DNA of 64,000 nucleotides from NCBI GenBank assembly GCA_017991415.1, contig JAGOQR010000004.1, forward strand, positions 17,549 through 81,548, given 5' to 3'. Numbering within the stretch: the first letter of the stretch is position 1; the number at the start of each line of letters is the position of its first letter. This DNA comes from Candidatus Magasanikiibacteriota bacterium (GTDB taxonomy: Bacteria > Patescibacteriota > Patescibacteriia > Magasanikbacterales > GWA2-37-8). Under the pieces are notes generated by a model. The model was given only the letters and a program-made list of their open reading frames with translations, did no database searches and was not told the DNA's origin. Below are positions 1 to 64,000 of this stretch, piece by piece. The position numbers were made by a program, and so were the translations under genes.

Positions 1-1346
1 TCGCTACCCGCGCTTAAATATTCCGTGTTAATATATTTTCCTTTGCGTTCGGAAATAAGCCCCATTACGTTGCCTACAAAATCTTTAGGGGTGATAACAT
101 CTAGTTTCATCCATGGTTCTAGGATTTGTTCTATGTGGGTCGGGTCGGGCATTTCTTGGGGGCTATGGATAGTTTTCTCTTGGTGGGTATTACTTATAAT
201 TCGGTATGCAACGCTTGGTACTGTAATTACTATTTCTAAATTATATTCTCTTTGCAATCTTTCTTGAAAAATATCCAAATGCAATAATCCTAAAAATCCA
301 CAACGGAAACCAAAGCCCAGGGCAAGAGAGTGCTCTGGTTCGTAAAAAAGAGAAGCATCATTTAGTTTTAGTTTATCTATAGCGTCGCGCAGCACTTGGT
401 ATGCATCACCTTCCTTGGGAAATATGCCTGCATATACCATTGGCTTTACTTCCTTATAGCCTGGTAGAGCGAGGGTATGAATATCTTTTTCTTCTTCCTT
501 TTTTTGGTAGGTAGTAATGGTATCACCGACTCGACAGTCTTTTAAATCCTTTAAACCAGTAATAACGTAGCCGATTTCACCATTGCCTATTTTGGGAGCT
601 GATTGAAATTTTGGTTTGTAGTAACCAACATCTAAAATTTCAGCTGGGGTTCTGGTACCAATTAAAAATATTCTATCTCCCTTTTTGAGTTCACCATCTA
701 CCACTCGAACTGAAGCAATAACGCCTTTATAATCATTGTATACTGAATCAAAAATCAACGCTCGGGTTGGTTTTTCGGTGGTTGATATTGGTGGAGGTAC
801 CTTATCTATAATTGCTTGTACTATATTTTCTACTCCTTGACCTGTTTTACCAGAGGCCAAAATAATTTCTTCTGGTTTACATCCAAGAAGATGCACAATT
901 TCATCCCGAGTTTTTTCAATATTGGCATTAGGCATGTCAATTTTATTGATCACGGGGATGATAGTGAGGTTTTGTTCTATGGCTAGGTAAAGGTTTCCAA
1001 TAGTTTGAGCTTGTACACCTTGGCTGGCATCGACAAGAAGCACCGCACCTTCTACTGCAGCCAGGGATCTTGATACTTCGTAATTAAAATCAACATGTCC
1101 AGGTGTATCGATAAGGTTGAGGATATAACTCTCGTGGGGAGAGGTAGGCGGAGAGTAGGTCATGCGAACAGGAGTGAGTTTGATAGTAATTCCTCGCTCA
1201 CGTTCGAGATCCATTGAATCTAAGAGCTGGGCTTTCATGTCGCGACGAGCAACGGTGCCTGTAAATTCTAAAAGACGGTCAGCCAGCGTGCTTTTACCAT
1301 GATCAATATGGGCTATGATGCAGAAATTGCGAATATTATTGTTCAT
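1..1346 (-). CDS. lepA: Elongation factor 4 (LepA), N-terminal ~448 aa; C-terminus lies beyond the window start
   Basis: Reverse-strand translation from ATG (rc of 1344-1346) reads MNNNIRNFCIIAHIDHGKSTLADRLLE...DTPGHVDFNYEVSRSL...NKIDMPNA, the GTPase G1-G4 motifs of LepA. The ORF runs off the window edge, so it is absent from the ORF track. Confidence 0.9.
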   Translation of the reverse strand, partial: MNNNIRNFCIIAHIDHGKSTLADRLLEFTGTVARRDMKAQLLDSMDLERERGITIKLTPVRMTYSPPTSPHESYILNLIDTPGHVDFNYEVSRSLAAVEGAVLLVDASQGVQAQTIGNLYLAIEQNLTIIPVINKIDMPNANIEKTRDEIVHLLGCKPEEIILASGKTGQGVENIVQAIIDKVPPPISTTEKPTRALIFDSVYNDYKGVIASVRVVDGELKKGDRIFLIGTRTPAEILDVGYYKPKFQSAPKIGNGEIGYVITGLKDLKDCRVGDTITTYQKKEEEKDIHTLALPGYKEVKPMVYAGIFPKEGDAYQVLRDAIDKLKLNDASLFYEPEHSLALGFGFRCGFLGLLHLDIFQERLQREYNLEIVITVPSVAYRIISNTHQEKTIHSPQEMPDPTHIEQILEPWMKLDVITPKDFVGNVMGLISERKGKYINTEYLSAGS

Positions 1347-1361
1347 ATTCTGAAAAATTCT

Positions 1362-2978
1362 CTATGCGTTAGTTTCAATTGATTCTTCCATTTTTATTTG
1401 TTTTGGTCTAAAGAATCGGGTGCTTAAAGTGTCTTTTATTTGTAGTAATTCTGGCACTTTCAAAAGGTAACATATTATTAGATAAATTGCTATACCAGCC
1501 AAGCTGGCAGTAAGGCCTTGTCCTAAAATTCCAATAAAGTAGTCCTGGTTAAATATTGTTGCCAAAGGCTTTTTGGCATATTGAATTGTCAGAGCCATCG
1601 GTATAGCTGCTATTAATATTTTATATAAAGAAGCAAGTATTTTTTCTCCATCAATTACTTGTATTGTTTTTTTAAGGTAAAACGTGAGGATAGTAAGGTT
1701 TGTAATCGATCCGATTGAGAAGGCGAGGGCAAGGCCAGCTACGCCGAGTGGCTTCATAAGGAGTAAGGCAGCAATAATGCTAGTAAGTTCTGAAATAATG
1801 CCAATTACAAATGGTGTTTTAGTGTTAGATAGCGCATAAAATGCTCGAGCAAGTAGTGGAATAAGTGCCTGGGCGAATAAACTTAAGGCAAAAAAAGCTA
1901 GGGTGTCGGCAGTATTGATGGTGTCGTTCCAGCTAAATTTTCCTGTACCGTAGACTACGCGTACTGTTTGGGCTCTGAGTAATAAAATGATAAGAGCGCA
2001 CGGTATGATTAAAAATAAAACTTGTCGTATTGTGGAAGATAAATTTTTTACAAATTCGTTCATGTCATTTTTAGAAGCAGCGGTTGCGAGAACTGGAAAA
2101 ACTGCCAACGCGAATGGTATGCCAATAATGCCGATAGGCACTGCTTGTAAATTGTTGGCATAGTTAAAAATTGCCACACTACCAACGGGTAGTAGCGATG
2201 CTAAGATGGTTATGATGACCAAGTTTAATTGACTGATAGCTAGTCCTAAAGTTCTTGGTATCATGAGTTTTCCTACCAGCCTGGCGTTACTATCTTTTAA
2301 ATTAAAGTACCAGCGCCACCTGTAGCCATTGGCATAGGCGCTATAGGCCTGTAAAGAAAAATGCATGAATGCTCCTAAAACAACACCCCAAGCTAAGCCA
2401 CTTATGCCAATCATTGGTACAAGAACAGTGGCGCCTATTATAATGCCTAAATTATAAAAAATTGGAGCAAGAGAGTATAGAAAAAAAGTTCGTAGTGATT
2501 GGAGTATGCCTCCGATAACCATAGAGAGCCCGAGCAGTATGGTAGACCCAAACATGATGCGGGTCAGTGTAGCGACGAGCTCTTTGGAAGAATCGCTAAA
2601 TCCAGGGGCAATAAATGGTGCAAGTTTTGGCGCAAAGATGATGCCAAAAAAACTAACGAGCAACAAAGAGAGGGCAGTAATATTTAAAATATTATTGGCT
2701 AGTTTCCAAGCAGATGACTTATCTTCGCTTTGATTAAAAAGTTTGGTAAAAGTGGGGATAAATCCAGCGCTTAAGGCGCCGATAATAAGTAGATTATAAA
2801 TTAAATCAGGAATTTTAAAGGCCGCATAGTAGGCGTCCATAACTGGGCCAGCGCCAAAATAATGTGTAAAAATTCTATCGCGCGCCAAGCCCATAAGACG
2901 GCTCACGAGGGTAGCGCCAGAAATTATAATAGCGGCTCCAGTGATGGATTTTGATTGGCCATTAAAAATTTTTAACAT
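1362..2978 (-). CDS. murJ: Lipid II flippase MurJ (MviN family, MOP superfamily)
   Basis: 538 aa polytopic membrane protein. N-terminus MLKIFNGQSKSITGAAIIISGATLVSRLMGLARDRIFTHYFGAG is typical of MurJ/MviN. Confidence 0.85.
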   Translation of the reverse strand: MLKIFNGQSKSITGAAIIISGATLVSRLMGLARDRIFTHYFGAGPVMDAYYAAFKIPDLIYNLLIIGALSAGFIPTFTKLFNQSEDKSSAWKLANNILNITALSLLLVSFFGIIFAPKLAPFIAPGFSDSSKELVATLTRIMFGSTILLGLSMVIGGILQSLRTFFLYSLAPIFYNLGIIIGATVLVPMIGISGLAWGVVLGAFMHFSLQAYSAYANGYRWRWYFNLKDSNARLVGKLMIPRTLGLAISQLNLVIITILASLLPVGSVAIFNYANNLQAVPIGIIGIPFALAVFPVLATAASKNDMNEFVKNLSSTIRQVLFLIIPCALIILLLRAQTVRVVYGTGKFSWNDTINTADTLAFFALSLFAQALIPLLARAFYALSNTKTPFVIGIISELTSIIAALLLMKPLGVAGLALAFSIGSITNLTILTFYLKKTIQVIDGEKILASLYKILIAAIPMALTIQYAKKPLATIFNQDYFIGILGQGLTASLAGIAIYLIICYLLKVPELLQIKDTLSTRFFRPKQIKMEESIETNA

Positions 2979-2981
2979 ACT

Positions 2982-3668
2982 TTATTGGTTGGTGGTAGTG
3001 GTTGATTCGGTTTGGAGGTTAACGGTGAGAACAGCATATTCGGCGCCTTGTCCTGATGGGCCTTGTACATACATAGAGCCTGTAATTGTATCTTTGCTAA
3101 AAGAAAATTGTCGTACATTTTCTCCTTCACTTTCCACATCAATCGTAAAACCTTTGTTTTTTAATTCAGTTTTATAGTAGCCAATAATAAAAAACGGATC
3201 AGCGTTGAGTTTTTTCCATTCTATTTGTACGGTATCACGATGGTCGCTTACGGGTGCGCTAATCATTTTCCAAGCACTGGCTACGGTGTTGAGTTTGTTA
3301 TTTTCTTCTTTATTTTGAGGGCTTTTGTCTAAAGTGAGGAGAAGGGGAGATAAGATTATTTTTGGAAAAAAAGCAGCAATTTCGATACCGCGATTTTTAT
3401 ATTTTCCAGAAATAAAGGTAATTTGTTCGATACTATCTTTGTCATACACAGGAATTTCTTCGGGAAAGTTGTCTGGGACACTGGCCAGAGTTTCGGGACC
3501 GCTACCAAGCGCAAGACGGATAAAAATAATTATGCCAATAATAATAAAAACTAAACAACCGCAACCAGTAAAACAGGCTCGTTTGATAGCGGAGAAAGCA
3601 GAATATTTTTTGGTTAGCTCGCCAATTGGCGGTTCAACTATTTCGACACTGTCTAGATTTCTGCGCAT
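2982..3668 (-). CDS. Hypothetical membrane-anchored protein (single N-terminal TM)
   Basis: 228 aa ORF with a hydrophobic stretch CLVFIIIGIIIFIRLALG near the N-terminus. It is tightly packed against murJ; no family recognised. Confidence 0.5.
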   Translation of the reverse strand: MRRNLDSVEIVEPPIGELTKKYSAFSAIKRACFTGCGCLVFIIIGIIIFIRLALGSGPETLASVPDNFPEEIPVYDKDSIEQITFISGKYKNRGIEIAAFFPKIILSPLLLTLDKSPQNKEENNKLNTVASAWKMISAPVSDHRDTVQIEWKKLNADPFFIIGYYKTELKNKGFTIDVESEGENVRQFSFSKDTITGSMYVQGPSGQGAEYAVLTVNLQTESTTTTNQ

Positions 3669-3886
3669 ATTGATTTAGCAAAATCACGCCGTGCAATGTC
3701 CGTTGAAGCGCGACGTTTAGTGAAACTATTGTAGCAGAAAATCTTATTACTGGATAGGTTCAACTTAAGATGATTTTGTGTCGTCTTGACGTTTTTTAAC
3801 TTTTAAGGTATGTTCTGCTTTATCTCTGGTGCACGTTGCTCCAGTAGATAATGGCTCTGTAGGAAAGTTCGAGGTTCGAAATCAGT

Positions 3887-4318
3887 ATGAAGAAGAACAT
3901 CTTGCGTGTCGTGTCGGTTGCGTTGCTCTTCGCCGCCGTCCTGTTGGTGGCAGCCTGCGTCGAGCAGGCGGGGGGTGACATGGGTTTCGTCACCCAGGCG
4001 ATCACGAACGAGGAGGCTAGGTCCGACATCGAGAAGGCCTACGAAGGAGGGGATCTCGGTTCGGCGACGGTCGAAGTGAAGACCCCGCCCAAGGACAGCC
4101 ACTACCTCACCGGCGACGTGTGGGTCATCGGTTGGAGCAGCGCCAGCAAGCAGGTCTGCGACATGCGAACCCGCACGTGGGCGACCGAGGTCAACTTCGG
4201 CATCCTGTGCTACCGGCTGTCCGCCCTCTGTTGCAACACGATCCACCCCTACCCGAACTCGCCGCCGATGGCGTACTGCGACGTCTACAAGCTGGAGTGC
4301 TACCCCGCCATGTGGTAG
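3887..4318 (+). CDS. Cysteine-rich small lipoprotein, compositionally foreign (GC-rich)
   Basis: 143 aa. Signal peptide plus lipobox MKKNILRVVSVALLFAAVLLVAAC, with 7 further Cys in the mature part. Codons are GC-rich (GCC, GTC, CTG, CGC), unlike every neighbouring gene. Confidence 0.6.
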   Translation: MKKNILRVVSVALLFAAVLLVAACVEQAGGDMGFVTQAITNEEARSDIEKAYEGGDLGSATVEVKTPPKDSHYLTGDVWVIGWSSASKQVCDMRTRTWATEVNFGILCYRLSALCCNTIHPYPNSPPMAYCDVYKLECYPAMW

Positions 4319-4378
4319 TAGTTTGCTGGGCGTTAAAACCCAGCAAAAAACTACCGAGCATGCAGGAGCCTTACAACA

Positions 4379-4447
4379 GGCCGCCTACATGTTCATTATT
4401 TTTTACTTAAATGTAGAAGTTAATGAACAGGCGGTCTTTTGTTTTTG
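4379..4447 (+). terminator. Putative rho-independent terminator after the GC-rich lipoprotein gene
   Basis: Arms ccgcct..gttcatt (4381-4397) and aatgaac-aggcgg (4422-4434), followed by tcttttgtttttgg. The loop is long, which weakens the call. Confidence 0.45.
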
Positions 4448-4501
4448 GAAAATTTACTCTTTCTCTGCTATACTTAATTTTATCTTAATAAATCTAAGTT
4501 T

Positions 4502-5851
4502 ATGAAATTATCTTTTTTTGGGGCAGCGGGCGAAGTTACTGGTTCATGTAGTATGTTCACCGTGGGTGAAGATGCCTTTTTGGTAGATTGCGGTATGTTT
4601 CAAGGCGAGCAAACCAAAGAAGTAAAAAATAAAGAATCCCTTCCTTTTAATCCCGCTGAGTTAAAAGCGGTTATAATTACTCACGCCCATCTCGATCATG
4701 TCGGTCGTTTACCTGTGCTCGTTAAAAATGGCTATGAAGGGCATTTTTATGCTACAGCACCTACTATAGAGTTGGCCGAACTTATTCTGGAGGATGCGCT
4801 GCATATTATGATCTATAACCATCGCCACTCAGGCGCAGAATTGTTATATGATTCAGAAGACATTGCGCGCGTGATGGAAAGGTTTAAGCCTGTTGCTTAT
4901 AAAGAAAAATTTTCATTAACCCCTACTGTTGCTTTTACGCTGCATGACGCAGGTCATATTTTTGGTTCTGCCTTTGTAGAAGTAGAGGCAGAAGGCAAGC
5001 GAGTAGTATTTTCTGGCGATGTGGGAAATGCTCATGTGCCGATCTTAAAGGATACGGAACCATTGCCAAAAGATATAGATCTGCTGGTCTGTGAATCTAC
5101 GTATGGAAATCGTTTGCACGAAACAACGAGTAAGCGTCAAGAAATCCTTACTACTCTTATTTCCGAAGCAATTGCTCGAGGAGGAGTCCTTATGATCCCA
5201 TCTTTTTCTTTGGAAAGAACGCAAGAGCTAATTTATGAACTAAACAATCTGGTAGACCGTCAGCACGTGTTGCCTCGTATTCCTATTTTTTTGGATAGTC
5301 CGCTGGCTATTAAAGCAACCAAAGTGTATTTAAAGTATCCAGAGTATTATGATGCTGAAGCAGAAAAATTATTAAAAAATGGTGATGATTTATTTGATTT
5401 TCCAGGCTTAGTAATGACCGAAACAAAAGAAGAATCAAAAAAAATTAATCAAACTCCTGGTCCAAAAATTATTATTGCTGGTTCTGGTATGATGAATGGT
5501 GGCAGAATTTTGCATCACGCCATTCGTTATTTATCAGACAAGAAAAATACGTTATTAATTATTGGGTATCAATCTGAAGGTACGCCTGGAAGAAAAATTT
5601 TAGATGGTCATTCGCCTGTTGAAATTATGGGAGAACGAGTAGCGGTCAATTGCCAAGTAAAAGCGATAGGTGCTCTTTCAGCTCATGCTGATCAGGAAAA
5701 ATTGCTGGCTTGGATTGGGAGTGCTAAACCAAAAAAAGTAGTGCTTAATCACGGTGAAAAAAATGTTGCTGAAGTTCTAGCCAACAAATTACAAGGAGAG
5801 TTTGGGATAGAAGCTATACCTGCAGATTTTGAGCAAGAAATACAAATTTAA
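4502..5851 (+). CDS. beta-CASP family MBL-fold ribonuclease (RNase J / CPSF-like RNA-metabolising metallo-beta-lactamase)
   Basis: 449 aa. HxHxDH motif HAHLDHVG, then later D/H motifs, and the C-terminal beta-CASP motif SAHADQEKLL. Confidence 0.75.
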   Translation: MKLSFFGAAGEVTGSCSMFTVGEDAFLVDCGMFQGEQTKEVKNKESLPFNPAELKAVIITHAHLDHVGRLPVLVKNGYEGHFYATAPTIELAELILEDALHIMIYNHRHSGAELLYDSEDIARVMERFKPVAYKEKFSLTPTVAFTLHDAGHIFGSAFVEVEAEGKRVVFSGDVGNAHVPILKDTEPLPKDIDLLVCESTYGNRLHETTSKRQEILTTLISEAIARGGVLMIPSFSLERTQELIYELNNLVDRQHVLPRIPIFLDSPLAIKATKVYLKYPEYYDAEAEKLLKNGDDLFDFPGLVMTETKEESKKINQTPGPKIIIAGSGMMNGGRILHHAIRYLSDKKNTLLIIGYQSEGTPGRKILDGHSPVEIMGERVAVNCQVKAIGALSAHADQEKLLAWIGSAKPKKVVLNHGEKNVAEVLANKLQGEFGIEAIPADFEQEIQI

Positions 5852-5886
5852 TTTAAACAAAAAAAGATAATCTAAAAATTATCCCC

Positions 5887-5914
5887 AGGTCCCTGAAAAG
5901 GGACTTTTTTTGTT
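5887..5914 (+). terminator. Rho-independent terminator
   Basis: Stem gtccct / agggac with loop gaaa, followed by tttttttgtttt. Confidence 0.7.
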
Positions 5915-5957
5915 TTATTTTAGCCAAATAAAATGATGTGAGAAATGGTTTAAAATG

Positions 5958-5986
5958 TTGACTTATGTTTGAAAGTGGTATAAAAT
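5958..5986 (+). promoter_or_regulatory. Sigma70-type promoter for the mraZ operon
   Basis: -35 TTGACT (5958-5963), then a 17 bp spacer, then -10 TAAAAT (5981-5986). Confidence 0.5.
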
Positions 5987-6010
5987 GGATTGTAGTGGAG
6001 TGAAGTGGGG
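5974..6010 (+). promoter_or_regulatory. Direct AGTGG repeats (candidate MraZ boxes) overlapping and downstream of the mraZ promoter
   Basis: AGTGG at 5974, 5994 and 6004 (spacings 20 and 10 bp; the last reads AGTGGGG). MraZ is known to bind direct GTGG(G) repeats in its own promoter. Confidence 0.4.
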
Positions 6011-6044
6011 AAAATATAGCTTACGTTCAAAAATCCTATCATTA

Positions 6045-6479
6045 CGTATGTTCATTGGTGAATATAGTCACAACGTAGACGATAAAGGCAGAATGGCAAT
6101 TCCTGCTAAATTTCGTCGTGAACTTAATAAGGGTGCAGTTGTTACTCGTGGTCTAGATAACTGTCTTTTTTTATATACCAAAACTGAATGGGAAAAATTA
6201 GCTGAAAAATTGGCAGCATTACCTATTAGTCAATCTAATACGAGAGCTTTTTCTCGTCTTATGCTTGCAGGAGCTATGGATGTGGAGTTGGACAAACAAG
6301 GACGAGTAATTTTACCAGAGTATTTGCGTACTTTTGCTGGAATTAAAAAAAGTTTAGTTATTGCAGGTTTGTATAATCGATTAGAAATTTGGGATACAGA
6401 AGTATGGAATAAATATAAAAATCAAACTGAAGCTGAAAGTGGCGCAATTGCCGAGAGAATGGGTGAGCTAGGGGTTTAA
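6045..6479 (+). CDS. mraZ: Transcriptional regulator MraZ
   Basis: MFIGEYSHNVDDKGRMAIPAKFRREL...GRVILPEYLRTFAGI shows the duplicated MraZ/SpoVT-AbrB motif. The track start at 5985 is over-extended into the promoter, so ATG 6045 is preferred. Confidence 0.85.
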   Translation, partial: RMFIGEYSHNVDDKGRMAIPAKFRRELNKGAVVTRGLDNCLFLYTKTEWEKLAEKLAALPISQSNTRAFSRLMLAGAMDVELDKQGRVILPEYLRTFAGIKKSLVIAGLYNRLEIWDTEVWNKYKNQTEAESGAIAERMGELGV

Positions 6480-6490
6480 TAATTCAACCT

Positions 6491-7417
6491 ATGAAACATG
6501 TACCGGTATTACTAACAGAGACGATTGATTCTTTACAATTAAAACCTGGAATGAATGTTATTGATTGTACGCTCGGTGATGCGGGCCATAGCGAAGCGAT
6601 GCTTGAGAAAATTTCTCCTCAGGGAAAATTGCTTGGTATAGATTTGGATCCAGAGGCTGTGTTACGAGCTAAAAGATTTTTATATCGTTTTGAAAATCAA
6701 ATTCTGCTGGTAAGAGATAATTTTGCAAACCTAGAAGAAATCATGAGCAAAAATAATTTTTTGCAAGTAGATGCGATTCTTATGGATTTAGGCTGGTCTT
6801 CGCCTCAATTTGAGGAAAGAGGTAGAGGCTTTAGTTTTTTAACAGACGAGCCGCTTGATATGCGGTATGGTGTGGGTGAGATGTTAAAAGTTCAAGGTGA
6901 GGAAAGTGTAACAGCCGCAGATATTGTAAATTCTTATTCCGAAGATGAGCTCAATCGAATTTTTAAAACGTACGGAGAAGAAAAATTTAGTAGAGATATA
7001 GCTAGGGCAATAATGGTATATCGAAAAAATAAAAAAATAGAGAAAACAGCCGAATTTACCGAAATAATTTTACAAGTCTATAGAGAAAAATTGCATACTG
7101 AAAAAGAGGTTCCGTGGTTAGGTGGCTTGCACCCAGCTACAAAAATTTTTCAAGCGTTGCGCATAGAGGTAAACCGAGAGTTGGAAAGTTTAAAAAAAGT
7201 GTTACCTCAGGCAGTAGAAGCGTTGCAAAGTGGCGGGCGACTCTCAGTAATCACCTTTCATTCACTCGAAGATAGAATAGTAAAACAATATTTTAAATCA
7301 GTCGAACATAAAAAAATAAAATTAGTAAATAAAAAACCTATTATTGCCACCGAAGCAGAGCTAAAAAATAATAGCAAAGCTCGCAGCGCAAAATTAAGGG
7401 TTGTAGAAAAAATTTAA
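6491..7417 (+). CDS. rsmH: 16S rRNA (cytosine1402-N4)-methyltransferase RsmH (MraW)
   Basis: MKHVPVLLTETIDSLQLKPGMNVIDCTLGDAGHSEAML..., canonical RsmH, lying immediately after mraZ. Confidence 0.9.
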   Translation: MKHVPVLLTETIDSLQLKPGMNVIDCTLGDAGHSEAMLEKISPQGKLLGIDLDPEAVLRAKRFLYRFENQILLVRDNFANLEEIMSKNNFLQVDAILMDLGWSSPQFEERGRGFSFLTDEPLDMRYGVGEMLKVQGEESVTAADIVNSYSEDELNRIFKTYGEEKFSRDIARAIMVYRKNKKIEKTAEFTEIILQVYREKLHTEKEVPWLGGLHPATKIFQALRIEVNRELESLKKVLPQAVEALQSGGRLSVITFHSLEDRIVKQYFKSVEHKKIKLVNKKPIIATEAELKNNSKARSAKLRVVEKI

Positions 7418-7426
7418 TTTATATAT

Positions 7427-7786
7427 ATGTCACTCAAACGCCAAATTCAACACAAGTATCAAAATTTCAAATTTTCTATTCGCACTATTGCGGTGCCTGC
7501 TTGGGTTACCTCTCGAGCTATGCGTGTAGGACTATTTTTTACTATATTTTTATTTGGCACGGCCTATATCTTAAACATCACCGCCTCTGCTACAAGTGGT
7601 TATCAGGTAAGAGAGTTAGAAAAAAATACCCAATCATTAGAAATGGAAGTGCGTAAGTTAGAAGTAGAGATAGCCGATAATAGCTCTATTACAAGTATTG
7701 CTTCTCGATTAGAAAAGCTCGACATGACTGAAGCTACAAATATCAAACATGTAGCCATGAAAAGTAGTGTGGTTGCTAAGAATTAA
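7427..7786 (+). CDS. ftsL: Cell division protein FtsL-like (small bitopic coiled-coil protein)
   Basis: 119 aa with one TM (VGLFFTIFLFGTAYIL) followed by a coiled coil (ELEKNTQSLEMEVRKLEVEI). It occupies the conserved position after rsmH. Confidence 0.6.
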   Translation: MSLKRQIQHKYQNFKFSIRTIAVPAWVTSRAMRVGLFFTIFLFGTAYILNITASATSGYQVRELEKNTQSLEMEVRKLEVEIADNSSITSIASRLEKLDMTEATNIKHVAMKSSVVAKN

Positions 7787-7801
7787 AATTTATTAATTTA
7801 A

Positions 7802-7832
7802 AAAAATCCCTCTGAGTCAGAGGGATTTTTTA
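7802..7832 (+). terminator. Strong rho-independent terminator
   Basis: aaatccctct-gagtc-agagggattt followed by ttttatt. Confidence 0.8.
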
Positions 7833-7893
7833 TTAGCTTTTAATATGATATACTAATAGTAAATCATATTTACCATAGTCTGTATAAATTGGT

Positions 7894-8253
7894 ATGGGAA
7901 TTTTAATTTTGCAACGTCTATTCTTAGAAGCCATTTTGGATATTTTTTATTTTCCAATTTGGTGGTATAGCAAAGGCGCTCTCTATGCCATAAAAAAATG
8001 TTTTGGTTTTTTCAAACAGGGGAATGCAAATCTAGCCCCTGGTTTATGGCTGGCCAATTTATTTGTGCCAATGTTTGGTCAGTTTGATTGGGAAGGTCGT
8101 ATTGTGAGCTTTTTCATGCGTCTTGTGCAAACTATTGTCCGTGCGTTTGGCCTTCTGATATGGCTCATATTTTGTTTGGCTTTATTTATTATGTGGCTAT
8201 CTTTGCCAGTAGTAGTATTTTATGGACTTGTTTTTTGGTCTCATTCAAATTAG
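7894..8253 (+). CDS. Hypothetical small membrane protein
   Basis: 119 aa with 3-4 predicted TM segments (FYFPIWWY..., LIWLIFCLALFIMWLSLPVVVFYGLVFW). It directly precedes the Clp-like gene. Confidence 0.5.
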   Translation: MGILILQRLFLEAILDIFYFPIWWYSKGALYAIKKCFGFFKQGNANLAPGLWLANLFVPMFGQFDWEGRIVSFFMRLVQTIVRAFGLLIWLIFCLALFIMWLSLPVVVFYGLVFWSHSN

Positions 8254-8268
8254 TTAAGGAGAGTTAGT

Positions 8269-11049
8269 ATGGATTTCAAACAATCATCGCCGCTTAATAT
8301 ATTGCCCTGTACTGTATGCCAATATGGCAGTCTGAGTAATATAAAAAAATGTGCCCAATGCAAGGGGATGTCTATTGGGTTTGCTCAGCGTGGGCTGTGG
8401 TTATATTGGAATTATCCACTTACTAGATATCATTTGGCTCTCCAGACTGGCAGAAGAATCCTAAACCGAGTGCGACTAATAACTGCGTTTGTGCTCTGGC
8501 TGAATGCTTGGATTTGGATGGGATTTTTAATATATAAACAGAATCATAATTATAGGACGTTGCTTGATCCGCTTCAGTGGGATGATTTTTTGAGTAGTAT
8601 AAATAATTGGGCTGTATTTTTATTTTGGTTTGGTGTGGCAACCTTATTATATATATGGTATCGAATTATTAGAAAAAAAGAAGCGGTTGGAAACCCAAAG
8701 CTATTTACATATAATTATAAAAATAAAAATGAGAATGAGAGTGATGCTATTAACCTTCAATCTTGGGCAGCTGTGCAAAAAATTTCTCGAAGAAAAAAAT
8801 GCAATATTGCAGACTCTTTCACCGATGAAGCGTTGGCGGTGCTCGCCAAAACATACCGATTTGCTGATAAAAATAGAATTAAAGAATTAAGGCCTGAGCA
8901 TTTATTCTATAATTTATTGTCGTTTAACAGGATTAGTAATATTTTTATCAGATTAGGAATTCCAGCCAGTGCGTTGCAGAAAGAATTAGAGACAATGTTG
9001 CAGGTAGATAAAAAACAAACTGCGTATAAAGGTGTGGCACCTGTTGTCCCTGTTGATTTTTATCAGATTATTTTTAAGGCCTATGAAGAGGCATACTTAG
9101 CCAAGCAAGATTATATAAGTGTAACTGAGTTATTGCTTGTTACGCTCAAAGAAAATCCCGCTTTGGCAGAAGTGCTGTTTAATTTCGATATTACTGAGCG
9201 TCAAATTACAAATGTAATTGAATGGGCGAGAATGAAAGAGAAAATGTATCGCGATTATATAAAATTTGCAAAGGCAGCGAGTCATCATTCAAAATATGGT
9301 ATGGATAAGGCTATGACTGCCTTGGCAACGCCGTATTTAAATAGTTTTAGCTCCGATGTTACTATGTTGGCGCATTATGGTCAGTTAGAAACTTGTGTTG
9401 CTCGTACGAGCGAAATTGATGAAATTTTTCAGATTATTGAGGGTGGTCAGAGTAACTTGTTGCTTGTTGGTGATCATGGTGTTGGCCGAAAAACTATTAT
9501 CGAAGGTATTGCACAAAGCATGATTGAAGACGAGGTCCCTGATGCCTTAAAAGATAAAAGATTGGTTCGATTAAGTGTTTCGGCGCTTTTATCTGGCACT
9601 ACTCCAGAAGGGGCAGTAGAACGATTGCGTCGAATTATGGAAGAGATGTCTCGCGCGCGCAACGTGGTGTTGTTTATTAATAATTTACATGAGTTAATTG
9701 GTGTTTCTGTTGGAGAGGTGGGTAGTCTTGATATCGCTGGCACACTCGCTGAATTTTTGAATAATAAAAGATTTTTAGTTGTTGCTACGACTACGCCCGA
9801 AGATTATTCACAGCATTTTTTGGCTTCATCGGTTCGGGATGTTTTTGTTAAAGTTGATATTGCCGAAATGAATCAGGATCAAGCAATTCAAGTGCTTGAA
9901 TCAAGAGCGGGCATTTTGGAATATAAACAAAATGTATTTTTTTCGTATTCTGCCATAGAAAAATGTGTTGAGTATGCTGCGAAATTTTTTCATGAATCTT
10001 TTTTGCCTGGCAATGCTTTGGAACTGCTTACTGAAGCGGCTGCGTTTACTCATAATAAAAAAGGTTCTCATACTATTGTTACTAAAGAAGAGGTGGCAGC
10101 AGTTGTTACTGAAAAAACAAAAATTCCACTTTCTGCTATATCGAGCAATGAATCTGATAAGCTTATGCGTCTAGAGGAAGAAATGCGAAAGCGGGTGATT
10201 GGACAAGAAGAAGGCGTGAGTGCAGTGGCTAATGCATTGCGCCGGGCCAGAGTAGAAATGCGGTCTAGTAAAAGACCTATCGCAAGCTTTTTATTCTTGG
10301 GCCCAACTGGTGTTGGAAAAACAGAGCTTGCCAAAACAATTGCCGACATATATTTTGGTGGTGAGCACATGATGATTCGTTTGGATATGAGTGAATACCA
10401 GGAAAAATCCAGTATTTATAGGCTTATTGGTATGCCTGGTGCTAAAGGTACAGGCATATTAACGGAAGCAGTGCGCAAAAGTCCGTTTTCTTTGGTGCTC
10501 CTTGATGAAATAGAAAAAGCTGATCCTGATGTACTCAATCTATTTTTACAAGTAATGGATGATGGTCGGTTGACTGATAGTGCTGGCCATGTTTTTGATT
10601 TTACTAATGTGATCATTATTGCCACTTCTAACGCAGGCACTGCTTTTGTCCAGGAGCAAAATAGAAAAGGAATGTCACACGAAGAATTACTCAATCAGTT
10701 ATTGCATACAGAACTTAAGCAGTATTTTCGACCAGAATTTTTAAACCGATTTGATGGCGTTGTGTTATTTAATGATTTAAAACGTGAAGATATCAAAAAA
10801 ATCTCCGCACTCATGTTTGCTCGTATTGCTCAAGATATAGAAAGTAAAGGTATAACACTGGTTGCTACCGATGAAGCCTTAGAATTTTTAGCCGACGCTG
10901 GTTTTGATCCAGAATTTGGTGCCAGACCGATGCGACGGGCTTTGCAAGAGCGAGTAGAAAATAAGATGGCTGAATTGTTTTTACAAGGTAAAATAAAAAG
11001 AGGAAGTACCGTAACTATTGGAGCTGGTGGCGCTATTCTGGTAGAATAA
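8269..11049 (+). CDS. Membrane-anchored Clp/Hsp100-family AAA+ ATPase (Zn ribbon + 2 TM + Clp_N-like + degenerate D1 + canonical D2)
   Basis: N-terminal CxxC...CxxC (CTVCQYGS...CAQCKG), then two hydrophobic segments, then a Clp_N-like repeat (FTDEALAVLAKTYRFA). D1 has Walker A GDHGVGRKT and Walker B region LFINNLHEL in place of FIDELH. D2 is canonical ([26 protein letters not shown]). Confidence 0.8.
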   Translation: MDFKQSSPLNILPCTVCQYGSLSNIKKCAQCKGMSIGFAQRGLWLYWNYPLTRYHLALQTGRRILNRVRLITAFVLWLNAWIWMGFLIYKQNHNYRTLLDPLQWDDFLSSINNWAVFLFWFGVATLLYIWYRIIRKKEAVGNPKLFTYNYKNKNENESDAINLQSWAAVQKISRRKKCNIADSFTDEALAVLAKTYRFADKNRIKELRPEHLFYNLLSFNRISNIFIRLGIPASALQKELETMLQVDKKQTAYKGVAPVVPVDFYQIIFKAYEEAYLAKQDYISVTELLLVTLKENPALAEVLFNFDITERQITNVIEWARMKEKMYRDYIKFAKAASHHSKYGMDKAMTALATPYLNSFSSDVTMLAHYGQLETCVARTSEIDEIFQIIEGGQSNLLLVGDHGVGRKTIIEGIAQSMIEDEVPDALKDKRLVRLSVSALLSGTTPEGAVERLRRIMEEMSRARNVVLFINNLHELIGVSVGEVGSLDIAGTLAEFLNNKRFLVVATTTPEDYSQHFLASSVRDVFVKVDIAEMNQDQAIQVLESRAGILEYKQNVFFSYSAIEKCVEYAAKFFHESFLPGNALELLTEAAAFTHNKKGSHTIVTKEEVAAVVTEKTKIPLSAISSNESDKLMRLEEEMRKRVIGQEEGVSAVANALRRARVEMRSSKRPIASFLFLGPTGVGKTELAKTIADIYFGGEHMMIRLDMSEYQEKSSIYRLIGMPGAKGTGILTEAVRKSPFSLVLLDEIEKADPDVLNLFLQVMDDGRLTDSAGHVFDFTNVIIIATSNAGTAFVQEQNRKGMSHEELLNQLLHTELKQYFRPEFLNRFDGVVLFNDLKREDIKKISALMFARIAQDIESKGITLVATDEALEFLADAGFDPEFGARPMRRALQERVENKMAELFLQGKIKRGSTVTIGAGGAILVE

Positions 11050-11061
11050 TACAAAAATTTT

Positions 11062-12066
11062 GTGCTTTATTTTGTAATTACATTTTTATTATCGGTAGCG
11101 TTAACCTTTCTGGTGAGAAAGGTGTCTTTGCGACTTGGTATTGTAGATCGTCCAGATGGAGAGCGGCACCTGCATGCAAAGCCAACACCGCTGTTGGGTG
11201 GGGTGGCTATTTTTGTTTCATTTTGGTTAGTCGTTCTTTATTTGATATTGTATCATCCAGTTCAAGGTATTGATAGGATAGCTAATTCTTTGGGGTTGGC
11301 CCTACTTTCTTCGTTTATCCTCATGCTCATTGGTATTGCCGATGATATTCGTCCTTTTTCGGCTCGAGCTCGTTTGGGAATGGTTGCTGCGGCTATTCTA
11401 ATTAGTTCGCTGTACCCCTGGATTGCAAAAATAACGAACCCTTTTGGGGGGTATATTGAAATTACAGAGTTGTTAAGCAAAGTCATTGTATTTTTTTGGT
11501 TTTTAGGAATGACGTATACAACCAAAATACTAGACGGTTTAGATGGTTTGGCTACGGGCATTGTTTCTATTGGAGCTTTTGTCATTGTTCTTCTTACATC
11601 AGTCACTAAATTTTATCAGCCAAATGTTAGTTTGGTATCCTTAGTTTTTTTGGCAGCCTGTCTTGGTTTTCTAGTTTTTAACTTTTATCCAGCTAAAATA
11701 TTTTTGGGAGAAAGTGGCAGTATGTTTATTGGTTTTATGTTGGCAGTTCTGGCAATTATCGGTGGTGGCAAACTAGCCACAGCCCTCCTTGTTATGGCTA
11801 TTCCGATGCTCGATTTATTACGGGTAATATTTATTCGGTTGCGCCGAAAGCAGCCGTTGTTTGTTGGGGATAGAGAGCATTTGCATTTTCGACTTGTAGA
11901 TTCTGGTTTTAGTCAGAGAAAAACAGTTATCGTTTTGTATATTTTATCTTTTTTGTTTGGTTTAACGACTTTGTTTTTACAAAGTCTGCAAAAATTTTAT
12001 GCACTTTTGTTTCTAGTTGTAATTATGGCTATTTTGAGTCATATTATTGGTAAGAGAACAATATAA
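11062..12066 (+). CDS. Polyprenyl-phosphate sugar-1-phosphate transferase, MraY/WecA family (motifs closer to MraY)
   Basis: 334 aa, ~10 TM. HAKPTPLLGG (compare MraY HxKxGTPTMGG), ILDGLDGLATG, GESGSMFIG, EHLHFRL (compare HHHFEL). Lies in dcw context. Confidence 0.7.
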   Translation: MLYFVITFLLSVALTFLVRKVSLRLGIVDRPDGERHLHAKPTPLLGGVAIFVSFWLVVLYLILYHPVQGIDRIANSLGLALLSSFILMLIGIADDIRPFSARARLGMVAAAILISSLYPWIAKITNPFGGYIEITELLSKVIVFFWFLGMTYTTKILDGLDGLATGIVSIGAFVIVLLTSVTKFYQPNVSLVSLVFLAACLGFLVFNFYPAKIFLGESGSMFIGFMLAVLAIIGGGKLATALLVMAIPMLDLLRVIFIRLRRKQPLFVGDREHLHFRLVDSGFSQRKTVIVLYILSFLFGLTTLFLQSLQKFYALLFLVVIMAILSHIIGKRTI

Positions 12067-12078
12067 ATTATTACTACT

Positions 12079-12549
12079 ATGGGTGAATCTAAAGTTTTTA
12101 AAACATGGCATCTTATTTTGTTGGCAGCGCTGGTTCTAATAGCAGCAGGTCATAAAATTTACGGATCTTTGTGGGTTAAAGGAACTGTAAGTATTGCTGG
12201 CAAGGACGTGCGAGTTTTGATAGCCGATACATATAAACACCGTTTGCAAGGGTGGAGTGGTAAGAAAGACATGGGAAAGTATGGCGGGATGTTATTTGTA
12301 TTCCCTGATGCTAATCGTCATGCTATGGTAATGAGAGATATGTACTTTCCATTAGATATAGTTTGGATAAATGGAGAGACTGTTGTCGATATTGCCCCTA
12401 ACCTGGCTCCAGAAGCGGGTATAGCAGAGGAAAATTTGATTGTTTACCAGGCCCGAACTACCTCGACACTCGTTTTAGAGTTGCCAGCTGGGTTTATGGC
12501 TCAAACTGGTTTAAAAATAGGGGATAAGGTCCAGATAGTCAAAGACTAA
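12079..12549 (+). CDS. DUF192 family protein
   Basis: 156 aa with an N-terminal TM, then VLIADTYKHRLQGWSGKKDM...MLFVFPD...MRDMYFPLDIVWI, as in DUF192 (COG1430). Confidence 0.65.
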   Translation: MGESKVFKTWHLILLAALVLIAAGHKIYGSLWVKGTVSIAGKDVRVLIADTYKHRLQGWSGKKDMGKYGGMLFVFPDANRHAMVMRDMYFPLDIVWINGETVVDIAPNLAPEAGIAEENLIVYQARTTSTLVLELPAGFMAQTGLKIGDKVQIVKD

Positions 12550-12568
12550 AAGCCATGGTGATTTGGGG

Positions 12569-12597
12569 TTGACATATTATCACTTTTAATATATACT
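12569..12597 (+). promoter_or_regulatory. Sigma70 promoter for rplU
   Basis: TTGACA (12569-12574), then a 17 bp spacer, then TATACT (12592-12597), preceded by GGGG. Confidence 0.6.
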
Positions 12598-12643
12598 ACG
12601 CCCATTATTCTTTTCTCATAATTTTTGATATATCATTTGTAAT

Positions 12644-12949
12644 ATGTTCGCAGTAATTGCTACCGGTGGAAAACAATATTTGGTTAAGACTGGAGATGTT
12701 CTAAAAATAGAAAAATTACCAACCGAAGAAGGTTCTAAAGTGGTTTTTGACAAGGTCTTACTTACTGCCAATGATGACGGTACTGGTGTAAAAATCGGTC
12801 AGCCATACTTGGAAGGTGTAACTATCGAAGCTGTGCTTGAAAAACAAGGCAAAACCCGTACTTTGCGTGTAGAGAAATTTAAGCGTAAAGTTCGTTATCA
12901 TAAAGTACATGGCCAAAGACAGAGATTCAGCCAAGTAAAAATTGCCTAA
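12644..12949 (+). CDS. rplU: 50S ribosomal protein L21
   Basis: MFAVIATGGKQYLVKTGDVLKIEKL... Confidence 0.95.
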   Translation: MFAVIATGGKQYLVKTGDVLKIEKLPTEEGSKVVFDKVLLTANDDGTGVKIGQPYLEGVTIEAVLEKQGKTRTLRVEKFKRKVRYHKVHGQRQRFSQVKIA

Positions 12950-12961
12950 GATATAATTTTA

Positions 12962-12998
12962 AAACAAAAAATTCCGAGCATATCGGAATTTTTTGTTT
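12962..12998. terminator. Bidirectional rho-independent terminator between convergent rplU and recR
   Basis: aaaacaaaaaattccga-gcata-tcggaattttttgtttt is flanked by A-runs and T-runs on both sides. Confidence 0.8.
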
Positions 12999-13598
12999 TT
13001 ATTTAACTGTTCTATTTTTTATGGCACTGCCAAGTGTGATTTCGTCCGCATATTGCAGATCGCTACCCATAGGTAAGCCGCGCGCCAAGCGAGTGATTTT
13101 AAGATTCGGGTTTTTTTCTTTTAATCTTTTTTCTAAAAATAACATGGTAGTTTCTCCAGATAAGTCCGGGTTGAGGGCAAGGATTACTTCGGTAATTTTA
13201 TTAGGATTCTCTATCCTGGTAAACAACTCTTTGATTTTTAATTTATCGAGCTCTTCTTGTCCAGATTCTACGAGGCCACGGAGTACGTGGTATAGACCTG
13301 TAAAAGCACCAGTTTTTTCTATAATCGGAATATCTTGTGGCTCGCTCACTATACAGAGTAGTGATTGCTCTCTGTTCTTGTTGTTACAGATAGAACATGG
13401 ATTATGGTCGCTAAAATCCCAACACAATTCACAGCTTTTTACATTTTCAATTAACTCTTTTAATGAAAGTGTAATTTCTGCTACTTCTTTTTTCCCAGAT
13501 TTGAGAAGATAAAAAACAAACCGTTCGGCAGTACGATGGCCAACCGTAGGAAGTTTACGAAAAGAATTAATTAAATTTTGAATTGATTTTGAGTACAT
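12999..13598 (-). CDS. recR: Recombination protein RecR
   Basis: C4 zinc finger CELCWDFSDHNPCSICN, then a Toprim region. Confidence 0.95.
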   Translation of the reverse strand: MYSKSIQNLINSFRKLPTVGHRTAERFVFYLLKSGKKEVAEITLSLKELIENVKSCELCWDFSDHNPCSICNNKNREQSLLCIVSEPQDIPIIEKTGAFTGLYHVLRGLVESGQEELDKLKIKELFTRIENPNKITEVILALNPDLSGETTMLFLEKRLKEKNPNLKITRLARGLPMGSDLQYADEITLGSAIKNRTVK

Positions 13599-13625
13599 GT
13601 AGAAGTGTTAGAGGGTAAGATTGGT

Positions 13626-13928
13626 TTATTTGTTTGAAAACAAACCTTCCATACCGCCCATCTCCTGCATTTTGCTGGCCATGATTCTCTGCATTTTTTT
13701 AATAGCATCACCATGAGCATCTTTAATAGCGTTTTGTAATTTTTCTTTTTTGGCAGGGTTTAGAAGTTCTTCATCGATAGCAACGCCAGTTAATTGGAAA
13801 TTGCCATCCATGGTGAGTGTTACGCCGCCAGTACCCACGGTAGTAGATTCTCCTGCTAGAGATTCTTGTAATTTTTTACCCTGATCTCGAAGGTCTTTGA
13901 ATTGTTTGAGTTTTGAAAATACAGACAT
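13626..13928 (-). CDS. ybaB: Nucleoid-associated protein YbaB/EbfC
   Basis: 100 aa, MSVFSKLKQFKDLRDQGKKLQESL...MQEMGGMEGLF. Confidence 0.9.
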   Translation of the reverse strand: MSVFSKLKQFKDLRDQGKKLQESLAGESTTVGTGGVTLTMDGNFQLTGVAIDEELLNPAKKEKLQNAIKDAHGDAIKKMQRIMASKMQEMGGMEGLFSNK

Positions 13929-13959
13929 ATATATAATTAAATTAATTAATACGTGTTTT

Positions 13960-15429
13960 TTACATTGGTGGATCTGCTAATCCGTGGCTAGGACTAAAAG
14001 CTGATTTTGGTTTGAGTGCTGGTGGTATAGCTGGAACAGGCGCAGCGGTGTTTGCATTATTATATTGGGTAGAGATACTTCGAAATGAAGCACGCTGTTC
14101 ATCAAAAAATGTGCGTACCATGCCAGTTGGACCGTTACGGTGTTTGGCGATATGAATTTCGGCAATATTTTTTTCGTCTGGAGGAATGTCCTCGGGTCGG
14201 TAGTTACGATCTGCAGCTTTTCGGTAGATAAATAATACCACATCCGCATCCTGCTCGATAGATCCAGATTCGCGCAAGTGAGATAGTTTAGGGATAGCTG
14301 GTGTGCTTGCTTCTACCGTACGAGAAAGCTGTGACAGGGCAAGTACAGGTATGTTTAATTCACGAGCAATACCTTTTAAACCTCTGGTAATTTCGGCAAT
14401 TTCCTGTACACGGTTTTCTATGCTACCACGAGATTCCATAAGCTGTAAGTAGTCGATAACAAGTAGACCAAGCCCATGCTCCATTTGCAGGCGTCGAGCT
14501 TTGGTGCGGATCTGCATGATGTTATTGTTAGGAGCATCATCAATAAAAATAGGCGCTTCTGAAAGCACACCCATAGCATGTCCGATACGAGGAAAATCAT
14601 CATCTTCTGGCCTGTCGCTTAAGCGGCCAGTGCGCATTTTCCATAAGTCTACATTAGCTTCGGAACAGAGTAGGCGGTCTACGAGCTGCTCTTTACTCAT
14701 TTCCAAAGAAAACAATCCGACGGATACTTTTCGTTTTACACCCACGTGTCGCACAATATCGAGGGCAAAAGAGGTTTTACCGACACTTGGGCGGGCAGCC
14801 AAGATAATAAGGTCAGATTTTTGAAAACCAGCAAGCAGAGCATCTAAATCGGGGTAGCCAGTTGGAACACCGCGCAATTGCCCTTTGTTTTTATGAAGTT
14901 CATCTATTCTATCAAAGGCATCATTTAATACGCTTCGAATCGGGCTAAAGGTTTGTTTCATGTAGTTTTGTGAAACGCCAAATAGCTCTCTTTGCGCTTG
15001 GTCAAGGAGGGTGTCTAGTTCTTCGTTTTCTTCGTATCCGAGCTTGGAAATTTCGTGAGCTGCGCCAAGTAAACGGCGTCTCGTAGCTTTTTTATGAACA
15101 ATGTTAGCGTAATTTACAACATGTGCTGCCGTAGGTACGGTATTGGTAAGGGAGACAAGATAGCTATAACCACCAGCCTGTTCTAGTTGGTTTTTTTCTG
15201 CTAACCGATTGCTGAGTGTAAGAAGATCGATTGGGTCATTTTTTTGATATAGTTCCAAAATAGCTTCAAAAATTTTGGCATGGGCATTTTTATAGAAATC
15301 TTCTGACTGAACAATGTCAGCAATTTTAAGCATGGCATCTTTATCTAGCAAAACAGAGCCCAAAAGAGACATTTCAGCTTCCAGGCTTTGAGGTGGAACT
15401 TTTTCCAGTTGCGTAATGTCTTGACTCAT
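13960..15429 (-). CDS. dnaB: Replicative DNA helicase DnaB (with Pro-rich C-terminal tail)
   Basis: Walker A ARPSVGKTSFAL, GLFSLEMS, RecA-like fold, and an N-terminal DnaB domain. Confidence 0.95.
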   Translation of the reverse strand: MSQDITQLEKVPPQSLEAEMSLLGSVLLDKDAMLKIADIVQSEDFYKNAHAKIFEAILELYQKNDPIDLLTLSNRLAEKNQLEQAGGYSYLVSLTNTVPTAAHVVNYANIVHKKATRRRLLGAAHEISKLGYEENEELDTLLDQAQRELFGVSQNYMKQTFSPIRSVLNDAFDRIDELHKNKGQLRGVPTGYPDLDALLAGFQKSDLIILAARPSVGKTSFALDIVRHVGVKRKVSVGLFSLEMSKEQLVDRLLCSEANVDLWKMRTGRLSDRPEDDDFPRIGHAMGVLSEAPIFIDDAPNNNIMQIRTKARRLQMEHGLGLLVIDYLQLMESRGSIENRVQEIAEITRGLKGIARELNIPVLALSQLSRTVEASTPAIPKLSHLRESGSIEQDADVVLFIYRKAADRNYRPEDIPPDEKNIAEIHIAKHRNGPTGMVRTFFDEQRASFRSISTQYNNANTAAPVPAIPPALKPKSAFSPSHGLADPPM

Positions 15430-15594
15430 ACAGAAGTTTTTGAATAGTGCGTATATCTTAATCTAAGCACTTTTTTTTGGCAAGAAAAATTGAATAGAAT
15501 CTGTTAGTAGTTAGGGGATAAGATGTGCAAGGCTAATCAGGGGCGTGTAGCCATGCTTCTGATTTTTGCATTTTTGACCCTTCTTAACGTTCTG

Positions 15595-15624
15595 CCTTCT
15601 AAAACGAGGTAGGATTTTAGAAGG
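15595..15624. promoter_or_regulatory. Perfect 10-bp inverted repeat (candidate operator) in a divergent intergenic region
   Basis: ccttctaaaa-cgaggtagga-ttttagaagg lies just upstream of a TTGTTT-17-TATACT promoter for the downstream membrane protein gene. No U-tract follows it. Confidence 0.35.
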
Positions 15625-15678
15625 GTTGTTTAATTTTATATAATTTTATATACTGAGACAGTAGATATACAACATGTG

Positions 15679-17781
15679 ATGTACCTTATTTTTTTCCTAG
15701 TGTATGTATTAGTGTTTGGTTATCTTGCCTCTTTTATTTTAGGCAAGTTTTTTGGTTTTACTAATAATTTTTCCAAAAGAGTATTGGGAATTTTTTCTGT
15801 TTTTGTTAGTTTGGGATGGTTTTCTGGAGCAGCAATTTTATTTGTACCATTGCATGTTTGGGTTTGGGTTGGAATTTTTGTTTTAAATTCTTTATTTTAT
15901 TTTTTCTTGGCTCGTTGGGCAAAGAAAAGAGAGGGTGTTGCGAATACAGTTTCTTATAATGATGAACTGGGCGGGGAGTGGCTTTCAGGTGACAAAAGCC
16001 TTGCTTTATTTTTTTTAGTGCTTATGTCGGTTGGTTTTTACCTCCTTTATAACTCGAAGAGTGGTGCTGTATTACTTACACCGTGGCAAACTATCAATTC
16101 AACGTATATTATTATTTTTCTTCTTTCAACCTGTGCGCTTGGCTTGCTTATTTTTTCTAAATTAAAAACAACCACTATACTACTATTTGTAGTTCTGCAA
16201 ACTTTTTTATTACACAGCTATTTACCTGCCTCACATACGCTCATTTATGGCGCTGATGGGTGGAGGCATATAGCCAATGAAGCGCGGTTTCAAGAAGGCA
16301 AGGGCTTCCTCGAAGCAAAACTTTCACCGCCAAAAGATAGTTCAGTGCCAACAGTCAATATAGCAGGTGTTGGATCAAAAATTGGCCAACTCTCATATAG
16401 TAGTTTTTGGTCTACCAACGTACTGCTTGCCAAGATTTTTAATCAGAATCTAATCGTAATAACAAAATGGTTTTTACCTATTGTTTGGTCGTTGGTTTTT
16501 CCATTAGTTTTATTTGAACTTGTTATAGTATTGGGCCTGAGTAGAAAAAAATCTTTATTTATTTCGTGGCTTAGTTTGTTGCCGTTTGCCTGGCATGCAG
16601 CAGGTGCATTTAGTCTACCTGTTAACTTTGGTTTGCTTATCTGGCTATTTTTAATAACGCTCATTTTAAAAAGAATCAACGCGCCTCGCACAGAGCAAAT
16701 ACCAATACTCGTTTTAGTGGGGGTAGGTTTAATTTTTGGCTATGCGCTCTATTTTATTTTATTTTGGTTTGCATGGTTTGTGGCCGAAGTTTTTATCTAT
16801 ATCTCTTCGAGAAAAGAAAAATTATTAATTAATTTTCGGTTCGTGCCTGTGCTTATAGCAATAGGTGCTATGGCTCTTATTCCAATTATAGAATTTATAT
16901 TTGGTTATAGTAGTTTTGATAGGCATATATATTGGTTCGATCAGGCGAAGCAACTCGTGGGGAACATATCTGGTTTTTATTTGGCACAGGGTCCGCGTGC
17001 ACACGATATTGTGTTTGGCAATATTATTTTTAACCAAACTCCTGCCTCTGCTTTTGTACCAACTGTCATTACATATTGGCGATGGTGGATTGTGGTGTTT
17101 GCTGTAAGTTTTTTTATCATATCTGTATATGGTTTTATAAAAATTTGGCAAAAGAAACAGAGTATTTTTGATTGGCTGCTTGTTATTGCTGCCACCTGTA
17201 TTGGTGGATACTTTATTACTAATTATTTTTTAACAGGGTCTCATATTTTGGCCAGACGATTAGATGGGGTGGTTGTTTTATTTTTATTAATGCTATTTTG
17301 TTATGGTTTATTTGGTATTTTTAGGCAGTCTGTGAAATATTACTGGCGTGTCTTGGGTTTATTTGTATTTTCGGTAGCTATCTCTGCTTCGTATTCTTTG
17401 GGTCCTGATACAAACACGGTAAGCGTCAATCAGTATCAAGCAGCGCAGCATGTCTGGGATCAAGAAAAAAATAATTCTCAAAAATGTGTTTTGGGCGATA
17501 CGTATCCCTTGCTTGCCCTCGAAGCTATTTCGGCAAAAGAAGTTATCGGAGGAAATTTTCCGATAGATGCTAATTTTGGTCAGCCAGAACGGGTAGAATT
17601 ATTTGCGCAAACAAGTGTGGCTATTAATGAACAGCTGCTTAGTAGGGCAGGTCAGCTTACACAATCAGATCATTGTTGGTTTATTGGCAGTACTGATAAT
17701 TTTAAAAAACAAGGAATTTTAAGTACAGGTGATTTTAAAATTTTTGATGACACAGCAGTGGTGCGATATAATATTTATTAA
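15679..17781 (+). CDS. Large polytopic membrane protein (possible GT-C-like glycosyltransferase/polymerase); function unknown
   Basis: ~700 aa with at least 14 hydrophobic segments and then a ~150 aa soluble C-terminus. ATG 15679 is preferred over GTG 15676. Confidence 0.5.
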   Translation: MYLIFFLVYVLVFGYLASFILGKFFGFTNNFSKRVLGIFSVFVSLGWFSGAAILFVPLHVWVWVGIFVLNSLFYFFLARWAKKREGVANTVSYNDELGGEWLSGDKSLALFFLVLMSVGFYLLYNSKSGAVLLTPWQTINSTYIIIFLLSTCALGLLIFSKLKTTTILLFVVLQTFLLHSYLPASHTLIYGADGWRHIANEARFQEGKGFLEAKLSPPKDSSVPTVNIAGVGSKIGQLSYSSFWSTNVLLAKIFNQNLIVITKWFLPIVWSLVFPLVLFELVIVLGLSRKKSLFISWLSLLPFAWHAAGAFSLPVNFGLLIWLFLITLILKRINAPRTEQIPILVLVGVGLIFGYALYFILFWFAWFVAEVFIYISSRKEKLLINFRFVPVLIAIGAMALIPIIEFIFGYSSFDRHIYWFDQAKQLVGNISGFYLAQGPRAHDIVFGNIIFNQTPASAFVPTVITYWRWWIVVFAVSFFIISVYGFIKIWQKKQSIFDWLLVIAATCIGGYFITNYFLTGSHILARRLDGVVVLFLLMLFCYGLFGIFRQSVKYYWRVLGLFVFSVAISASYSLGPDTNTVSVNQYQAAQHVWDQEKNNSQKCVLGDTYPLLALEAISAKEVIGGNFPIDANFGQPERVELFAQTSVAINEQLLSRAGQLTQSDHCWFIGSTDNFKKQGILSTGDFKIFDDTAVVRYNIY

Positions 17782-17795
17782 TAAAAAAATTTATT

Positions 17796-18200
17796 ATGGA
17801 TGATTGCCTTTTTTGTAAAATCGTTGTTGGACAAATTCCAAGCCACAAAGTATACGAAGATCAACATGTCTTGGCTTTTTTAGATATTTTCCCCTGTACC
17901 AAAGGACACACCGTTTTAATTCCAAAAAAACACGTCGCTACCTTGTGGGATATTAATACCGAAACTTTTGAACTTGTAGCTGCAGGTTTGCAAACAGCTG
18001 CTGGCAAAGTGCAAGCAATACTTAAGCCAGATGGTATGAATATAGGTCTAAATAATGGTAAGGCTGCAGGGCAGGCTGTAGGTCATATGCACTGGCATAT
18101 TTTACCGCGCTGGGAAGGGGACGGGGGAGGCAGTATGCATTCCATTATCCGCAATGATAAGGGTATTGATGTAAAAGAAGTGGCAAAATTGTTTCTTTAA
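17796..18200 (+). CDS. HIT family (histidine triad) nucleotide hydrolase
   Basis: HxHxHxx motif GHMHWHILPRW, and a zinc-ribbon-like CLFCKI at the N-terminus. Confidence 0.9.
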   Translation: MDDCLFCKIVVGQIPSHKVYEDQHVLAFLDIFPCTKGHTVLIPKKHVATLWDINTETFELVAAGLQTAAGKVQAILKPDGMNIGLNNGKAAGQAVGHMHWHILPRWEGDGGGSMHSIIRNDKGIDVKEVAKLFL

Positions 18201-18208
18201 AAATATTT

Positions 18209-18751
18209 ATGTCTACTATAAAAAAAGTGTCTTCAGAAATTATTCATAAAAATCCGTGGTGGGAATATAAAAGTGATAAAATTATTAGGTCAGATGGTTC
18301 GGAAGGGGAATATGCTTATATTGAAACTCCTGGGAATAGTATAGTTGTACCAGTGCTTGATGACGGGCGTTTAATTTTGGTTAGGCAATATAGATACTTA
18401 AATGAAAAGTGGAGCATAGAGTTTCCTGGTGGTGGTATACATGCGGGCGAGTCACCTTCGGACGGTGCAAAAAGAGAATTGCTTGAGGAGTCTGGGTATA
18501 GTACTGAAAATCTAATTAAAATTGGAAATTTTGAGCCTTCTGTCGGTGTGATAAAAGATATGTCGCACGTGTTTATTGCCAATGAGCTATCTTTGGTCAA
18601 AGCGCCGCAATCAGATATTTTTGAGCATACTGAGGTTATTTTGCGCAGAGTCGATGAATTTGAAGAAATGATAAAGCGTGGCGAAATTTGGAATGGGCAG
18701 ACGCTTGGAGCATGGACGATGGTAAGAAATTTAATTCCAAGTAATTTGTAA
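18209..18751 (+). CDS. NUDIX hydrolase
   Basis: Nudix box GGGIHAGESPSDGAKRELLEESGY. Confidence 0.9.
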   Translation: MSTIKKVSSEIIHKNPWWEYKSDKIIRSDGSEGEYAYIETPGNSIVVPVLDDGRLILVRQYRYLNEKWSIEFPGGGIHAGESPSDGAKRELLEESGYSTENLIKIGNFEPSVGVIKDMSHVFIANELSLVKAPQSDIFEHTEVILRRVDEFEEMIKRGEIWNGQTLGAWTMVRNLIPSNL

Positions 18752-18824
18752 AATTTATTTTTTATCGAATTGTGCCAAGCCGTATTATATGGTACAATTT
18801 TGATATTAAATTAGGGTGTAGTAT

Positions 18825-20939
18825 ATGGATGCTCATAGTGAAAGTAACGAAAGGAAACCTGTTTCTCTAGATAACACTAATACAGAGATCAATTTTTTTG
18901 CGTCTACAAATTTTCGCAATACTAATCGTAAATTTGGTATCAAGCTCGATGATCGTCGTCGCCATATGTATGTGGTTGGAAAAACTGGTATGGGCAAGAC
19001 AACGCTTCTGGAGAATATGGTGCTTAACGATATCTATGCAGGGCATGGCGTAGGAGTAGTGGATCCTCATGGAGACTTTGCCGAAAAAATTATCGATTAT
19101 ATTCCTCCCAATCGTATTAATGATGTTGTTTATTTTAACCCATCGGACATTGATTATCCGATCGGTTTTAATATTTTAGAAACTATCGATCCTCGCTATC
19201 GTCATTTGGTAGCTTCGGGTCTTATGGGTGTATTCAAAAAAATATGGCCAGATGTGTGGAGCGCGCGTATGGAATATATTTTGAATAATACCTTGCTTGC
19301 GTTACTCGAATTTCCAAATACTACACTTCTTGGTATTAATAGGTTGCTTGCCGATGATGCGTATCGTAAGCGAGTAGTGCGCAACCTTAAAGATCCGGTG
19401 ATTCGTTCTTTTTGGGAAACAGAATTTGCTGGCTATAACGATCGGTATAAGCAAGAAGCAGTCGCTCCAGTGCAAAATAAAATTGGTCAGTTTTTATCTG
19501 CTTCAGTTATTCGTAATATTGTGGCTCAGGTTAGGTCTCGTATCAATATACGAGAAATAATGGATACCAAAAAAATATTTATCATGAACCTCTCAAAAGG
19601 TAGAATTGGTGAAGATAATTCTCGTCTGTTGGGTGGTATGCTTATTACCAAAATTCAGCTTGCAGCCATGGAAAGAGTCGATACTATAGAAAAAGACCGT
19701 AAAGATTTTTTCTTATACGTAGATGAGTTCCAAAATTTTGCTACAGAAAGTTTTTCTAATATCTTATCCGAAGCCCGTAAGTATCGCCTGGATCTTATCA
19801 TGGCCCATCAGTATATGGAGCAGCTAGATGAGACAGTGCTTGCAGCGGTAATCGGTAACGTTGGTACGCTTGTTACGTTTAGAGTAGGTTCAACTGATGC
19901 CGAAATTTTAGCCAAAGAATTTGCGCCTACTTTTTTGGAAACAGATTTGGTAAACCTTACCAAATTTCAAATTTATTTAAAATTGATGATCGACGGTGTA
20001 GCATCGCAGCCATTTTCAGCAAACACATTATCTCCAATTAATTTATCTACAGGTAGTCTCGAAAAAGTTGTTCGTGTTTCTCGAGAACGATATGCAACTA
20101 ATAGAGAAAATATAGAAGATAAAATAATGCGTTGGACTGGTATAGACAGCAAAGGCTCTGATGCCGATGCAGAAGATGGAAGTGATGATAGAGATGAAGA
20201 TTATACCGAAGATGAAGAAGGAATGCCTGTTAGAATTACACCAATTAAAAAAGAAGTGCCAGAGCCAGTCGAACCTCCTCCGCCAGTGCCACCACCAAGT
20301 AAACCAGCCGTTGTAACAGCTCCCCCTGTTGCGCGAGAACCAGAAAAAAAACCAGAACCAGTTGTGCCTCAAAAACCAAAACAAGATCAACCAAAACCAC
20401 AATCACAGCCGCAATCTGGCAGAAATGATAATAACAAAAAAAACAACAATAATCAGAATAATCAAAATAATAATAAAAACAAAGATAGAGATCGCAATAG
20501 AGATCGAAATAAACAGCAAAATTCTGAAAAGAATAAAAAACCTTTGGACATTAGGCAGAGTACGCCTGTTGCGCTTGTTGATGCAGGTCAAAAAGGAATT
20601 AGCTTGTCTCAAGCTATGCAAACAAACAAACAGGCAGTACCTGTTTCAGAACCTTTTAAATTTAATAACCCGCAGATGGGTGTAGTTCAAGAGGTGCAAG
20701 AGGTATATGACGAACCAAAAAATAGTGAGCAGGAGAGTGTTTTGGTGCCAGTCTCAGCAGAACCTGTTATTAGTCAGTCTGCCCCAATTTACGAGGAAAA
20801 ACGAGAAGAAGCCCAAGTTAAGCCAATTCCACCCTCAAATACACAAGATGTTTCAGAGGCAGTAAAAGGGCATAGTCGACATAGTAGCGGGCATATTCCT
20901 CCAAACAAAGTGGTAAAAATTGACGATAGTGCTGTTTAG
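18825..20939 (+). CDS. TraD/VirD4-like (type IV coupling protein-like) P-loop ATPase with long disordered acidic/Pro/Asn-rich C-terminal tail
   Basis: Walker A VVGKTGMGKTTLL and Walker B FFLYVDEFQNF, with overall resemblance to TrwB/TraD DNA-binding ATPase domains. The last ~270 aa are low complexity (DADAEDGSDDRDEDY, PPPPVPPPSKP, NNNQNNQNNNKNKDRDRNRDRN). Confidence 0.55.
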   Translation: MDAHSESNERKPVSLDNTNTEINFFASTNFRNTNRKFGIKLDDRRRHMYVVGKTGMGKTTLLENMVLNDIYAGHGVGVVDPHGDFAEKIIDYIPPNRINDVVYFNPSDIDYPIGFNILETIDPRYRHLVASGLMGVFKKIWPDVWSARMEYILNNTLLALLEFPNTTLLGINRLLADDAYRKRVVRNLKDPVIRSFWETEFAGYNDRYKQEAVAPVQNKIGQFLSASVIRNIVAQVRSRINIREIMDTKKIFIMNLSKGRIGEDNSRLLGGMLITKIQLAAMERVDTIEKDRKDFFLYVDEFQNFATESFSNILSEARKYRLDLIMAHQYMEQLDETVLAAVIGNVGTLVTFRVGSTDAEILAKEFAPTFLETDLVNLTKFQIYLKLMIDGVASQPFSANTLSPINLSTGSLEKVVRVSRERYATNRENIEDKIMRWTGIDSKGSDADAEDGSDDRDEDYTEDEEGMPVRITPIKKEVPEPVEPPPPVPPPSKPAVVTAPPVAREPEKKPEPVVPQKPKQDQPKPQSQPQSGRNDNNKKNNNNQNNQNNNKNKDRDRNRDRNKQQNSEKNKKPLDIRQSTPVALVDAGQKGISLSQAMQTNKQAVPVSEPFKFNNPQMGVVQEVQEVYDEPKNSEQESVLVPVSAEPVISQSAPIYEEKREEAQVKPIPPSNTQDVSEAVKGHSRHSSGHIPPNKVVKIDDSAV

Positions 20940-20956
20940 CCGGTTGCTTGGCGGGG

Positions 20957-20985
20957 TTGACAAAAGAGCAAAATAATGGTATAAT
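20957..20985 (+). promoter_or_regulatory. Consensus sigma70 promoter with ~95 nt leader
   Basis: TTGACA (20957-20962), a 17 bp spacer, then TATAAT (20980-20985), preceded by GGGG. The leader contains the inverted repeat ttcccaaaat (21014-21023) / attttgggaa (21051-21060). Confidence 0.65.
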
Positions 20986-21079
20986 TTTTTTTATAAAAAT
21001 TGGGCAACAACCGTTCCCAAAATAGGTCGAATTAATCAATCTCAAAAACCATTTTGGGAACAAAAAGTACAAAAAACAT

Positions 21080-21391
21080 ATGGCATTCGATGGAACAAGA
21101 CAAATGTATAATGTGGATTTAACTTGCGCTAAATGCGGTAACCACATCTCTCAATTGCCTTTTGAGCCAAAAGGAGATCGCCCAGTTTATTGCTTTGACT
21201 GCAATAAATCTTTCCGCCAAAATCGTACAGATGACCGCGGACACGGTGGCCCTCGCGCTCCAAGACAAATGTACAGCGTTAACGTACAGTGCGCTGAATG
21301 TGGAACCCAGATTTCGGAATTACCATTCCAACCATCTGGAGACAAGCCAGTTTACTGCAGAAACTGCATGATGGCTCGCAGAAATTCCTAA
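21080..21391 (+). CDS. Tandem zinc-ribbon protein (2 x CxxC-x18-CxxC repeats)
   Basis: Two ~45 aa internal repeats: MYNVDLTCAKCGNHISQLPFEPKGDRPVYCFDC and MYSVNVQCAECGTQISELPFQPSGDKPVYCRNC. GC content is higher than in the neighbouring genes. Confidence 0.7.
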   Translation: MAFDGTRQMYNVDLTCAKCGNHISQLPFEPKGDRPVYCFDCNKSFRQNRTDDRGHGGPRAPRQMYSVNVQCAECGTQISELPFQPSGDKPVYCRNCMMARRNS

Positions 21392-21409
21392 TTAAGAATT
21401 TTTAAACAA

Positions 21410-21445
21410 AAACACCGTCGAGAAATCGATGGTGTTTTGTTATTG
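21410..21445 (+). terminator. Rho-independent terminator
   Basis: acaccgtcga-gaaa-tcgatggtgt (one G-U pair) followed by tttgttatt. Confidence 0.7.
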
Positions 21446-21477
21446 AAATTTTTAGCTAATTCTGGTATGTTTCTGTT

Positions 21478-22566
21478 ATGCAAAATAAAAACAATAAAAA
21501 AATAAAAGTGCTTGTAGCTATGTCTGGTGGCGTAGACTCTTCGGTCGCGGCCGCTCTTTTGGTATCCCAAGGATATCAGGTAACTGGTGTTTTTGTTGTT
21601 AATTATGAAGAAGAAAATACAACCGATATCAAATGTTGGACAGGGGACTATCAAGACGCTTTGCGTGTAGCTGCCCATATTGGTATTCCGCTCGTGCGTT
21701 GGGATTTTAAAAAAGAATACAAAAAAAACGTTTTAGATTATATGTACGCCGAATATAGATTGGGGAGAACGCCTAATCCAGACGTGTTATGTAATAAATT
21801 TATTAAATTTGGTGCTTGGCTTGCCAAAGCCACAGCCCTTGGTTTTGATAAGCTGGCTACTGGCCATTATGCCAAGATTGGTGGGCAACTAGCAAAATCA
21901 AAAAATAGTACAATTAAATTACTGCAAGCAAAGGATGATAACAAAGACCAGACATATTTCTTGCACCAGTTAAATCAGGGGCAGTTGGCATATACGCTCT
22001 TTCCTTTAGGGAATTATACCAAACCTCAGGTGCGAAAATTGGCACAAAAATTTGGCTTGCCAAATGCAGAAAAAGAAGAAAGTATGGGGATTTGTTTTAT
22101 AGGTGAAGTGCCGATGAAAGAGTTCTTAATGAAAGAAATAAAAACAAAAAAAGGAGATATTATGCTTAGCAGTGGCGAAAAAATAGGAGAGCACGATGGT
22201 CTCTCTTTTTACACTATTGGCCAAAGAAGTTTGGGGATAAAGACAGATTTAAACAGGCCCCTCTATGTAGTAGATAAAAAAGAAAATACTAATACCGTTG
22301 TAGTTGGTTATGAAGATGATCCGTTATTATATAAAAAAGAGGTAGAAATAGACGATATAAATTGGGTGGCCGAGCAAGAACCAGTGTTTCCTTTGGTATG
22401 TCAGGTCCGTTTGCGTCATCGACAATCTTTGCAGAAAGTAGTGGTAGATAAGCAAGATAAAAAAATAATGTTAAAGTTTGCCGAGTCTCAGCGCGCAATA
22501 ACTCCAGGCCAGTTTGCAGTATTTTACAAAAAAAATGAATGTTTAGGCGGGGGAGTGGTAAAATAA
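21478..22566 (+). CDS. mnmA: tRNA-specific 2-thiouridylase MnmA
   Basis: PP-loop AMSGGVDSS, and the pattern of catalytic Cys is conserved. Confidence 0.9.
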   Translation: MQNKNNKKIKVLVAMSGGVDSSVAAALLVSQGYQVTGVFVVNYEEENTTDIKCWTGDYQDALRVAAHIGIPLVRWDFKKEYKKNVLDYMYAEYRLGRTPNPDVLCNKFIKFGAWLAKATALGFDKLATGHYAKIGGQLAKSKNSTIKLLQAKDDNKDQTYFLHQLNQGQLAYTLFPLGNYTKPQVRKLAQKFGLPNAEKEESMGICFIGEVPMKEFLMKEIKTKKGDIMLSSGEKIGEHDGLSFYTIGQRSLGIKTDLNRPLYVVDKKENTNTVVVGYEDDPLLYKKEVEIDDINWVAEQEPVFPLVCQVRLRHRQSLQKVVVDKQDKKIMLKFAESQRAITPGQFAVFYKKNECLGGGVVK

Positions 22567-22615
22567 AGCACTCTTGAATTTCCTTAGTATTATTGCTATT
22601 ATTTAAATAGAAAAT

Positions 22616-24610
22616 ATGAATTTTATTACGAAAAATCAGGATAATTCACGCGCTCTGCGACTGGGATATATTGCCTTTGCTTTGGCTATAGCTGTGCTCT
22701 ATGACCTCTTTTTTTGGCAACAAGAAATCGGGGTCGCTTTTCCGTTGTTTGTAGTTATATATTTGGTGGGTTTTCTGCTTATTTCTGTATTAACCAATCA
22801 ATTCCGCCAGCGCTGGCCGCTAGCTTTGCTTTTGCCAATAGTAGTGCTAAGTATTAATACTATTTTATATAGCAATAACCTCGTGCATTTGCTGGTTACT
22901 AAAGTAGTTTTTTTGTTATCAATCGTTTTTTCTTTGTTGGTCACCCTTGCCAATCCGCATAGACATCCATTCTCATTTCGCCAGATACCTTTGCTTCATA
23001 GTATAGATTTGCCGTTTACCAAGTGGAATCAGATGTATATGGATTTGTTCCGTTGGAAAGGAGAAGCTGATAAAGATATAACGCGTAAAGTGGCGATTGG
23101 TCTTATTATTTCGCTACCAATTTTGTTTATTTTCACCATTCTCTTCATGCAGGCAGATGCTGTATTTTCACAGTGGTTTAATAATATATTTGATCTTACT
23201 AACGAAATTTCATTGCAAGGGCTGTGGAGAGTGGTGCGGGCGATTATTTTTACAATTTTTATTGGCAGTTTTTTCTATTGTGTTTTTTCCGATGGTCACG
23301 AGCTTGGGCACAAAGAGCAGTCTGTCATGAGGTTTGATCGGATTATTACTGGGGTTGTGTTAGGGCTGGTAAATATTTTGTTTTTGATTTTTGTGACTAT
23401 ACAGTTTAAGTATTTGTTTGGCTCAGCTAGTTTTGTTTTTGAAAACGGCCTGGCTTATGCCGAATATGCTCGTAAAGGATTTTTTGAATTGGCCTGGGTA
23501 GTGGCGCTGGCAGCGTTTATGATAATTGCGGTATACCGTTCATTTGTGCGTCATGGCATTTCCAAAATAATTACCGCCTTACAAATAGTGCTTGTAGCTC
23601 AGGTGGGAGTAATAGCTATATCTGCCCTCAAACGCATGTATCTGTACCAAGAAGTCTATGGTTTTACCGTACTGCGATTGTATGTAGAATGGGCGATTTA
23701 TCTGGTGCTGCTATTACTGGCATTTACAATTGTTAGTTTGCTACTAAAAATTTCATTTAGAAAGTTTTGGTATGTTAATTTAGCCGTTGGCGTTCTTGCA
23801 TTTACAGTAGTTGCTACTATCAATGTTGATAAAATGATCGCTAAAGAAAATATTGATCGCTTTCTACGGCAGGGAAAGGAGTTGGATTTGTTATACTTTG
23901 AGCGTCTTTCCACTGATATTTTGCCGGTATTTCATCAATTATTAAATCAGGAAAACTTTAATAAATTTTCTGCCACAGATCAGCTGTATATCGCGGGAAT
24001 TTTCAAGCAAAAAATTGGATCTATTGCCAAGCGGGATAGTTGGCGTGAATGGCATATTGGTGATGCTAAAAATAGATATTTTACTATTGCTCCAGATCCA
24101 GATTACTTTAACTATATAAACCGGTTACAGGCTGCAGAGGCAGAATATACAAACATTGAAGCCCGAGCTGCTTCAGTTCAGCTGCCTTCATGCGAGTTGT
24201 ATAAAGGTATTGATCCAAGTCCGTTTATGATGAGACGTTGTTTTGCGACTGTTGTGAATGGAAAAAGTTATGTTTATGTACTTGATGTAATGAAAAATTC
24301 CTTACCTCTTCCAGAAGGTAGTAAAAATATAACAGGAGTTGGAGATATTCAGTATACCCCAAGTTTTTTTGTGTATGAGAAAGCTACGAGTACCGATCCT
24401 GGTATAGTTACGTACCGTCAGGTATATAAGAAATCATTACCTGTCTACCTCGCTAAGGATTATACTTTTACTCAAATTCCACTTCATGTATTTTTAGCAG
24501 ACGGCAGGGTTCTTGAAAAAGCGCCAAAAGAAAAAAGACATTACGCATACAATCTGGTAAATACTAACAATCAATTTAATTTAGTACGATCGGGTCCTTT
24601 AGAAAAATAA
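22616..24610 (+). CDS. Hypothetical polytopic membrane protein with soluble C-terminal domain
   Basis: 664 aa. About 12 TM segments in the first ~400 aa, then a hydrophilic domain. No family recognised. Confidence 0.5.
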   Translation: MNFITKNQDNSRALRLGYIAFALAIAVLYDLFFWQQEIGVAFPLFVVIYLVGFLLISVLTNQFRQRWPLALLLPIVVLSINTILYSNNLVHLLVTKVVFLLSIVFSLLVTLANPHRHPFSFRQIPLLHSIDLPFTKWNQMYMDLFRWKGEADKDITRKVAIGLIISLPILFIFTILFMQADAVFSQWFNNIFDLTNEISLQGLWRVVRAIIFTIFIGSFFYCVFSDGHELGHKEQSVMRFDRIITGVVLGLVNILFLIFVTIQFKYLFGSASFVFENGLAYAEYARKGFFELAWVVALAAFMIIAVYRSFVRHGISKIITALQIVLVAQVGVIAISALKRMYLYQEVYGFTVLRLYVEWAIYLVLLLLAFTIVSLLLKISFRKFWYVNLAVGVLAFTVVATINVDKMIAKENIDRFLRQGKELDLLYFERLSTDILPVFHQLLNQENFNKFSATDQLYIAGIFKQKIGSIAKRDSWREWHIGDAKNRYFTIAPDPDYFNYINRLQAAEAEYTNIEARAASVQLPSCELYKGIDPSPFMMRRCFATVVNGKSYVYVLDVMKNSLPLPEGSKNITGVGDIQYTPSFFVYEKATSTDPGIVTYRQVYKKSLPVYLAKDYTFTQIPLHVFLADGRVLEKAPKEKRHYAYNLVNTNNQFNLVRSGPLEK

Positions 24611-24614
24611 TTAT

Positions 24615-26465
24615 ATGATCACCTCACACGAACTCCGCCAAAAATATTTAGACTTTTTCAAATCAAAGGGCCATGCCATTATTAGCTCTGCTTCGGTTGT
24701 GCCTGATAACGACCCAACAGTGCTTTTTACTACAGCTGGTATGCATCCACTTGTCCCATATTTAATGGGTCAAAAGCATCCAAGTGGTACCAAACTTGCT
24801 AATATTCAAAAGTGTATTCGTACTCAAGATATTGATGAAGTGGGAGATAATCGCCATGATACTTTTTTTGAAATGTTAGGTAATTGGTCGCTCGGAGATT
24901 ACTTTAAAAAAGAAGCTATTACGTGGAGTTGGGAATTTTTAACTTCCAAAGATTACTTAAGTATTGATAAAAATAAATTAGCTGTAACTGTCTTTGCTGG
25001 TGACGCAGATGCTTCAGTAGATAGTGAATCTGCCGAAATTTGGAAATCGCTCGGTGTGCCAGAAAATAGAATTGGCTATTTGCCAAAGAAAAATAACTGG
25101 TGGGGACCAGCGGGAGTAACTGGCCCATGCGGACCAGACACAGAAATGTTTTACTGGAAAGGAGAAAGTGAGTTGCCTCCAGAAAATAGTAACCCTGCCA
25201 CCGATGAAGATAATTGGTTAGAAATTTGGAACGATGTCTTCATGCAGTATTTTAAAAAAGCAGACGGAACATTTGAGCCGCTACAGCAAAAAAATGTAGA
25301 TACTGGCATGGGTCTTGAGCGTACCCTTATGGTCTTAAATGGCTTTACCGACGTCTTTCAGATAGATACATTTTGGCCGCTTATCAAAAAAATCGAAGAA
25401 ATTTCTGGTCGTATTTATATGGAAAGCAATGACGTTACTCGCTCAATGCGCGTGATTGCGGATCATATTCGTACTGCCACCATTATAATGGGCGACGATA
25501 AAGGTATTGCCCCAGCTAACGTAGATCAGGGCTATATTGTGCGTCGTCTTATTCGTCGGGCGGTGCGTCATGGTCGCACACTAGGAATCAAAGAAAATTT
25601 TTGTACCGCCATTGCCGAAGGAGTGCTTGTTATTTTTGCTGATGTTTATCCAGAATTAGTACGTAATAAAGAATTTGTCATGCTCGAAATGGCAAAAGAA
25701 GAAAGTAAATTTAGAAACACAATTGAGCAAGGCCTCAAAGAATTCGATCGTTTAATGGGCGAGCTCCAATTATTTTTTGAAAAAACAGGGGAAACACTCA
25801 AGCAGATTTCTGGGAAACAAGCATTTAAATTATATGATACCTATGGTTTTCCGCTTGAGATAACCCAAGAGTTGGCTAATGAGCGGGGCCTTATGGTAGA
25901 TGTAAATAGTTTTGAAGAAGAATTTAAAAAACACCAAGAATTATCACGCGCAGGATCTACGCAAAAATTTCATGGCGGATTGGCTGATCATTCCGAAATT
26001 TCTACAAGGTATCATACAGCTACTCATTTATTGCATGCTACGCTTATCAAAATTCTTGGTCCTCATGCTACGCAGCGTGGTAGTAATATTACCCAAGAGC
26101 GTATGCGCTTTGATTTTGCGCATCCTCAAAAAATGACTCCCGAACAAGTAAAATTAGCCGAAGATTTGGTAAATGCCGCTATTACCCGAGATTATCCAGT
26201 AAGTTGGGCGGAAATGAGTTTTGCTGAAGCTAAAGAAAAAGGAGCTATTGGTTTATTTGAAGATAAATACCAAGCAATGGTCAAAGTTTATACCATGGGT
26301 GATATAAACGTACGAGCTGATGCAGATCCAAATAGTCCTACCTATAGCCGTGAAGTATGTGGAGGTCCTCATGTAGAACATACTGGTCTAGTTGGGAAGT
26401 TTAAAATTGTAAAAGAAGAAGCCGTAAGTGCAGGTATGCGAAGAATTAAAGCAATTGTGGAATAA
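24615..26465 (+). CDS. alaS: Alanine--tRNA ligase, short form lacking C-Ala domain
   Basis: Class II motifs (FTTAGMHPLVPYL, GNWSLGDYFK) and editing-domain zinc motifs (HTATHLLHATL, CGGPHVEH). Only 616 aa, ending shortly after the editing core. Confidence 0.9.
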   Translation: MITSHELRQKYLDFFKSKGHAIISSASVVPDNDPTVLFTTAGMHPLVPYLMGQKHPSGTKLANIQKCIRTQDIDEVGDNRHDTFFEMLGNWSLGDYFKKEAITWSWEFLTSKDYLSIDKNKLAVTVFAGDADASVDSESAEIWKSLGVPENRIGYLPKKNNWWGPAGVTGPCGPDTEMFYWKGESELPPENSNPATDEDNWLEIWNDVFMQYFKKADGTFEPLQQKNVDTGMGLERTLMVLNGFTDVFQIDTFWPLIKKIEEISGRIYMESNDVTRSMRVIADHIRTATIIMGDDKGIAPANVDQGYIVRRLIRRAVRHGRTLGIKENFCTAIAEGVLVIFADVYPELVRNKEFVMLEMAKEESKFRNTIEQGLKEFDRLMGELQLFFEKTGETLKQISGKQAFKLYDTYGFPLEITQELANERGLMVDVNSFEEEFKKHQELSRAGSTQKFHGGLADHSEISTRYHTATHLLHATLIKILGPHATQRGSNITQERMRFDFAHPQKMTPEQVKLAEDLVNAAITRDYPVSWAEMSFAEAKEKGAIGLFEDKYQAMVKVYTMGDINVRADADPNSPTYSREVCGGPHVEHTGLVGKFKIVKEEAVSAGMRRIKAIVE

Positions 26466-26473
26466 TTAATTTC

Positions 26474-26920
26474 ATGCTAAAAAAATTACTTTTACATCTG
26501 TGGTCAATGCGCGATCAGTTTACGCGTTATTTTATTGTTGGTTTTAGTGGTGTTTTCTTGGATATTGGCTCTTTATATCTACTTTCAGACGTTTGGCACC
26601 TCAAACCGTATCTCGCAGTTGGTATAAACGGTATATTTTTGCTTAGTTACGTATTTTTCTTAAATAAGCACTGGACCTTTAAATCAAACGGCGTTACCCA
26701 TAAGCAGGTAGTTCGTTTTTTTGTCGTTTCAGGGTTTAACTATGCAGTTTCAGTCAGCTGGATGTACTTTTTCAATGAAAAATTAGGCATCAATCATCTG
26801 ATAGCCCGTATTTTCAATATTGCGGTAGCTGTAGCCTGGAACTTCTTTTTATACAAGTTTTGGGTCTATAAACCCGATAAAATCCTAGTCACTCCTGAAA
26901 CCGTGGTAAATAAAGGCTAA
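26474..26920 (+). CDS. GtrA-family membrane protein
   Basis: 148 aa, 4 TM, with N-terminal FTRYFIVGFSGVFLDIGSLYLL typical of GtrA-like proteins. Confidence 0.75.
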   Translation: MLKKLLLHLWSMRDQFTRYFIVGFSGVFLDIGSLYLLSDVWHLKPYLAVGINGIFLLSYVFFLNKHWTFKSNGVTHKQVVRFFVVSGFNYAVSVSWMYFFNEKLGINHLIARIFNIAVAVAWNFFLYKFWVYKPDKILVTPETVVNKG

Positions 26921-26946
26921 AATGTGTATAAATGCCATTTTTGCTC

Positions 26947-26975
26947 TTGACGAAACCGAATATTTCCATTATCAT
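26947..26975 (+). promoter_or_regulatory. Sigma70 promoter for infA
   Basis: TTGACG (26947-26952), a 17 bp spacer, then TATCAT (26970-26975). Confidence 0.55.
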
Positions 26976-27001
26976 ATAACAGTTATTAATTTTGAAAACA
27001 A

Positions 27002-27217
27002 ATGGCTAACAAGGACCTTATAGAATTAAAAGGTACTATTGAGGAGTTATTGCCTGCTACGACTTTTAAGGTAAAACTTGAAAGTGGACAGGTGGTTATT
27101 GCTCATTTGTCAGGAAAGTTACGAATGAACAAGATTAGATTGAGTCTTGGGGACAGTGTCAGAATAGAAATGACCCCATACGACTTGACAAAAGGACGAA
27201 TTACATATAGATTCTAG
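27002..27217 (+). CDS. infA: Translation initiation factor IF-1
   Basis: 71 aa S1-like fold; [67 protein letters not shown]. Confidence 0.95.
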
Positions 27218-27426
27218 GTATACAATTTAAAAATACTTTGAAAAGAGTATCAACCATTGCGGTGTAGCCTGATCGTTGTTATACACACGGCCAAATGTCC
27301 GTATAACAGACCATCGGGCGTTGATATCGCGGCAGTGGTTGGTATTTTTTGAAACTAAAATTACAGGTAATCATTCGTTCGGAAATAAGCAAAAACATTT
27401 GCTCATTTCTCTCACTCATTTCGAAT

Positions 27427-27540
27427 ATGAAAGTTAGAGTATCAGTTAAAAAAATGTGTATTAAATGTAAGACTGTGCGCCGCAAAGGCCGCGTTTGTGT
27501 TATTTGCAGTAATCCAAAACACAAACAAAGACAAGGATAA
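27427..27540 (+). CDS. rpmJ: 50S ribosomal protein L36
   Basis: [37 protein letters not shown]. The track ORF starting at 27349 is an over-extension. Confidence 0.9.
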
Positions 27541-27584
27541 TTACTCAAAAATTTAAATAAACCTAAATTCTAAATTTCAAAAGT

Positions 27585-27968
27585 ATGAGAGTAGCTGGTA
27601 TAAATATTCCTAAAGAAAAAAGAATCGTTGTAGCGCTAAATTATATTTATGGCGTTGGTCCAACGTTGTCAAAAAAGATTTTGGCTCAAGCTAAAATTGA
27701 TGAAAATACTCGTACCAAAAACCTTACTCCTGAACAAGAAGATAAGTTGCGCATGATAATTGAAAAAGAGTATAAAACAGAAGGTGACCTTCGTCGTGAA
27801 GTGATGGCTAATATCAAACGTCTCAAAGATATTAAAGCTCATCGCGGTATCCGCCACATGAAGCACTTGCCAGTAAGAGGTCAACGCACCAAAACCAATT
27901 CTCGTACTGTACGCGGCAATACTCGCAAGACTATGGGAAGTGGCCGTAAAGTTGAAACCAAAACCTAA
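27585..27968 (+). CDS. rpsM: 30S ribosomal protein S13
   Basis: MRVAGINIPKEKRIVVALNYIYGVGPTLSKKIL... Confidence 0.95.
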   Translation: MRVAGINIPKEKRIVVALNYIYGVGPTLSKKILAQAKIDENTRTKNLTPEQEDKLRMIIEKEYKTEGDLRREVMANIKRLKDIKAHRGIRHMKHLPVRGQRTKTNSRTVRGNTRKTMGSGRKVETKT

Positions 27969-28025
27969 GCTATAACATACGATTTCAGTTTATAAAGTTA
28001 ACAATGAAATTATAAGTTAAAAATT

Positions 28026-28481
28026 ATGTCAGATATTCAAACACAACCAACTGCGCCTAAAGGACAAGAGGCAGCTCCAGTAAAAACTTCCTCTGCTAAA
28101 GTTGTCAAAGGCAAGAAAAAGAAAGTAGTAAAACAAGTTGCTCATGGCAATGCGTTTATTCAAGCTTCTTACAATAATACTATCGTTTCTATCGCAGATC
28201 CTAATGGTGATGTATTAAGCTGGTCTTCATCTGGAAAAGTTGGTTTTAAAGGACCGAAAAAAGCTACTCCATATGCTGCAGGTATTGTGGTAAAAGATGC
28301 TATCGATAAAATTGCTGCCTACGGATTGAAAGATATTCATGTTTTTGTAAAAGGTATTGGCGGTGGTAGAGAGGGTGCAATTCGTGCCCTACACCTCAAT
28401 GGCCTTAATGTCTTATCTATTAGCGATGTTACTCCTATTCCTCACAATGGTTGTCGCGCTCCTGGTAGAAGACGTGTTTAA
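28026..28481 (+). CDS. rpsK: 30S ribosomal protein S11 (with Lys-rich N-terminal extension)
   Basis: [46 protein letters not shown]. Confidence 0.95.
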
Positions 28482-28517
28482 TTTAACATTACTAAATAAG
28501 TTTAGAACCAAAAAACT

Positions 28518-29126
28518 ATGGCTAGAGATTTAAAACCAAAACATAAATTTTGCAGAAAATACGGACAGAAGCTTTGTGATTCTCCAAAATGTCCAGTAAC
28601 CAAACGCAGCTATGCGGCTGGTGTTCATGGTCCAAGTAAAAAGCATGCCAAACAGTCTGTGTATGGCAGACAGTTGTTTGAAAAACAAAAAGCAAAACAA
28701 TTGTATGGCTTACTTGAAAAACAATTTTCCAACTACGTAGCCGAGGCTTCCAAGAAAACCGGAGACACTGCTAAGTTTTTGGTAAATTATCTAGAATCAC
28801 GATTAGACAATGTTGTGTATAGAGCTGGGCTAGCTTCTTCTCGCCGTGCTGGTAGACAGCTTGTTGGCCATGGTCATGTTTTGGTAAATGGTAAAAAAGT
28901 TGACATTGCTTCTTACAGAGTACGTATTGGTGAAGAGGTTGCTTTGGCAGAAAAAAGTAAAGCAAGTCCATTATTTGCAAAAATTACAGAAAAATTAAGT
29001 AAAGTGGAAGCTCCAGGTTGGTTGGGTCTTGATCCTAAAAAAGTATCAGCTAAAGTGCTTAACGCTCCAACAGTTGATGAACCAGGATACGATGCCAAAT
29101 CTATCATTGAGTTTTATTCACGCTAA
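28518..29126 (+). CDS. rpsD: 30S ribosomal protein S4
   Basis: MARDLKPKHKFCRKYGQKLCDSPKCPV... with a zinc-ribbon N-terminus and an S4 domain. Confidence 0.95.
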   Translation: MARDLKPKHKFCRKYGQKLCDSPKCPVTKRSYAAGVHGPSKKHAKQSVYGRQLFEKQKAKQLYGLLEKQFSNYVAEASKKTGDTAKFLVNYLESRLDNVVYRAGLASSRRAGRQLVGHGHVLVNGKKVDIASYRVRIGEEVALAEKSKASPLFAKITEKLSKVEAPGWLGLDPKKVSAKVLNAPTVDEPGYDAKSIIEFYSR

Positions 29127-29169
29127 ATAACTTAGGAGGGGATTTTCCCCAGTTTAATATTATTAACAT

Positions 29170-29979
29170 ATGGAAAATTTATTACTGCCATCAAAAGTAG
29201 AATTTGTTCCTGGAGACAGTCCAAACAAAGGATCTTTGGTTGTATCTCCTTGTTTTTATGGCTACGGCACTACGCTTGGTAACACATTACGCCGTGTTCT
29301 TCTTTCTTCTCTTCCAGGAGCTGCTGTTGAAGCCTTGAAAATCAAAGGCGTGCAGCATGAATTTTCTTCTGCTGACGGCTTAAAAGAAGATGTGGTAGAT
29401 ATTATTTTAAATTTAAAACAATTGGCTGTGCGTGTATTTACCGACGAGCCAGTAACTTTGCATATTAGTAAAAAAGGCCCAGGAGAAATAACTGGTGCAG
29501 ACATCGAACCAAATTCTAATGCAGAAATCATGAATCCAGAATTGGTACTTGCTACACTTACTTCTAACAAGCCATTTGAAATGGATTTGATCGTTGGTAA
29601 GGGTCGTGGTTTTAGACCAGTAGAAGAAAAAGATAAAAAGCATTATGATTTAGGTACTATCGTTATCGATTCTATCTATACTCCAATCAAAGATGTAGGA
29701 TATAACGTAGAATATACTCGCGTGGGTGATATTACTAACTACGAAAAATTAACTTTGAATATTCAAACTAACGGCACTATTTCACCTTCCGACGCTATCC
29801 AACAGACTACTCAAATTATCATGGATCATTTCTCTATTATTGCGAGCGCTGCCAATGATATGGTTTCTCAAATGCCAATGCCAAAAGCAGTGGTAGAAGA
29901 AGTAGAGGAAAGTGAAGAAAAAGAAGAAGAGGGCGATGAAACTAAAGCTAAAAAAGTTAAGAAAGCTAAAAAGAAATAA
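29170..29979 (+). CDS. rpoA: DNA-directed RNA polymerase alpha subunit, NTD only (no alpha-CTD; acidic/Lys tail instead)
   Basis: The alpha-NTD dimerisation/assembly domain is intact. The protein is 269 aa and ends EEVEESEEKEEEGDETKAKKVKKAKKK, with no helix-hairpin-helix CTD. The next gene is rplQ. Confidence 0.9.
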   Translation: MENLLLPSKVEFVPGDSPNKGSLVVSPCFYGYGTTLGNTLRRVLLSSLPGAAVEALKIKGVQHEFSSADGLKEDVVDIILNLKQLAVRVFTDEPVTLHISKKGPGEITGADIEPNSNAEIMNPELVLATLTSNKPFEMDLIVGKGRGFRPVEEKDKKHYDLGTIVIDSIYTPIKDVGYNVEYTRVGDITNYEKLTLNIQTNGTISPSDAIQQTTQIIMDHFSIIASAANDMVSQMPMPKAVVEEVEESEEKEEEGDETKAKKVKKAKKK

Positions 29980-30018
29980 GCCAGCTCGATTTTCGGGCAC
30001 TAATAAATCATTTACTGT

Positions 30019-30369
30019 ATGAGACATAAGAAAAATAAAATTACACTAGATAGAAAGACAGCTGCCCGCCGATCTTTGATGGCAAATATGGCTGAGAGTT
30101 TGGTTTTGTATGAAAAAATTAAAACTACCAAAGCCAAAGCAAAAGCAGTACGTTCGTATGTAGAACGTTTAATTACCAAAGCAAAAGGTCAAGATCTAAC
30201 TGCTCGTCGCGACCTCATGAAATCTTTGTACACCGAAAATGCTATTAAGAAGTTGCTCGAAGATTTGGCTCCACGATATAAAGATCGTAAGGGTGGTTAT
30301 ACAAGAATTATTCTATTCAAAAACAGAAAAGGTGATGGTGCGGAAGAAGTGATTGTGGAATTAGTTTAA
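30019..30369 (+). CDS. rplQ: 50S ribosomal protein L17
   Basis: MRHKKNKITLDRKTAARRSLMANMAESLVLYEKIKTTKAKAKAVRSYVERLIT. Confidence 0.95.
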   Translation: MRHKKNKITLDRKTAARRSLMANMAESLVLYEKIKTTKAKAKAVRSYVERLITKAKGQDLTARRDLMKSLYTENAIKKLLEDLAPRYKDRKGGYTRIILFKNRKGDGAEEVIVELV

Positions 30370-30392
30370 AATCTTTGATCAATAACATTTAT

Positions 30393-30740
30393 ATGAAAAG
30401 AGAAAAAATTTCAATTGATGCCTCAGGCCAAGTAGTTGGTCGCCTTGCTACAAAAGTAGCGATGATTTTAATGGGCAAAAACAAGCCAGACTACCAGCAT
30501 CATATTGATTCTGGAGATAAAGTGGAAATTAAAAATGTAAAAGAAATTCGTTTTACTGGTAAAAAAATGGAAGCAAAAGAATATAGACACCACTCTAATC
30601 ACCCAGGTGGTTTGAAAACAAAATTGGCCAAAGAATTAATGGCTGATAATCCAGAAGAAATCATTTTGCACGCTGTATCAAAAATGTTGCCAAAAAATAA
30701 AACTCGTAATACGAGATTAAAACGTGTATCTTTCAAATAA
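30393..30740 (+). CDS. rplM: 50S ribosomal protein L13
   Basis: MKREKISIDASGQVVGRLATKVAMILMGKNKPDYQHHIDSGDKV... ATG 30393 is preferred over the track's TTG 30375. Confidence 0.9.
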   Translation: MKREKISIDASGQVVGRLATKVAMILMGKNKPDYQHHIDSGDKVEIKNVKEIRFTGKKMEAKEYRHHSNHPGGLKTKLAKELMADNPEEIILHAVSKMLPKNKTRNTRLKRVSFK

Positions 30741-30741
30741 T

Positions 30742-31170
30742 ATGACAAAGATTACTCAGAAAAAAGAAAAGACAGAAAATAAAGGCGAATTTACCCGTTC
30801 CGTAGGAAGACGCAAAAGAGCTTCTGCTCGCGTGCGTATTTCTCCTGGTACAGGTATTGTGACTGTAAACGGTAAACCATGTGCAGAGTATTTTCCATAT
30901 TTTGAATGGCAAAATATCGTAATGGCTCCGCTTGTGGCTGTAGGTAAAGAAAAAACCTTTGATGTTTCTGCCAAAATTGCTGGCGGTGGCAAGAAAGGCC
31001 AAGCTGTATCTGTTCGTCATGGTATTGCAAGAGCTTTGGTGATCTGGAACGAAGATTTGAAAAAAACACTCAAAACTCAAGGTTACTTGACCAGAGATGC
31101 TCGTATCAAAGAAAGAAAGAAGCCAGGTTTGAAGAAAGCTCGTCGCGCACCACAGTGGTCCAAACGTTAA
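30742..31170 (+). CDS. rpsI: 30S ribosomal protein S9
   Basis: ...GRRKRASARVRISPGTGIVTVNGK...ARRAPQWSKR. ATG 30742 is preferred because the track start at 30724 overlaps rplM. Confidence 0.9.
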   Translation: MTKITQKKEKTENKGEFTRSVGRRKRASARVRISPGTGIVTVNGKPCAEYFPYFEWQNIVMAPLVAVGKEKTFDVSAKIAGGGKKGQAVSVRHGIARALVIWNEDLKKTLKTQGYLTRDARIKERKKPGLKKARRAPQWSKR

Positions 31171-31183
31171 TCTCAATTTCAAA

Positions 31184-31213
31184 AAAGACCCTTCTCAAAA
31201 GGGTCTTTTTTTG
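31184..31213 (+). terminator. Rho-independent terminator after the ribosomal protein block
   Basis: aaagaccctt-ctcaa-aagggtctttttttg. Confidence 0.8.
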
Positions 31214-31258
31214 TCGCATTGACAAGTTTGTGCAGGTCTTGTTACCATAGCTGTTACT

Positions 31259-31681
31259 ATGATTGAATTTTCAAAAGAAAATCACGGAGAATTGTTGGGT
31301 TTGCGAGAGTTTTTAGATAAAAAACATAGATTGTTGATGGAAAAAATTGCTAATTCATCAACTCTGTCGTCTGATACTGTAGATATTTTACCTAATAATC
31401 ACCGTGCGCCAAATCGTACAATTGGTTTTGATGCACAAAAAAACAGGCAGCATCCGATAAGGCTGCACACTGCTCTTGCTGACAAGTATAGTGATATTTT
31501 TCGCGACATTGAAACATTAGCACATGATTATTTTGACGCAGCTCAAAAAGCGTTGCAAATGGGTAACTTATCTGATGCACGGAATTTTATAGATGAGGCA
31601 ATGCAGCTTCCTGCTCAATTTGAAATGCATGTGCCGAAAGAGTTTATTGAGCTTAACGCCGAGATTTTGTCCAAATTCTAG
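31259..31681 (+). CDS. Hypothetical protein
   Basis: 140 aa soluble ORF. TTGACA at 31219 lies upstream. No family recognised. Confidence 0.4.
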   Translation: MIEFSKENHGELLGLREFLDKKHRLLMEKIANSSTLSSDTVDILPNNHRAPNRTIGFDAQKNRQHPIRLHTALADKYSDIFRDIETLAHDYFDAAQKALQMGNLSDARNFIDEAMQLPAQFEMHVPKEFIELNAEILSKF

Positions 31682-31744
31682 GGTGATTAAGAATCTTGTT
31701 AATACTTTCCTTGTTTGGTTTTTTAGGGTAATATAACGGTATAT

Positions 31745-33190
31745 ATGTCCTATACCGTTGCCCAAAATACCTCATTTCTTACGGTTGCCTCTGTCTTGCA
31801 GAAGGTGATTTCTTTTTTTTATTTTATCTTTGTAGCCCGCATGATTCAGGTAGAAAATACTGGAGTCTATTTTTTTGCAATTACCTTTACTACGATTTTT
31901 ACCGTAGTCGCCGATTTTGGCATGGGTCCAGTTCTTACCCGAGAAGCGGCACGATTTCCCGATAGAGCTCAGAATTACTTTAATACGGTGTTTTGGACCA
32001 AAATAATGTTTGGCTTAGGTGCATATTTGCTTATTGTTTTCTTTGCTAATATTTTACATTACCCCGAATCTACCAAGCTCCTTATCTATATTTCGGGTAT
32101 TACCATGTTTTCGGACAATCTTACTACTGCCTTTAATAGTATTTTTCGTGCGCGTAAAAATTTGGTGTACGAATCAATGGGGGTTATCGGGTCTCAGTTT
32201 ACCACACTCCTTATTGGTACGTTTGCATTGTTCAATCACTGGTCGCTTGTATGGCTTATTATTGCTTATACTATTCCAAGTTCTCTCAATTTGTTATACA
32301 TGAGTTTGGCTCTCAAAAAAGTCTACGGCATTACAGTCAAATTTATTTGGAATTCACAAGTATTTAAAATATTTTTGGCCACGGCCTTGCCGTTTGCGTT
32401 GGCAGGAATTATTGGTCGTTTATATTCGTATAGCGACTCGCTCCTTATGTCCAAAATGCTCACTGCCAAAGAATTGGGTTTTTGGAGTGTGCCATACAAA
32501 ATTAGCTTTGCGTTTCAGTTTATCCCTGTCGCACTCTCGGCCAGTGTCTACCCAGTCTTTAGCAGCCTATTTTTGACCGAAAAAACGGCCATAGGACCGT
32601 TATTTGAGAAGTCATGGCGGTATTTGTTTGCCATTGTCTTTCCGCTGTCTCTCGGGCTTATAGCGGTGGCCGATCCAGTGGTGCGCCATGCTTTTGGCGA
32701 GCAGTACGCACCATCTATTATGCCGCTTCGTATCTTGCTTGTTAGTTTGGTATTTGGATTTTTAGCTTTTATTACAGGCGCATTACTCAATGCTACCAAT
32801 CGTCAAAAAACACAGACTGGACTTATTGCTACGGTTTTAGTTATTAACATTATTTTAAATTTAATTTTACTACCAAAGTTTAGAATAAACGGCGCTGCTA
32901 TTGCAGCTCTGGTGAGTAACGCGGTTCTGTGTTTGGTTGGTTTTTATTTTTCTATTCGCCAAGTACCAATTCGCTTAAAAAATATTGCAAGCTATATCAA
33001 TCAAACATTGTGGCCAGCCGCGGTTATGGCTATAGTGGCATATGCCTTGTCGCTTAAAGTTCATTACTTACTTGCTATTGTTATTGGTGGTATTATCTAT
33101 ATTACCTTATTAATTTTTACCAAAGTAATCACCAAAGAAATTATTCTGATGATTCTCAATAAAATAAAACCAAAATCACGAACTGTATGA
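31745..33190 (+). CDS. Polysaccharide/oligosaccharide flippase (Wzx-like, MOP superfamily)
   Basis: 481 aa, ~12-14 TM, with N-terminus typical of the polysaccharide biosynthesis protein family. Confidence 0.8.
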   Translation: MSYTVAQNTSFLTVASVLQKVISFFYFIFVARMIQVENTGVYFFAITFTTIFTVVADFGMGPVLTREAARFPDRAQNYFNTVFWTKIMFGLGAYLLIVFFANILHYPESTKLLIYISGITMFSDNLTTAFNSIFRARKNLVYESMGVIGSQFTTLLIGTFALFNHWSLVWLIIAYTIPSSLNLLYMSLALKKVYGITVKFIWNSQVFKIFLATALPFALAGIIGRLYSYSDSLLMSKMLTAKELGFWSVPYKISFAFQFIPVALSASVYPVFSSLFLTEKTAIGPLFEKSWRYLFAIVFPLSLGLIAVADPVVRHAFGEQYAPSIMPLRILLVSLVFGFLAFITGALLNATNRQKTQTGLIATVLVINIILNLILLPKFRINGAAIAALVSNAVLCLVGFYFSIRQVPIRLKNIASYINQTLWPAAVMAIVAYALSLKVHYLLAIVIGGIIYITLLIFTKVITKEIILMILNKIKPKSRTV

Positions 33191-34296
33191 AAACTTTAAT
33201 TATCACCCTTGAATACCCGCCCCAGATTGGTGGCGTTGCCTCGTATACCTACAATCTTGCCAAAAATATGACTCCCGAAGATGTAGTGGTATATGCGCCG
33301 CAAATGCCAGGCGAAGCAGAATTTGATAAAAAAAATCCATGGAAAGTATTCCGCGCTAAGCCATATTTTTTGTTGTTGTGGCCTCGATGGATAAAATTGC
33401 TATGGCAAGTATGGCACATAGTTAAGCAAGAGCAAATTGGCCAAATTTATGTGCACCACGCACTGCCAGCAGGCTATGTAGCTTTGCTTATATCAAAATT
33501 CAAACATATTCCATACACCATATTTTTTCACGGCACCGATTTATTATTAGGAGTAAAAAATAAGAAAAATAAATTAAAAAAAGTGTGTGCGGGTGCGCAA
33601 AAAATTGTGGTAAATAGTCAGTTTTTAAAAAATCAATTCTTGACTCATTTTGAAAGTGTTAAAAAAGAGGTGGTTGTTATTTATCCATGTCCAGATAAAA
33701 GTTTTTTAGCAACCGTGCCTGAAAATGAAATTAAAAAAATAAAATCACAATTAGCATTGGAAGGAAAAAAAGTAATTATTACCGTGGCGCGCATGAGTGA
33801 GGGTAAAGGTTTTCCGCATATTATTCGCTTGTTGCCAAAAATATTAGAAAAAGTTCCCAATCTTGTTTGGCTTATCATTGGTGATGGCCCCAAGAAAACC
33901 GAAATTATAACCGCTATTCAAAAAAATTATTTACAAAATGTAACTCGCTTTATTGGGCAAGTGCCGTATGCACAACTGCCAAAGTATTATCAGGTATCAG
34001 ATTTATTTGTCTTACTTACTCATCCCGATGAAAGCGGTCAAGAAGCGTGGGGCACATCGTTTGTAGAAGCAGCTGCCTCGGGTATTCCGTCGGTGGCTGG
34101 TCGCTCTGGTGGGGTAGAGGAGGCAGTGCAAAATTTGGTTACAGGACTGGTAGTAGATGTATATCAAGATCAAAGTATTATCTCGGCAATATCGGATATT
34201 TTGCGAGAAACAGATTATGCTAAAAAGATGGGCCAAGCTGGTAAAGAAAGAGTGCAAAACGAATTTACCTGGGAAAAACAATTAGAGAAACTATAA
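33187..34296 (+). CDS. Glycosyltransferase family 4 (GT-B, 'glycos_transf_1')
   Basis: C-terminal E-x7-E-type motif FVEAAASGIPSVAGRSGGVEEAV. Its start overlaps the flippase stop. Confidence 0.85.
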   Translation: MKTLIITLEYPPQIGGVASYTYNLAKNMTPEDVVVYAPQMPGEAEFDKKNPWKVFRAKPYFLLLWPRWIKLLWQVWHIVKQEQIGQIYVHHALPAGYVALLISKFKHIPYTIFFHGTDLLLGVKNKKNKLKKVCAGAQKIVVNSQFLKNQFLTHFESVKKEVVVIYPCPDKSFLATVPENEIKKIKSQLALEGKKVIITVARMSEGKGFPHIIRLLPKILEKVPNLVWLIIGDGPKKTEIITAIQKNYLQNVTRFIGQVPYAQLPKYYQVSDLFVLLTHPDESGQEAWGTSFVEAAASGIPSVAGRSGGVEEAVQNLVTGLVVDVYQDQSIISAISDILRETDYAKKMGQAGKERVQNEFTWEKQLEKL

Positions 34297-34301
34297 TTTG
34301 T

Positions 34302-34814
34302 ATGAAGAATGAGCTATTAAAGCAAGAAATACTCACAATGGTTTATGCCGATCAAAAAATGAGAAAAAGTAATCATTGGAATTTAGATCTAGATAAGCAA
34401 AACACCGAAAGAGTTAAAAAAATTATTTCACAATATGGGTGGCCAGGAAAATCAATAGTAGGTGAAGAAGCGGCTAATGGGATATGGCTTTTAGTGCAAC
34501 ATGCTGATCATGATATTGAGTTTCAAAAAACAGCATTAAAGTTTTTGCAAGAAGCGGTTATTAGTGGGGAGGCAGAGAAAAATAACGAGGCTTATTTAAT
34601 AGATAGGGTAAAAGTAAACTCAGGACAACCACAAATATTTGGAACACAATTTTACGAAGACAAAAAGAAGCAATTTGGTCCATGGCCAATTGAAGATTTT
34701 GAAAATATTGAAAAAAGAAGAATGCAATTTGGTTTAGAGCCATTTTTCAATTATAAGCAATTGATGTTACGAAGGCATGTAGAGTTAAAAAATAAAGAGG
34801 AGCAAGTAGTTTAA
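34302..34814 (+). CDS. Hypothetical protein within glycan locus
   Basis: 170 aa soluble ORF. No confident family. Confidence 0.45.
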   Translation: MKNELLKQEILTMVYADQKMRKSNHWNLDLDKQNTERVKKIISQYGWPGKSIVGEEAANGIWLLVQHADHDIEFQKTALKFLQEAVISGEAEKNNEAYLIDRVKVNSGQPQIFGTQFYEDKKKQFGPWPIEDFENIEKRRMQFGLEPFFNYKQLMLRRHVELKNKEEQVV

Positions 34815-34824
34815 GATTTTTTGT

Positions 34825-35556
34825 ATGCAACCATTAATTAGTGTAATTATTCCAGTTTTTAACCACGCTCATACACTTAAAGCCTCTATAGAGAGTGTTT
34901 TTCGTCAAACCTATCGACCTCTCGAAATAATTGTAGTTAACGATGGCAGTACAGATAATTTTGATCAGGTGGTCGATGAATGTTTGCAACTTACCGAAAA
35001 CAATTGTATTGGTGCAGGAAGTTTGTTATCTATATTGTCTCAAGAAAATAGTGGTGCGCCAGCTGCGAGAAATAAAGGCTTTGCCGCTTCCAAAGGTGAG
35101 TATGTTATTTTTTGGGATGCAGATACCATGGCCGAAAATACTATGTTGCAAAAAATGTTTGACGCTCTGCAAAAAAATCCGCAAGCTGCTTATGCGTATA
35201 GTCAATTTAAATTTGGTTGGAAGGTTATGAAAAGCCAGCCGTTTGATGCAGAAAAATTAAAACAGCTAAACTATATAGATGCTACCTCGCTCGTTCGTCG
35301 CTCGGCTTTGAATCCTACTCCGTGGGATGAAAAATTAAAGCGTTTTCAAGATTGGGACCTGTGGCTTGGTTTGTTGGAGAAGGGGAAAACAGGTGTTTTT
35401 GTGTCCGAAGTTTTATATGCAAAAATAGTGAAAGGGAGAATGGGTATAAGTAATTGGTTACCTAGTTTTATGTTTAAGTTACCGTGGAAGACGAGTGGGG
35501 TAAAGAGGTATGAAGAGGCGAGGAGTGTTGTTTTGAGGAAATATAAAATAATATGA
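34825..35556 (+). CDS. Glycosyltransferase family 2
   Basis: ISVIIPVFNHAHTLKASIESVFRQTY...VVNDGSTDN...FWDADTMAE. GT-A fold with a DxD motif. Confidence 0.8.
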   Translation: MQPLISVIIPVFNHAHTLKASIESVFRQTYRPLEIIVVNDGSTDNFDQVVDECLQLTENNCIGAGSLLSILSQENSGAPAARNKGFAASKGEYVIFWDADTMAENTMLQKMFDALQKNPQAAYAYSQFKFGWKVMKSQPFDAEKLKQLNYIDATSLVRRSALNPTPWDEKLKRFQDWDLWLGLLEKGKTGVFVSEVLYAKIVKGRMGISNWLPSFMFKLPWKTSGVKRYEEARSVVLRKYKII

Positions 35557-36326
35557 ACTTGTTTTTTGAAACAAAATTAGCAGACAAATATACAAACCTT
35601 TCGCAAAAAGTAAGAGTTTTGACGGAAGATTGGGTCGATAGACAAGTTTATTGTCCAAACTGCGGGCATCTGGAAATTAATAAGTACGAAAATAATAAAC
35701 CCGTCGCTGATTTCTTTTGTTCTAATTGTAAAGAAGATTACGAATTAAAAAGTAAAAAAGATTCCGTTGGAGTAAAAATAATTGATGGCGCTTATCGAAC
35801 AATGATTGAAAGATTGCAAAGTACGAATAATCCAAATTTCTTTTTACTAAATTATGATTTAAGAGATTTCTCTGTTTTAAATTTTCTTGTTATTCCAAAG
35901 CACTTTTTTGTTCCGGGTATTATTGAAAAACGTAAAGCATTATCACAAACGGCTAGACGTGCTGGCTGGATTGGTTGTAATATTTTATTACAAAGTATTC
36001 CACAAACAGGAAAAATATTTTTTATAAAAAATCGTCAAATTGAATCAAGAGAGAAAGTCCTCGCAGGATGGAAAAAAACATTATTTTTGCGTGAACAAAA
36101 GGAGATTTCCGCAAAAGGGTGGCTGCTTGATATTATGAGGTATATAGACTTGCTCGGAAAGAAAGAATTTGTACTAGACGATGTTTATGCTTTTGAAAAA
36201 CCTTTAAGTAAATTACATCCTGAAAATAAACATGTTAAAGAAAAAATTCGTCAGCAATTACAAATCCTGCGCGATAAAGGTTACTTGGATTTTGTTTCTA
36301 TAGGGGTATATAGATTAGTAAATTAA
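35553..36326 (+). CDS. DpnI-like / Dam-replacing (DRP) family methyl-directed restriction endonuclease (G-m6A-TC specific, Type IIM)
   Basis: 257 aa. SQKVRVLTEDWVDRQVYCPNCGH...PVADFFCSNCKEDYELKSKK...ARRAGWIGCNILL...KEKIRQQLQILRDKGY closely parallels S. pneumoniae DpnI (ILTEDWVYRQ.YCPNCG...KIRQQLQILRDK), as recalled from memory of the DpnI sequence rather than a search. The start overlaps the GT2 stop by 4 nt. Confidence 0.75.
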   Translation: MNLFFETKLADKYTNLSQKVRVLTEDWVDRQVYCPNCGHLEINKYENNKPVADFFCSNCKEDYELKSKKDSVGVKIIDGAYRTMIERLQSTNNPNFFLLNYDLRDFSVLNFLVIPKHFFVPGIIEKRKALSQTARRAGWIGCNILLQSIPQTGKIFFIKNRQIESREKVLAGWKKTLFLREQKEISAKGWLLDIMRYIDLLGKKEFVLDDVYAFEKPLSKLHPENKHVKEKIRQQLQILRDKGYLDFVSIGVYRLVN

Positions 36327-36335
36327 CTTTAATTT

Positions 36336-36488
36336 ATGAAATTAAAAGAATTTATTAGTGCATTAGAAAAGATTGTAAACAAGGTTGATGAACCAGATAC
36401 AATCGAAGTTAGATTGGCAGATTTCGCCCCAGTGGTAAGTCCAGTTTTAAAAGATAATATAGTATTTGTTACAGATTTAAATAAATAG
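36336..36488 (+). CDS. Possible small ORF (50 aa), hypothetical
   Basis: MKLKEFISALEKIVNKVDEPDTIEVRLADFAPVVSPVLKDNIVFVTDLNK. It falls below the ORF-track size cutoff and has no supporting homology. Confidence 0.25.
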   Translation: MKLKEFISALEKIVNKVDEPDTIEVRLADFAPVVSPVLKDNIVFVTDLNK

Positions 36489-36524
36489 CAAGTTTATTGG
36501 CTAAATGCTTAAACTATAATTAGT

Positions 36525-36830
36525 ATGCTCTTCCACAAAACCCCGCCCACCCCAACCCCAACCAAAAAAATAATCTACCTCATCTCTTGGGTCGTTTTAG
36601 GCGCACTCCTTGGCTTTCTCGCCTATATTTTTATAGAAATTAAATATATTAGCTGGATAGTAGCGCACGATACAACTATCGTATCTTTTAACGACAAAGT
36701 TATTTGGCCATTGCTCCATTTTGGCCTATTGTTGCTCGGTGCCATTGGCGGGTATTTCCTTGGCCGTATGTGGTGGAGAAAAGTATATATTGAGAAGTAT
36801 TGGGAAAAGAAATTTAATAATTTAAAATAA
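36525..36830 (+). CDS. Hypothetical small membrane protein (2 TM)
   Basis: 101 aa with a Pro/Thr-rich N-terminus, then 2 hydrophobic helices. Confidence 0.4.
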   Translation: MLFHKTPPTPTPTKKIIYLISWVVLGALLGFLAYIFIEIKYISWIVAHDTTIVSFNDKVIWPLLHFGLLLLGAIGGYFLGRMWWRKVYIEKYWEKKFNNLK

Positions 36831-36840
36831 ATTTTATTAT

Positions 36841-37011
36841 ATGGATGACAAAAACGAAGATTTTTTAGATTTAGTAAATTTTGAACAAGAGACCAAGCAC
36901 CTTATGGATCAATATGGCTTGGATTCTGATACTGCCGAACGGGCAAAAGAAATTATGGATACTAGTGATGTAACAGAAGAAGAGGCTATTGAAATGGCCG
37001 AGGAGAATTAA
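36841..37011 (+). CDS. Possible small acidic ORF (56 aa), hypothetical
   Basis: MDDKNEDFLDLVNFEQETKHLMDQYGLDSDTAERAKEIMDTSDVTEEEAIEMAEEN. It falls below the ORF-track size cutoff and has no homology evidence. Confidence 0.3.
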   Translation: MDDKNEDFLDLVNFEQETKHLMDQYGLDSDTAERAKEIMDTSDVTEEEAIEMAEEN

Positions 37012-37031
37012 TAGTATAAGTATTTTTTTGT

Positions 37032-37346
37032 ATGGAAAAAGATAGAGGTATAATTGATTTAGCAGTAGAGCGTGAGAAAAGATTAAAAACAGCTCCGGAT
37101 GCAGTAGTAGATTTTGATGGCGCTGAAGACGAAACAGAACTGGATACAAGTCATTTTTTGTATCATGTAGACAATGATTTGGTTCGTGAGGGTTGGCGCC
37201 CCTTTTCATTTGTTGAGATAAATACAGGTACGCTAAAAAATAGAGAAGAAGTAAGAAAGCTTGCTGGATGGAAAAATGTACAAGAAAAAGAATCCACTAT
37301 AAAAGATGGCGGTAAACCGTGTATTGTATTTTATGGTAAAAACTAA
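37032..37346 (+). CDS. Hypothetical protein
   Basis: 104 aa, acidic N-terminal half. It is first in a run of 4-nt-spaced or overlapping genes ending at the Pif1 helicase. Confidence 0.4.
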   Translation: MEKDRGIIDLAVEREKRLKTAPDAVVDFDGAEDETELDTSHFLYHVDNDLVREGWRPFSFVEINTGTLKNREEVRKLAGWKNVQEKESTIKDGGKPCIVFYGKN

Positions 37347-37349
37347 GGT

Positions 37350-37976
37350 ATGTTCGATCTGACTAAACAAGAATTAAAAATATTTAAAAAATTAACTACG
37401 CCCATAAAAATCCAGGATTTTTTGGATAGTGTGCCAGTTAATTGGGAGAAAAAAGGGGAGACATATATGTCTCCGCGTCGGGCACTCCAAGCTCAAAAAA
37501 TGCATTGTTTTGAAGGGGCTTTGTTTGCCGCCGTGGCCCTGTGGCTTAATGGTGAAGAGCCACTGGTAATGGATTTTAAAAATAAAGGGGACGATGACCA
37601 TGTGGTAGCTTTGTATAGGCGCAATGGCTATTGGGGAGCGATAAGCAAAACCAATCATGCTTCGGTGCGGTTTCGTGACCCAGTGTACAAAACTATCCGC
37701 GAATTAGCTCTTTCTTATTTCCATGAATATTTTAGAGAGCGTGATGGTAAAAAAACGTTAGTTAGTTTTTCTTCTAAACCATTTGATTTACGGGTCTTTG
37801 GCACTGGCTGGATTACAACGCCAGAGGACTTAGATGCTATTGCCGAAGCTGTCGACGTGGCTCCGCACACAATGATTTATCCAAAAAAGAACGCACGCTT
37901 TATTCGCACTGCCGATGCGATGGAGCAAAAAGCAGGCAGACTTATTGAATGGAAAAAAAGTGACCCAAGAACCTAA
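37350..37976 (+). CDS. Hypothetical protein with candidate Cys/His catalytic pair (possible papain-like/transglutaminase-fold hydrolase)
   Basis: 208 aa. QKMHCFEGALFAAVAL ... DDDHVVALYRRNGYWG resembles the Cys...His arrangement of NlpC/C39-like folds. This is speculative. Confidence 0.4.
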   Translation: MFDLTKQELKIFKKLTTPIKIQDFLDSVPVNWEKKGETYMSPRRALQAQKMHCFEGALFAAVALWLNGEEPLVMDFKNKGDDDHVVALYRRNGYWGAISKTNHASVRFRDPVYKTIRELALSYFHEYFRERDGKKTLVSFSSKPFDLRVFGTGWITTPEDLDAIAEAVDVAPHTMIYPKKNARFIRTADAMEQKAGRLIEWKKSDPRT

Positions 37977-37979
37977 TAT

Positions 37980-38372
37980 ATGATAATTCCTCCAGACGAA
38001 CTTGTTATTACCTTTGCCAGGTCATCGGGAAAAGGCGGGCAGAACGTGAATAAAACATCCACGAAAGTTTTTGTACACTGGGGAATAGAAAATTCTACCG
38101 TATTAACTGATGATGAGAAAAATCGAGTACGGACAAAATTGGCTAATAGAATAAATAACGAAGATGAGCTCGTTGTATTTTCGGAAGAAGAACGCTCGCA
38201 AGCGCAAAATAAAGAATTGGCGATAAGTAGATTGCAGACGCTAGTTGATGAGGCATTGGTTGTACCAAAAATTCGTCGTGCTACCAGGCCAACGCTCGGT
38301 TCAAAAATAAGAAGAATAGAATCAAAACGAATGCGTTCTCAGATTAAAACACAGAGACGAAGTGTTGAGTAA
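37980..38372 (+). CDS. arfB: Alternative ribosome-rescue factor ArfB-type peptidyl-tRNA hydrolase (RF-1 domain, GGQ)
   Basis: 130 aa with GGQ motif SSGKGGQNVNKT and a basic C-terminal tail (KIRRIESKRMRSQIKTQRR). Confidence 0.85.
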   Translation: MIIPPDELVITFARSSGKGGQNVNKTSTKVFVHWGIENSTVLTDDEKNRVRTKLANRINNEDELVVFSEEERSQAQNKELAISRLQTLVDEALVVPKIRRATRPTLGSKIRRIESKRMRSQIKTQRRSVE

Positions 38373-38373
38373 T

Positions 38374-38619
38374 ATGTATTACCTCTATATCCTGGAATGT
38401 GCAGATAAAACATTGTATACTGGTATCACCGTAGATTTAGAACGAAGAGTGCGCGAACACAATACCTCGGCTATTGGTGCAAAATATACGCGTGCCCGAA
38501 GGCCTGTGCGACTCGTATATAGTAAAAAATTTCGCAATCGGTCTACCGCTTCCAAAGCGGAAAGTAAAATAAAAAAACTGAGCAGGGAAGCAAAGCTACA
38601 TTTAATTTCTCTCGTATGA
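38374..38619 (+). CDS. GIY-YIG nuclease family protein (UPF0213-like)
   Basis: YLYILECADKTLYTGITVDLERRVREHN is a GIY-YIG core. ATG 38374 is preferred over GTG 38362. Confidence 0.85.
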   Translation: MYYLYILECADKTLYTGITVDLERRVREHNTSAIGAKYTRARRPVRLVYSKKFRNRSTASKAESKIKKLSREAKLHLISLV

Positions 38620-40292
38620 CGCAAGATCAGGCGCTTGATATTTTAAAAACTGGCGCTAATGTTTTTTTAACTGGTGAGCCTGGAGCAGGTAAAACACATA
38701 CCATCAATCAGTATGCGTCTTATTTGCGTACGAGAGCTATAGAGCCATCTATTACTGCTTCTACAGGTATTGCCGCTACTCATTTGGGTGGTATGACCAT
38801 TCATTCCTGGACTGGCATTGGTATTAAAAAATACTTGGATAAATATGAGTTAGATAAAATTTCTTCTACCGAATATCTGGCCAAACGTATTCGCCGCGCC
38901 AAGGTTCTTATTATCGACGAGGTGTCTATGCTTGGTCCCGAAACACTCGATATGGCCGATGCAGTTTGTCGAAATATTCGTCAAAACAATGACGCCTTTG
39001 GTGGGTTGCAAGTTATTTTTGTTGGTGATTTTTTTCAATTGCCGCCAATTGTGCGAAACGAAACAAGCCAAGACCCGCAAACCTCGATGCTCCAAGCGCC
39101 CAAAGCTCGTTTTGCCTACGACGCATCTGCGTGGCAGAGAGCCAGGCCAGTTATTTGTTATCTTACCGAGCAACACCGCCAAGATGACGATGCTTTTTTA
39201 CGTCTTCTTTCTGCTATTCGTACTAATAGTTTTGGCAGTTCTCATTTAGAAGAAATTAAAAACAGAAAAATATTTAGTGATAAGGGGATGGATAAAGCGG
39301 TAAAATTGTATACTCGTAATATAAATGTAGATCGAACTAATGATGAAATGCTTGCAACGGTGGTAAATCGACCAGTTACTTTTGAGATGAAAACAAAAGG
39401 TGCGCCAGCGCTCGTTGCAGCTCTGCAAAAAGGGTGCCTGTCTCCCGAAAAATTAATTCTCAAAGTTGGTGCCAAAGTAATGTTTACTAAGAATAATCCT
39501 AAAGAAGGATTTGTAAATGGTACGCTCGGTACGGTAGAAGGTTTTGATACATATATTGGTCTACCAATTATACGAACAAACGATGGTCGTAAAGTTATGG
39601 TAGAAGCTATGGATTGGAGTGTAGAAGAAAATGGTAAACCGCGCGCCACGATAACTCAGGTACCGCTCCGGCTCGCATGGGCAATTACGGTGCATAAAAG
39701 CCAAGGCATGAGTTTGGAAGAAGCGGTTATGGACCTAAGCGATGTGTTTGAGTTTGGCCAGGGGTATGTGGCCTTATCTCGTGTCCGTAGACTATCGGGG
39801 CTTCATTTGCTTGGCTGGAACGAGCAGGCATTTCAAGTTCACCCAGAAGTACTCCAAAAAGATAAAGATTTCCGAGTTAATTCCGAAGCTACAGAGCTTG
39901 CTTTTGGCAAAATTTCAAAAGAAGAATTGGCTATCATGCACAAAAATTTTATTAAAGCTTGTTCGGGAGATGAAGTGTCTGAAAAAGAAAAAGTAGTTTC
40001 CAAAGCAAATTCTGATAGTGAGGAGATAGTATACGCGCCAGTGACAGGGCCAGACTATGTACCAGGAAAAAGAAAAAATAGAACAAGTACCATGAAAGGT
40101 AAGGGGCATGAAAAAGTTCGAGAAAAACACCCTAATGCGTTTAAGACATGGAGTGAGCAGCAGGACGAAGAGCTCAAAGAATTTTTTGCCAACGGCGTAC
40201 CGCTCCAAGAAATTGCCGAAACGCTTGGTCGCAAATCGGGTGCTGTGGCTATGCGGCTTACTAAGCTTGGGTTGATGGAAGATTTGGATTAA
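38616..40292 (+). CDS. Pif1/RecD-like SF1B DNA helicase with C-terminal HTH domain
   Basis: Walker A LTGEPGAGKTHT, motif II IIDEVSML, motifs VFVGDFFQLPP and ITVHKSQGMSLE. The C-terminus WSEQQDEELKEFFANGVPLQEIAETLGRKSGAVAMRL is helix-turn-helix-like. The start overlaps the GIY-YIG stop. Confidence 0.85.
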   Translation: MTQDQALDILKTGANVFLTGEPGAGKTHTINQYASYLRTRAIEPSITASTGIAATHLGGMTIHSWTGIGIKKYLDKYELDKISSTEYLAKRIRRAKVLIIDEVSMLGPETLDMADAVCRNIRQNNDAFGGLQVIFVGDFFQLPPIVRNETSQDPQTSMLQAPKARFAYDASAWQRARPVICYLTEQHRQDDDAFLRLLSAIRTNSFGSSHLEEIKNRKIFSDKGMDKAVKLYTRNINVDRTNDEMLATVVNRPVTFEMKTKGAPALVAALQKGCLSPEKLILKVGAKVMFTKNNPKEGFVNGTLGTVEGFDTYIGLPIIRTNDGRKVMVEAMDWSVEENGKPRATITQVPLRLAWAITVHKSQGMSLEEAVMDLSDVFEFGQGYVALSRVRRLSGLHLLGWNEQAFQVHPEVLQKDKDFRVNSEATELAFGKISKEELAIMHKNFIKACSGDEVSEKEKVVSKANSDSEEIVYAPVTGPDYVPGKRKNRTSTMKGKGHEKVREKHPNAFKTWSEQQDEELKEFFANGVPLQEIAETLGRKSGAVAMRLTKLGLMEDLD

Positions 40293-41682
40293 CTTTTTTT
40301 GCAAGAAGTAACGTTATAAAAATAATTCCCATAACGTGAAATAGAGCAGGGGAAGTTAGGTTAATGACCAGTAATGCCAAGAGTGCCGCAGGCAACCCGT
40401 ATTGTTTGGCAATAAGACGTAAGGCGTATGCAACAAGTGATAACCAAATAAGCAGCCCAAGCATTCCCATTTCAGCTATAATTTCTAGATATCCCCAGTC
40501 GAAGTGCGGTGTAGTAATATTTTGTTTAAATACAGGGCTATATACTGTTACCGTATCGCCCAAACCATTACCCAGCACAGGGTGATTTTTTATTTTTTCG
40601 AGTATTTTTGGTAGTAGTAATACACGGCTTAGCGAGCTCTCTTCGGTCTGCGGGGCAGTTATGCTTTGGAGGCGTAGACCAAAAAATTCCCAACCTAAAT
40701 TTTTGCCCCGGCTAGTCGCGAGGTGTGCAGTGGTAAAAATTATAATAAAACCAATTACCGTGGCAGTAGAAACTACAAACCAGCGCTTCCAATTGGTTTT
40801 GGAAAATAAAAATAACAATCCAACGCCAAGTGCGAGAATATAAATACGGGTGAGGTTTACGGCGAGGATTGCCACAAGTGCCCCTGTTACTCCAAAGAGA
40901 ATTTTGTGTAATAGCGTGGTGGCTTCGTTGGTTTTTTTATCTACAATAATACGGCTGATAAAGAAAATTAAGAGTGGAATAAGCAGTAAATGTTCATTGA
41001 GAACAATGCGATAAAAATTAAAACCATACTCAGTAATTTTGCCACTGGCTATATCGCGAAACCAATGATAGTAGTTGTCTTGCAGCACAAGCAGTTTGCT
41101 AGAGAAACCAACAAGAGTTATATACATTAAGATACAGTTGCCGATAATAGCAGATAGAATCATGCCAAAAGTAATACGGCGGAAGGGTTCAGATTGTAAG
41201 AGTTGTTTGAGAGGAAAGTAATATAAAAAGAAAAAATAGGGGACAGTATCGGCAATAATTAAATGTGGAGCATGATGAAAGTAAAAACCATGAAAAACAG
41301 AAATGGCTGTAGTGATGAGTAAGCCTGTAAGGAGGTAGAAAATAGTTTTATTTTCTAAAAATAAGGTATATTTTTTTTCTTTTATTGTGTGATATAAAAA
41401 AATACCAAGAGAAGATATAAGCAAAAGTGTTCGGAGCGCTATTCCGTTTATTTCTAAAAAACTTCCTGCACCACCCAGTATTATTTCGGCAGCAATAATC
41501 AGCCAGCCCCGTATATCTTTTTTGAGTAAAAAATAAATAGCAGTGGCCAAAATACCAGCCGAAATAATCCAGTTTATAGGATTGGCCGTATATAGTGGTG
41601 TGCCAGGGCTAAAAAAATAAGAAAAAATTCTGATGGTAATATATATCATCAGCCCCCCTGTTATTTGTTTTTTCAAATTCAT
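40261..41682 (-). CDS. O-antigen ligase/polymerase family membrane protein (Wzy_C / WaaL-like)
   Basis: 473 aa, ~12 TM. A periplasmic loop carries HFDWGYLEIIAEMGMLG, matching the Wzy_C signature H-x-x-YLE...E.G. Its 3' end overlaps the convergent Pif1 gene by 32 nt. Confidence 0.7.
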   Translation of the reverse strand: MNLKKQITGGLMIYITIRIFSYFFSPGTPLYTANPINWIISAGILATAIYFLLKKDIRGWLIIAAEIILGGAGSFLEINGIALRTLLLISSLGIFLYHTIKEKKYTLFLENKTIFYLLTGLLITTAISVFHGFYFHHAPHLIIADTVPYFFFLYYFPLKQLLQSEPFRRITFGMILSAIIGNCILMYITLVGFSSKLLVLQDNYYHWFRDIASGKITEYGFNFYRIVLNEHLLLIPLLIFFISRIIVDKKTNEATTLLHKILFGVTGALVAILAVNLTRIYILALGVGLLFLFSKTNWKRWFVVSTATVIGFIIIFTTAHLATSRGKNLGWEFFGLRLQSITAPQTEESSLSRVLLLPKILEKIKNHPVLGNGLGDTVTVYSPVFKQNITTPHFDWGYLEIIAEMGMLGLLIWLSLVAYALRLIAKQYGLPAALLALLVINLTSPALFHVMGIIFITLLLAKKVNPNLPSTQA

Positions 41683-41697
41683 ACGTAGTTGGCGACT

Positions 41698-42615
41698 TTA
41701 TAATATCGCTTTATTAAAATTTTTATATCCATTCGCAAATACATCGGCTGTCATAGAATTTTTTCCTTCTAGCTGTAATTCGAGTATTTCTATGGCATCT
41801 TGTCCGCAGCCCACAAAAATATGTGCATCTTCGATTAAAACTTCGCCAGGCGGTATTGTTTTTTTTGCTTTGATTATTTTAAGAAGCTTTAATCTTTTAT
41901 TATTCCAGGTACACCAAATACCTGGCCAGGGAGTAAGGCCCTGGTATAGGTTATAGATAGTGTTTGCAGGCAACGCAAAGTCTATTTTGCCATTATCTTT
42001 GGTAAGTAGTTTGGTAAAGGTAGCTTTGGCATGATCTTGAGTTTGGGGTGTTATTTCGCCGCTCACATATCGGGGAAGGGTGTCTAAAAGCAATTTTGAG
42101 CCCTCTACAGCCATTTTTTGAGCCAAAGTAGTATATGTGTCGTCTAAAGCGATTGGTAAGCTGCTTTGAGCCAAAATTGGGCCATGATCGACCAGTGAAT
42201 CCATAATCATGATGGTGATGCCTGTTGTTTTTTCTCCTGTCATAAGCGCAGCTTGGATAGGGGATGCACCTCGATATGCAGGTAATAGAGAGCCATGTAC
42301 GTTTATCATTCCCTTTGGAAACGCATCGATAATATGTTGGGGAATAATAAGTCCGTATTGAGCCACAACGGCCAGTGAGTAGTTGCCCGTTTCTATAGAA
42401 TAATTTTTGAGAGATTCTGGTTGTTCTGTGTGCAGACCGTGTTTGGTTGCTAATTTTTTAACAGGAGATTCTTCAACTATCTGTTTGCGGCCAACTTTTC
42501 TATCTGGTTGCGTAAAAACTGTTTCCACTGAAAAAAGAGTATTAGAAAGAAGGCCGTCTAAAATAGTGGCGGCAAAATCTTGTGTACCGAAGAAGGCGAT
42601 TTTTATTTTTTCCAT
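41698..42615 (-). CDS. fmt: Methionyl-tRNA formyltransferase
   Basis: KIAFFGTQDFA...NVHGSLLPAYRGASPIQAALMTGEKTTGITIM. Confidence 0.9.
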   Translation of the reverse strand: MEKIKIAFFGTQDFAATILDGLLSNTLFSVETVFTQPDRKVGRKQIVEESPVKKLATKHGLHTEQPESLKNYSIETGNYSLAVVAQYGLIIPQHIIDAFPKGMINVHGSLLPAYRGASPIQAALMTGEKTTGITIMIMDSLVDHGPILAQSSLPIALDDTYTTLAQKMAVEGSKLLLDTLPRYVSGEITPQTQDHAKATFTKLLTKDNGKIDFALPANTIYNLYQGLTPWPGIWCTWNNKRLKLLKIIKAKKTIPPGEVLIEDAHIFVGCGQDAIEILELQLEGKNSMTADVFANGYKNFNKAIL

Positions 42616-42628
42616 GTAAGAGAATTAT

Positions 42629-43123
42629 TTACAAAACGTTTTCATCCAGACCGTGCAAATTTTTTGCTTTGGAGTTAAATAAAACGCCGTTTAGATGATC
42701 GATTTCGTGTTGGCAAATTCTGGCAAAAAAATTGGAGGCAATAAATTGAATTTTCTTGCCAGTAACATCAAGAGCGGTAACTTTTATTTTTTTATAGCGA
42801 CGTACTTTGCCATAAATTTTGGGCACAGACAAACAGCCTTCTTCGTCCCAGTCGCGAAGGATAGATGCTTTTTCAAAAGATGGGTTAATAAGAACCAGGT
42901 CTGCTTTTTTGCCTGGAGTAAAATCTTTGGCAATAACACATAACGCAATGGGTCGGGCCACTTGCACCGAAGCAATGCCAACGCCATTTTTGTAATACAT
43001 GGTTTCGATAAGGTCTTTGGTAAATTCTTTTATTTCGGCAGATTTAATTTCTTCGAGTGTTAAACTGCGAGAAACTTCTTTGAGCATGGGACTTTCTGCC
43101 TCTTTTGGAACGTTAAGAATCAT
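42629..43123 (-). CDS. def: Peptide deformylase
   Basis: Motifs GVGIASVQV, EGCLSVP and QHEIDHLNG. Confidence 0.95.
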   Translation of the reverse strand: MILNVPKEAESPMLKEVSRSLTLEEIKSAEIKEFTKDLIETMYYKNGVGIASVQVARPIALCVIAKDFTPGKKADLVLINPSFEKASILRDWDEEGCLSVPKIYGKVRRYKKIKVTALDVTGKKIQFIASNFFARICQHEIDHLNGVLFNSKAKNLHGLDENVL

Positions 43124-43129
43124 ATGTTT

Positions 43130-43212
43130 TTTGTCATCCTGAATGAAATGAAGGATCTCTGTCGGTTTGTTGTGCGAACAGAGATTCTTCGCGCTGCTCA
43201 GAATGACAGTGA
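43130..43212. other. ~85 nt nested imperfect palindrome in the priA-def intergenic spacer (candidate structured RNA / REP-like element / attenuator)
   Basis: Outer arms gtcatcctga / tcagaatgac (9 of 10 pair). Inner perfect 8-bp arms atctctgt / acagagat. It is locally more GC-rich than its surroundings. Confidence 0.35.
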
Positions 43213-43219
43213 GTATAAT

Positions 43220-45121
43220 TTAAGAAAATGATAGAATTGAATTTGGGTTAGGGTCTATTTTCCAGCTATCTGGCGTCTCGGAAAGTAGTAATTTGGTATT
43301 TTTTTTATAGTTTTCGTAGCCTATCTTGGCTAAAATTACGTACCAGTATTGGCCATTATAGTGATGTGGCGAAGTTTCCCAAGGCCCTAGTATTGTAATA
43401 TCTGAGGTGTTTTTGGTCAACTGAGTGAGTTTTGTAGCTAATTTTTCTGTCTCCTCAGCAGCTGTCTGTGCTGTAGTTGTGCCAGTGGCAAATTTTACCA
43501 AAAATTTGAAAGGTGGGTAGCCTAATGCTCGTCGTTCTTCTAATTGTTCTTTGTAAAAAGAGGCTGGGTCAAAGAGTGAAGCAAAAACAAGATGTTCGGG
43601 GTGGCTTGTTTGGATAACAAAGTCTGAGTTTGGTGAAAGATTGAATTGCGCATCACGGATTTGTTGCCATAAATTTTCTACAATTTTATATTCTGGAATA
43701 AAAAGGGAAGAATCTGCATCGAGAAATGCCATGAGTTTTATGTTACTCCAATCGATATGAGCCCAAGCCATTTGGGTGCCAATAATAATCTTGTCACCAG
43801 GTTTTTTTAATTTTTCGAGATCGTTTTCATCACTGTCAATACGAATAATTGCTCGGGTATCACTATGAGCAGTGATTTTTTTGATTAAATCTTCGGCTAA
43901 CTGTGTGCCAGCGCCATACATATTTACATTGGTGCCCTGGCATGTGGCGCATCTAAGCGGCATAGTCGTCGTGTAATGACAGTAATGGCAGCTGAGTTGA
44001 TTGGTGCTTTGGTGATAAGTAAGAGAAAGGTTGCATGAAGGACATTTTAAAACAGTGCCGCAATCGCGACAGCCAACATAACTTACGGTGCCACGCCTGT
44101 TGATAAAGAAAAAGATATCACCAGTTTTTATTTTTTTGTATGCTTCGAGCAGATCATGACTGAGTAAACTAAAATTTTTGAGACGACGTTGTGTGCGCAT
44201 GTCTATGATTTCTATCGGTTTTTGGATAGCTGTTATTTCTGCGCTTGGCGAGGTGTATACTTTTTTTTGCGCAAAAAATAATGTTTCAACGCTCGGAGTG
44301 TGCGCTGTAAAGATAAGTTCCGCATTGTGGCTTTTGGATAAAAATAAAGCTGCATCACGTGTGTGGAGACGAGGTGCCATGTCCCAGCTTTTGTAATTTG
44401 GATTACCTTCGTCATCTAAAATAATATGCTGCAAATTAAACCACGGTAAAAACAGCGCCGATCTGGTGCCAATGACAATATTTTTTTCTCCAGACCAGAT
44501 TTGAAGCCATTTGGAAAATAATTCTTTATCATTAAGTGTGCCGGTAATAGTAATAGTTTTATCTACAATAGCGTTCGGTAATAGTTTTTTAATTTTTTCT
44601 ATAGAATTTATTTCTGGAACTAAAATTAGTGTTTGGCCAGAAGTTTTTTGTATATGCTTTGTGAGGATTTCTTTTTTTTCTTCTACAGTTTTGTATAGTA
44701 ATAGTGTTGGTTTGCTCGGTGCGGTTTCTTTTTTGGTCACAGAAGAGGTCTCAAGTGATGAGTTGCTCTCGGCTAGTTTTTGAAGCTTCCTTTTTTGCAA
44801 AGGAATGAGATTGGTTTTTAATAAAAAACCAAGAGGTGTGTGATAAAACTCAGAGATATCTTTAATAAAAGCGAGCTGCTCTTTGGAAATAATAGATTTT
44901 TCGAAAATTATTTTGGTAATTGGTTTTAGCTTTGCCTCTGTCTGTTCCGTAGTAGGTTGAATATCAAAAATCACCCCAAATTCTTCTTTGCGACGAAACG
45001 GAATTGTTACCAGCTGTCCAATTTTTACTGTATGTTGTATTTTTTCTGGTACAGAATAATCTAAAAAAGGTAAGGACAGTGGCATTCGTTTGGCCAGAAT
45101 AACACGGACGATCATAAACAA
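43220..45121 (-). CDS. priA: Primosomal protein N' (PriA) homolog with degenerate helicase motifs
   Basis: N-terminal 3'-DNA-binding region, IVIGTRSALF, and a Cys-rich zinc region (CRDCGTVLKCPSCNLSLTYH...CHYCHY...CATCQG). Walker A is replaced by KTVEEKKEIL, DEEH is replaced by DDEG, and the motif VI arginines are absent. Confidence 0.85.
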   Translation of the reverse strand: MFMIVRVILAKRMPLSLPFLDYSVPEKIQHTVKIGQLVTIPFRRKEEFGVIFDIQPTTEQTEAKLKPITKIIFEKSIISKEQLAFIKDISEFYHTPLGFLLKTNLIPLQKRKLQKLAESNSSLETSSVTKKETAPSKPTLLLYKTVEEKKEILTKHIQKTSGQTLILVPEINSIEKIKKLLPNAIVDKTITITGTLNDKELFSKWLQIWSGEKNIVIGTRSALFLPWFNLQHIILDDEGNPNYKSWDMAPRLHTRDAALFLSKSHNAELIFTAHTPSVETLFFAQKKVYTSPSAEITAIQKPIEIIDMRTQRRLKNFSLLSHDLLEAYKKIKTGDIFFFINRRGTVSYVGCRDCGTVLKCPSCNLSLTYHQSTNQLSCHYCHYTTTMPLRCATCQGTNVNMYGAGTQLAEDLIKKITAHSDTRAIIRIDSDENDLEKLKKPGDKIIIGTQMAWAHIDWSNIKLMAFLDADSSLFIPEYKIVENLWQQIRDAQFNLSPNSDFVIQTSHPEHLVFASLFDPASFYKEQLEERRALGYPPFKFLVKFATGTTTAQTAAEETEKLATKLTQLTKNTSDITILGPWETSPHHYNGQYWYVILAKIGYENYKKNTKLLLSETPDSWKIDPNPNSILSFS

Positions 45122-45125
45122 TTAC

Positions 45126-45917
45126 CTACAGAACAAAATTAGCAGTAAGATAGCCGACACCAAAAGGAGCTTCGTACGCGTATGACTTATATGTATGTTG
45201 AAAGCCTTGGAGGATGCCCATTAAAATTAAGAACGAACGAAAGCCGCACTCCGCTGCATCTGCAACCATCTCTTTATCCATTTGCAGCATTCCCGCTAAA
45301 TTATGCGTAGAAAGAAGGTCTTGAATTTTTTTATCAAATTCTGGACCAGCGGCATTGTAGCCGGCAGGCGCGTCGGTAAAGAGAGCATGTGATAAATCAC
45401 CCGAAGCAATAACTGCTACTCGTTTATTTGTTTCTAAGATTTTTTCTTTTAAGATATTGCCAAATGCAACATGAGTTTTCCAGTCAAGATCACAAAAACC
45501 AATTGGAATTATCTTTGTATTTTTTAGGTGAGGGGTAAGATAGGCGAGTGGTATGGAAGCTCCATGATCCAGGTTTGGTTCACTTACCATGGTAGAAGGT
45601 ATATGTTCTTTTTTTAAAGCCTCTACAATTCCCGTTGTTAAAGAGCGTTCTCCAGGAAATTTTAATCTGGTAGCTAGGTCTCCAAAAGAACGGAGGTCTG
45701 TTTGGTATTGAGGGTTTTGGTGTACGGTAAAAGCCTCTTTGAAATAACTGCCATGCGGAGAGATTATAATAAGGATATCTGGGTGGGTAATATAGAGATC
45801 CTTTTCTAATTGCTCCATTGCGTTTTTTGTTTTTTCTACTTTTTTTATTTCACCATGGCCAATAGCAGGGATTAAGAAGGGTGGGTGAGGAGTAATAGCA
45901 GCAAATACAAGCGACAT
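45126..45917 (-). CDS. LigB-superfamily protein (class III extradiol dioxygenase / DODA- or Memo-like)
   Basis: AITPHPPFLIP...IIISPHG...DHGASIPL...IASGDLSHAL parallels the His-containing motifs of the DODA/LigB catalytic subunit. Confidence 0.55.
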   Translation of the reverse strand: MSLVFAAITPHPPFLIPAIGHGEIKKVEKTKNAMEQLEKDLYITHPDILIIISPHGSYFKEAFTVHQNPQYQTDLRSFGDLATRLKFPGERSLTTGIVEALKKEHIPSTMVSEPNLDHGASIPLAYLTPHLKNTKIIPIGFCDLDWKTHVAFGNILKEKILETNKRVAVIASGDLSHALFTDAPAGYNAAGPEFDKKIQDLLSTHNLAGMLQMDKEMVADAAECGFRSFLILMGILQGFQHTYKSYAYEAPFGVGYLTANFVL

Positions 45918-45926
45918 ATAGATGGG

Positions 45927-48149
45927 TTAATTATTAGTGGTTATTTTTACCTCTCCGCTTGTTATCCATTTAGCCATTTTATTTGCTTCTGCGTTTTTGA
46001 GATCCTGGCCACCCATAGTAATGATGGTATATTGTTTTTTATTTTTTAGAGATTCTACAAGCAGTATAGTGACAACGCCAGCTTGGTCGGTCGAGCCAGT
46101 TTTACTGGCAATTATTTTGTAGTTTTTTGTTCCTACTGGTGCAGATACGGCTAAGCCGCTTACGCTATGTTTGGCAGCGCCAACCTTACTTACTACCTCT
46201 TTAAAGGAGTAGCTGCTTTTTGTTAAAGCTGTTTTGATTGTACTGTTTTCTAAGATTTTAGTAGTAATTTTTAAGAGATTTCGAGGAGTAGATTTATTCT
46301 TTGGATCTAAGCCAGTAACTTCGGTAATGATCGTGTCGTCGGCACCCCAATTATTTAATCTGGTTTTTATTTTATTAATAAAATCAGCTTCGGATACGCC
46401 GCTATTTTGGGCAACCATGCGAGCCGTGTTGTTTGTTGAGCCGATTATCATGGCGCTGAGCAGGTCGGTATTTTTTATGGTAGCTCCATTTTTTAAATTT
46501 AAAACTCTGCCAGTTGATTTTTGTTTGGCGCTTGAATATACAGAAGATTGTGTTAGGTTAAAGTCTTGGTTAAGCGCTTCAAATGCTACAAGCAATTTTG
46601 TGGCCGAAGCAATGGGGCGAGTTTGGTCTATATTTTTTCCAGAGATAATACGGCCGCTTGGGTATTCTGCGATAAGATAGGCAGGAATGCTTGTTTTAAA
46701 CAAGTCATCTATTTTTATTTCACTATCACCAAGGTATTTATTGCGTGAAGAGATAAGGCTGCCATTTATAAAAATAGGTTCGCCTTCCAAAATATTGCTC
46801 GCAGTAACACGGCTAATAGAAAGCACATTTTCTCGTTTATATCCCAAAGCAGCAAAGGTATCTACATCGGCAATAAGACGTTTTTTACCATTTTCTATAA
46901 CGTAGATATTATTACTGTCCGTTACACGGAGCAATGTTCCGTCTTTAAAGCTCGTAGGTAGATTAGCCACTTCGAGATTTTTTATTTCGGTGAGTAGATG
47001 TTTTTCTATGCTGAGGTTTGCGTAGTTTGTATTAATAATATTTTTGTCTGTAATAGGGTATAAGATATTATCTTTAAAAAGATAGTACGTGTTATTAAGA
47101 TCTGTAATTTGGTAAATTACACCCGTTGGAGCAGTGGTAGATTCGGTAATGGTTGTTCCGAGGGGGTAGCCTGCAATATCAGCGTCGGAAATTTCCACAA
47201 ACTCTTCTGGATTATAGCCAATTTTTTTAACTACTTCTGCAGAAGCAAAAGGTCGTAAGGTGTCGTAGTCTAAAAGATAAAAAGTAGAAGGGGTTTTGAG
47301 GATAGAATAATTTGGGAATGATATATCTGGGCCAGTTTGGTAGTTGCTGAGTTCGGACTCTGAAACAGTGACAATCATTTTTGGATCTGCGCGACTGAGT
47401 AATGTGGCTTGATTTTTAAATTTACGCTTGATGTTATTTTGAATGAGCCATACTTCGGTGTTTGCGTCAGAGCGAAGCAAGCTGCCATTAGGATAGATTT
47501 GGGCAAACCAGGTGTTCCAAATGCGAAAAAAGTTCTGGTTGCCATGGAAGTGGGGAGTATATGTATATAAAAAAGCAGTTGCCCAGCTTTGAGGGATAAT
47601 TGGTTGATTATCAATTATAGTTGTTTGATCTTTCTTTTTGACATACGAAAGATTGCTGTTGTTGTAGTACCACCTAATAACACCAGCGGCATTGTCCACT
47701 TGTTTGCCAAAGCCTTTGAATTTTAATAGTTTAGGATCGCTCAGAGAGCAGCTATCGCAGACGCCGTATCCAGCTGCCCAGTCAAGTTGTTTCTGAGTGG
47801 GAGTGTCGTCAGTAATGAGACTTTGTTCTTTCTGTAGGGTAACGAGGAGATATTTTGGGTTAATTTGGTACTGTTGAGAGGCTTGGTAGATAATTTCTGA
47901 AGCAGGCTTAATTTGGCCATTTAAATCTTCGGACCGTAAAGTTGCCAAATAGCTTCCTCGATCTTCGAGAAATTTTTGAATATCTTGCACCGTCCAGTTG
48001 GCAGTGCTCTGCATTTCCTCGTCAGAAATGATAAATTGAGGATTAAATGCCACTTGAGCAGCAGATGCAGATAAAAGAGGGGAAAAACTAAAAATGCCGA
48101 GTAGTAAAAGGATGGTATATGTCGAGATTTGTTTATTATTCATATGCAA
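45927..48149 (-). CDS. Secreted D-alanyl-D-alanine carboxypeptidase (peptidase S11/PBP5-like) with ~450 aa N-terminal extension
   Basis: Signal peptide MHMNNKQISTYTILLLLGIFSFSPLLSASAAQ. The C-terminal domain has SxxK (ASATKLL), an SxN-like motif (GSTNN) and KTG (SKTGST). The N-terminal domain is unassigned. Confidence 0.65.
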   Translation of the reverse strand: MHMNNKQISTYTILLLLGIFSFSPLLSASAAQVAFNPQFIISDEEMQSTANWTVQDIQKFLEDRGSYLATLRSEDLNGQIKPASEIIYQASQQYQINPKYLLVTLQKEQSLITDDTPTQKQLDWAAGYGVCDSCSLSDPKLLKFKGFGKQVDNAAGVIRWYYNNSNLSYVKKKDQTTIIDNQPIIPQSWATAFLYTYTPHFHGNQNFFRIWNTWFAQIYPNGSLLRSDANTEVWLIQNNIKRKFKNQATLLSRADPKMIVTVSESELSNYQTGPDISFPNYSILKTPSTFYLLDYDTLRPFASAEVVKKIGYNPEEFVEISDADIAGYPLGTTITESTTAPTGVIYQITDLNNTYYLFKDNILYPITDKNIINTNYANLSIEKHLLTEIKNLEVANLPTSFKDGTLLRVTDSNNIYVIENGKKRLIADVDTFAALGYKRENVLSISRVTASNILEGEPIFINGSLISSRNKYLGDSEIKIDDLFKTSIPAYLIAEYPSGRIISGKNIDQTRPIASATKLLVAFEALNQDFNLTQSSVYSSAKQKSTGRVLNLKNGATIKNTDLLSAMIIGSTNNTARMVAQNSGVSEADFINKIKTRLNNWGADDTIITEVTGLDPKNKSTPRNLLKITTKILENSTIKTALTKSSYSFKEVVSKVGAAKHSVSGLAVSAPVGTKNYKIIASKTGSTDQAGVVTILLVESLKNKKQYTIITMGGQDLKNAEANKMAKWITSGEVKITTNN

Positions 48150-48152
48150 TCC

Positions 48153-48181
48153 AGTATATCATAGCTTGGTTTTTGGCTCAA
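48153..48181 (-). promoter_or_regulatory. Candidate sigma70 promoter for the secreted carboxypeptidase gene (minus strand)
   Basis: The reverse complement reads TTGAGC, a 17 bp spacer, then TATACT, ending ~4 nt before the ATG. Confidence 0.4.
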
Positions 48182-48206
48182 TTGGCTATTTTTACCCTAT
48201 TATTAT

Positions 48207-48233
48207 AATAACCCTGATATAGTCAGGGTTATT
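48207..48233 (-). terminator. Hairpin downstream of clpB (probable terminator)
   Basis: Perfect 11-bp inverted repeat aataaccctga-tatag-tcagggttatt, flanked by A/T-rich sequence rather than a clean U-tract. Confidence 0.5.
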
Positions 48234-48245
48234 ATGCAGATCAGT

Positions 48246-50876
48246 TTATTTTTCGAGGGCAATTTTGTTTTTAATGACTGTTACCCGTACTCTATCTCCC
48301 GCTTTAAACTTCTTTTCTATCAAATCCATAGCAAGAAGATCTAATACTTCGCTTTGGATAACCCGTTTGAGGGGTCTGGCGCCATAATTTTCATCGAAGC
48401 CTTTTTTAGCCAAGTATTTTTCGGCGCTCGTATCGACTTCAAGAGAGATTTTTTGTTCAAGCAATCTAGTTTTGACTTTTTCGAGCTGCAACTTAACGAT
48501 AAATGAAATATCCTTTTCTTTGAGCGAGTGGAAGATAATAATATCATCGATACGATTGAGGAATTCTGGCTTGAAATGATCTTTTAATCCTTCTAGGATT
48601 TTATCTTTCATTGTTTTTTCGCTGTTTTTTGTTTCCGTAGCGTTAAAACCAAATTCACCTTTTTTATTCCAATCTAAAATTAAATTACTGCCAATATTAC
48701 TTGTCATAATGACAACAGTATTTTTGAAGTTTACTTTGCGGCCTTTGGCATCGGTAACATGTCCGTCGTCTAAAATTTGTAATAAAATATTAAAGACATC
48801 GGGGTGAGCTTTTTCAATTTCATCAAATAGAATAACTGAATATGGTTTGCGACGTACCAGTTCGGTGATTTGGCCGCCCTCTTCAAAGCCCACATAGCCA
48901 GGAGGGGAGCCGATAATTTTTGAAACAGCATGTTTTTCCATATATTCACTCATATCAACGCGAATCATGGAATTTTCTGTATCAAACATAAATTCGGCTA
49001 ATGCTTTGGCGAGCTCTGTTTTTCCAACACCAGTTGGGCCAAGGAAGATAAAAGAACCAATCGGTCGATTGGGTTCGGCAATACCTGCGCGGGAGCGACG
49101 AATAGCGTTGGCAACTGCTTTTACTGCCTCTTCTTGACCAACAACTCGTTTGGTTAAATCTTCTTCCATGTGGGTAAGTTTTTCGGCTTCGCTCATGAGC
49201 ATTTTGTATACAGGAATTCCTGTCCATCTGGCTACGACTCGCGCAATGTCTTGTTCGGTTACTTCTTCTTTTAGAATGCCATTTGTTCTTTGAATGTTCG
49301 ATAATTTTTGTTCTTCTTGTCGAACTTCTGCTTCTAAATTAGGAATTTTTCCATATCTAATCTCGGCAACTTTTTGTAAATCACCACGACGTTCTTCTAT
49401 TTCTGCTTTCTGACGCAAGTCTTCTATCTCTTTTTTATGTTTGTGAATACTGGTTATAATTTCTTTTTCATTTTGCCATCTGGCTTCCAGCTCCGTGCTT
49501 TTATCTTTTAGCTCAGCAAGTTCCTTTTCAATTTTTTCTAAACGTTCCTGTGCCTCCTGTTCTTTTTCTTTTTTAAGCGCTCGTTTTTCAATTTCCATTT
49601 TGATCATGATTCGTTTCATTTTATCGAGTTCGTCAGGCATGGAATCTATTTGTAATCGTAAGCCAGAGGTTGCTTCGTCAATAAGGTCAATCGCTTTATC
49701 TGGCAAGAAACGATCCATAATATAGCGTTGTGATAAATCAACTGCTGCAATTATAGCGGTATCAGTAATACGAACACCATGGTGTACCTCATATTTTTCT
49801 TTGATACCACGCAATATAGCAATAGCATCTTCGCGAGATGGTTCACTTACCATAACTGGCTGGAAACGACGTTCCAGCGCTGCATCTTTTTCAATATATT
49901 TTTGGTACTCTTTAAGAGTAGTCGCGCCAATGGTATGGAGTGTGCCTCGAGCTAGTGCAGGCTTAAGCATGTTACTTGCATCCATAGAACCTTCCGAAGA
50001 TCCTGCGCCCACAATAGTATGAAGTTCGTCAATAAATAAAATTATTTTTCCAGCTGATTGATCTATTTCTTTTAATACTGCTTTGAGCCTATCTTCAAAT
50101 TCGCCACGAAATTTAGTGCCAGCAAGTAGAGAGCCAACATCAAGAGCAATAACTTCTTTATTTTTTAATGATTCTGGCACATCGCCGTTTACAATTCGTT
50201 GAGCCAAGCCTTCGGCAATGGCAGTTTTACCAGTTCCTGGTTCACCGATAAGTACTGGGTTATTTTTGGTACGACGACTGAGAATTTGCATAACACGACG
50301 AATCTCATCATCACGACCGATAACAGGGTCTAGCTTTTCTTTAAACGCAAGATCAGTAAGATTTTTGCCGTATTTTTCTAGCACATTGTATTTGCTTTCT
50401 GGTTCTGGGCCGTCCACTTTTTGGTTACCACGAATGCTCGCGAGGATTTTTAATGATTCGTCATAAGTGATTCCTTGAGCAGCAAGCAGTTCGTTAATAG
50501 GGTTATGGCCAATAAGAAAAGAGAGGAATAAATGCTCTACACTAATATATTCATCTCCTATTTTTTTTGCTTCACCTACGGCTGTTTGAAAAATATAAAT
50601 CATGCCTTGACTGAGCAGAATTTGACCAACACCGCCAGCAGGCATGCTTCCAGGTTGTTTCGGTAACTTATCGATAAGCGACTGTGCACCTGCTTTGAGC
50701 GCGATGATATTAGCGTTAAATTTATGTAAAACCGAAACAACAACGCCGTCGGCATCCTCTAAAAGGGCAAAAAACAAATGCGGGGGCTCTATTTGGGGCT
50801 GTCCATTTTCGTAGGCAATTCGAGCTGCATTTTGCATTATTTCCTGAGATTTATTGGTAAAATTTTGAGGAATCAT
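48246..50876 (-). CDS. clpB: Chaperone ClpB (Hsp100 disaggregase)
   Basis: N domain, D1 ([22 protein letters not shown]), a long coiled-coil M domain, D2 ([10 protein letters not shown]) and a C-terminal domain. 876 aa. Confidence 0.95.
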
Positions 50877-50885
50877 AAGTATAGA

Positions 50886-50912
50886 TTAAGGATTATTATC
50901 ACTCTGTATAGA
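50886..50912. promoter_or_regulatory. CIRCE-like inverted repeat (candidate HrcA operator) upstream of clpB
   Basis: TTATCACTC-N9-GAGTGATAA differs from the CIRCE consensus TTAGCACTC-N9-GAGTGCTAA at one position per arm. It lies 10-36 bp upstream of the clpB start codon. Confidence 0.6.
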
Positions 50913-51009
50913 AGAGTGATAATAGTATAACATCTTGTTAAAATGTGTCAAGTTTGCTATCATTTAGCTATGTTTTAGCTGTTGTGCCGTTATAAAATTA
51001 GATATAATT

Positions 51010-52671
51010 ATGATTAAAAAATTATTCTTTTTAACGATCTTGGGTTTTTTAATACTTTTGCCAAAAGTCGTAAGAGCGGAGGAGGTGCGATCGTTTCACG
51101 CTTCAATTCATATTTTAGATGACGCCTCTGTGCAAATTTCCGAAAAAATTCAATACGACTTTGGTTCTGCTCAAAAGCATGGTATTTTTAGAACTATTCC
51201 GTATGGTTTGTCTCTTCGTTCTTTGCCTCTGTATATTAGTGATATGCAAGTTGTTGATGAGCAAGGGGTTCGGCTTCCTTTTGATATTTCAAAAAAAGAA
51301 TCCAATCTTTTCATAAAAATAGGGGACCCAGATAAAACTGTTACAGGCATCCATACTTATATTATAAGCTACACCGTTCAAAATGTTGTAAAATTTTTAA
51401 AAACTAACGATCAATTCTATTGGAATATTACAGGTAATGCATGGGAAGTGCCTATTGCTGAAGCTTCAGCAAGTATTAGTTTTCCTTCTCAAGCCAGTTT
51501 GGACAAGATTAGTCTTTTTTGTTATGCCGGCGCATCCGGTTCGCTCAATAATTGCCAAGAGGCACGAACTGTAAATCCAATATATATAAGACAGACAGAC
51601 ATGTCTATCCAAGATGGAATCACTGTTAGGTTGGTTTTGCCTAAAGGTGTGATACGCCAGCCAAGTACGGTTCAATCAGTACTGTATTTTTTGCAAGATA
51701 ATAAGATATTGCTATTGCCGATAGTTTTGTTTTTCGTACTGTTATTACTATGGAAAAAATATGGTCGTGATTACAAAGGTACGGATGTGATTGTGGCTCA
51801 ATTTGATGCGCCAGATAATTTAACACCAGCAGAGGTTGGGGTAATTTTTGATCAATGGGCAAGTAACAGAGATGTTTCCGCGGAAATTATCAGTTTGGCA
51901 ATACGAGGATATATACAAATTGAGCAAGTAGAAAAAAGAAAAGATTTTTTGCTTAGCAAAGATGATTATCAATTTACTTTGTTAAAGAATCCGGAAGAAA
52001 TAGGTAATGATCATGATAAGAAATTATTAGAAGCTTTGTTTTCAAAATTTGAACAGAAGACTGTTTTACTTTCCAGTCTAAAAAATAACCCAGTTGTGCG
52101 CACGAGGATAAAACAAGTTGGAAAAATATTGTATAAAGATCTGACAAGCAAAGGGTATTTTAAGCTCAATCCGAACACTATGCGGCAAATTTATGTTGTC
52201 ACAGGGTTTGTGCTTATTTATTTTACCGTGAAACTATCGGCAGATTTTATGTTTTTGGCAGCGTTTATTATTTCTGGGATATTATTGATTTTGTTTAGCT
52301 TTATCATGCCGGCATTAACTCAGAAAGGCGTATTGACCAGAGAGTATATTTTAGGATTAAAAAAATATTTAGAAGTAGCTGAAAAAGCGAGGTTAGAATT
52401 TCATAACGCACCAGAAAAACAACCAGAACAGTTTGAAAAATTGTTGCCATTTGCTATGGTATTGGGTGTTGAAAAACAGTGGGCAAAGCAATTTGAGGAT
52501 ATGCATATACCTTCACCAGGTTGGTATACGGGCTATCATGTTGGCAGCTTTTCAGCGGTTGCTTTTACTAGCTCGCTGAGCAGTTTTAGTGCTAGTCTTA
52601 ATTCAGCCGGTATGAGCGGTAGGGGTTCTTCTGGTGGTGGTCGCGGAGGCGGCGGCGGTGGAAGTTGGTAA
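51010..52671 (+). CDS. DUF2207 family membrane protein
   Basis: Signal peptide, then a ~200 aa extracytoplasmic domain, TM helices, and the characteristic Gly-rich C-terminus GRGSSGGGRGGGGGGSW. Confidence 0.75.
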   Translation: MIKKLFFLTILGFLILLPKVVRAEEVRSFHASIHILDDASVQISEKIQYDFGSAQKHGIFRTIPYGLSLRSLPLYISDMQVVDEQGVRLPFDISKKESNLFIKIGDPDKTVTGIHTYIISYTVQNVVKFLKTNDQFYWNITGNAWEVPIAEASASISFPSQASLDKISLFCYAGASGSLNNCQEARTVNPIYIRQTDMSIQDGITVRLVLPKGVIRQPSTVQSVLYFLQDNKILLLPIVLFFVLLLLWKKYGRDYKGTDVIVAQFDAPDNLTPAEVGVIFDQWASNRDVSAEIISLAIRGYIQIEQVEKRKDFLLSKDDYQFTLLKNPEEIGNDHDKKLLEALFSKFEQKTVLLSSLKNNPVVRTRIKQVGKILYKDLTSKGYFKLNPNTMRQIYVVTGFVLIYFTVKLSADFMFLAAFIISGILLILFSFIMPALTQKGVLTREYILGLKKYLEVAEKARLEFHNAPEKQPEQFEKLLPFAMVLGVEKQWAKQFEDMHIPSPGWYTGYHVGSFSAVAFTSSLSSFSASLNSAGMSGRGSSGGGRGGGGGGSW

Positions 52672-52675
52672 AAAT

Positions 52676-53371
52676 ATGAATTCAGAAAAAATAATTCCAC
52701 AACACATCGCTATTATTTTGGATGGTAATAGGCGCTGGGCAAAAGCACGCGCGTTGCCAACTTTTTTTGGTCATAAAAAAGGCATGGAGAATGCTAAAAA
52801 AATAGTGCTCCACGCACAGAAAATGGGTGTCAAAGTAATTACCATGTATGGTTTTTCTACCGAAAATTGGTCTCGTTCAGAAAAAGAAGTAAACTACCTC
52901 ATGAAATTATTTGAAGCATATATAGATAAAAATATTGCAGAGTATAAGAAGAGGGGGATTAAATTTAGGCATATTGGATCGCTCAAAGAATTGCCAAGCT
53001 CGCTTCAAGAGAAAATTAAAAATGCAATTGCGCTAACCAAAGATTGTTCGGGTATTGTTGCAACTATGGCGCTTAATTACGGAGGGCGAGATGAGATAAA
53101 GCGTGCGTTACAAAAAATTATAAAAAGCGGCGTACCATCGAGCAATATTGATTTTGATCTCATTAGTAATAATTTAGATACGGCTGGTTTGCCAGATCCA
53201 GATTTGATAATTCGTACTTCGGGCGAGCAGCGAACGTCTGGATTTTTATTATGGCAAAGTGCTTATAGTGAACTTTATTTTCCCAAAGTAGAATGGCCCG
53301 ATTTTAATGTAGCAGAATTCGACAAAGCAATTTTGGAGTTTAATAAAAGACAAAGACGCTTTGGAAAATAA
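52676..53371 (+). CDS. uppS: Undecaprenyl diphosphate synthase (isoprenyl transferase)
   Basis: HIAIILDGNRRWAKARAL...YGFSTENWSRS. ATG 52676 is preferred over the earlier track start inside DUF2207. Confidence 0.9.
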   Translation: MNSEKIIPQHIAIILDGNRRWAKARALPTFFGHKKGMENAKKIVLHAQKMGVKVITMYGFSTENWSRSEKEVNYLMKLFEAYIDKNIAEYKKRGIKFRHIGSLKELPSSLQEKIKNAIALTKDCSGIVATMALNYGGRDEIKRALQKIIKSGVPSSNIDFDLISNNLDTAGLPDPDLIIRTSGEQRTSGFLLWQSAYSELYFPKVEWPDFNVAEFDKAILEFNKRQRRFGK

Positions 53372-53380
53372 TTTTTTGAT

Positions 53381-54130
53381 ATGGATTTACTTGGTGTAAC
53401 AATTACCCAAATAACAAAACAGCAGGCTTTAGAAAAAGTATCTGGTTTTTTACATCCGCTTATCGGGGAGCAGGCTTTATTAAATCAATATAAAATTTTT
53501 ACCCCCAATCCTGAAATGCTTGTAAAAGCGCAGAAAGATAAATATTTTAAAAATGTTTTAAATTCTGGTGATTTAAATTTGTGCGATGGTATGGGGGTGC
53601 AGATTTTTACAGGAATAAAAAGAATTCCTGGGGCAGATTTTATGCTAGAGCTCTGTGCGCTTGCAGAAAAAGAAAGTAAAGGGGTTTATCTGCTTGGCTC
53701 GGGAGACGAAATAGTTATTCAAAATACATTTAAGGCATTGCATAAAAAATTTCCTAACCTAAAAATATCGGGTTATAACAAGGGGCCTGTTTTGAACGAA
53801 GCTGCAATGCAGCAGTTTGATGTGTGTATTATTGACGAGATCAACAAAACTGGCGCAGAAATTTTATTTGTTGCTTTTGGTATGGGTAAACAAGAAAAAT
53901 GGATTTATGAAAATTTAAGTAACATGCCACATATTAACGTGGCTATGGGCGTGGGTGGATCTTTTGATTTTATCTCGAATCGTATAAAGCGTGCCCCTTT
54001 ATTTTTGCGTAGACTTGGGTTAGAATGGGTATATCGTTTATGGCAAGAGCCAGCGCGTATTGGTCGTATTTTCAATGCGACGGTAGTGTTTACATGGCTT
54101 GTGATACAAGAAAAAATATGGAAAAAATAA
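53381..54130 (+). CDS. WecB/TagA/CpsF family glycosyltransferase (GT26)
   Basis: 249 aa with C-terminal GVGGSFDFISNRIKRAPLFLRRLGLEWVYRLWQEPAR typical of TagA/WecG. Confidence 0.85.
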   Translation: MDLLGVTITQITKQQALEKVSGFLHPLIGEQALLNQYKIFTPNPEMLVKAQKDKYFKNVLNSGDLNLCDGMGVQIFTGIKRIPGADFMLELCALAEKESKGVYLLGSGDEIVIQNTFKALHKKFPNLKISGYNKGPVLNEAAMQQFDVCIIDEINKTGAEILFVAFGMGKQEKWIYENLSNMPHINVAMGVGGSFDFISNRIKRAPLFLRRLGLEWVYRLWQEPARIGRIFNATVVFTWLVIQEKIWKK

Positions 54131-54354
54131 GTGAGATTTTAGGTTGGGTTGGGGTGCTTTGTATTGTATGTGCGTATGCACTGGTAAGTTTCGGTCTTAT
54201 TGGTGCTGCCAGTTTGTCGTATCAGATACTAAATACTATTGGGGCTCTCGGGGTTATCTATAGTTCGTTTTGTAAAAAAAATTTTCAACCAGCTGTATTA
54301 AATATTGTTTGGGCGCTGATTGGAATTGTGTCAATTATAAAAATAATAATGTAA
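54118..54354 (+). CDS. Hypothetical small membrane protein (2-3 TM)
   Basis: MEKISEILGWVGVLCIVCAYALVSFGLIGAASL..., overlapping the tagA 3' end. Confidence 0.4.
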   Translation: MEKISEILGWVGVLCIVCAYALVSFGLIGAASLSYQILNTIGALGVIYSSFCKKNFQPAVLNIVWALIGIVSIIKIIM

Positions 54355-54371
54355 ATATATAGTGCTACTGT

Positions 54372-54962
54372 ATGGGTGAAAAAATAAGTGGTTCTAGAGA
54401 AGTAGGAGCCGAAAAAGAAAAAAAAATAATTGTGGAAGTGGGTACGGACGGCAAGCCATTTTTTTTGATTGGCCATAGAAAATTGAAGCCCGATGAACTG
54501 TACATTTCTATAGATCAAGATATTTCTCGCGCACGTGCTACTGACCGCATGGCGCATCGATTGAACGTAGAAAACACAATGGCTGTTAACGCAGATGCTC
54601 GCACTCTACCTTTTGCAGACAGTACAGTCGATGAAATGGTTTTTACTAATGTTTTTGGTGAAGGAGGTAAAACTGCGCCAAATTATTTTGATAGCATGCT
54701 TACAGAAGCTGTGAGGGTGTTAAAAAAGAACGGTACAATCCTTATCACCGAAACCTATACGCCCAGCCTTGTTCCCGACCGTATGCGTGTGGTGCAGGAT
54801 GTAAACGGCACTTTTGGGATAGACGAGAGTTATTACAAAACTAAGGGGTTGGAAATATCGGCACTTAGCTTTGATAACAAAGATATTAGTCAGCAGCACA
54901 AATTCGATTTGGGTGCAGATTTTTTTGATCATAATTTTCAGTTAACCTTAATTAAAAAATAG
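54372..54962 (+). CDS. Class I SAM-dependent methyltransferase-like protein (degenerate motif I)
   Basis: NADARTLPFADSTVDEMVF and LKKNGTILI match Methyltransf_11-type motifs. Motif I reads VEVGTDGKP rather than DxGxGxG. Confidence 0.5.
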   Translation: MGEKISGSREVGAEKEKKIIVEVGTDGKPFFLIGHRKLKPDELYISIDQDISRARATDRMAHRLNVENTMAVNADARTLPFADSTVDEMVFTNVFGEGGKTAPNYFDSMLTEAVRVLKKNGTILITETYTPSLVPDRMRVVQDVNGTFGIDESYYKTKGLEISALSFDNKDISQQHKFDLGADFFDHNFQLTLIKK

Positions 54963-54966
54963 TTGT

Positions 54967-56430
54967 ATGATAAAAACCCGTTTTGCCCCGAGTCCTACTG
55001 GATATTTGCATGTTGGTGGATTGCGCACCGCCTTGTATTCATATTTATTTGCCAAAAAACATGGTGGAACGTTTTTATTACGCATAGAAGATACTGATAG
55101 AGAGCGGTTTGTAGCAGACGGTGTTTCTAATATTTTAAAATCTTTATATTGGGCAGGAATAACTCCCAAAGAAGGTGTTGTGCAAGATGAGCATGGAAAC
55201 CCGCAGAATTTGGGAGAGAATGGTCCATATACACAGTCGGAACGATTGGAAATTTATAAAGAATATTCGCAAAAGTTACTCGATGCAGGCCATGCGTATT
55301 ACTGTTTTTGTACCTCCGAGCGATTAGAAAAACTTCGAGCTGATCAACAGGCAAGAAAAATGCCAACAGGCTACGATGGCCTTTGTGCAAAACTTGACCC
55401 AACAGAATCCAAACAAAAAGCAGAATCTGGAGAAAAGCATGTTATGAGATTAAAAATGGACAAGCATGGCGAAACTATTTTTAATGATTTAATTCGCGGA
55501 GAAGTCCGATTTAAAAATGAATTAGTAGATGATCAGGTGCTTATAAAATCCGATGGTTTTCCTACCTATCATTTTGCAGTGGTGGTAGACGACCATCTTA
55601 TGGGCATTACTCATATTATTCGCGGTGAAGAATGGATAAGTAGCGTGCCTAAACATGTTCAGTTGTATAAATTTTTTGGTTGGGATGTGCCAGAGATGGC
55701 TCATTTACCGTTGTTGCTAAACCCTGATAAATCTAAGCTTAGTAAACGTCAGGGAGATGTGGCAGTAGAAGATTATTGGAAAAAGGGTTATTTACCCGAA
55801 GCCTTAATCAATTTTGTGGCATTTTTAGGTTGGAATCCAGGCACCGAAAAAGAAATGTATACGCTTGAAGAGTTAATACAAGATTTTGATTTGGCTAAAG
55901 TAGGTAATACAGGCGCAGTCTTTAATATCGATAAATTGAATTGGTTTAATAAGCAGTATATAAAAAATCTAAGTAACCAGGAATTGGTTTTGCGTGCCAA
56001 GCCATGGCTCGAAGAAGCGGGTATACAGGATAGTGAATTATTAGAGAAAGCTGTAGGACTAGAACGAGAACGAATTGCAACTTTAGCAGAATTGCCAGAA
56101 GCAATTAAGTTTGTTTTTGCTTTGCCAGAGTACGACCCTAATTTATTGGTTTGGAAAAAGAGCTCTAAAGAAGAAGTTGTACAGATTTTGCCAGAGTTAA
56201 TGGTGTTTTTGGAAACGGTGAGTGATGACAAATGGAATAAGCAAGATTTGGAAATAGTCCTAAAAGCTTGGATAGCTGAAAAAGGATATTCTGTCGGTTC
56301 GGTAATGTGGCCAATGCGAGTAGCTTTGTCTGGACAGGAAAATTCTCCTGGACCCTTTGAAATTGCTGAGGTTTTGGGTAAGAAGCTTGTGCTGGAAAGA
56401 CTTGCAAAAGGTCTTGCTAGTTTGAAATAA
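54967..56430 (+). CDS. gltX: Glutamate--tRNA ligase
   Basis: RFAPSPTGYLHVGGLRTALYSY and a KMSKS-like motif KLSKRQG. Confidence 0.95.
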   Translation: MIKTRFAPSPTGYLHVGGLRTALYSYLFAKKHGGTFLLRIEDTDRERFVADGVSNILKSLYWAGITPKEGVVQDEHGNPQNLGENGPYTQSERLEIYKEYSQKLLDAGHAYYCFCTSERLEKLRADQQARKMPTGYDGLCAKLDPTESKQKAESGEKHVMRLKMDKHGETIFNDLIRGEVRFKNELVDDQVLIKSDGFPTYHFAVVVDDHLMGITHIIRGEEWISSVPKHVQLYKFFGWDVPEMAHLPLLLNPDKSKLSKRQGDVAVEDYWKKGYLPEALINFVAFLGWNPGTEKEMYTLEELIQDFDLAKVGNTGAVFNIDKLNWFNKQYIKNLSNQELVLRAKPWLEEAGIQDSELLEKAVGLERERIATLAELPEAIKFVFALPEYDPNLLVWKKSSKEEVVQILPELMVFLETVSDDKWNKQDLEIVLKAWIAEKGYSVGSVMWPMRVALSGQENSPGPFEIAEVLGKKLVLERLAKGLASLK

Positions 56431-56475
56431 GTTTTATAGAGGTCAAAATTCTTCTAGTGTGCTATAATACCAACT

Positions 56476-57684
56476 ATGAAAAAGCTGGTATTATTATTTA
56501 TCATTACTTTTGCTTTTGGGTTTACTGCCCCTGTTTTTGTTATTGCCCAAACTGCTAGTTCTGCAGAAATTGATGAGCTCAACAAGCAGATTGCCGCTAA
56601 AAAAGAAACCATTAAGCAGCTCGAAGAGACAATTGCGAAATATAATAAAAATATTACACAAACACAAACACAAGCTCAGTCACTCAAAAATCAGTTGAGT
56701 ATTTTGGATAATCATCTTGCCAAAGCAGAAACCGACATTGATTTAACCGAAGCAAAAATAAATCAAGCACAACTGCAAATTGAAGCGTTGGAGCTTACCA
56801 TTGCTTCTAAAGAGGCAACACTTGAAAAACAAAAAGCAATTATTGCCAAAATGGTTCAAAGTATTAATGCTGATAAACAGAAAAATTATTTAGAGGTCTT
56901 GCTAACAAATAATAGTTTTGCTTCTTTCTACGATCAGTTGCAATATACGTTAAAAATTTATCAAGATGTGGGACGGTCAGCCAAGGTGTTGCGACTTATA
57001 AAAGAAGATTTACAATCAAAGCGAGATCAGGTGGTGGCAACCAGAAAAACCTACGAAGATCTAAAAGCTGAACTGGAAGAAAAAAAAGCACGACTAAAAG
57101 GTCAGTCAGTTGCTAAAGAAAATTTACTGGTAACTACCAAATCTTCTGAATTAAAATATCGAACACTATTAAGCAGTCTCAAGCAGCAGTATCAAGCAGT
57201 GATAAACGAACAAAAAGCCTACGAGGATCAGGTAAGAAAAAAATTAGAACAACAAAACAAATTAGGAGATGTGGTTGGTTCGTTTGCTTGGCCTGTTTCT
57301 AGTCGTACGATTACCGCGCAATTTCACGATCCTGATTACCCGTTTAGAAATGTTTTTGAACATAGTGCCATTGATATTCGGGCTTCGCAAGGTACACCTG
57401 TGCGAGCGGCAGCCTCTGGGTATATAGCCAGAGCAAAAACATGCAGTTTAGCAAGTTGTTATGCGTATGTACTTATTGTCCATACTGGAAATTTATCCAC
57501 GCTCTATGGCCATTTAAGCCGCATTGATGTGGCGGCCGATCAATTTGTAAACAAGGGCGATATTATTGGTCTTTCTGGTGGTAAGCCAGGCACGGTAGGA
57601 GCGGGGCCGTTTGTAACAGGTCCCCACTTGCATTTTGAAGTGCGGTTAAATGGTATTCCTGTAGACCCGCTTGGTTATTTATAA
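56476..57684 (+). CDS. M23 family metallopeptidase with N-terminal coiled coil (EnvC-like)
   Basis: Signal peptide, ~250 aa coiled coil, then M23 motifs HSAIDIRA and GPHLHFEVRLNG. Confidence 0.85.
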   Translation: MKKLVLLFIITFAFGFTAPVFVIAQTASSAEIDELNKQIAAKKETIKQLEETIAKYNKNITQTQTQAQSLKNQLSILDNHLAKAETDIDLTEAKINQAQLQIEALELTIASKEATLEKQKAIIAKMVQSINADKQKNYLEVLLTNNSFASFYDQLQYTLKIYQDVGRSAKVLRLIKEDLQSKRDQVVATRKTYEDLKAELEEKKARLKGQSVAKENLLVTTKSSELKYRTLLSSLKQQYQAVINEQKAYEDQVRKKLEQQNKLGDVVGSFAWPVSSRTITAQFHDPDYPFRNVFEHSAIDIRASQGTPVRAAASGYIARAKTCSLASCYAYVLIVHTGNLSTLYGHLSRIDVAADQFVNKGDIIGLSGGKPGTVGAGPFVTGPHLHFEVRLNGIPVDPLGYL

Positions 57685-57701
57685 TGCCATCATATATTAA
57701 T

Positions 57702-58685
57702 ATGAAAATAAAAATCGGAGTGTTAATGGGAGGACCATCAACAGAACGAGAGATCTCTTTGGTAACAGGCAGAGCAATTTTTAATAATATTGATAGAAAA
57801 AAATATCTACCTTCGTTGGTAGAGATGTCCAAAGATAGAAATTTTTGGTTGCTTGATAAAAATGGAAAACAAAAAAGAAGATTGGATTTGCATTACAAAG
57901 ATAGAAAATTATTTGATATTATTTTTATCGCATTACACGGCTCGCCAGGAGAAGATGGGGGAGTGCAAGGAATGTTTGAAACATTAAATATTAAATATAC
58001 AGGGTCCAATGTTCTTTCGAGTGCCTTGGCGATGAACAAAGTATTCTCTGCTCAAATTTACTTTGCCAATAATTTACCTTACCCCGAATTTATTCATTTT
58101 AAAAAGGATGGTTGGAAACGAGAGGCAGCTCGTATTGTGCAAGATATCGAACAAAAAATTGGTTTTCCTGTTGTGATAAAACCTGTTGATGAAGGGTCTG
58201 CCGTTGGGGTGCATATTGTACAATCAAAAGATAAATTAAAAAAAATAATAGATACAAATATCAAGATTTTTCCTTGGCTGATGGCACAGCGTTTTATTAA
58301 GGGGCAAGAAGCAACATGTGGCGTGCTTGAGCAAAAAGGCGAATTGGTCGCGTTGCCTCCTACGCATATTTTGCCAAAAGCAGGAGAATTTTATGATTAT
58401 AAATCAAAATATAAAACAGGTGGTTCCACTCATATTTGTCCTGCAGATTTTGGGGATGATATAAATTTACAGATGCAAAAACTAGCTCTTATGGCTCATA
58501 AGGCATTAGGCTGTCGGGGTATGTCTCGCACCGATATATTTTTAGGCAATGATAAAAAATTATATATTTTAGAAACTAATACCATTCCTGGCATGACACC
58601 CACCAGCCTGCTCCCTGAAGCAGCTGCTCAAGCAGGAATTAGCTTTGCTGCTATGTTAGATGGTATAATTAGAGCTGCTTTATAA
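57702..58685 (+). CDS. ddl: D-alanine--D-alanine ligase
   Basis: KIGVLMGGPSTEREISL...IALHGSPGEDGGVQG...ATP-grasp. ATG 57702 is preferred over the track start at 57684. Confidence 0.9.
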   Translation: MKIKIGVLMGGPSTEREISLVTGRAIFNNIDRKKYLPSLVEMSKDRNFWLLDKNGKQKRRLDLHYKDRKLFDIIFIALHGSPGEDGGVQGMFETLNIKYTGSNVLSSALAMNKVFSAQIYFANNLPYPEFIHFKKDGWKREAARIVQDIEQKIGFPVVIKPVDEGSAVGVHIVQSKDKLKKIIDTNIKIFPWLMAQRFIKGQEATCGVLEQKGELVALPPTHILPKAGEFYDYKSKYKTGGSTHICPADFGDDINLQMQKLALMAHKALGCRGMSRTDIFLGNDKKLYILETNTIPGMTPTSLLPEAAAQAGISFAAMLDGIIRAAL

Positions 58686-58697
58686 AAAGTTTTTTGT

Positions 58698-60818
58698 ATG
58701 ACAGATTTGAAAACATTTTTTAAACCAAATTCAGTAGCTATACTTGGTGCTTCTCGTGATGAAAAGAAAATAGGAAATATTGTTTTGCAAAATATTATTA
58801 ACTCTCGTTTTAAAGGTAGAATTTTCCCAATTAATCCCAATTCTCAAAATATATTAGGACTAACTTGTTACCCAGATTTTGCCGCTTTGCCTCAAACTCC
58901 CGATTTGGCAATTATTTCTTTGCCAGCAACTGTGGCTATGTCACTCCTTGAGTCGATAGCTAAAAAAGGAACCAAAAATATTGTAATTTTTAGCGCTGGG
59001 TTTAAAGAAGCTGGCCTAGAGGGAGAGAAAATGGAGCGAGAATTATCTGTAACTGCTAACAGACTCGGCCTTACTATTCTAGGCCCAAATTGTCTTGGTT
59101 TTGCCAGTACGATAAGTAGTTTGAACGCTACATTTAGTTTGGCTGGAAATACCCCAGGTAATTTACGTTTTATTTCTCAGTCTGGAGCTTTGGCTTCGGC
59201 TATCTTTGATTGGGGAAAACAAAATGAAATTGGTTTTAGTGAGTTTATTACCTTGGGCAACAAAGCAGTGCTTAACGAAAATAATATTTTAGAATATTGG
59301 TTAAGTGATAAAACAGAAAAAATAAAACAAGTAGGGCTCTCCGACTACCAGCCAGTTGGTATGTACCTAGAATCAGTAGAAGTGAGCAAAGAATTTTTGG
59401 AGTTGGCAAAAAAAGTATCTAAAGAAAATCCTATTTTTATTTTAAAACCTGGCAAATCCCAGCATGCGCAAAAAGCCATTCTGTCTCATACAGGTTCTAT
59501 GGCTGGAGACGATAGTGTTCAAGATACGGTATTTGCTGAGGCGGGCATTATTAGGTGCGAAGGTATAGAGGATATGTTTGATTTAAGCAAAATCTTTTCT
59601 TGGGAGAATGCCCCAAAAGGACCCCGCGTAGCAATAGTCTCTAATGCAGGAGGGCCAGCGGTAATTAGTACCGATGCGCTCGAAGCGCATGGTTTGCAAC
59701 TAGCAAAACTGGGTGCTAAAACACTTGAAAAATTAAAAAATAGTTTACCGCGTGCAGCGAGTGTTATTAATCCAGTTGACGTATTGGGAGACGCGTTATC
59801 TGATAGATACCACGAAGCAATCGAAGATGTTTTGGCAGAAGGTGGTGTAGATGCGCTTGTAGTACTTCTTACACCACAAATAATGACTGAGATTAAAGCT
59901 ACGGCCGAGCTTATCGGAACCCTTTCAGCAAAATATAACAAACCAATTGTCTGTTCTTTTATGGGAGGAGCTATGGTAGATGTTGGTGAAAGAGTATTAA
60001 ATGCGTACAAAATTCCTTCGTTTCGTTTTCCAGAACGAGCGATAAAAGCCCTTGCTCATATGTGGCATTGGCAGGAGCAAAGAAAAAAAATAAAAACTCA
60101 AAAAACAGCAGTAGCTGTAAAAAATAATATTAAAAAAATCGAACAGATTATTGCGTCTTTAGAGCCTGGCAACAAAGTTTTGTCTTTAAAACAAGGAGAA
60201 GAGTTGCTCAAATTGTTTGGTATTAAAACGCCAAAATCCGAAGTTGTCCAAAGCTTTGCTCAAGCAAAAATATTTGCTCAAAAAAATCATTGGCCAGTTG
60301 TGTTAAAACTTTCATCTCCAGACCTTATTCATAAAACTGATGGAGGGGCAGTGCTGGTAAATATTCAAACTGACGAAGAGCTGGAAAAAGCATGGCAAAA
60401 AATTACTGCGATAGCTAAAAAATTACCTAAGAAATTTTCTTATTCTATCCAAGTACAGCAACAGGTAGAAAAAGGTACAGAAGTTATTGCTGGGATAAGA
60501 TATGATCATAGTTTTGGTAATGTTTTGTTATTTGGTGCTGGCGGTATTCTAGCCGAACTGGTAGGGGATAGAAATTTAAAAATGTTACCTCTTGATGAAG
60601 AGGATGCAAAAAACATAATAGCAAAATCAAGAGTTTCAAAATTATTAAATGGTTTTAGAGGGCATAAGCCGTATGCAATAAAAAAATTAGCAACTCTTTT
60701 GGTGCAGCTAAGTGCGGCAGCTCAAGCCACCTCATATTTTAGCGAAATTACTATCAACCCAATTATTGTTACGGCAACAGAAGCTTGGGCTGTAGATCCA
60801 AGAATTATTTTAAAATAA
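58698..60818 (+). CDS. Acetate--CoA ligase (ADP-forming), fused alpha/beta (CoA-binding + ATP-grasp)
   Basis: PNSVAILGASRDEKKIGNIV, then a succinyl-CoA-synthetase-like flavodoxin domain, then a C-terminal ATP-grasp domain. 706 aa. Confidence 0.85.
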   Translation: MTDLKTFFKPNSVAILGASRDEKKIGNIVLQNIINSRFKGRIFPINPNSQNILGLTCYPDFAALPQTPDLAIISLPATVAMSLLESIAKKGTKNIVIFSAGFKEAGLEGEKMERELSVTANRLGLTILGPNCLGFASTISSLNATFSLAGNTPGNLRFISQSGALASAIFDWGKQNEIGFSEFITLGNKAVLNENNILEYWLSDKTEKIKQVGLSDYQPVGMYLESVEVSKEFLELAKKVSKENPIFILKPGKSQHAQKAILSHTGSMAGDDSVQDTVFAEAGIIRCEGIEDMFDLSKIFSWENAPKGPRVAIVSNAGGPAVISTDALEAHGLQLAKLGAKTLEKLKNSLPRAASVINPVDVLGDALSDRYHEAIEDVLAEGGVDALVVLLTPQIMTEIKATAELIGTLSAKYNKPIVCSFMGGAMVDVGERVLNAYKIPSFRFPERAIKALAHMWHWQEQRKKIKTQKTAVAVKNNIKKIEQIIASLEPGNKVLSLKQGEELLKLFGIKTPKSEVVQSFAQAKIFAQKNHWPVVLKLSSPDLIHKTDGGAVLVNIQTDEELEKAWQKITAIAKKLPKKFSYSIQVQQQVEKGTEVIAGIRYDHSFGNVLLFGAGGILAELVGDRNLKMLPLDEEDAKNIIAKSRVSKLLNGFRGHKPYAIKKLATLLVQLSAAAQATSYFSEITINPIIVTATEAWAVDPRIILK

Positions 60819-60826
60819 AGATTAGT

Positions 60827-62530
60827 ATGAAACCATTTACTATCAAAGTAGGCGGAGAAGCAGGGTATGGCATAATGTCGACTGGCTTAACTTTTTCTAA
60901 AATCGCCACTCGTTCTGGCTATTCTATTTTTAGTTATGCCGAGTACCCGTCTATTATTCGTGGTGGTCACAATATGGTGCAACTCACAGTAGCCGAAAAA
61001 GCAGTAGCGGCCTCGTATCAAACAACAGATTTACTTGTAGCTCTAAATCAAGAAACAATTGATTTTCATTTCAAAGAACTTGTAGCTGGTTCGGTGTTAA
61101 TTTATGATGGTGAAAAATCTGTTCTGCCAAAATTAGCTAAAGGGGTGTATGCTCTTGCCATACCTCTTAATACAATTTCTAAGGATATCGCTCACACATA
61201 TTTATTACGTAATACAGTAGCTTTGGGTGCAAGTGTGGCGGTTTTGGGAGGAAGTATAAAAATTTTACAAGATTTGCTTAATGAGGAGTTTGCCCACAAG
61301 TCACCAGAAATAAAAAATAATAATCTTCGTGTTGCTCAGGCAGGGTACGACTATGTTAAAGAAAAATACGCTGATACGATAAAAAATATTCTTACTGTTA
61401 AAAAGAAGGCCTCCAAACAAATGGTTATAACAGGTGATGAGGCTATTGCCTTGGGAGCTGTGGCGGCCGGACTGCAGTTTGCTGCAATTTACCCCATGAC
61501 TCCGATCAGTAATATTTTGCATGTACTGGCTGCGTTGCAAGAAAAATATAATTTTATTTACAAACAACCAGAAGACGAAATTTCGGCCATTAATATGGCA
61601 ATTGGTGCTTCTTTTGCTGGTGCTAGGTCTATGACAGCGAGTGCAGGCGGCGGTTTTTGTCTAATGAGTGAAGGCTATGGGTTGGCTGCTATGACCGAAA
61701 CACCGCTTGTTATTATCGAAGGCATGCGTGGTGGTCCAGCTACAGGCTTGCCAACATGGACTGAGCAGGGTGATTTGCGATTTGTCTTACATGCTCACCA
61801 AGGAGAATTTCCTCGCATTGTGTTGGCTGCTGGAGATGCAGAAGAAGCCTTCCATCTTACTATGCAGGCATTTAATCTGGCTGATAAATATCAAACACCG
61901 GTAATTTTAATGGTGGATAAGCAAGTGTGCGAAAGCGGCTTTAGTGTACCAGCGTTTGAATACAATAAGTATAGAATAGCGCAAGGTAAAATAATTATAA
62001 AAAAACAAGCTAATTATAAGCGGTATGCGCTTTCGGCCGACGGTGTTTCGGTACGATCTATCCCTGGTGTAGGGAATCATATTGTTGCAAATTCCGACGA
62101 GCACAATGAACTAGGCTACTCTAATGAAGCCGCACAAAATAGATTGGATCAGATGAATAAGCGAATGCAGAAATTGCAGACTTGCGCACGAAAAGATATG
62201 CCTAAACCAATACTGTATGGTCCAAAAAATGCCGACCTTACTATTGTTTCGTGGGGAAGTAACAAAGGGGCTATTTTGGAAGCGCTCGATCAGTTTAAAA
62301 ATGTTAATTTTTTACATATAACATGGATAAGTCCATTTCCAACCAAAGAAGTGGCTGATGTATTACACAAAGCCAATCGTATTTTGAGTATTGAGTGTAA
62401 TTCAACAGGACAAATGACAGGACTTATAAAAGAGCAAACTGGTATTGGTATTAAAGATAAGTTATTAAAATACGACGGCCGTCCATTTTATCCAGAAGAA
62501 ATTATTGCTAAGATTAAAAAAATAATATAA
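60827..62530 (+). CDS. 2-oxoacid:ferredoxin oxidoreductase alpha subunit (fused gamma-alpha domains)
   Basis: N-terminal gamma-like domain (KVGGEAGYGI...IIRGGHN), then alpha-domain VITGDEAIALGAVAAGLQFAAIYPMTPIS. Confidence 0.85.
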   Translation: MKPFTIKVGGEAGYGIMSTGLTFSKIATRSGYSIFSYAEYPSIIRGGHNMVQLTVAEKAVAASYQTTDLLVALNQETIDFHFKELVAGSVLIYDGEKSVLPKLAKGVYALAIPLNTISKDIAHTYLLRNTVALGASVAVLGGSIKILQDLLNEEFAHKSPEIKNNNLRVAQAGYDYVKEKYADTIKNILTVKKKASKQMVITGDEAIALGAVAAGLQFAAIYPMTPISNILHVLAALQEKYNFIYKQPEDEISAINMAIGASFAGARSMTASAGGGFCLMSEGYGLAAMTETPLVIIEGMRGGPATGLPTWTEQGDLRFVLHAHQGEFPRIVLAAGDAEEAFHLTMQAFNLADKYQTPVILMVDKQVCESGFSVPAFEYNKYRIAQGKIIIKKQANYKRYALSADGVSVRSIPGVGNHIVANSDEHNELGYSNEAAQNRLDQMNKRMQKLQTCARKDMPKPILYGPKNADLTIVSWGSNKGAILEALDQFKNVNFLHITWISPFPTKEVADVLHKANRILSIECNSTGQMTGLIKEQTGIGIKDKLLKYDGRPFYPEEIIAKIKKII

Positions 62531-62578
62531 AAATTGAATAGTTTTATTGTTTGTCATGCCGTCTAAATTATAAAATAT

Positions 62579-63439
62579 ATGACTACGAGCGTACAAAATT
62601 TAAAAACACCCAACATGTGTAATTGGTGTCCAGGTTGTGGAAACTTTGGTATCTGGACTTCTTTTAAAGAAGCGGCGATGAGAGAAAAATGGGATAATAC
62701 TAATAGCGTAATTGTGGCAGGTATTGGTTGCCACGGACATATAAATAATTTTATTGAATTAAGTAGTTTTGAAGGGTTGCATGGACGAGCTCTACCTGTA
62801 GCCTCGGGAATAAAAATGGTTAATGATCGACTAAATGTGTTTGTTTTTACTGGTGATGGTGACTGCCTTGCCGAAGGTGGCAATCATTTTATGCACGCTG
62901 CTCGTCGTAATCAGGATTTGAATGTTATTTTACACGACAACGCTGTTTATGGCCTGACTACTGGCCAAACATCACCTCGTTCGCCTCATGGCTATAAATC
63001 AAAATCGACCCCAACCGGCAACCTAGACGAACCGATTAATCCGTTGTTACTAGCCCTTACTGCTGGTGCAACATTTATTGCCAGGGCTTATTCTGGCGAT
63101 GTGCCTCGCCTTACTAGTTTAATGATCGAAGCAAGTAAGCACAAAGGCTTTTCGGTACTGCAGGTATTGCAGCCGTGTGTAACCTTTAATAGAATATATA
63201 CACATGCTTTTTTCCAAGAAAATATTTATCATCTCGATAAAAAATATAATCCACAAGATAAACAAGCTGCATTTGCCAAGATAATGGAGTGGGGGATAAA
63301 GCAAATTCCAGTGGGAGTGTTGTACCAAGAAGATAGGCCTTCGTATGAACAGCAAATACCGCAAATTCAAAAAGGTCCGCTTCTATCTACTCCAATTAAG
63401 AAAAAAGACATCTCTGAAACTGTAAAATTGTACCAATAA
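62579..63439 (+). CDS. 2-oxoacid:ferredoxin oxidoreductase beta subunit (TPP-binding)
   Basis: NWCPGCGNFGIW, GIGCHG, and TPP motif FTGDGDCLAEGGNHFMHAARRNQDLNVILHDNAVYGLTTGQ. Confidence 0.9.
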   Translation: MTTSVQNLKTPNMCNWCPGCGNFGIWTSFKEAAMREKWDNTNSVIVAGIGCHGHINNFIELSSFEGLHGRALPVASGIKMVNDRLNVFVFTGDGDCLAEGGNHFMHAARRNQDLNVILHDNAVYGLTTGQTSPRSPHGYKSKSTPTGNLDEPINPLLLALTAGATFIARAYSGDVPRLTSLMIEASKHKGFSVLQVLQPCVTFNRIYTHAFFQENIYHLDKKYNPQDKQAAFAKIMEWGIKQIPVGVLYQEDRPSYEQQIPQIQKGPLLSTPIKKKDISETVKLYQ

Positions 63440-63442
63440 CAT

Positions 63443-63913
63443 ATGCCTTCCAAAATATTATTAGTATATTCAACTAACTCGGGCAGCACGTTTACCGTTG
63501 CTCAGATTATCCAAGATATTTTATCTGATAAGTTTGTAGTGGAAATGCAAAATGCCTTAGAGTTTAAACCAGGAGATGTAAAAAATTATAATACCATTAT
63601 TTTGGGTTCCCCAAGCTGGTTTAGTAGGGGATTGGAAGGTATGCCAACGGAGACCATGCTCAAGCTGTTAGATGCCTGGAAAAAAGAAAAATTAGCAGGT
63701 AAAAATTTTGCTCTCTATGGTTGCGGAGATGATGGGTTTGCACAATTTTGTGGTGCGGTTGGACACCTGGAAGATTTTGTAAAAGAAGTGAAAGGCAAGA
63801 GTATTACAACCCCTCTTCGTCTTAATAGTTTTTGGTTTGATATAGACAACAATGTAGCTCTGGCCAAAAAATGGGCAAAAGAATTAAAAGTAAAACTTCT
63901 CGAGATAAAGTAA
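63443..63913 (+). CDS. Flavodoxin
   Basis: ILLVYSTNSGSTFTVAQ is the FMN phosphate-binding loop (T/S-x-T-G-x-T type). Confidence 0.8.
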   Translation: MPSKILLVYSTNSGSTFTVAQIIQDILSDKFVVEMQNALEFKPGDVKNYNTIILGSPSWFSRGLEGMPTETMLKLLDAWKKEKLAGKNFALYGCGDDGFAQFCGAVGHLEDFVKEVKGKSITTPLRLNSFWFDIDNNVALAKKWAKELKVKLLEIK

Positions 63914-64000
63914 GTTACTTCTTGCCACTGTGGAATTTTTTGTGAATATCGCGTAGCTGGGGATTGGTCACGTGCGTATATATTTGAGTCGTGACAATAT

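Follow-up and report, generated by a model that had tools for sequence, protein, structure and literature searches.

A strain-variable slot for GC-rich genes of predicted lipoproteins in one clade of AT-rich Magasanikbacteria

The minimal mobile elements of Neisseria (Saunders & Snyder 2002) are, in the definition relayed by PMC3787668, variable regions between conserved flanking genes that have no transposase, integrase, att site or target duplication of their own, are exchanged by homologous recombination in those flanks, and move via natural transformation. In Borrelia, the hypervariable surface lipoproteins of vlsE and of the relapsing-fever vlp/vsp systems are expressed from one site of an AT-rich genome, bounded by conserved flanking homology. 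Beside its expression site, the vls locus has a contiguous series of promoterless silent cassettes that share about 90% identity with the expressed cassette, with a coding-strand GC skew of about 0.5 and clustered G runs; these cassettes have 49% GC in a genome of 28.6% GC, an excess whose cause is unexplained and for which 'strong selective pressure' has been invoked (PMC11499132). Integron cassettes are promoterless open reading frames (ORFs) of unrelated sequence, each followed by a conserved structured 3' element, attC, and they occur in arrays with the integrase gene intI. Under the model of Lawrence and Ochman, an orphan gene of atypical composition is said to be horizontally acquired and to await amelioration; the classical acquired islet combines atypical GC and codons with sharp borders, presence or absence against an empty ancestral site, and an orphan product. 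The prevailing view of CPR/Patescibacteria is of a life attached to other cells, and to our knowledge the surface molecules that mediate and diversify this contact are almost unknown. Full-text literature searches yielded no description of CPR cassettes of the kind considered below.

Here we describe a slot whose content varies among strains and species of one Magasanikbacteria (Patescibacteria/CPR) clade; it is bordered by two conserved genes that are transcribed divergently. In the 64-kb stretch of DNA that was analysed (hereafter the window), the slot is occupied by a self-contained islet that comprises a promoter, a 5'UTR, a coding sequence and a terminator of its own. The GC of the window is 0.381, as is the mean of sliding 432-nt windows across it (SD 0.035), which show a single maximum of 0.639 at position 3901, about 7.4 SD above that mean. 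The ORF at 3887-4318 on the plus strand has a GC of 0.630 (GC1 0.535, GC2 0.451, GC3 0.903). GC3 averages 0.307±0.038 and peaks at 0.389 in the 51 other long ORFs of the window; relative to them, this ORF reaches a z of 15.6 in GC3 and of 11.2 in total GC. Its codon choice is inverted relative to the host genes (AAG 7/7, ATC 6/6, TAC 7/7, AAC 5/5 and TTC 3/3), so that the GC-rich ORF of atypical codon usage in AT-rich surroundings, which a first-pass annotation had noticed by eye, is borne out by the sliding-window and ORF statistics.

The GC-rich tract, at approximately 3895-4345, essentially coincides with the coding sequence. The flanks had been described as intermediate in GC, which holds for the 5'UTR (0.458) and the 54 nt 3' of the stop codon (0.481), the sole raised flank parts, but not for the upstream spacer at 3669-3814 (0.356) or the region 4373-4501 (0.287). 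The borders of the islet are sharp, with neither a GC3 halo nor a gradient in the neighbouring genes. At all three codon positions the ORF resembles a gene from a genome of about 65% GC; the GC1, GC2 and GC3 of all the cassettes found in this slot likewise match genes of GC3 0.8-0.9, and the cassette UTRs are GC-rich as well. Amino-acid composition was considered as a discriminator and set aside: GC1 is slightly low and GC2 slightly high, which is non-discriminating because it fits a Cys/Thr/Ala/Gly-rich protein from a high-GC genome.

As the annotation had proposed, the ORF encodes a predicted prolipoprotein of 143 aa. Codons 1-23 form the predicted signal peptide, and the lipobox LFAAVLLVAAC ends in Cys24 (3956-3958), with K2, K3 and R7 within the first seven residues, in keeping with a PROSITE PS51257-type pattern; the features sought were a basic n-region, a hydrophobic core, a lipobox of the form [LVI][ASTVI][GAS]C and a Cys at position 15-35. 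The same predicted pattern recurs in the slot proteins P0006, P0008, L008 and L010 of relatives. Seven cysteines are present in total, the lipobox Cys and six others, rather than seven in addition to the lipobox as had been counted, and the six of the mature protein are spaced C-x16-C-x6-CC-x14-C-x6-C. All six are conserved in P0006 and P0008, homologues of 32% identity, and the Cys domain is nearly invariant across five strain alleles, which give a dN/dS of 0.3-0.5, below 1 in the plus frame only. Within the species the synonymous differences comprise eight unpolarised S↔W transitions and no others, and the gene is older than the 6-10% divergence of the strains. Nothing significant was retrieved for the protein from Pfam, NCBIfam, PHROGs, PADLOC or PDB sequences, its weak family-library matches are confined to the signal peptide, and AlphaFold2 models are poor (pLDDT 46.8 with the strain alignment and 38.8 with the family alignment). 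We hold with high confidence that the islet is a real coding gene in a recombination-driven variable slot. Its product would be a surface-exposed lipoprotein stabilised by disulfides, on which selection would be diversifying or frequency-dependent; its likely role is in host-cell contact or as a target for phage or antagonists.

The left border of the slot is formed by mem228, a gene for a 228-aa membrane protein without a Pfam family (2982-3668, minus strand), which is transcribed away from the slot and whose homologues of 51-87% identity mark this border in 30+ related loci. In the adjoining spacer, a small GC-richer element, AAATCACGCCGTGCAATGTCCGTTGAAGCGCG (3681-3712, plus strand), is unique in the window, lies outside the GC-rich gene body and accounts for the slightly raised GC just upstream; L113, with two copies, and L090 have related sequences at that position. 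The left slot edge is marked by the spacer motif TATTGTAGCAGAAAA (3727-3741), which is conserved in filled and empty loci and in which the -10 element of the mem228 promoter (TACAAT, minus strand) probably lies. The lipoprotein gene has a sigma-70-like promoter on the plus strand (TTGACG, 17-nt spacer, TATGTT; 3786-3814), matched by a TTGACA promoter at the same relative position in L005, L008, L010 and L113, and homology between cassettes stops at the -10 element or transcription start. The 5'UTR (3815-3886, plus strand) has its Shine-Dalgarno sequence GAGG at 3871-3874 and a motif, GCACGTTGCTCCAG, common to the window, L113 and L005.

The two hairpins that had been noticed after the stop codon are both real. 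The first, with a GCTGGG...CCCAGC core (4314/4322-4347/4355, plus strand), has a folding energy of -14 kcal/mol (z -4.5). The second has a long stem at 4373-4442 (-33 kcal/mol, z -7.6) followed by the U-tract UCUUUUGUUUUU, and is therefore an intrinsic terminator (4373-4455, plus strand); its identity with the terminator that the unrelated L010 cassette carries is approximately 78%. Comparison by eye is suggestive of the first stem also closing the 3'UTR element of L005 and L008, the 3'UTR alignment being one of the relatives without the window. The right slot edge lies at 4445-4474 (plus strand), where the right flank gene has its promoter (TTGGAA, 18-nt spacer, TG-n-TATACT) and where TTTGGTATACTT is conserved in filled and empty loci. 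That gene encodes a β-CASP metallo-β-lactamase-fold nuclease of 449 aa (4502-5851, plus strand; Pfam Beta-Casp 1.3e-41, RMMBL and Lactamase_B), and its orthologues define the right border. The slot contains one ORF only, in a neighbourhood of MurJ, mem228, β-CASP, MraZ and RsmH, and the frame motifs of the cassettes are CATGGGGCNGTNCGCCNACAAGGCGGAC, GTCGGGCNNNNNAGCCTGACCACC and GCRCGTTGCTCYAG.

The mem228 and β-CASP genes are adjacent in 34/34 related loci that retain both. More distant relatives have an AT-rich spacer of 93-165 nt between them, and the gap is of that size also at the empty sites L009, L013 and L089, whereas it measures 764-942 nt in the window, L005, L008, L010, L011 and L090. 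Four independent assemblies from four samples (L001-L004) span both junctions of the islet at 91.5-99% identity with the same AT-rich flanks, which speaks against the chimeric assembly junction that the annotation had also entertained. Related genomes, in which the annotation had suggested looking for the insert, have homologous GC-rich genes between the same neighbours in assemblies from five further samples (ERZ1292623, ERZ1292617, SRR32696702, SRR14092396 and SRR14092385), and an empty slot elsewhere. Homologues at steps of 32% and 65% identity occupy the same slot in other species. Within the close clade the slot is empty, contains an ORF of about 175 aa, or holds one of at least three unalignable genes for Cys-rich lipoproteins. 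The lipoproteins found in it include, beside that of the window, those of L008 (120 aa, 13 Cys, GC3 0.88), L010 (122-135 aa, 9 Cys, GC3 0.96), P0006 (140 aa, 9 Cys, GC3 0.88) and P0008 (153 aa, GC3 0.91). Since the slot of relatives holds either other, equally GC-rich lipoprotein genes or nothing, the islet is a swappable accessory cassette; on the comparison of these loci the ancestral slot was empty and the islet is an insertion relative to that state.

Alignment of the filled loci further shows that the cassettes share a homologous frame, composed of the promoter, a post-stop motif, the 3'UTR and the terminator. The promoters of L005 and L008 are 90% identical and their 3'UTRs 80%, around coding sequences without similarity, and L114 is 98.8% identical to L008 from 22 nt past the L008 stop codon, again with unrelated coding sequences. 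On its left flank, L113 shares 96.8% identity with L005 and 88-91% with L008, which makes this flank a mosaic. At the protein level, the N-terminal module of the mature proteins of the window family (the A family) resembles that of L010 (hhalign probability 82%, E 1e-5), and BLASTP and hhalign linked the L008 protein to no other cassette class. By flank sequence L005 and L008 group closest together (90% and 97% identity), yet they carry different cassettes; the window (77%) has the L005-type family. Cassette type is uncoupled from flank phylogeny.

Both the mosaic flanks and the swapping of alleles against near-identical backgrounds are consistent with homologous recombination acting on the flanks, and this process, as in the minimal mobile elements of Neisseria, most likely underlies the exchange of the cassettes. 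After DNA uptake, recombination within the shared frame and the flank genes would add, remove or replace cassettes, with no call for a dedicated mobility gene. The slot resembles the Neisseria elements in being a variable region between conserved genes, in having filled, empty and alternative states, mosaic flanks and cassettes uncoupled from flank phylogeny, and in the lack of any transposase, integrase, att site or target duplication at the slot. It differs in that the unit exchanged is smaller than the intergenic region, the promoter and 3'UTR frame bracketing a variable 5'UTR and coding sequence, and in that the cassettes are mostly of one kind, Cys-rich lipoproteins, of extreme and uniform GC3; DNA uptake, which in Neisseria is by natural transformation, is presumed here. 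A search of the slot's surroundings for direct repeats gave nothing significant, neither target-site duplications nor att repeats were detected there, and no integrase is evident adjoining the slot.

A T-loop-like motif, GGTTCGAAATC (3873-3883), had been proposed as the remnant of an integration site in a tRNA gene. The motif is present, but it shares bases with the GAGG of the Shine-Dalgarno sequence, lacks conservation among relatives and occurs at chance level (one match at ≤1 mismatch, with 1.15 expected), and ARAGORN detected no tRNA or tmRNA in the 64 kb. A tRNA-linked integrative island was accordingly rejected, there being no tRNA, a chance-level 11-mer and no direct repeats.

A donor was sought by exhaustive HMMER searches of 1.84 billion representatives and profile searches of 5.8 billion clusters, in which no donor homologue was found; the only homologues retrieved were the two 32%-identical lipoproteins P0006 and P0008, in the same slot. 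No family member was detected in IMG/VR proteins, INPHARED phages or PLSDB plasmids by protein scans and tblastn, and no paralogue in 15-billion-protein collections that include the unbinned contigs of the same samples. A viral contig of 68% GC (L115) was matched by a 3'UTR DNA pattern and discarded: the match lies inside a coding region without further similarity, and about one chance hit was expected, as estimated from pattern length and collection size. Of the recent horizontal acquisition from a high-GC donor that the annotation had favoured, the insertion and the composition like that of a ~65% GC genome stand, whereas no donor has appeared and the 32%-identical homologues in the same slot also have a GC3 of ~0.9. 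The annotation had also taken homologues confined to AT-rich relatives of matching composition as evidence against such an origin; only AT-rich relatives carry them, but the composition does not match.

The divergence of the cassettes bears on how their composition arose. Seven GC-rich alleles have a GC3 of 0.86-0.96 (7/7), without intermediates, and this absence of a decay series looks like an equilibrium, not snapshots of decay. The dS is 0.65 between P0006 and P0008 and about 1 between the window and P0006, and GC3 stays at ~0.9 in all. Third-position differences of the S↔S and S↔W kinds stand at 30:41 in the cassettes against 68:832 in the host genes (p = 7e-14), on small samples. The regime under which the cassette family diverged was thus one that keeps synonymous sites at G/C, and not the resident AT-biased one; the regime is that of either an unsampled high-GC gene pool or a force that keeps the cassettes GC-rich in place. 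GC-rich islets number one in the 64 kb of the window and two in 20 kb of L116. A second islet, whose GC-rich gene is likewise an orphan, lies at the same site in L008 and L010, and comparison of the two gives a dN of 0.24 (flanks 0.16-0.19), an S↔S divergence of 0.136 (flanks 0.123) and a dS of 0.43 (flanks ≥1.8), a pattern that co-divergence with synonymous sites restricted to S would give.

Taken as a whole, our explanation is of an intact lipoprotein cassette in a slot exchanged by homologous recombination, with an unsampled high-GC founder, and we regard it as evenly poised between right and wrong. The family or its founder would have come from an unsampled high-GC gene pool, would then have been captured behind a native promoter, and its alleles would since have circulated among related Magasanikbacteria. 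This three-step account is narrowly favoured and is more conventional than maintenance of GC in place; whether the cassettes are ultimately of foreign, high-GC origin we treat as an even question. What the cassettes have in common, namely the AT-rich promoter, a 5'UTR motif, an N-terminal module and the 3'UTR, suggests a single origin of the locus and later diversification inside Magasanikbacteria, in the course of which GC3 should have eroded towards 0.3, and this is a point against the foreign origin. Repeated entry from outside, in turn, needs homology arms that are unexpected in a high-GC genome.

The alternative that survives best is that the locus arose once in this clade and that its alleles diversified within AT-rich genomes, while selection or a locus-specific process, acting on the transcript or the DNA of the unit, held the whole transcription unit at a GC3 of about 0.9. 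We consider it possible but doubtful. The homologous frame around unrelated or 32%-identical coding sequences and the restriction of the family to this slot speak for it, as do the clustering of GC3 at 0.86-0.96 despite an inter-allele dS of 0.65 to ~1, the more than 7-fold depletion of S-to-W changes relative to host genes, and the extent of the GC-rich tract, from the transcription start or start codon to before the terminator loop. The second islet adds a divergence consistent with S-only synonymous sites, and the Borrelia vls cassettes (PMC11499132) offer a precedent. However, a gene-specific force of this kind is not known, the sample sizes for the spectra are small, and later transfer between lineages explains the low dS of the second islet just as well. 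The sharp borders and the absence of a GC3 halo exclude biased gene conversion; the first codons of both flank genes have a host-like GC3 in filled and empty loci alike. Translational selection is unlikely because the UTRs are also GC-rich and 0/51 host genes exceed a GC3 of 0.39. Neither a GC skew nor a clustering of G runs of the vls type is seen. The corresponding proposal of a resident class of hypervariable accessory genes, as opposed to foreign genes in transit, comprising this slot and at least one further GC-rich orphan islet in relatives and actively held at a GC3 of ~0.9 in opposition to the mutational bias of the genome, is advanced with the same reserve, as a tentative one.

It is improbable that the slot is the expression site of an intragenomic system of antigenic variation, supplied by gene conversion from silent GC-rich copies. 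Such a system would account for unrelated lipoprotein families expressed from one promoter between conserved homology blocks (the promoter and 5'UTR upstream and a 3'UTR of about 170 nt downstream), and for GC-rich genes in an AT-rich genome, as in vls; a composition-based bin would moreover lose the contigs of a GC-rich archive. The slot is indeed like vlsE and vlp/vsp in placing variable surface lipoproteins at one site of an AT-rich genome. Against this, the protein collections contain no paralogue, every family member found lies in the slot, no silent array like that of Borrelia was found, and GC-rich islets are as sparse as stated for the window and L116. The variation is between strains and species, and not within a clone or an assembly. 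The slot cassettes have no sequence homology to those of Borrelia, their GC excess is larger (63-69% vs 38-46%) and concentrated at third positions, and with a G+C of 0.63-0.69 they have a GC skew of -0.05 to +0.05 and G runs no commoner than C runs.

Still less probable is a single recent transfer, private to this genome, of an unameliorated gene from a high-GC donor such as a host. The extreme GC3 and the empty sites in relatives suit such a transfer, and the within-species ratio of eight to none in favour of S↔W synonymous differences fits early decay; in atypical composition, sharp borders, presence or absence at an empty ancestral site and orphan product the islet is like the classical acquired one. 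Yet diverged alleles of one family and unrelated GC-rich genes of the same kind recur at this one site in several species, the gene predates the 6-10% strain divergence, and both a decay series and a donor are missing, so that we rejected a single private event in view of the same-slot homologues and unrelated lipoproteins elsewhere.

A site-specific cassette system, integron-like or with another recombinase, in which the structured 3' element is the recombination site, is very unlikely. Its merits are the conserved structured element downstream of coding sequences that are unrelated, a trait also of integrons, and the repeated use of the same sites by different species; but the cassette is single, not part of an array, and has its own promoter and terminator, no integrase is evident adjoining the slot, flanking repeats are lacking, and by eye the 3' element is a multi-hairpin structure rather than one imperfect palindrome, in which no RYYYAAC/GTTRRRY cores are seen. 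An artefactual junction or a GC-rich structured RNA gene can almost certainly be dismissed: where a genome is AT-rich, its GC-rich islets often prove to be RNA genes, and the mRNA here folds more stably than its shuffles (z -4.8), but independent assemblies agree, three-base periodicity, a conserved lipobox and Cys pattern and purifying selection in one frame contradict a non-coding reading, and Rfam gave nothing at E ≤ 1 for 3000-5200, nothing at gathering thresholds for the whole window and nothing meaningful in relatives.

The pattern at this slot suggests that cassettes are exchanged by homologous recombination in these uncultivated organisms. Composition-based quality control of genome bins can discard such islets as contamination. 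If repeated import is true, the gene pool of an abundant high-GC partner would be unsampled; if maintenance in place is true, the slot would be a rare bacterial case of gene-specific control of base composition, with an equilibrium resembling, and more extreme than, the GC-richness of Borrelia vls. In either case the slot is a candidate locus for a contact or target molecule of these bacteria, one that swaps small disulfide-rich lipoproteins and can be tracked in metagenomes.

The 432-nt ORF at 3887-4318 (+) of the window, singled out by the first-pass annotation as being of about 60% GC or more with foreign codon usage, is 63.0% GC against 38.1% for the window as a whole, with GC at codon positions 1, 2 and 3 (GC1, GC2 and GC3) of 0.535, 0.451 and 0.903. 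In sliding 432-nt windows (mean 0.381, SD 0.035) there is a single maximum, 0.639 at 3901. The GC3 of this islet lies 15.6 SD from that of the 51 other long ORFs (0.307±0.038, maximum 0.389), with only a mild shift in GC1 (z 1.2) and GC2 (z 2.6), and host codon preferences are inverted: AAG is used 7/7 times (15% in host genes), ATC 6/6 (16%) and TTC 3/3 (10%). The tract of high GC extends over about 3895-4345 and thus is essentially the coding sequence; of the flanks, described earlier as of intermediate GC, only the 5'UTR (at 0.458) and 54 nt past the stop codon (0.481) are raised, the upstream spacer (0.356) and terminator region (0.287) being AT-rich. The only other 1-kb bin of raised GC, 14001-15000 (0.446), falls inside a 489-aa minus-strand ORF (13960-15429) and below the islet threshold.

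The neighbors of the islet are ordinary core genes, encoding MurJ, a 228-aa membrane protein (mem228; 2982-3668, minus strand), a β-CASP nuclease (4502-5851, plus strand), MraZ, RsmH, an FtsL-like protein and a Clp ATPase. The nuclease scores 418 bits with the NCBIfam Cas14 model of type VII CRISPR (cut-off 800) and 326 bits with the archaeal aCPSF1 model (cut-off 580), and is therefore an aCPSF1/Cas14-like β-CASP nuclease, not RNase J. A chimeric join, raised earlier as a possibility, is excluded: the four further members of the 90% cluster of the islet protein were assembled independently from four samples, and their contigs (L001-L004) span both junctions at 91.5-99% identity to window 3165-5133 and share its AT-rich flanks. 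Strain identities are mosaic, being for example 100% or 89.8% in mem228 and 97.9-99.5% or 94.4% in the coding sequence.

The islet has a sigma-70-like promoter (3786-3814; TTGACG, 17-nt spacer, TATGTT), and both hairpins reported after the stop codon are confirmed. The second (4373-4442; -33 kcal/mol, z -7.6) precedes a U-tract and forms an intrinsic terminator. The islet product (MBP6859872.1, from an 83.7-kb contig of a Candidatus Magasanikbacteria MAG) bears out the proposed 143-aa lipoprotein in matching the lipoprotein signal pattern (LFAAVLLVAAC, with Cys24); its cysteines number seven in total, six besides that of the lipobox rather than seven. Across strains dN/dS is 0.3-0.5 in the plus frame only, with changes clustered in the signal peptide and an almost invariant C-terminal Cys domain, and Rfam returned no match; the islet is a functional protein gene, and an RNA gene is rejected. 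The T-loop-like 11-mer at 3873-3883, which had been noted as a possible remnant of an integration site, overlaps the Shine-Dalgarno GAGG and occurs at chance level (1 match at ≤1 mismatch, 1.15 expected), and ARAGORN found no tRNA in the 64 kb, so that the tRNA-island reading is rejected. The predicted transcript start (3810-3823) is 86% complementary to the start-codon region at 3887-3900 (ATGTTCTGCTTTAT / ATGAAGAAGAACAT), and such pairing could occlude the start codon. The upstream spacer also contains an element of 32 nt and about 55% GC (3681-3712), unique in the window, with related copies at the corresponding place in loci L113 (two in tandem) and L090.

The lipoprotein family is new. 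No relative of the islet protein was found in Pfam, NCBIfam, PHROG, PADLOC or PDB, and in a word-indexed comparison with 5.8 billion clusters its own cluster was the sole hit. From 1.84 billion representatives, exhaustive HMMER comparison retrieved one more protein, P0006 (140 aa, 32% identical, also a lipoprotein), in which all six mature cysteines align. P0008 (153 aa) emerged from a profile search and has 65% identity with P0006 and 32% with the window protein. Both occur in Logan assemblies of public sequencing runs, P0006 also in Hainich groundwater, and both genes stand exactly where the islet does, with the start of mem228 upstream on the opposite strand and the β-CASP gene downstream. 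The restriction of homologues to AT-rich relatives, which the first-pass annotation had named, along with a matching composition, as speaking against its reading, holds for their contigs, but their own GC3 is 0.88 (P0006) and 0.91 (P0008).

Gathering related loci through both neighbors showed that mem228 and the β-CASP gene are adjacent and divergent in 34/34 loci retaining the two. In distant relatives (mem228 51-64% identical) they are separated by an AT-rich spacer of 93-165 nt, which is the ancestral empty state of this slot. Within the close clade, whose mem228 is 69-87% identical, the slot is empty in L009, L013 and L089, and contains extra non-coding DNA in L091, an ORF of about 175 aa in L011/L088 and L090, and a GC-rich, Cys-rich lipoprotein gene of the window family in the window and the P0006 and P0008 loci. 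Two further lipoproteins, one of 120 aa with 13 Cys in L008/L092 (GC3 0.88) and one of 122-135 aa with 9 Cys in L010 (GC3 0.96), gave no BLASTP alignment with the window protein or between themselves; by hhalign, the sole link to the window family is through the N-terminal mature module of the L010 protein (probability 82%, E 1e-5). The ORFs of the ~175-aa type (L011 3354-3899, identical to L088; L090, reverse-complemented, 3090-3599) are homologous, encode 169-181 aa with no signal peptide or family match, and have a GC3 of 0.49-0.55, moderately over the local background. MITE-like inverted repeats (e.g. GTCATTCCGA...TCGGGATGAC) and other short palindromic inserts lie between the slot, whether filled by a cassette or empty, and the promoter of the β-CASP gene in several relatives (L005 ~905-1010, L008 ~3905-3985, L091 4181-4436, and also L098, L015 and L012); the spacer is a landing place for small elements in general. 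Among GTDB representatives, many records bearing the title 'uncultured Gammaproteobacteria bacterium', L008, L010 and L013 included, have the Patescibacteria-type synteny MurJ-mem228-β-CASP-MraZ-RsmH and appear mislabelled.

The cassettes, the promoter-to-terminator units occupying the slot, share a frame around an exchangeable core. The closest pair by flanks, L005 and L008 (β-CASP N-terminus 90%, mem228 N-terminus 97% identical), agree in the promoter region (90%) and in a GC-rich 3'UTR and terminator of about 185 nt (80%); between the -10/transcription start and a point 20-45 nt beyond the stop codon they show no similarity. L114, which carries P0008 in place of the 120-aa gene of L008, is 98.8% identical to it starting 22 nt past the L008 stop, and in its left flank L113 shares 96.8% identity with L005 but only 88-91% with L008. 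The terminator of the islet has 78% identity with the L010 one, and the islet 5'UTR has the motif GCrCGTTGCTCyAG in common with L113 and L005. Unrelated lipoprotein coding sequences are followed in L005 (715-900), L008 (3705-3890) and L114 (561-750) by a conserved, GC-rich 3'UTR element of several hairpins and about 170-185 nt; that of L010 (3706-3860) is different and equally structured (z -6.6). The post-stop motif CATGGGGC.GT.CGCC.ACAAGGCGGAC is present in L005, L114 and L010, and degenerate at window 4360-4385. Rfam returned nothing for the element, and its distinct sequences are too few for covariation; it could act as an arm for recombination or be a functional RNA. Part of the L005/L008 terminator survives in the empty site L009, suggesting that a cassette was lost secondarily.

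A fixed frame, swappable core, mosaic flanks and a cassette type uncoupled from flank phylogeny are the features of a minimal mobile element, as defined in PMC3787668, and this anatomy points to homologous recombination, by which cassettes would be exchanged between strains. We hold it very probable that the locus is a variable cassette slot exchanged by recombination. Loci of this kind, minimal-mobile-element-like slots with a variable surface lipoprotein, are already known; full-text literature searches gave no account of such cassettes in CPR.

A second GC-rich islet is present in L008 (7741-8380, equal to L116 9941-10580) and L010 (7381-7841) as a minus-strand ORF between the ftsL-like gene and a gene for a 117-119-aa membrane protein, where the window has an empty spacer (7787-7893). 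Its product P0007, a non-secreted orphan of 139 aa (GC3 0.86-0.93, with a GC-rich 3'UTR), matched nothing in Pfam, PHROG, PADLOC or Rfam, and 5.8 billion clusters contained no homologue. The L008 and L010 copies differ with a dS of 0.43 and a dN of 0.24, versus 1.8-3.5 and 0.04-0.19 in adjoining core genes, and at sites where both have G/C their G<->C divergence is equal to the flank value (0.136 and 0.123). These values fit either later inter-lineage transfer or co-divergence with synonymous sites limited to G/C.

All GC-rich cassettes have GC1 of 0.53-0.58, GC2 of 0.45-0.55 and GC3 of 0.88-0.96, close to long genes of GC3 0.8-0.9 sampled from high-GC loci (GC1 0.645, GC2 0.41-0.45), and the UTRs of the variable unit are likewise GC-rich. 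Alleles are far diverged (dS 0.65 for P0006/P0008, about 1.0 for window/P0006) and still have GC3 of about 0.9, where two-state decay to the host value of 0.31 predicts about 0.76 at (u+v)t = 0.35 and 0.55 at 1.0. At third positions of same-amino-acid codons, G<->C and G/C<->A/T differences stand at 30:41 in cassettes versus 68:832 in host genes (p = 7e-14), and G/C sites are A/T in the partner in 17/92 cases versus 42/68 in flanks of the same genomes (p = 2.5e-8). The family has thus diverged under a GC-preserving regime.

An unsampled high-GC gene pool in which the family diversified remains a candidate source, and is the usual meaning of such composition; however, its donor was not found, and repeated entry into one slot, in a frame with an AT-rich native promoter, is hard to obtain from an unrelated genome. 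The odds on an ultimately foreign origin of the cassettes appear even. Somewhat doubtful is a force that keeps the transcription units GC-rich in place, which would account with fewer coincidences for the single-locus distribution, shared frame, narrow GC3 range and second-islet values. It has a partial precedent in the Borrelia vls cassettes, of 49% GC in a genome of 28.6%, for which selection was invoked (PMC11499132), but no mechanism is known, and the GC skew that is a hallmark of vls is absent here. Two minor alternatives are a silent archive feeding the slot, against which no paralogue of the window lipoprotein was found outside it in the protein collections searched, and a site-specific cassette system, against which no recombinase, att features, flanking direct repeats or evident adjoining integrase were found near it. 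Recent horizontal acquisition, the reading first put forward, is contradicted as a single private event by P0006 and P0008, the unrelated GC-rich lipoproteins in the slot, and the conserved frame with its variable core. Biased gene conversion round a hotspot does not fit, given the sharp borders and a host-like GC3 in the first 50-codon bins of either neighbor, in filled and empty loci alike.

What is unusual about the slot is that diverged alleles, restricted to AT-rich genomes, uniformly have a GC3 of about 0.9. As judged from sequence, the islet product would be lipid-anchored, probably a three-disulfide domain exposed at the cell surface of a monoderm CPR bacterium. Hypervariability between strains, with an N-terminal linker module and Cys scaffold conserved within the family, is the pattern expected of a recognition molecule, which could bind a host cell or be recognized by phage or competitors, and the lipoprotein would then evolve under diversifying or frequency-dependent selection.

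Follow-up and report, generated by a model that had tools for sequence, protein, structure and literature searches.

Introduction

Hsp100/Clp machines are the textbook threading motors, and the tyrosines of their pore loops are held to be essential. In ClpB and Hsp104, the M-domain is the structural basis of coupling to Hsp70. FtsH works with small or membrane-protein partners. In NSF, whose D2 does not hydrolyze ATP, and in PEX1/PEX6, whose D1 does not, the non-hydrolyzing ring keeps its fold and often its nucleotide binding and has a role in assembly, and motor activity falls to the other ring. To our knowledge, a D1 that is dead throughout a family is not a described norm among bacterial Hsp100 proteins. 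TorsinA is a Clp/Hsp100-related ATPase whose missing aromatic pore loops have been argued to speak against processive unfolding (PMC5425593).

Here we analyze a protein, called CLP, that is encoded in a 64,000-nucleotide stretch of DNA (the window) from a Candidatus Magasanikiibacteriota bacterium. A sequence-only reading had proposed that CLP is a membrane-anchored Hsp100 protein with a dead D1, located among division genes and dedicated to unfolding envelope or division proteins. In the literature on Patescibacteria/CPR Clp proteins and dcw clusters, we found no paper describing the CLP family.

Results

CLP Is a Predicted Membrane-Tethered Relative of ClpA and ClpC

The CLP open reading frame (ORF) is real and intact, with an AAGGAG ribosome-binding site preceding its start. 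From N to C terminus, the protein comprises a C4 zinc ribbon, a membrane hairpin of two helices, a Clp N-domain and two AAA+ modules, D1 and D2. Its AF2 model has a mean pLDDT of 80.2, and the best Foldseek matches to this model are ClpC, ClpB and ClpA. The gene and its parts are as follows:

8269 to 11049, + strand: CLP, 926-aa putative membrane-tethered Clp/Hsp100-like ATPase (profile matches, AF2, Foldseek)
8308 to 8361, + strand: C4 zinc ribbon, aa 14-31 (C14, C17, C28, C31; Cys conservation)
8476 to 8670, + strand: predicted transmembrane (TM) helical hairpin, aa ~70-89 and ~113-134 (Kyte-Doolittle peaks, AF2 helices, charge)
8818 to 9273, + strand: Clp N-terminal domain, aa ~184-335 (ClpA/ClpC alignments, PF02861 in homologs, AF2)
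9337 to 10188, + strand: D1 AAA+ module, aa ~357-640, predicted catalytically dead, without an M-domain insertion (motif comparison, single-stretch ClpA match)
9469 to 9495, + strand: D1 Walker A, GDHGVGRKT (alignment)
9673 to 9690, + strand: D1 Walker B, FINNLH (alignment, compared with FIDELH)
10189 to 11046, + strand: D2 AAA+ and D2-small, aa 641-926, catalytic residues intact (Pfam, motif statistics)
10429 to 10455, + strand: D2 pore loop, aa 721-729, short and without Tyr (alignment)

The cysteines are spaced C14-x2-C17-x10-C28-x2-C31, and all four are invariant across the CLP family, bearing out the CxxC-x10-CxxC ribbon seen earlier. In the window CLP the motif is degenerate (CTVCQYGS...CAQCKG) and PF00684 (DnaJ_CXXCXGXG) is not matched. 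Distant relatives have it as CxxCxGxG...CxxCxG, and the profile matches nine of nine tested, each below threshold (E=1e-4 to 4e-3; 18-23 bits, compared with a gathering cut-off of 32.7), and distant relatives also match BSD2_CRD and Anti-TRAP, again below Pfam thresholds. The pattern CxxCxGxG..CxxCxG occurs in 28 of 68 diverse representatives, which share at most 50% mutual identity, and in 19 of 120 close homologs.

Two TM helices had also been proposed. Hydropathy peaks agree, as do AF2 helices that span the hydrophobic segments (residues 53-90 and 113-139) and a bias in charge: the flanks of the hairpin contain five and four K/R residues, and the loop between the helices (90-112) only two. 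From these features, the hairpin is predicted to adopt an N-in/C-in topology. The Clp_N-like region that follows is confirmed by alignments to ClpA and ClpC, which begin at residues 184-198, by PF02861 recorded for homologs and by eight helices in the AF2 model. Profile matches and alignments likewise uphold the two AAA+ modules.

CLP has the layout that broadly defines class-I Clp/Hsp100 proteins: an N-domain, then a pair of AAA+ modules of which the second is an AAA_2 with ClpB_D2-small. It scores at about half the NCBIfam cut-offs for the individual members of this class: 511 bits against the ClpA equivalog TIGR02639 (cut-off 993) and 533 bits, split into two stretches, against the ClpB model TIGR03346 (cut-off 1232).

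D1 Motifs Are Degenerate

The D1 Walker A motif aligns ungapped through to the EG motif, with GEPGVGKTA replaced by GDHGVGRKT. The sequence-only reading was right that this motif is disrupted; however, its view that an R had been inserted is rejected by the ungapped alignment, in which the changes are a K to R and a T to K substitution. Alignment confirmed the second change it had reported, a Walker B of FINNLH in place of FIDELH. The D1 pore loop reads SGTTPEGAVE and the Arg-finger motif SVRDVF, such that the pore-loop Tyr and the Arg fingers are gone. CLP thus departs from the competent D1 of ClpA, ClpB and ClpC in all three motifs (GVGRK, FINNLH, SVRDVF).

These changes extend through the family. 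None of the 68 representatives has the Walker B DE pair, and only two have a pore-loop aromatic. Walker A varies between species: most members retain the P-loop glycines and the Lys (the latter in 75/77 related species), while the Ser/Thr is lost in 67/77. As it lacks the Walker B acidic pair, the Arg fingers and usually the Walker A Ser/Thr, D1 is predicted from its motifs to be unable to hydrolyze ATP across the CLP family. The window CLP has Arg in place of the Walker A Lys, and it is doubtful whether its D1 even binds nucleotide. At the level of the top residue, D1 conservation is 73%.

CLP has no M-domain. The ClpA match runs as one unbroken stretch and the ClpB match is broken in two; at the M-domain position CLP is ~60 residues shorter than ClpC, and in the AF2 model helices spanning 581-598 pass straight into the strand at 602-604.

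D2 Keeps Its Catalytic Residues and Lacks the Pore-Loop Tyrosine

D2 matches AAA_2 (E=1.8e-53), ClpB_D2-small (E=1.3e-25) and AAA_lid_9 in Pfam. It retains Walker A, Walker B, sensor 1, the trans-acting Arg finger (R827) and sensor 2, and in 67-68 of the 68 representatives these catalytic residues are unchanged. The earlier description of D2 as fully canonical therefore holds for the catalytic residues, including the Arg finger and sensor 2, but not for the pore loop. There, G-M-P-G-A-K-G-T-G stands in place of the canonical GAPPGYVGxxxGG and is four residues shorter and Tyr-less.

The short Tyr-less loop is present in all 120 + 77 Magasanikbacteria homologs examined, in which the D1 Tyr is likewise missing. 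CLP consequently has neither of the pore-loop tyrosines that characterize ClpA, ClpB and ClpC (D1 KYRG, D2 GYVG). Among the 68 representatives, 50 have D2 pore loops cut to 7-9 residues, and only ~7 have an aromatic at the canonical position. Since a minority of distant relatives retain GAPPGY or GAPPGF in D2, the CLP ancestor may have threaded substrates. The Tyr-less loop contains a conserved Lys726, and a conserved Tyr717 lies just upstream; possibly, this loop supports residual threading.

We compared the region following sensor 1, where ClpP partners carry an (I/L/V)-G-(F/L) loop, with the same region of a second Hsp100 protein encoded in the window:

48246 to 50876: canonical ClpB

CLP lacks the loop, and no [LIVMF]G[FL] docking motif was found in any of the 68 representatives. 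From TSN to RPEF there are 31-33 residues (32 in 65/68), compared with 41 in the window's ClpB; in CLP this segment is 9-10 residues shorter than in this ClpB or in ClpC. The AF2 model has a 4-residue turn at 800-803 where the ClpP loop would be. As previously stated for this window, ClpB is present and CLP is not a redundant copy of it.

The CLP Family Is Conserved in Patescibacteria

Members of the CLP family occur in at least 148 species-level genomes; those with meaningful names are all from Patescibacteria. The family comprises 273 clusters at 50% identity, and across these genomes and clusters it is under purifying selection. Full-length proteins of about 900-940 aa occur in hundreds of clusters. 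Databases label these homologs "ATP-dependent Clp protease ATP-binding subunit" (ClpA/ClpC). In PADLOC, CLP gave only partial matches confined to D2 (DolB, PDC-M37B; residues ~600-790). We rejected membership in an anti-phage defense system, given these partial matches, a neighboring protein (smTM, below) with no match and the housekeeping synteny of the locus.

A Small Membrane Protein Is Always Encoded Upstream of CLP

The gene directly upstream of CLP is:

7894 to 8253, + strand: smTM, 119-aa membrane helical-hairpin protein, the obligate neighbor of CLP (adjacency, AF2)

smTM was found at this position in all 78 of 78 Magasanikbacteria loci, where two apparent misses proved to be ORF-start artifacts, and in all seven distant relatives. 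Its reading frame often overlaps the CLP start. The protein has no match in Pfam, NCBIfam or PADLOC, and all 114 homologs are annotated as hypothetical. The AF2 model (pLDDT 93.9) consists of two helices, residues 2-47 and 66-118, with an invariant hairpin tip, PGLWLxNxFVPMFGQxDxxGR. Given this invariant adjacency, smTM and CLP may contact each other. smTM is the one invariant neighbor of CLP; the sequence-only reading had mentioned a small membrane protein just in passing.

The Locus Lies near the Head of a dcw Cluster and Is Set Off by a Predicted Terminator

The remaining neighbors are:

5985 to 6479, + strand: mraZ, real start probably near 6048 (Pfam MraZ, E=1.4e-42)
6491 to 7417, + strand: rsmH (mraW), 16S rRNA methyltransferase (Pfam Methyltransf_5, E=1.2e-104)
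7427 to 7786, + strand: FtsL-like bitopic coiled-coil protein (sub-threshold profiles, conserved place after rsmH)
7801 to 7841, + strand: strong intrinsic-terminator-like hairpin (7801-7831, 14-bp stem) with a T tail, between the ftsL-like gene and smTM
11062 to 12066, + strand: GT4, polyprenyl-phosphate sugar-1-phosphate transferase of the MraY/WecA superfamily (Pfam Glycos_transf_4, E=9.5e-31)
12079 to 12549, + strand: DUF192 protein (Pfam DUF192, E=6.4e-25; syntenic)

The MraZ profile match starts at residue 22, and MraZ homologs are 143 aa long. The FtsL-like ORF scores 27.9 bits against NCBIfam FtsL_Actino (cut-off 55) and E=0.022 against Pfam FtsL_2.

The order mraZ-rsmH-ftsL-small membrane ORF-CLP-transferase had been described, with the prediction that it would recur in related genomes. 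It does: mraZ, rsmH and the ftsL-like gene lie upstream of CLP in 63 of 67 Magasanikbacteria loci, 59 times within 1.3 kb, and also in the distant relative L088. However, synteny in this clade extends over the entire ~15 kb, with L21, recR and dnaB among the genes covered, so that adjacency to the dcw genes is weak evidence. Among the seven distant relatives, four (L086, L087, L089, L090) have no dcw genes in the CLP neighborhood, and two (L085, L091) have them separated from CLP by TGT and other unrelated genes.

A hairpin followed by a T-run, equivalent to that in the window, is present in 52 of 59 orthologous gaps, compared with 2-6 of 59 in dinucleotide shuffles. Because this terminator lies upstream of smTM, we suggest that smTM, CLP, GT4 and the DUF192 gene, probably the last of the unit, are transcribed separately. 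By its gene arrangement, then, CLP has the conserved position of a dcw gene but is probably not coupled to the division genes, nor is it associated with them everywhere; the terminator, regional synteny and missing or separated dcw genes in distant relatives all speak against the specific tie to division proteins that had been proposed.

GT4 begins 12 nt after CLP in the window. It is the next gene in 53 of 66 Magasanikbacteria loci and in the distant L088 and L091; it does not adjoin CLP in a clade in which CLP is followed by a small ORF, without a Pfam match, and then FtsW (10/66 loci), nor in L085, L086, L087, L089 and L090. The sequence-only reading called this gene an MraY-like transferase. 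Placement in the MraY/WecA superfamily stands, and MraY and WecA are both candidate identities: in NCBIfam, WecA scores higher (113 bits, compared with 75 for MraY), both below cut-off, and the PDB matches are only MraY (E=4e-13) and GPT structures.

Discussion

The motifs and models support a membrane-tethered Hsp100 derivative with a predicted dead D1 and a D2 that appears catalytically competent, as the sequence-only reading held. They do not favor the unfoldase mechanism it attached to this architecture, as the pore-loop aromatics for threading are missing in both rings and the D2 loop is shortened. The reading we prefer, to which we give a probability of about one half, is that CLP is a Patescibacteria-specific, ClpP-independent, single-motor, membrane-tethered Hsp100 derivative that acts with smTM, and that it is more likely a remodeler or switch than a threading unfoldase.

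In this model, an N-in/C-in hairpin would put the ATPase body in the cytoplasm along with the zinc ribbon, and the hexamer, like that of FtsH, would be kept with its N-terminal face on the membrane. D1 would be a non-hydrolyzing assembly ring that may still bind nucleotide. D2 would be the sole motor, presumably working as an oligomer, as its conserved Arg finger implies. smTM would project a conserved helical hairpin into the cytoplasm, whose tip could dock on the N-domain, the zinc ribbon or the ring entrance, with smTM serving as adaptor, regulator or client. The module would be non-degrading, since it lacks ClpP docking, and would most likely use ATP to remodel, release or switch clients at the membrane in a Torsin-like way; the missing aromatic paddles make processive threading unlikely. 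Envelope biogenesis is the probable cellular process, given that a polyprenyl-phosphate GT4 recurs beside CLP and that the head of the dcw cluster is close by; this is the weakest step of the proposal. More tentatively, smTM and CLP could be a bacterial counterpart of the Torsin-cofactor principle: a non-threading, membrane-proximal, ATP-driven switch or remodeler, gated by smTM, with a role in how ultra-small Patescibacteria build their envelope or division site.

Two other explanations assign CLP to its gene neighbors. One is that CLP is a dedicated membrane-tethered, single-ring threading unfoldase for divisome or cell-wall proteins (FtsL, FtsW, PBP), co-expressed as a dcw member in the slot of ftsI and the mur genes. 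A complete D2 catalytic site, GAPPGY in the D2 of a few distant relatives, FtsW beyond a small ORF downstream of CLP in one clade and the position after mraZ-rsmH-ftsL-like (63/67 loci and L088; with insertions in L085 and L091) would all fit such a protein. We nonetheless consider it unlikely: every Magasanikbacteria member lacks the aromatics in both rings and has the shortened D2 loop, a conserved terminator separates ftsL from smTM, the synteny of L21, recR and dnaB makes the adjacency unspecific, and dcw genes are absent near CLP in four distant relatives. Slightly less probable still is that CLP is a regulator or assembly factor of GT4 (WecA/TagO/MraY-like), and hence of undecaprenyl-phosphate-linked glycopolymer synthesis, controlling the activity, oligomeric state or turnover of the enzyme. 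The 12-nt gap and the recurrence of GT4 after CLP (53/66 loci, L088, L091) speak for this idea, as does the terminator that appears to mark off smTM-CLP-GT4-DUF192 as one operon; but GT4 is not adjacent to CLP in the FtsW-type clade or in five of the distant relatives.

The remaining explanations concern the protein itself, and we regard both as very improbable. If CLP were an ordinary ClpA/ClpC-type ClpP partner with a membrane anchor, forming an FtsH-like membrane Clp protease, its database annotation, its full-length, single-stretch similarity to ClpA (TIGR02639, 511 bits) and its best PDB matches, to ClpC, would be accounted for. Its scores are, however, far below both equivalog cut-offs, the docking loop is missing from a segment 9-10 residues short, with a 4-residue turn modeled in its place and no docking motif in 68 representatives, D1 is apparently dead and the pore-loop tyrosines are absent. 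Equally hard to credit is a decaying paralog or pure scaffold without an enzymatic role. Degenerate D1 motifs, with a Walker A that differs between species, and two degenerate pore loops might suggest decay, yet 67-68 of the 68 representatives, despite mutual identities of <=50%, have the same D2 catalytic residues, full length is maintained in hundreds of clusters and D1 itself is 73% conserved.

The preferred reading of CLP as a remodeler or switch describes a strongly conserved family whose D2 ATPase site is perfect, although both pore-loop tyrosines, the active site of D1, the M-domain and the loop for ClpP have been lost. Acquired in their place are membrane tethering, a zinc ribbon and a small membrane protein as obligate partner. 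If active, CLP would show that a Clp unfoldase has, independently of the Torsins, evolved a second time into a membrane-associated ATPase that does not thread; it would also be a lineage-specific addition to what little is understood of the CPR envelope. The ClpA/ClpC annotations of CLP are misleading and unfit for inferring Clp proteolysis in Patescibacteria genomes.

Among known systems, CLP is closest in sequence and fold to ClpA and ClpC. It shares with them the order of N-domain, D1, D2 and D2-small, a ClpA-like D1-D2 junction without an M-domain and an AAA_2-family D2 with Walker A/B, sensor 1, Arg finger and GAR sensor 2. Unlike them, it has a zinc ribbon, a TM hairpin and a predicted dead D1, and it lacks both the pore-loop Tyr in each ring and the IGL/VGF ClpP-docking loop. 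Like ClpB/Hsp104, CLP would be a ClpP-independent Hsp100 with an N-domain, two AAA+ rings and a very similar D2 catalytic core; unlike ClpB/Hsp104, it lacks the coiled-coil M-domain, a competent D1 and pore-loop tyrosines, and it is apparently membrane-anchored, with an obligate small membrane partner.

Other similarities are partial. In having a C4 zinc module at its N terminus, CLP recalls chaperones and unfoldases with zinc domains, namely DnaJ with its cysteine-rich domain, and ClpX and ClpE with their N-terminal ones, although CLP has one zinc center and DnaJ two. NSF and PEX1/PEX6, with their non-hydrolyzing rings, belong to other AAA+ clades. FtsH is likewise an AAA+ ATPase on two N-terminal TM helices with its ring entrance towards the cytoplasmic membrane, but its single AAA module is of the classical clade, has an aromatic pore loop and is fused to an M41 protease, whereas CLP has a two-ring Hsp100 body and no match to Peptidase_M41.

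The Torsins, with their cofactors LAP1/LULL1, offer a putative parallel in mechanism: they too are related to Clp/Hsp100 D2, act at a membrane and lack aromatic pore loops, and they depend on a membrane-protein partner. However, Torsins are eukaryotic, lumenal and single-ring and have no Arg finger of their own, the cofactor supplying one, whereas CLP is bacterial, predicted to face the cytoplasm and two-ring, with its own invariant Arg finger, R827. The resemblance of CLP to Torsin is thus best described as a putative functional analogy, and not as membership in the Torsin family.

Domain Layout and Class of the Tethered ATPase

The reading frame proposed from sequence alone was exact: CLP, the membrane-tethered Clp/Hsp100-like ATPase studied here, has 926 aa and an ATG start with AAGGAG 8 nt upstream. 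Features of the window discussed in this part are:

5985-6479 (+), mraZ as listed
7801-7841 (+), terminator hairpin with T tail
7894-8253 (+), smTM, a small membrane protein
8269-11049 (+), CLP
15676-17781 (+), 701-aa polytopic membrane protein
18825-20939, VirD4/TraG-like coupling ATPase
35553-36326, DpnI-like (Dam-replacing family) endonuclease
38616-40292, PIF1-like helicase
48246-50876 (-), ClpB

Pfam recognizes AAA_lid_9 (residues 536-635), AAA_2 (669-829, E=1.8e-53), and ClpB_D2-small (837-917). Residues 189-917 align end to end with positions 6-732 of the 734 in the NCBIfam ClpA model, with a score of 511 bits where the cut-off is 993; the NCBIfam ClpB match falls in two stretches, at 533 bits against 1232. 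ClpC, ClpB, and ClpA are the closest PDB sequences, and an AlphaFold2 model built from 48 family sequences (mean pLDDT 80.2) resembles structures of the same three proteins. Given these matches and the scores below cut-off, CLP is a class-I Clp/Hsp100 derivative and an equivalog of no named member. At the M-domain position CLP has about 60 residues fewer than ClpC, and the ClpA alignment is unbroken there. The segment that forms the ClpP-docking loop of ClpA, ClpC, and ClpX is 9-10 residues shorter in CLP than in the window's ClpB and is a four-residue turn (800-803) in the AlphaFold2 model.

The long M-domain is present in the window's ClpB, whose score exceeds the cut-off for ClpB equivalogs. 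At residues ~737-750, a 10-aa insertion ('[12 protein letters not shown]') coincides exactly with the position of the ClpP-docking loop in ClpC and ClpA; the insertion includes an FGF tripeptide similar to the VGF of ClpC. By sequence, the protein may be a natural ClpB that bears a loop of the ClpP type.

The N terminus of CLP begins with a Cys motif whose four cysteines (C14, C17, C28, and C31) are invariant among homologs. Distant relatives carry this motif as CxxCxGxG-x(5-7)-CxxCxG, and DnaJ_CXXCXGXG was the best or second-best Pfam match in all nine tested (E=1e-4 to 4e-3, below threshold); BSD2_CRD and Anti-TRAP also matched. The degenerate motif of the window's CLP gave no match in the same test. 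Hydropathy places hydrophobic helices at ~70-89 and ~113-134 (AlphaFold2 helices, 53-90 and 113-139). Since lysines and arginines are more frequent on the flanks (five before, four after) than in the 23-residue loop between (two), the predicted hairpin fits an N-in/C-in topology, with zinc ribbon and ATPase both cytoplasmic. A little-conserved linker of low model confidence (135-183) leads to the Clp N-domain, which has eight helices (184-335) and is on record as PF02861 for homologs.

D1 Is Predicted to Be Catalytically Dead, and D2 Lacks Its Pore-Loop Aromatic

We compared the motifs of CLP with those of three references: the window's ClpB, a set of 120 homologs from databases (54-96% identity), and 77 species-level orthologues taken from genomes (49-75% identity). 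The sequence-only reading had placed an inserted Arg in the Walker A motif of D1, the first AAA+ module. As GDHGVGRKT aligns with GEPG(V/T)GKTA without a gap through the following EG motif, there is no insertion, and the change is K→R plus T→K. The K→R substitution is confined to the query's small subclade, with Lys kept in 75 of 77 species, and the Ser/Thr is replaced by K, R, M, or N in 67. Walker B has the family form F-I-[HN]-N, with H, N, S, or Q at the Asp position and N at the Glu position in 71/77. S-[VIL]-[RK]-D-V-F stands in place of the ALERRF Arg-finger motif, and the pore loop reads (S/A)GTTP(A/E)GAVE versus AGTK(Y/F)RGEFE (Pro in 62/77). Together, the states of these four motifs predict that D1 is catalytically dead across the whole family. 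Most members retain a glycine-rich P-loop with Lys in D1.

D2, the second module, had been described as fully canonical. That description holds for Walker A (GPTGVGKT), Walker B (LLDEIEKA), sensor 1 (TSN), the FLNRFD Arg finger, and sensor 2 (GARPMRR); it fails for the pore loop, where G-x-P-G-x-K-G-[TS]-G replaces GAPPGYVG-x3-GG, four residues shorter and with no aromatic residue in 197/197 sequences.

A scan with family-specific N-terminal motifs found CLP relatives in 148 species-representative genomes, among which all meaningfully named ones are Magasanikbacteria, Patescibacteria, or Parcubacteria. When an N-terminal profile was run against 1.84 billion cluster representatives, 273 clusters matched at E≤1e-10. 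Uhrbacteria and Kerfeldbacteria are among the named family members. Of the listed representatives, 68 have at least 850 aa, and most share the layout of zinc ribbon, TM helices, N-domain, D1, and D2. From their pore loops, loss of the D2 tyrosine is common in the family and tolerated, rather than an oddity of one sequence.

Motif states among the 68 representatives of at least 850 aa
D2 catalytic residues kept: 67-68/68
D1 Walker B = DE: 0/68
D1 pore-loop aromatic: 2/68
ClpP-type tripeptide: 0/68
GAPPG(Y/F) retained in D2 pore loop: ~7/68
D2 pore loop cut to 7-9 residues: 50/68

One CLP locus (L013) is titled 'Candidatus Udaeobacter sp.', and many Magasanikbacteria-type loci (L006, L008-L011, L014, L015, and others), from species-representative MAGs, are titled 'uncultured Gammaproteobacteria bacterium'. 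Both titles look wrong for these bins, and the latter looks like a deposit artefact.

A Small Membrane Protein Is the Constant Neighbor

We annotated 80 genome loci by matching the window's own proteins. smTM lies directly 5′ of CLP in 78/78 loci with sufficient sequence, frequently overlapping its start, and a homolog occupies the same position in all seven distant relatives (L085-L091; E=1e-12 to 1e-31). smTM has no match in Pfam, NCBIfam, or PADLOC, its fold gave no significant Foldseek match, and every one of its 114 homologs is annotated "hypothetical." In its very confident AlphaFold2 model (pLDDT 93.9), smTM is a pair of long antiparallel helices (2-47 and 66-118) with a connecting loop. 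Residues 86-113 form a clear TM segment (mean hydropathy 2.46, zero charges); hydrophobicity is only moderate in residues 3-24, which contain the conserved R8, E12, and D16. Since residues 25-85 are K/R-rich (seven K/R versus two D/E), they are probably cytoplasmic. Conservation peaks at P21-x-W23-W24-Y25-x2-G28 and, in the loop and tip, at W52..N55..P59-M60-x-G62-Q63-x-D65..G68-R69..S72..R76..R83.

The gene order seen in the window is conserved in related genomes, so the sequence-only reading is not refuted on this count: mraZ-rsmH-ftsL-like genes precede the smTM-CLP pair in 63/67 Magasanikbacteria loci. GT4, a transferase gene, and DUF192 follow CLP in 53/66 loci, and a 117-aa ORF and FtsW follow in 10/66. 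The transferase belongs to the MraY/WecA superfamily: MraY and GPT are its sole PDB matches, and it scores 113 bits for WecA and 75 for MraY, both under the NCBIfam cut-offs.

The division-linked function drawn from this order is weakened on three counts. A terminator hairpin with a 14-bp stem (7801-7831) separates the ftsL-like gene from smTM; a comparable hairpin and T-run occur in 52/59 orthologous gaps, conserved in position with differing sequences, versus 2-6/59 in dinucleotide shuffles. The entire block (murJ, β-CASP, mraZ, rsmH, ftsL, smTM, CLP, GT4, DUF192, rplU, recR, ybaB, and dnaB) is syntenic in the clade, so adjacency of CLP to the division and cell wall (dcw) cluster is weak evidence. 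Among distant relatives, dcw genes are absent near CLP at L086, L087, L089, and L090, and at L085 and L091 they are parted from smTM-CLP by tgt and other genes.

We also made several observations on the surrounding genes. An extended -10-like element, TGnTATACT, follows the hairpin at ~7846-7854. The listed mraZ encodes 164 aa, ~21 more than its 143-aa homologs, and it matches the Pfam family only from residue 22 on; translation probably begins instead at the ATG near 6048 (MFIGEY...). There is also a promoter-like site that overlaps 5958-5986. In one Magasanikbacteria clade, the place of GT4-DUF192 after CLP is taken by a 102-117-aa ORF that matches no family (L003, 10783-11136; L002, 10824-11132) and then FtsW/RodA. 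Queuine tRNA-ribosyltransferase recurs 5′ of smTM-CLP outside Magasanikbacteria (L085, 4564-5715; L089, 2780-3937; L090, 3007-4113; L091, 3205-4320), in L085 and L091 between the ftsL-like gene and the pair. In L090 (Kerfeldbacteria), the CLP homolog, one 171-aa ORF, and a canonical 857-aa ClpB-type gene (9333-11906) follow one another in this order; thus, the two paralogues can be neighbors. The 701-aa polytopic protein has no Pfam match, and the related genome L001 has a ~703-aa ORF at the same position beside dnaB.

A Proposed Tethered Single-Motor Remodeler

From the domain layout, motif states, and invariant smTM adjacency read in these sequences, we propose that the hairpin tethers a CLP hexamer with its N-terminal face toward the membrane. 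D1 would be a non-hydrolysing assembly ring; in other two-ring AAA+ proteins, a non-hydrolysing ring serves assembly. D2 would be the sole motor, and the invariance of its trans Arg finger implies that it acts within an oligomer; smTM would be an adaptor, regulator, or client. CLP is predicted to couple to neither ClpP nor Hsp70. As neither D1 nor D2 has an aromatic paddle, CLP-smTM probably drives ATP-dependent remodeling, release, or switching of membrane-associated clients, not processive threading. The same argument was made for Torsins, Clp/Hsp100-related proteins without aromatic pore loops (PMC5425593). We give this overall picture a probability of about 0.5. Its least certain step is the cellular process: the recurrent GT4 neighbor and closeness to the head of the dcw cluster suggest envelope biogenesis.

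A threading unfoldase for the divisome, the function first proposed, would fit the conserved gene order and the intact D2 catalytic motifs; given the missing paddles and the weakened division link, we consider it unlikely. Less probable still are three other roles. A GT4-specific regulator would draw on the 53/66 loci with GT4-DUF192, beside which stand the FtsW-type loci. A ClpP partner is what the database name "Clp protease ATP-binding subunit" implies, and the missing ClpP loop contradicts that name. A dead scaffold would match the predicted state of D1; D2 keeps its catalytic residues.

Literature searches found no paper describing the CLP family, which, with a function predicted from sequence, should interest AAA+ and CPR specialists. 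CLP is like ClpA and ClpC in fold and domain order but fails their defining tests. Its predicted membrane geometry resembles that of FtsH, whose tests it fails as well. With Torsin-cofactor pairs it has in common a Tyr-less Clp-type ring and a membrane partner, although it fails the tests for a Torsin.

Follow-up and report, generated by a model that had tools for sequence, protein, structure and literature searches.

R.DpnI of Streptococcus pneumoniae, the product of dpnC, is a Type IIM enzyme with published structures (PDB 4esj/4kyw), and the two structure papers (PMC3424567, PMC4117772) supplied the set of functional residues used in this analysis. Both give E25, D53, E64 and K66 as the catalytic residues. 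A structural zinc site is formed by two CXXC motifs, C34, C37, C56 and C59 (PMC3424567), the bases of GATC are contacted within the catalytic domain by S17, N48, D78, R126 and R135, and the methyl pocket of the same domain comprises L129, R135, W138 and G140 (PMC4117772). Recognition residues of the winged helix are E228, K229, R231, Q232 and Q235 (PMC3424567). Drg/NmeBII of Neisseria, the 'dam-replacing gene' product, belongs to the same family (Pfam 'Dam-replacing family'); it cuts only GmeATC, and its gene forms part of an insertion of low GC content that was gained by horizontal transfer (PMC4269198). Winged-helix fusion endonucleases that depend on m6A (PD-(D/E)XK-wH and other types; FcyTI, Psp4BI and others) are stand-alone m6A sensors like DpnI. 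In a published survey they have no methyltransferase neighbour in 87% of cases, with potential methyltransferase conflicts for fewer than 100 among more than 1,000 such fusions (PMC11037411).

The window, by which we mean the whole 64,000-nucleotide stretch of DNA analyzed here, is part of an 831-kb contig and carries a gene for a protein of the DpnI family (Table 1). [quoted passage not shown] With Pfam, PF06044 covers residues 1–181 of the protein (E 1.5e-81, 272.8 bits against a cut-off of 26.7) and PF17726 covers residues 187–254 (E 2.1e-28, 98.7 bits against a cut-off of 23). A PDB search aligned R.DpnI chain 4esj_A collinearly and at full length with residues 1–254 (E 2.1e-85), and the PADLOC model mREase_II, for Type II methyl-directed restriction enzymes, matched at E 6.4e-116. 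Similarity of this order lies far beyond chance; a search of NCBIfam with the protein returned no model. The motifs that the original prediction had named as characteristic of DpnI, namely VLTEDWVDRQVYCPNCG, PVADFFCSNC, ARRAGWIGCNI and KEKIRQQLQILRDK, are all found in the translated ORF, and each aligns to the matching stretch of 4esj_A.

The protein is thus close to R.DpnI, having the same length, the same collinear two-domain architecture and 52% identity, and in neither case is a methyltransferase adjacent. It is closely orthologous to DpnI and does not represent a new fusion of the FcyTI or Psp4BI kind. The setting differs from that of the pneumococcal dpnC-dpnD cassette in that the gene occupies another chromosomal site and the downstream gene has no detectable similarity to DpnD/PcfM (Pfam, E <= 0.1). 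The gene shares with drg its stand-alone nature and low GC content; however, drg in Neisseria interrupts dam itself, whereas the window gene is flanked by a glycosyltransferase gene on one side and small ORFs on the other, and no remnant of dam is seen. The upstream GT2 is intact and aligns end-to-end with its orthologues, and tblastn detected no Dam-like fragment in the window. NCBI already names the protein 'restriction endonuclease [Candidatus Magasanikbacteria bacterium]' and PADLOC recognises it. The gene is unremarkable within a known family, its annotation exists already, and a clear orthologue of this kind adds little by itself.

Table 1. Features discussed in the text. Positions refer to the window unless a comparison locus (L number) or residues of the DpnI-family protein are given.
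Feature	Position	Strand	Remarks
Wzx-like flippase	31745-33190	+	glycan-cluster context, after ribosomal-protein/RpoA operon
GT4	33187-34296	+	glycan-cluster context gene
DUF6624	34302-34814	+	glycan-cluster context gene
GT2 glycosyltransferase	34825..35556	+	last + strand gene of conserved backbone; upstream edge of hotspot; outside module
ATGA, DpnI start codon over GT2 stop codon	35553..35556	+	4 nt
DpnI-family Type IIM restriction endonuclease gene (assigned by sequence)	35553..36326	+	257 aa, ATG to TAA; NCBI protein MBP6859908.1
PD-(D/E)XK catalytic domain with Cys4 zinc site	about residues 1-181		N-terminal in DpnI-family ORF
Winged-helix domain	about residues 187-254		C-terminal in DpnI-family ORF
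Family C gene	36336..36488	+	50 aa; MBP6859909.1, KBC69_04835; 9 nt after DpnI stop codon
Low-GC two-gene module, DpnI and family C	35553..36488	+	GC/GC3 and identity discordance
Accessory block between convergent GT2 and Wzy_C	35553..40292	+	DpnI, family C, ORFs of 101, 56 and 104 aa, 208-aa protein, RF-1-domain protein, GIY-YIG, PIF1-like helicase
Wzy_C gene (O-antigen polymerase/ligase-like)	40261..41682	-	downstream edge of hotspot
L101 hotspot cargo			NYN and MazG-like
L104 hotspot cargo			Fic, MazG-like, 146-aa DpnI-catalytic-domain-only protein
L108 hotspot cargo			MazG-like and PD-(D/E)XK protein
L102 hotspot cargo			RhuM/Fic, TdeIII-family nuclease, D12 methyltransferase, N6_N4 methyltransferase
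L099 hotspot cargo			DpnI, then NERD protein
Methyltransferase stub, example	L057 6941-7168
Methyltransferase stub, example	L095 1504-1752

At the residue level, 22 of 22 checked positions are identical between the window protein, whose numbering is +1 relative to DpnI after residue 103, and pneumococcal R.DpnI, and they are nearly invariant across 200 homologues. These positions are the residues named above together with P50. The window protein shares the four catalytic residues with no fewer than 195 of the 200 aligned homologues; the four zinc cysteines are all present, the GATC-contacting and methyl-pocket residues are all unchanged, and the five winged-helix residues are likewise retained, inside the segment KEKIRQQLQ. 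Pairwise dN/dS against five relatives is 0.07–0.15, with dS saturated. The identical residues and the low dN/dS point to an intact DpnI orthologue under selection. Conservation of the catalytic, zinc-binding, GATC-reading and methyl-pocket residues agrees with the assignment to Type IIM that had been made, and Gm6ATC-dependent cleavage is, as far as sequence can tell, a well-supported expectation for this protein.

Because the alignment with 4esj_A begins at residue 1 of both proteins, homology backs the annotated start codon, and the 4-nt overlap of that codon with the GT2 stop, as proposed originally, is therefore real. The Wzx-like flippase, GT4 and GT2 genes upstream are also as described, although DUF6624 and the opposite-strand Wzy_C had been omitted from that description. 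With Wzy_C included, DpnI does not stand at the end of the glycan cluster as had been thought, being located inside it, between GT2 and Wzy_C. Scans for promoters and terminators near DpnI performed no better than on shuffled sequence, and nothing stands out between GT2 and DpnI; as such, read-through transcription from GT2 is plausible given the overlap. The best sigma-70-like match in the region (31219-31248; TTGACA, an 18-nt spacer and a TG-extended TACCAT) is found just upstream of an unannotated 140-aa ORF at 31259, in a region where promoter-like matches overall are no commoner than in shuffled sequence. It could be the start of a glycan transcription unit running into DpnI.

Comparison with 80 related metagenomic loci, retrieved with the GT2 protein as anchor, revealed a conserved backbone in which ribosomal proteins/RpoA, Wzx, GT4 and GT2 lie on one strand and face Wzy_C, Fmt, Def and PriA on the other. 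Counts were made on the 55 loci that extend 1.5 kb or more past GT2. Wzy_C is kept in 42 of these, and in 23 of the 42 it is 150 bp or less from GT2, which is to say that the site is empty. The accessory block that separates the two genes in the window is missing from most relatives. Within the window's subclade the cargo at this position differs from genome to genome (five loci, Table 1). The GT2/Wzy_C junction is thus a well-defined accessory hotspot in Magasanikbacteria-like genomes and should be useful for following gene flux in reduced genomes.

Two of the relatives, both without a full-length DpnI, carry proteins of 143–146 aa at the same hotspot (L102 9963-10394 and L104 8434-8874) that match the DpnI catalytic domain alone (PF06044, E 7e-7 and 5e-8) and have no winged helix. 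A DpnII-type complementary cassette at this site was also considered. The restriction-modification nuclease of L102 is of the TdeIII family, so no DpnI/DpnII complementarity is shown.

The base composition of DpnI and of the family C gene that follows it sets them apart from their surroundings. GC and GC3 are 0.310 and 0.225 for DpnI and 0.288 and 0.196 for family C, against 0.383±0.036 and 0.324±0.063 for the window genes, placing the pair about 2 SD lower in GC and about 1.6–2 SD lower in GC3. Sequence identities of DpnI and its flank are discordant as well. In L099, GT2 is 77% but DpnI 71% identical to the window; in L005, the syntenic reference genome, GT2 is 65% but DpnI 83% identical. 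This discordance implies that one version of the module has repeatedly given way to another at the same site, and the low-GC module was, judging from composition and identity, probably acquired horizontally. When the DpnI of L099 (1214-1984) is set beside that of L005 (4446-5216), it is seen that the closest relative by flank has the more distant DpnI, and it has no family C gene.

Downstream of DpnI, the original prediction reported a run of ORFans. That description holds only for the 104-aa ORF (37032..37346), for which no relative was detected among the compared loci. The 50-aa ORF belongs to the nuclease-linked family C, L016, L099 and L102 contain homologues of the 101-aa and 56-aa ORFs, and the 208-aa protein (37350-37976) is conserved in seven relatives at 69–77% identity, with no Pfam, PADLOC or PHROG match. 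The latter protein bounds the hotspot's most variable part on its downstream side, and after it come the RF-1-domain (ArfB-like) protein, the GIY-YIG protein and the PIF1-like helicase, a block found in this subclade only. In integron arrays, attC recombination sites of about 60–140 bp lie between promoterless ORFs. The spacers between ORFs from 36326 to 37350 are 9, 36, 10, 20 and 3 bp, too short for attC sites, and an integron-type cassette array was rejected for this reason.

Homologues of the family C gene are found in 14 of 76 DpnI loci from other genomes, always 0–384 bp downstream and on the same strand, and nowhere else among 10,560 ORFs. A profile search returned 432 clusters, of which those with an organism name are mostly from CPR MAGs. 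No source gives these clusters a function; where they are named, the name is 'hypothetical protein', save for one 'chitinase' that is evidently a mislabel. Nine members were then chosen blind to their neighbours, a small sample of independent contexts, and all nine lie directly downstream of a stand-alone nuclease, seven of DpnI and two of an NmeDI_C-type enzyme. The seven pairs with DpnI sit in unrelated housekeeping contexts, often with a 4-nt overlap, and the other two members follow a protein of 243–245 aa annotated as PF27126 NmeDI_C. The linkage of family C to stand-alone nucleases is robust. An AF2 model of the 50-aa protein has one helix and three strands (pLDDT 79.6), for which no structural match was found, and a search for fusion partners among 1.84 billion representatives yielded none.

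Other small genes recur around these nucleases. Across 78 DpnI loci, a family A gene (63–160 aa) follows in 42 and a family B gene in 17. In about 20 loci DpnI is preceded by a methyltransferase stub, i.e. the conserved N-terminus (35–109 aa) of an N6_N4 (beta-class, FADPPY) methyltransferase, directly upstream and often overlapping. The same stub, here of 82–84 aa, directly precedes the nuclease at both NmeDI_C loci, and at one of them the nuclease is followed by a gene of the same family A that follows many DpnI genes. Families A, B and C have no match in Pfam (E <= 0.1, DpnD/PcfM included), PADLOC or PHROGs, and the accessible part of the winged-helix fusion survey (PMC11037411) makes no mention of such small downstream genes. 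A paralogous relationship among the three was rejected (hhalign probabilities of 1% or lower).

A tentative and rather doubtful reading of this arrangement is that of a mobile 'restriction frame' in CPR/DPANN, in which a methyltransferase stub, a swappable DpnI or NmeDI_C nuclease and then families A, B and C travel together, family C being a dedicated accessory factor (a regulator, inhibitor or targeting subunit) and not a hitch-hiker. If this were so, the nucleases served by family C would probably be modification-dependent, and the frame would by analogy be akin to the pneumococcal exchange of DpnI and DpnII cassettes, but across phyla. The small-gene frame, and family C above all, is the one lead of wider interest at this locus. 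A family of about 50 residues without recorded annotation is tied to stand-alone nucleases and, if functional, would constitute a new accessory component of modification-dependent restriction.

The enzyme had also been called solitary and its host Dam-negative. Searches of the 64-kb window by tblastn and phmmer with six probes, and a DPPY-motif scan, turned up no D12-class or beta-class DNA methyltransferase, and the 10 kb past its right end show no DNA methyltransferase either. The E. coli Dam probe served as a tblastn lead only, and Pfam then confirmed its matches in L049 and L102. 'Solitary' accordingly stands in that DpnI lacks a methyltransferase partner in the window, and fails in that the conserved family C gene lies directly downstream. 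The window contains 146 GATC sites against 161 expected, an observed/expected ratio of 0.91 that is neither depletion nor enrichment and is uninformative on methylation status. A Dam-negative host would be a reasonable supposition from the part of the genome covered. In L010 (3389-4180) and L012 a full-length N6_N4 methyltransferase of 263 aa lies directly upstream of DpnI, which shows that some lineages tolerate a methyltransferase as its neighbour.

Taken jointly, these observations make it highly likely that the gene encodes a functional R.DpnI orthologue that travels with the 50-aa gene as a low-GC module in the GT2/Wzy_C hotspot and has no functional link to the envelope. The enzyme is a single chain and would make blunt double-strand cuts in Gm6ATC; unmethylated GATC sites of the host would be left alone, and incoming double-stranded DNA with Dam-type methylation, whether phage or plasmid, would be destroyed. 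Through its overlap with GT2, the module may be reached by transcription that reads through from the glycan operon. The action against Dam-methylated DNA that the original prediction ascribed to the enzyme is probable. We know of no Dam-methylating phage of this host. The same prediction went further in seeing an unusual coupling of defence and envelope. On this view DpnI would be a regulated member of the Wzx-GT4-GT2 operon, and glycan synthesis and restriction would be co-controlled for a biological reason. The 4-nt overlap with no detectable terminator speaks for this, as does the same GT2-DpnI junction in one relative, L099. However, L099 is the only one of the 55 related loci in which DpnI directly follows GT2, which abuts Wzy_C directly in more than half of those retaining the latter gene. 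In L005, a stretch of 2.4 kb with five other ORFs separates the two genes, and L005 is the only one among 78 DpnI loci from other genomes to have an upstream GT2 homologue, the other contexts being tRNA synthetases, MreB, LexA and others. The overlap is ordinary besides, since 8 of 54 same-strand neighbour pairs in the window overlap, 4 of them by exactly 4 nt. The comparative context largely refutes the coupling, which we consider very improbable. As the DpnI module sits in a variable accessory-gene hotspot, its association with glycan genes appears accidental, and the overlap would reflect tight gene packing after insertion.

It is also improbable, though slightly less so, that a DpnI-like fold serves a different role here, the protein being inactive, altered in specificity or, as for gonococcal Drg, of effect on gene expression or physiology. 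Deletion of drg in N. gonorrhoeae alters the expression of 195 genes and biofilm formation (PMC4269198), and DpnI has star activity on other m6A contexts (PMC3424567). Against this, every catalytic and specificity residue is identical to that of R.DpnI, with none of the substitutions that might hint at a new specificity, and the protein is under strong purifying selection. An episymbiotic CPR cell unable to make nucleotides might use the enzyme for nutrient scavenging, degrading Dam-methylated host or environmental DNA with its own genome unharmed, and the very wide spread of a highly conserved DpnI in CPR and DPANN would fit a lineage-wide need. We think this very unlikely, since no secretion signal was noticed in the protein, the gene is found among other defence-type accessory genes at the hotspot, its distribution in close relatives is patchy in the manner typical of defence genes, and natural competence brings in single strands, which DpnI does not cut (pneumococcal biology, PMC3573125).

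A metagenomic protein collection contains about 8,000 DpnI homologues at E <= 1e-10. The best 120 of these are 73–86% identical to the window protein; about 20 of the 120 are named, around half of them with an organism, and these are mostly CPR MAGs along with a single Omnitrophota and a single Thermodesulfobacteriota. The 78 DpnI loci from the scan of reference genomes belong to many CPR lineages as well as to Omnitrophota, Desulfobaccales, Dehalococcoidales, a Nanoarchaeota MAG and an Altiarchaeales MAG. The abundance and high conservation of DpnI-type enzymes in the metagenomic collection suggest that Dam-methylated invaders are a common selective pressure in these communities. A phage origin of the module was rejected, as IMG/VR contains no close relatives, with just two full-length DpnI homologues of about 50% identity.

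Methyltransferase genes or fragments also lie beside the DpnI homologues of two other genomes. In the Patescibacteria SAG AH-259-L07 (L049 6058-10786), an AlwI-family restriction-modification system with two D12 methyltransferases and RE_AlwI lies directly upstream of the homologue, with which it would conflict if it methylates GGATC. In a Segetibacter MAG (L075 9404-10774), the homologue comes just after a 148-aa fragment that corresponds to the N-terminus of a Dam-like D12 methyltransferase. This is the only true dam remnant encountered, and it resembles the Neisseria type of dam replacement, here in a member of the Bacteroidota.

Among 4-bp palindromes, CCGG shows much the strongest depletion in the window (1-64000), with 25 sites observed against about 83 expected, a ratio of 0.30. 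This suggests long-term exposure to restriction that targets CCGG. In other CPR genomes, nucleases of the NmeDI_C type occupy the cassette frame described above.
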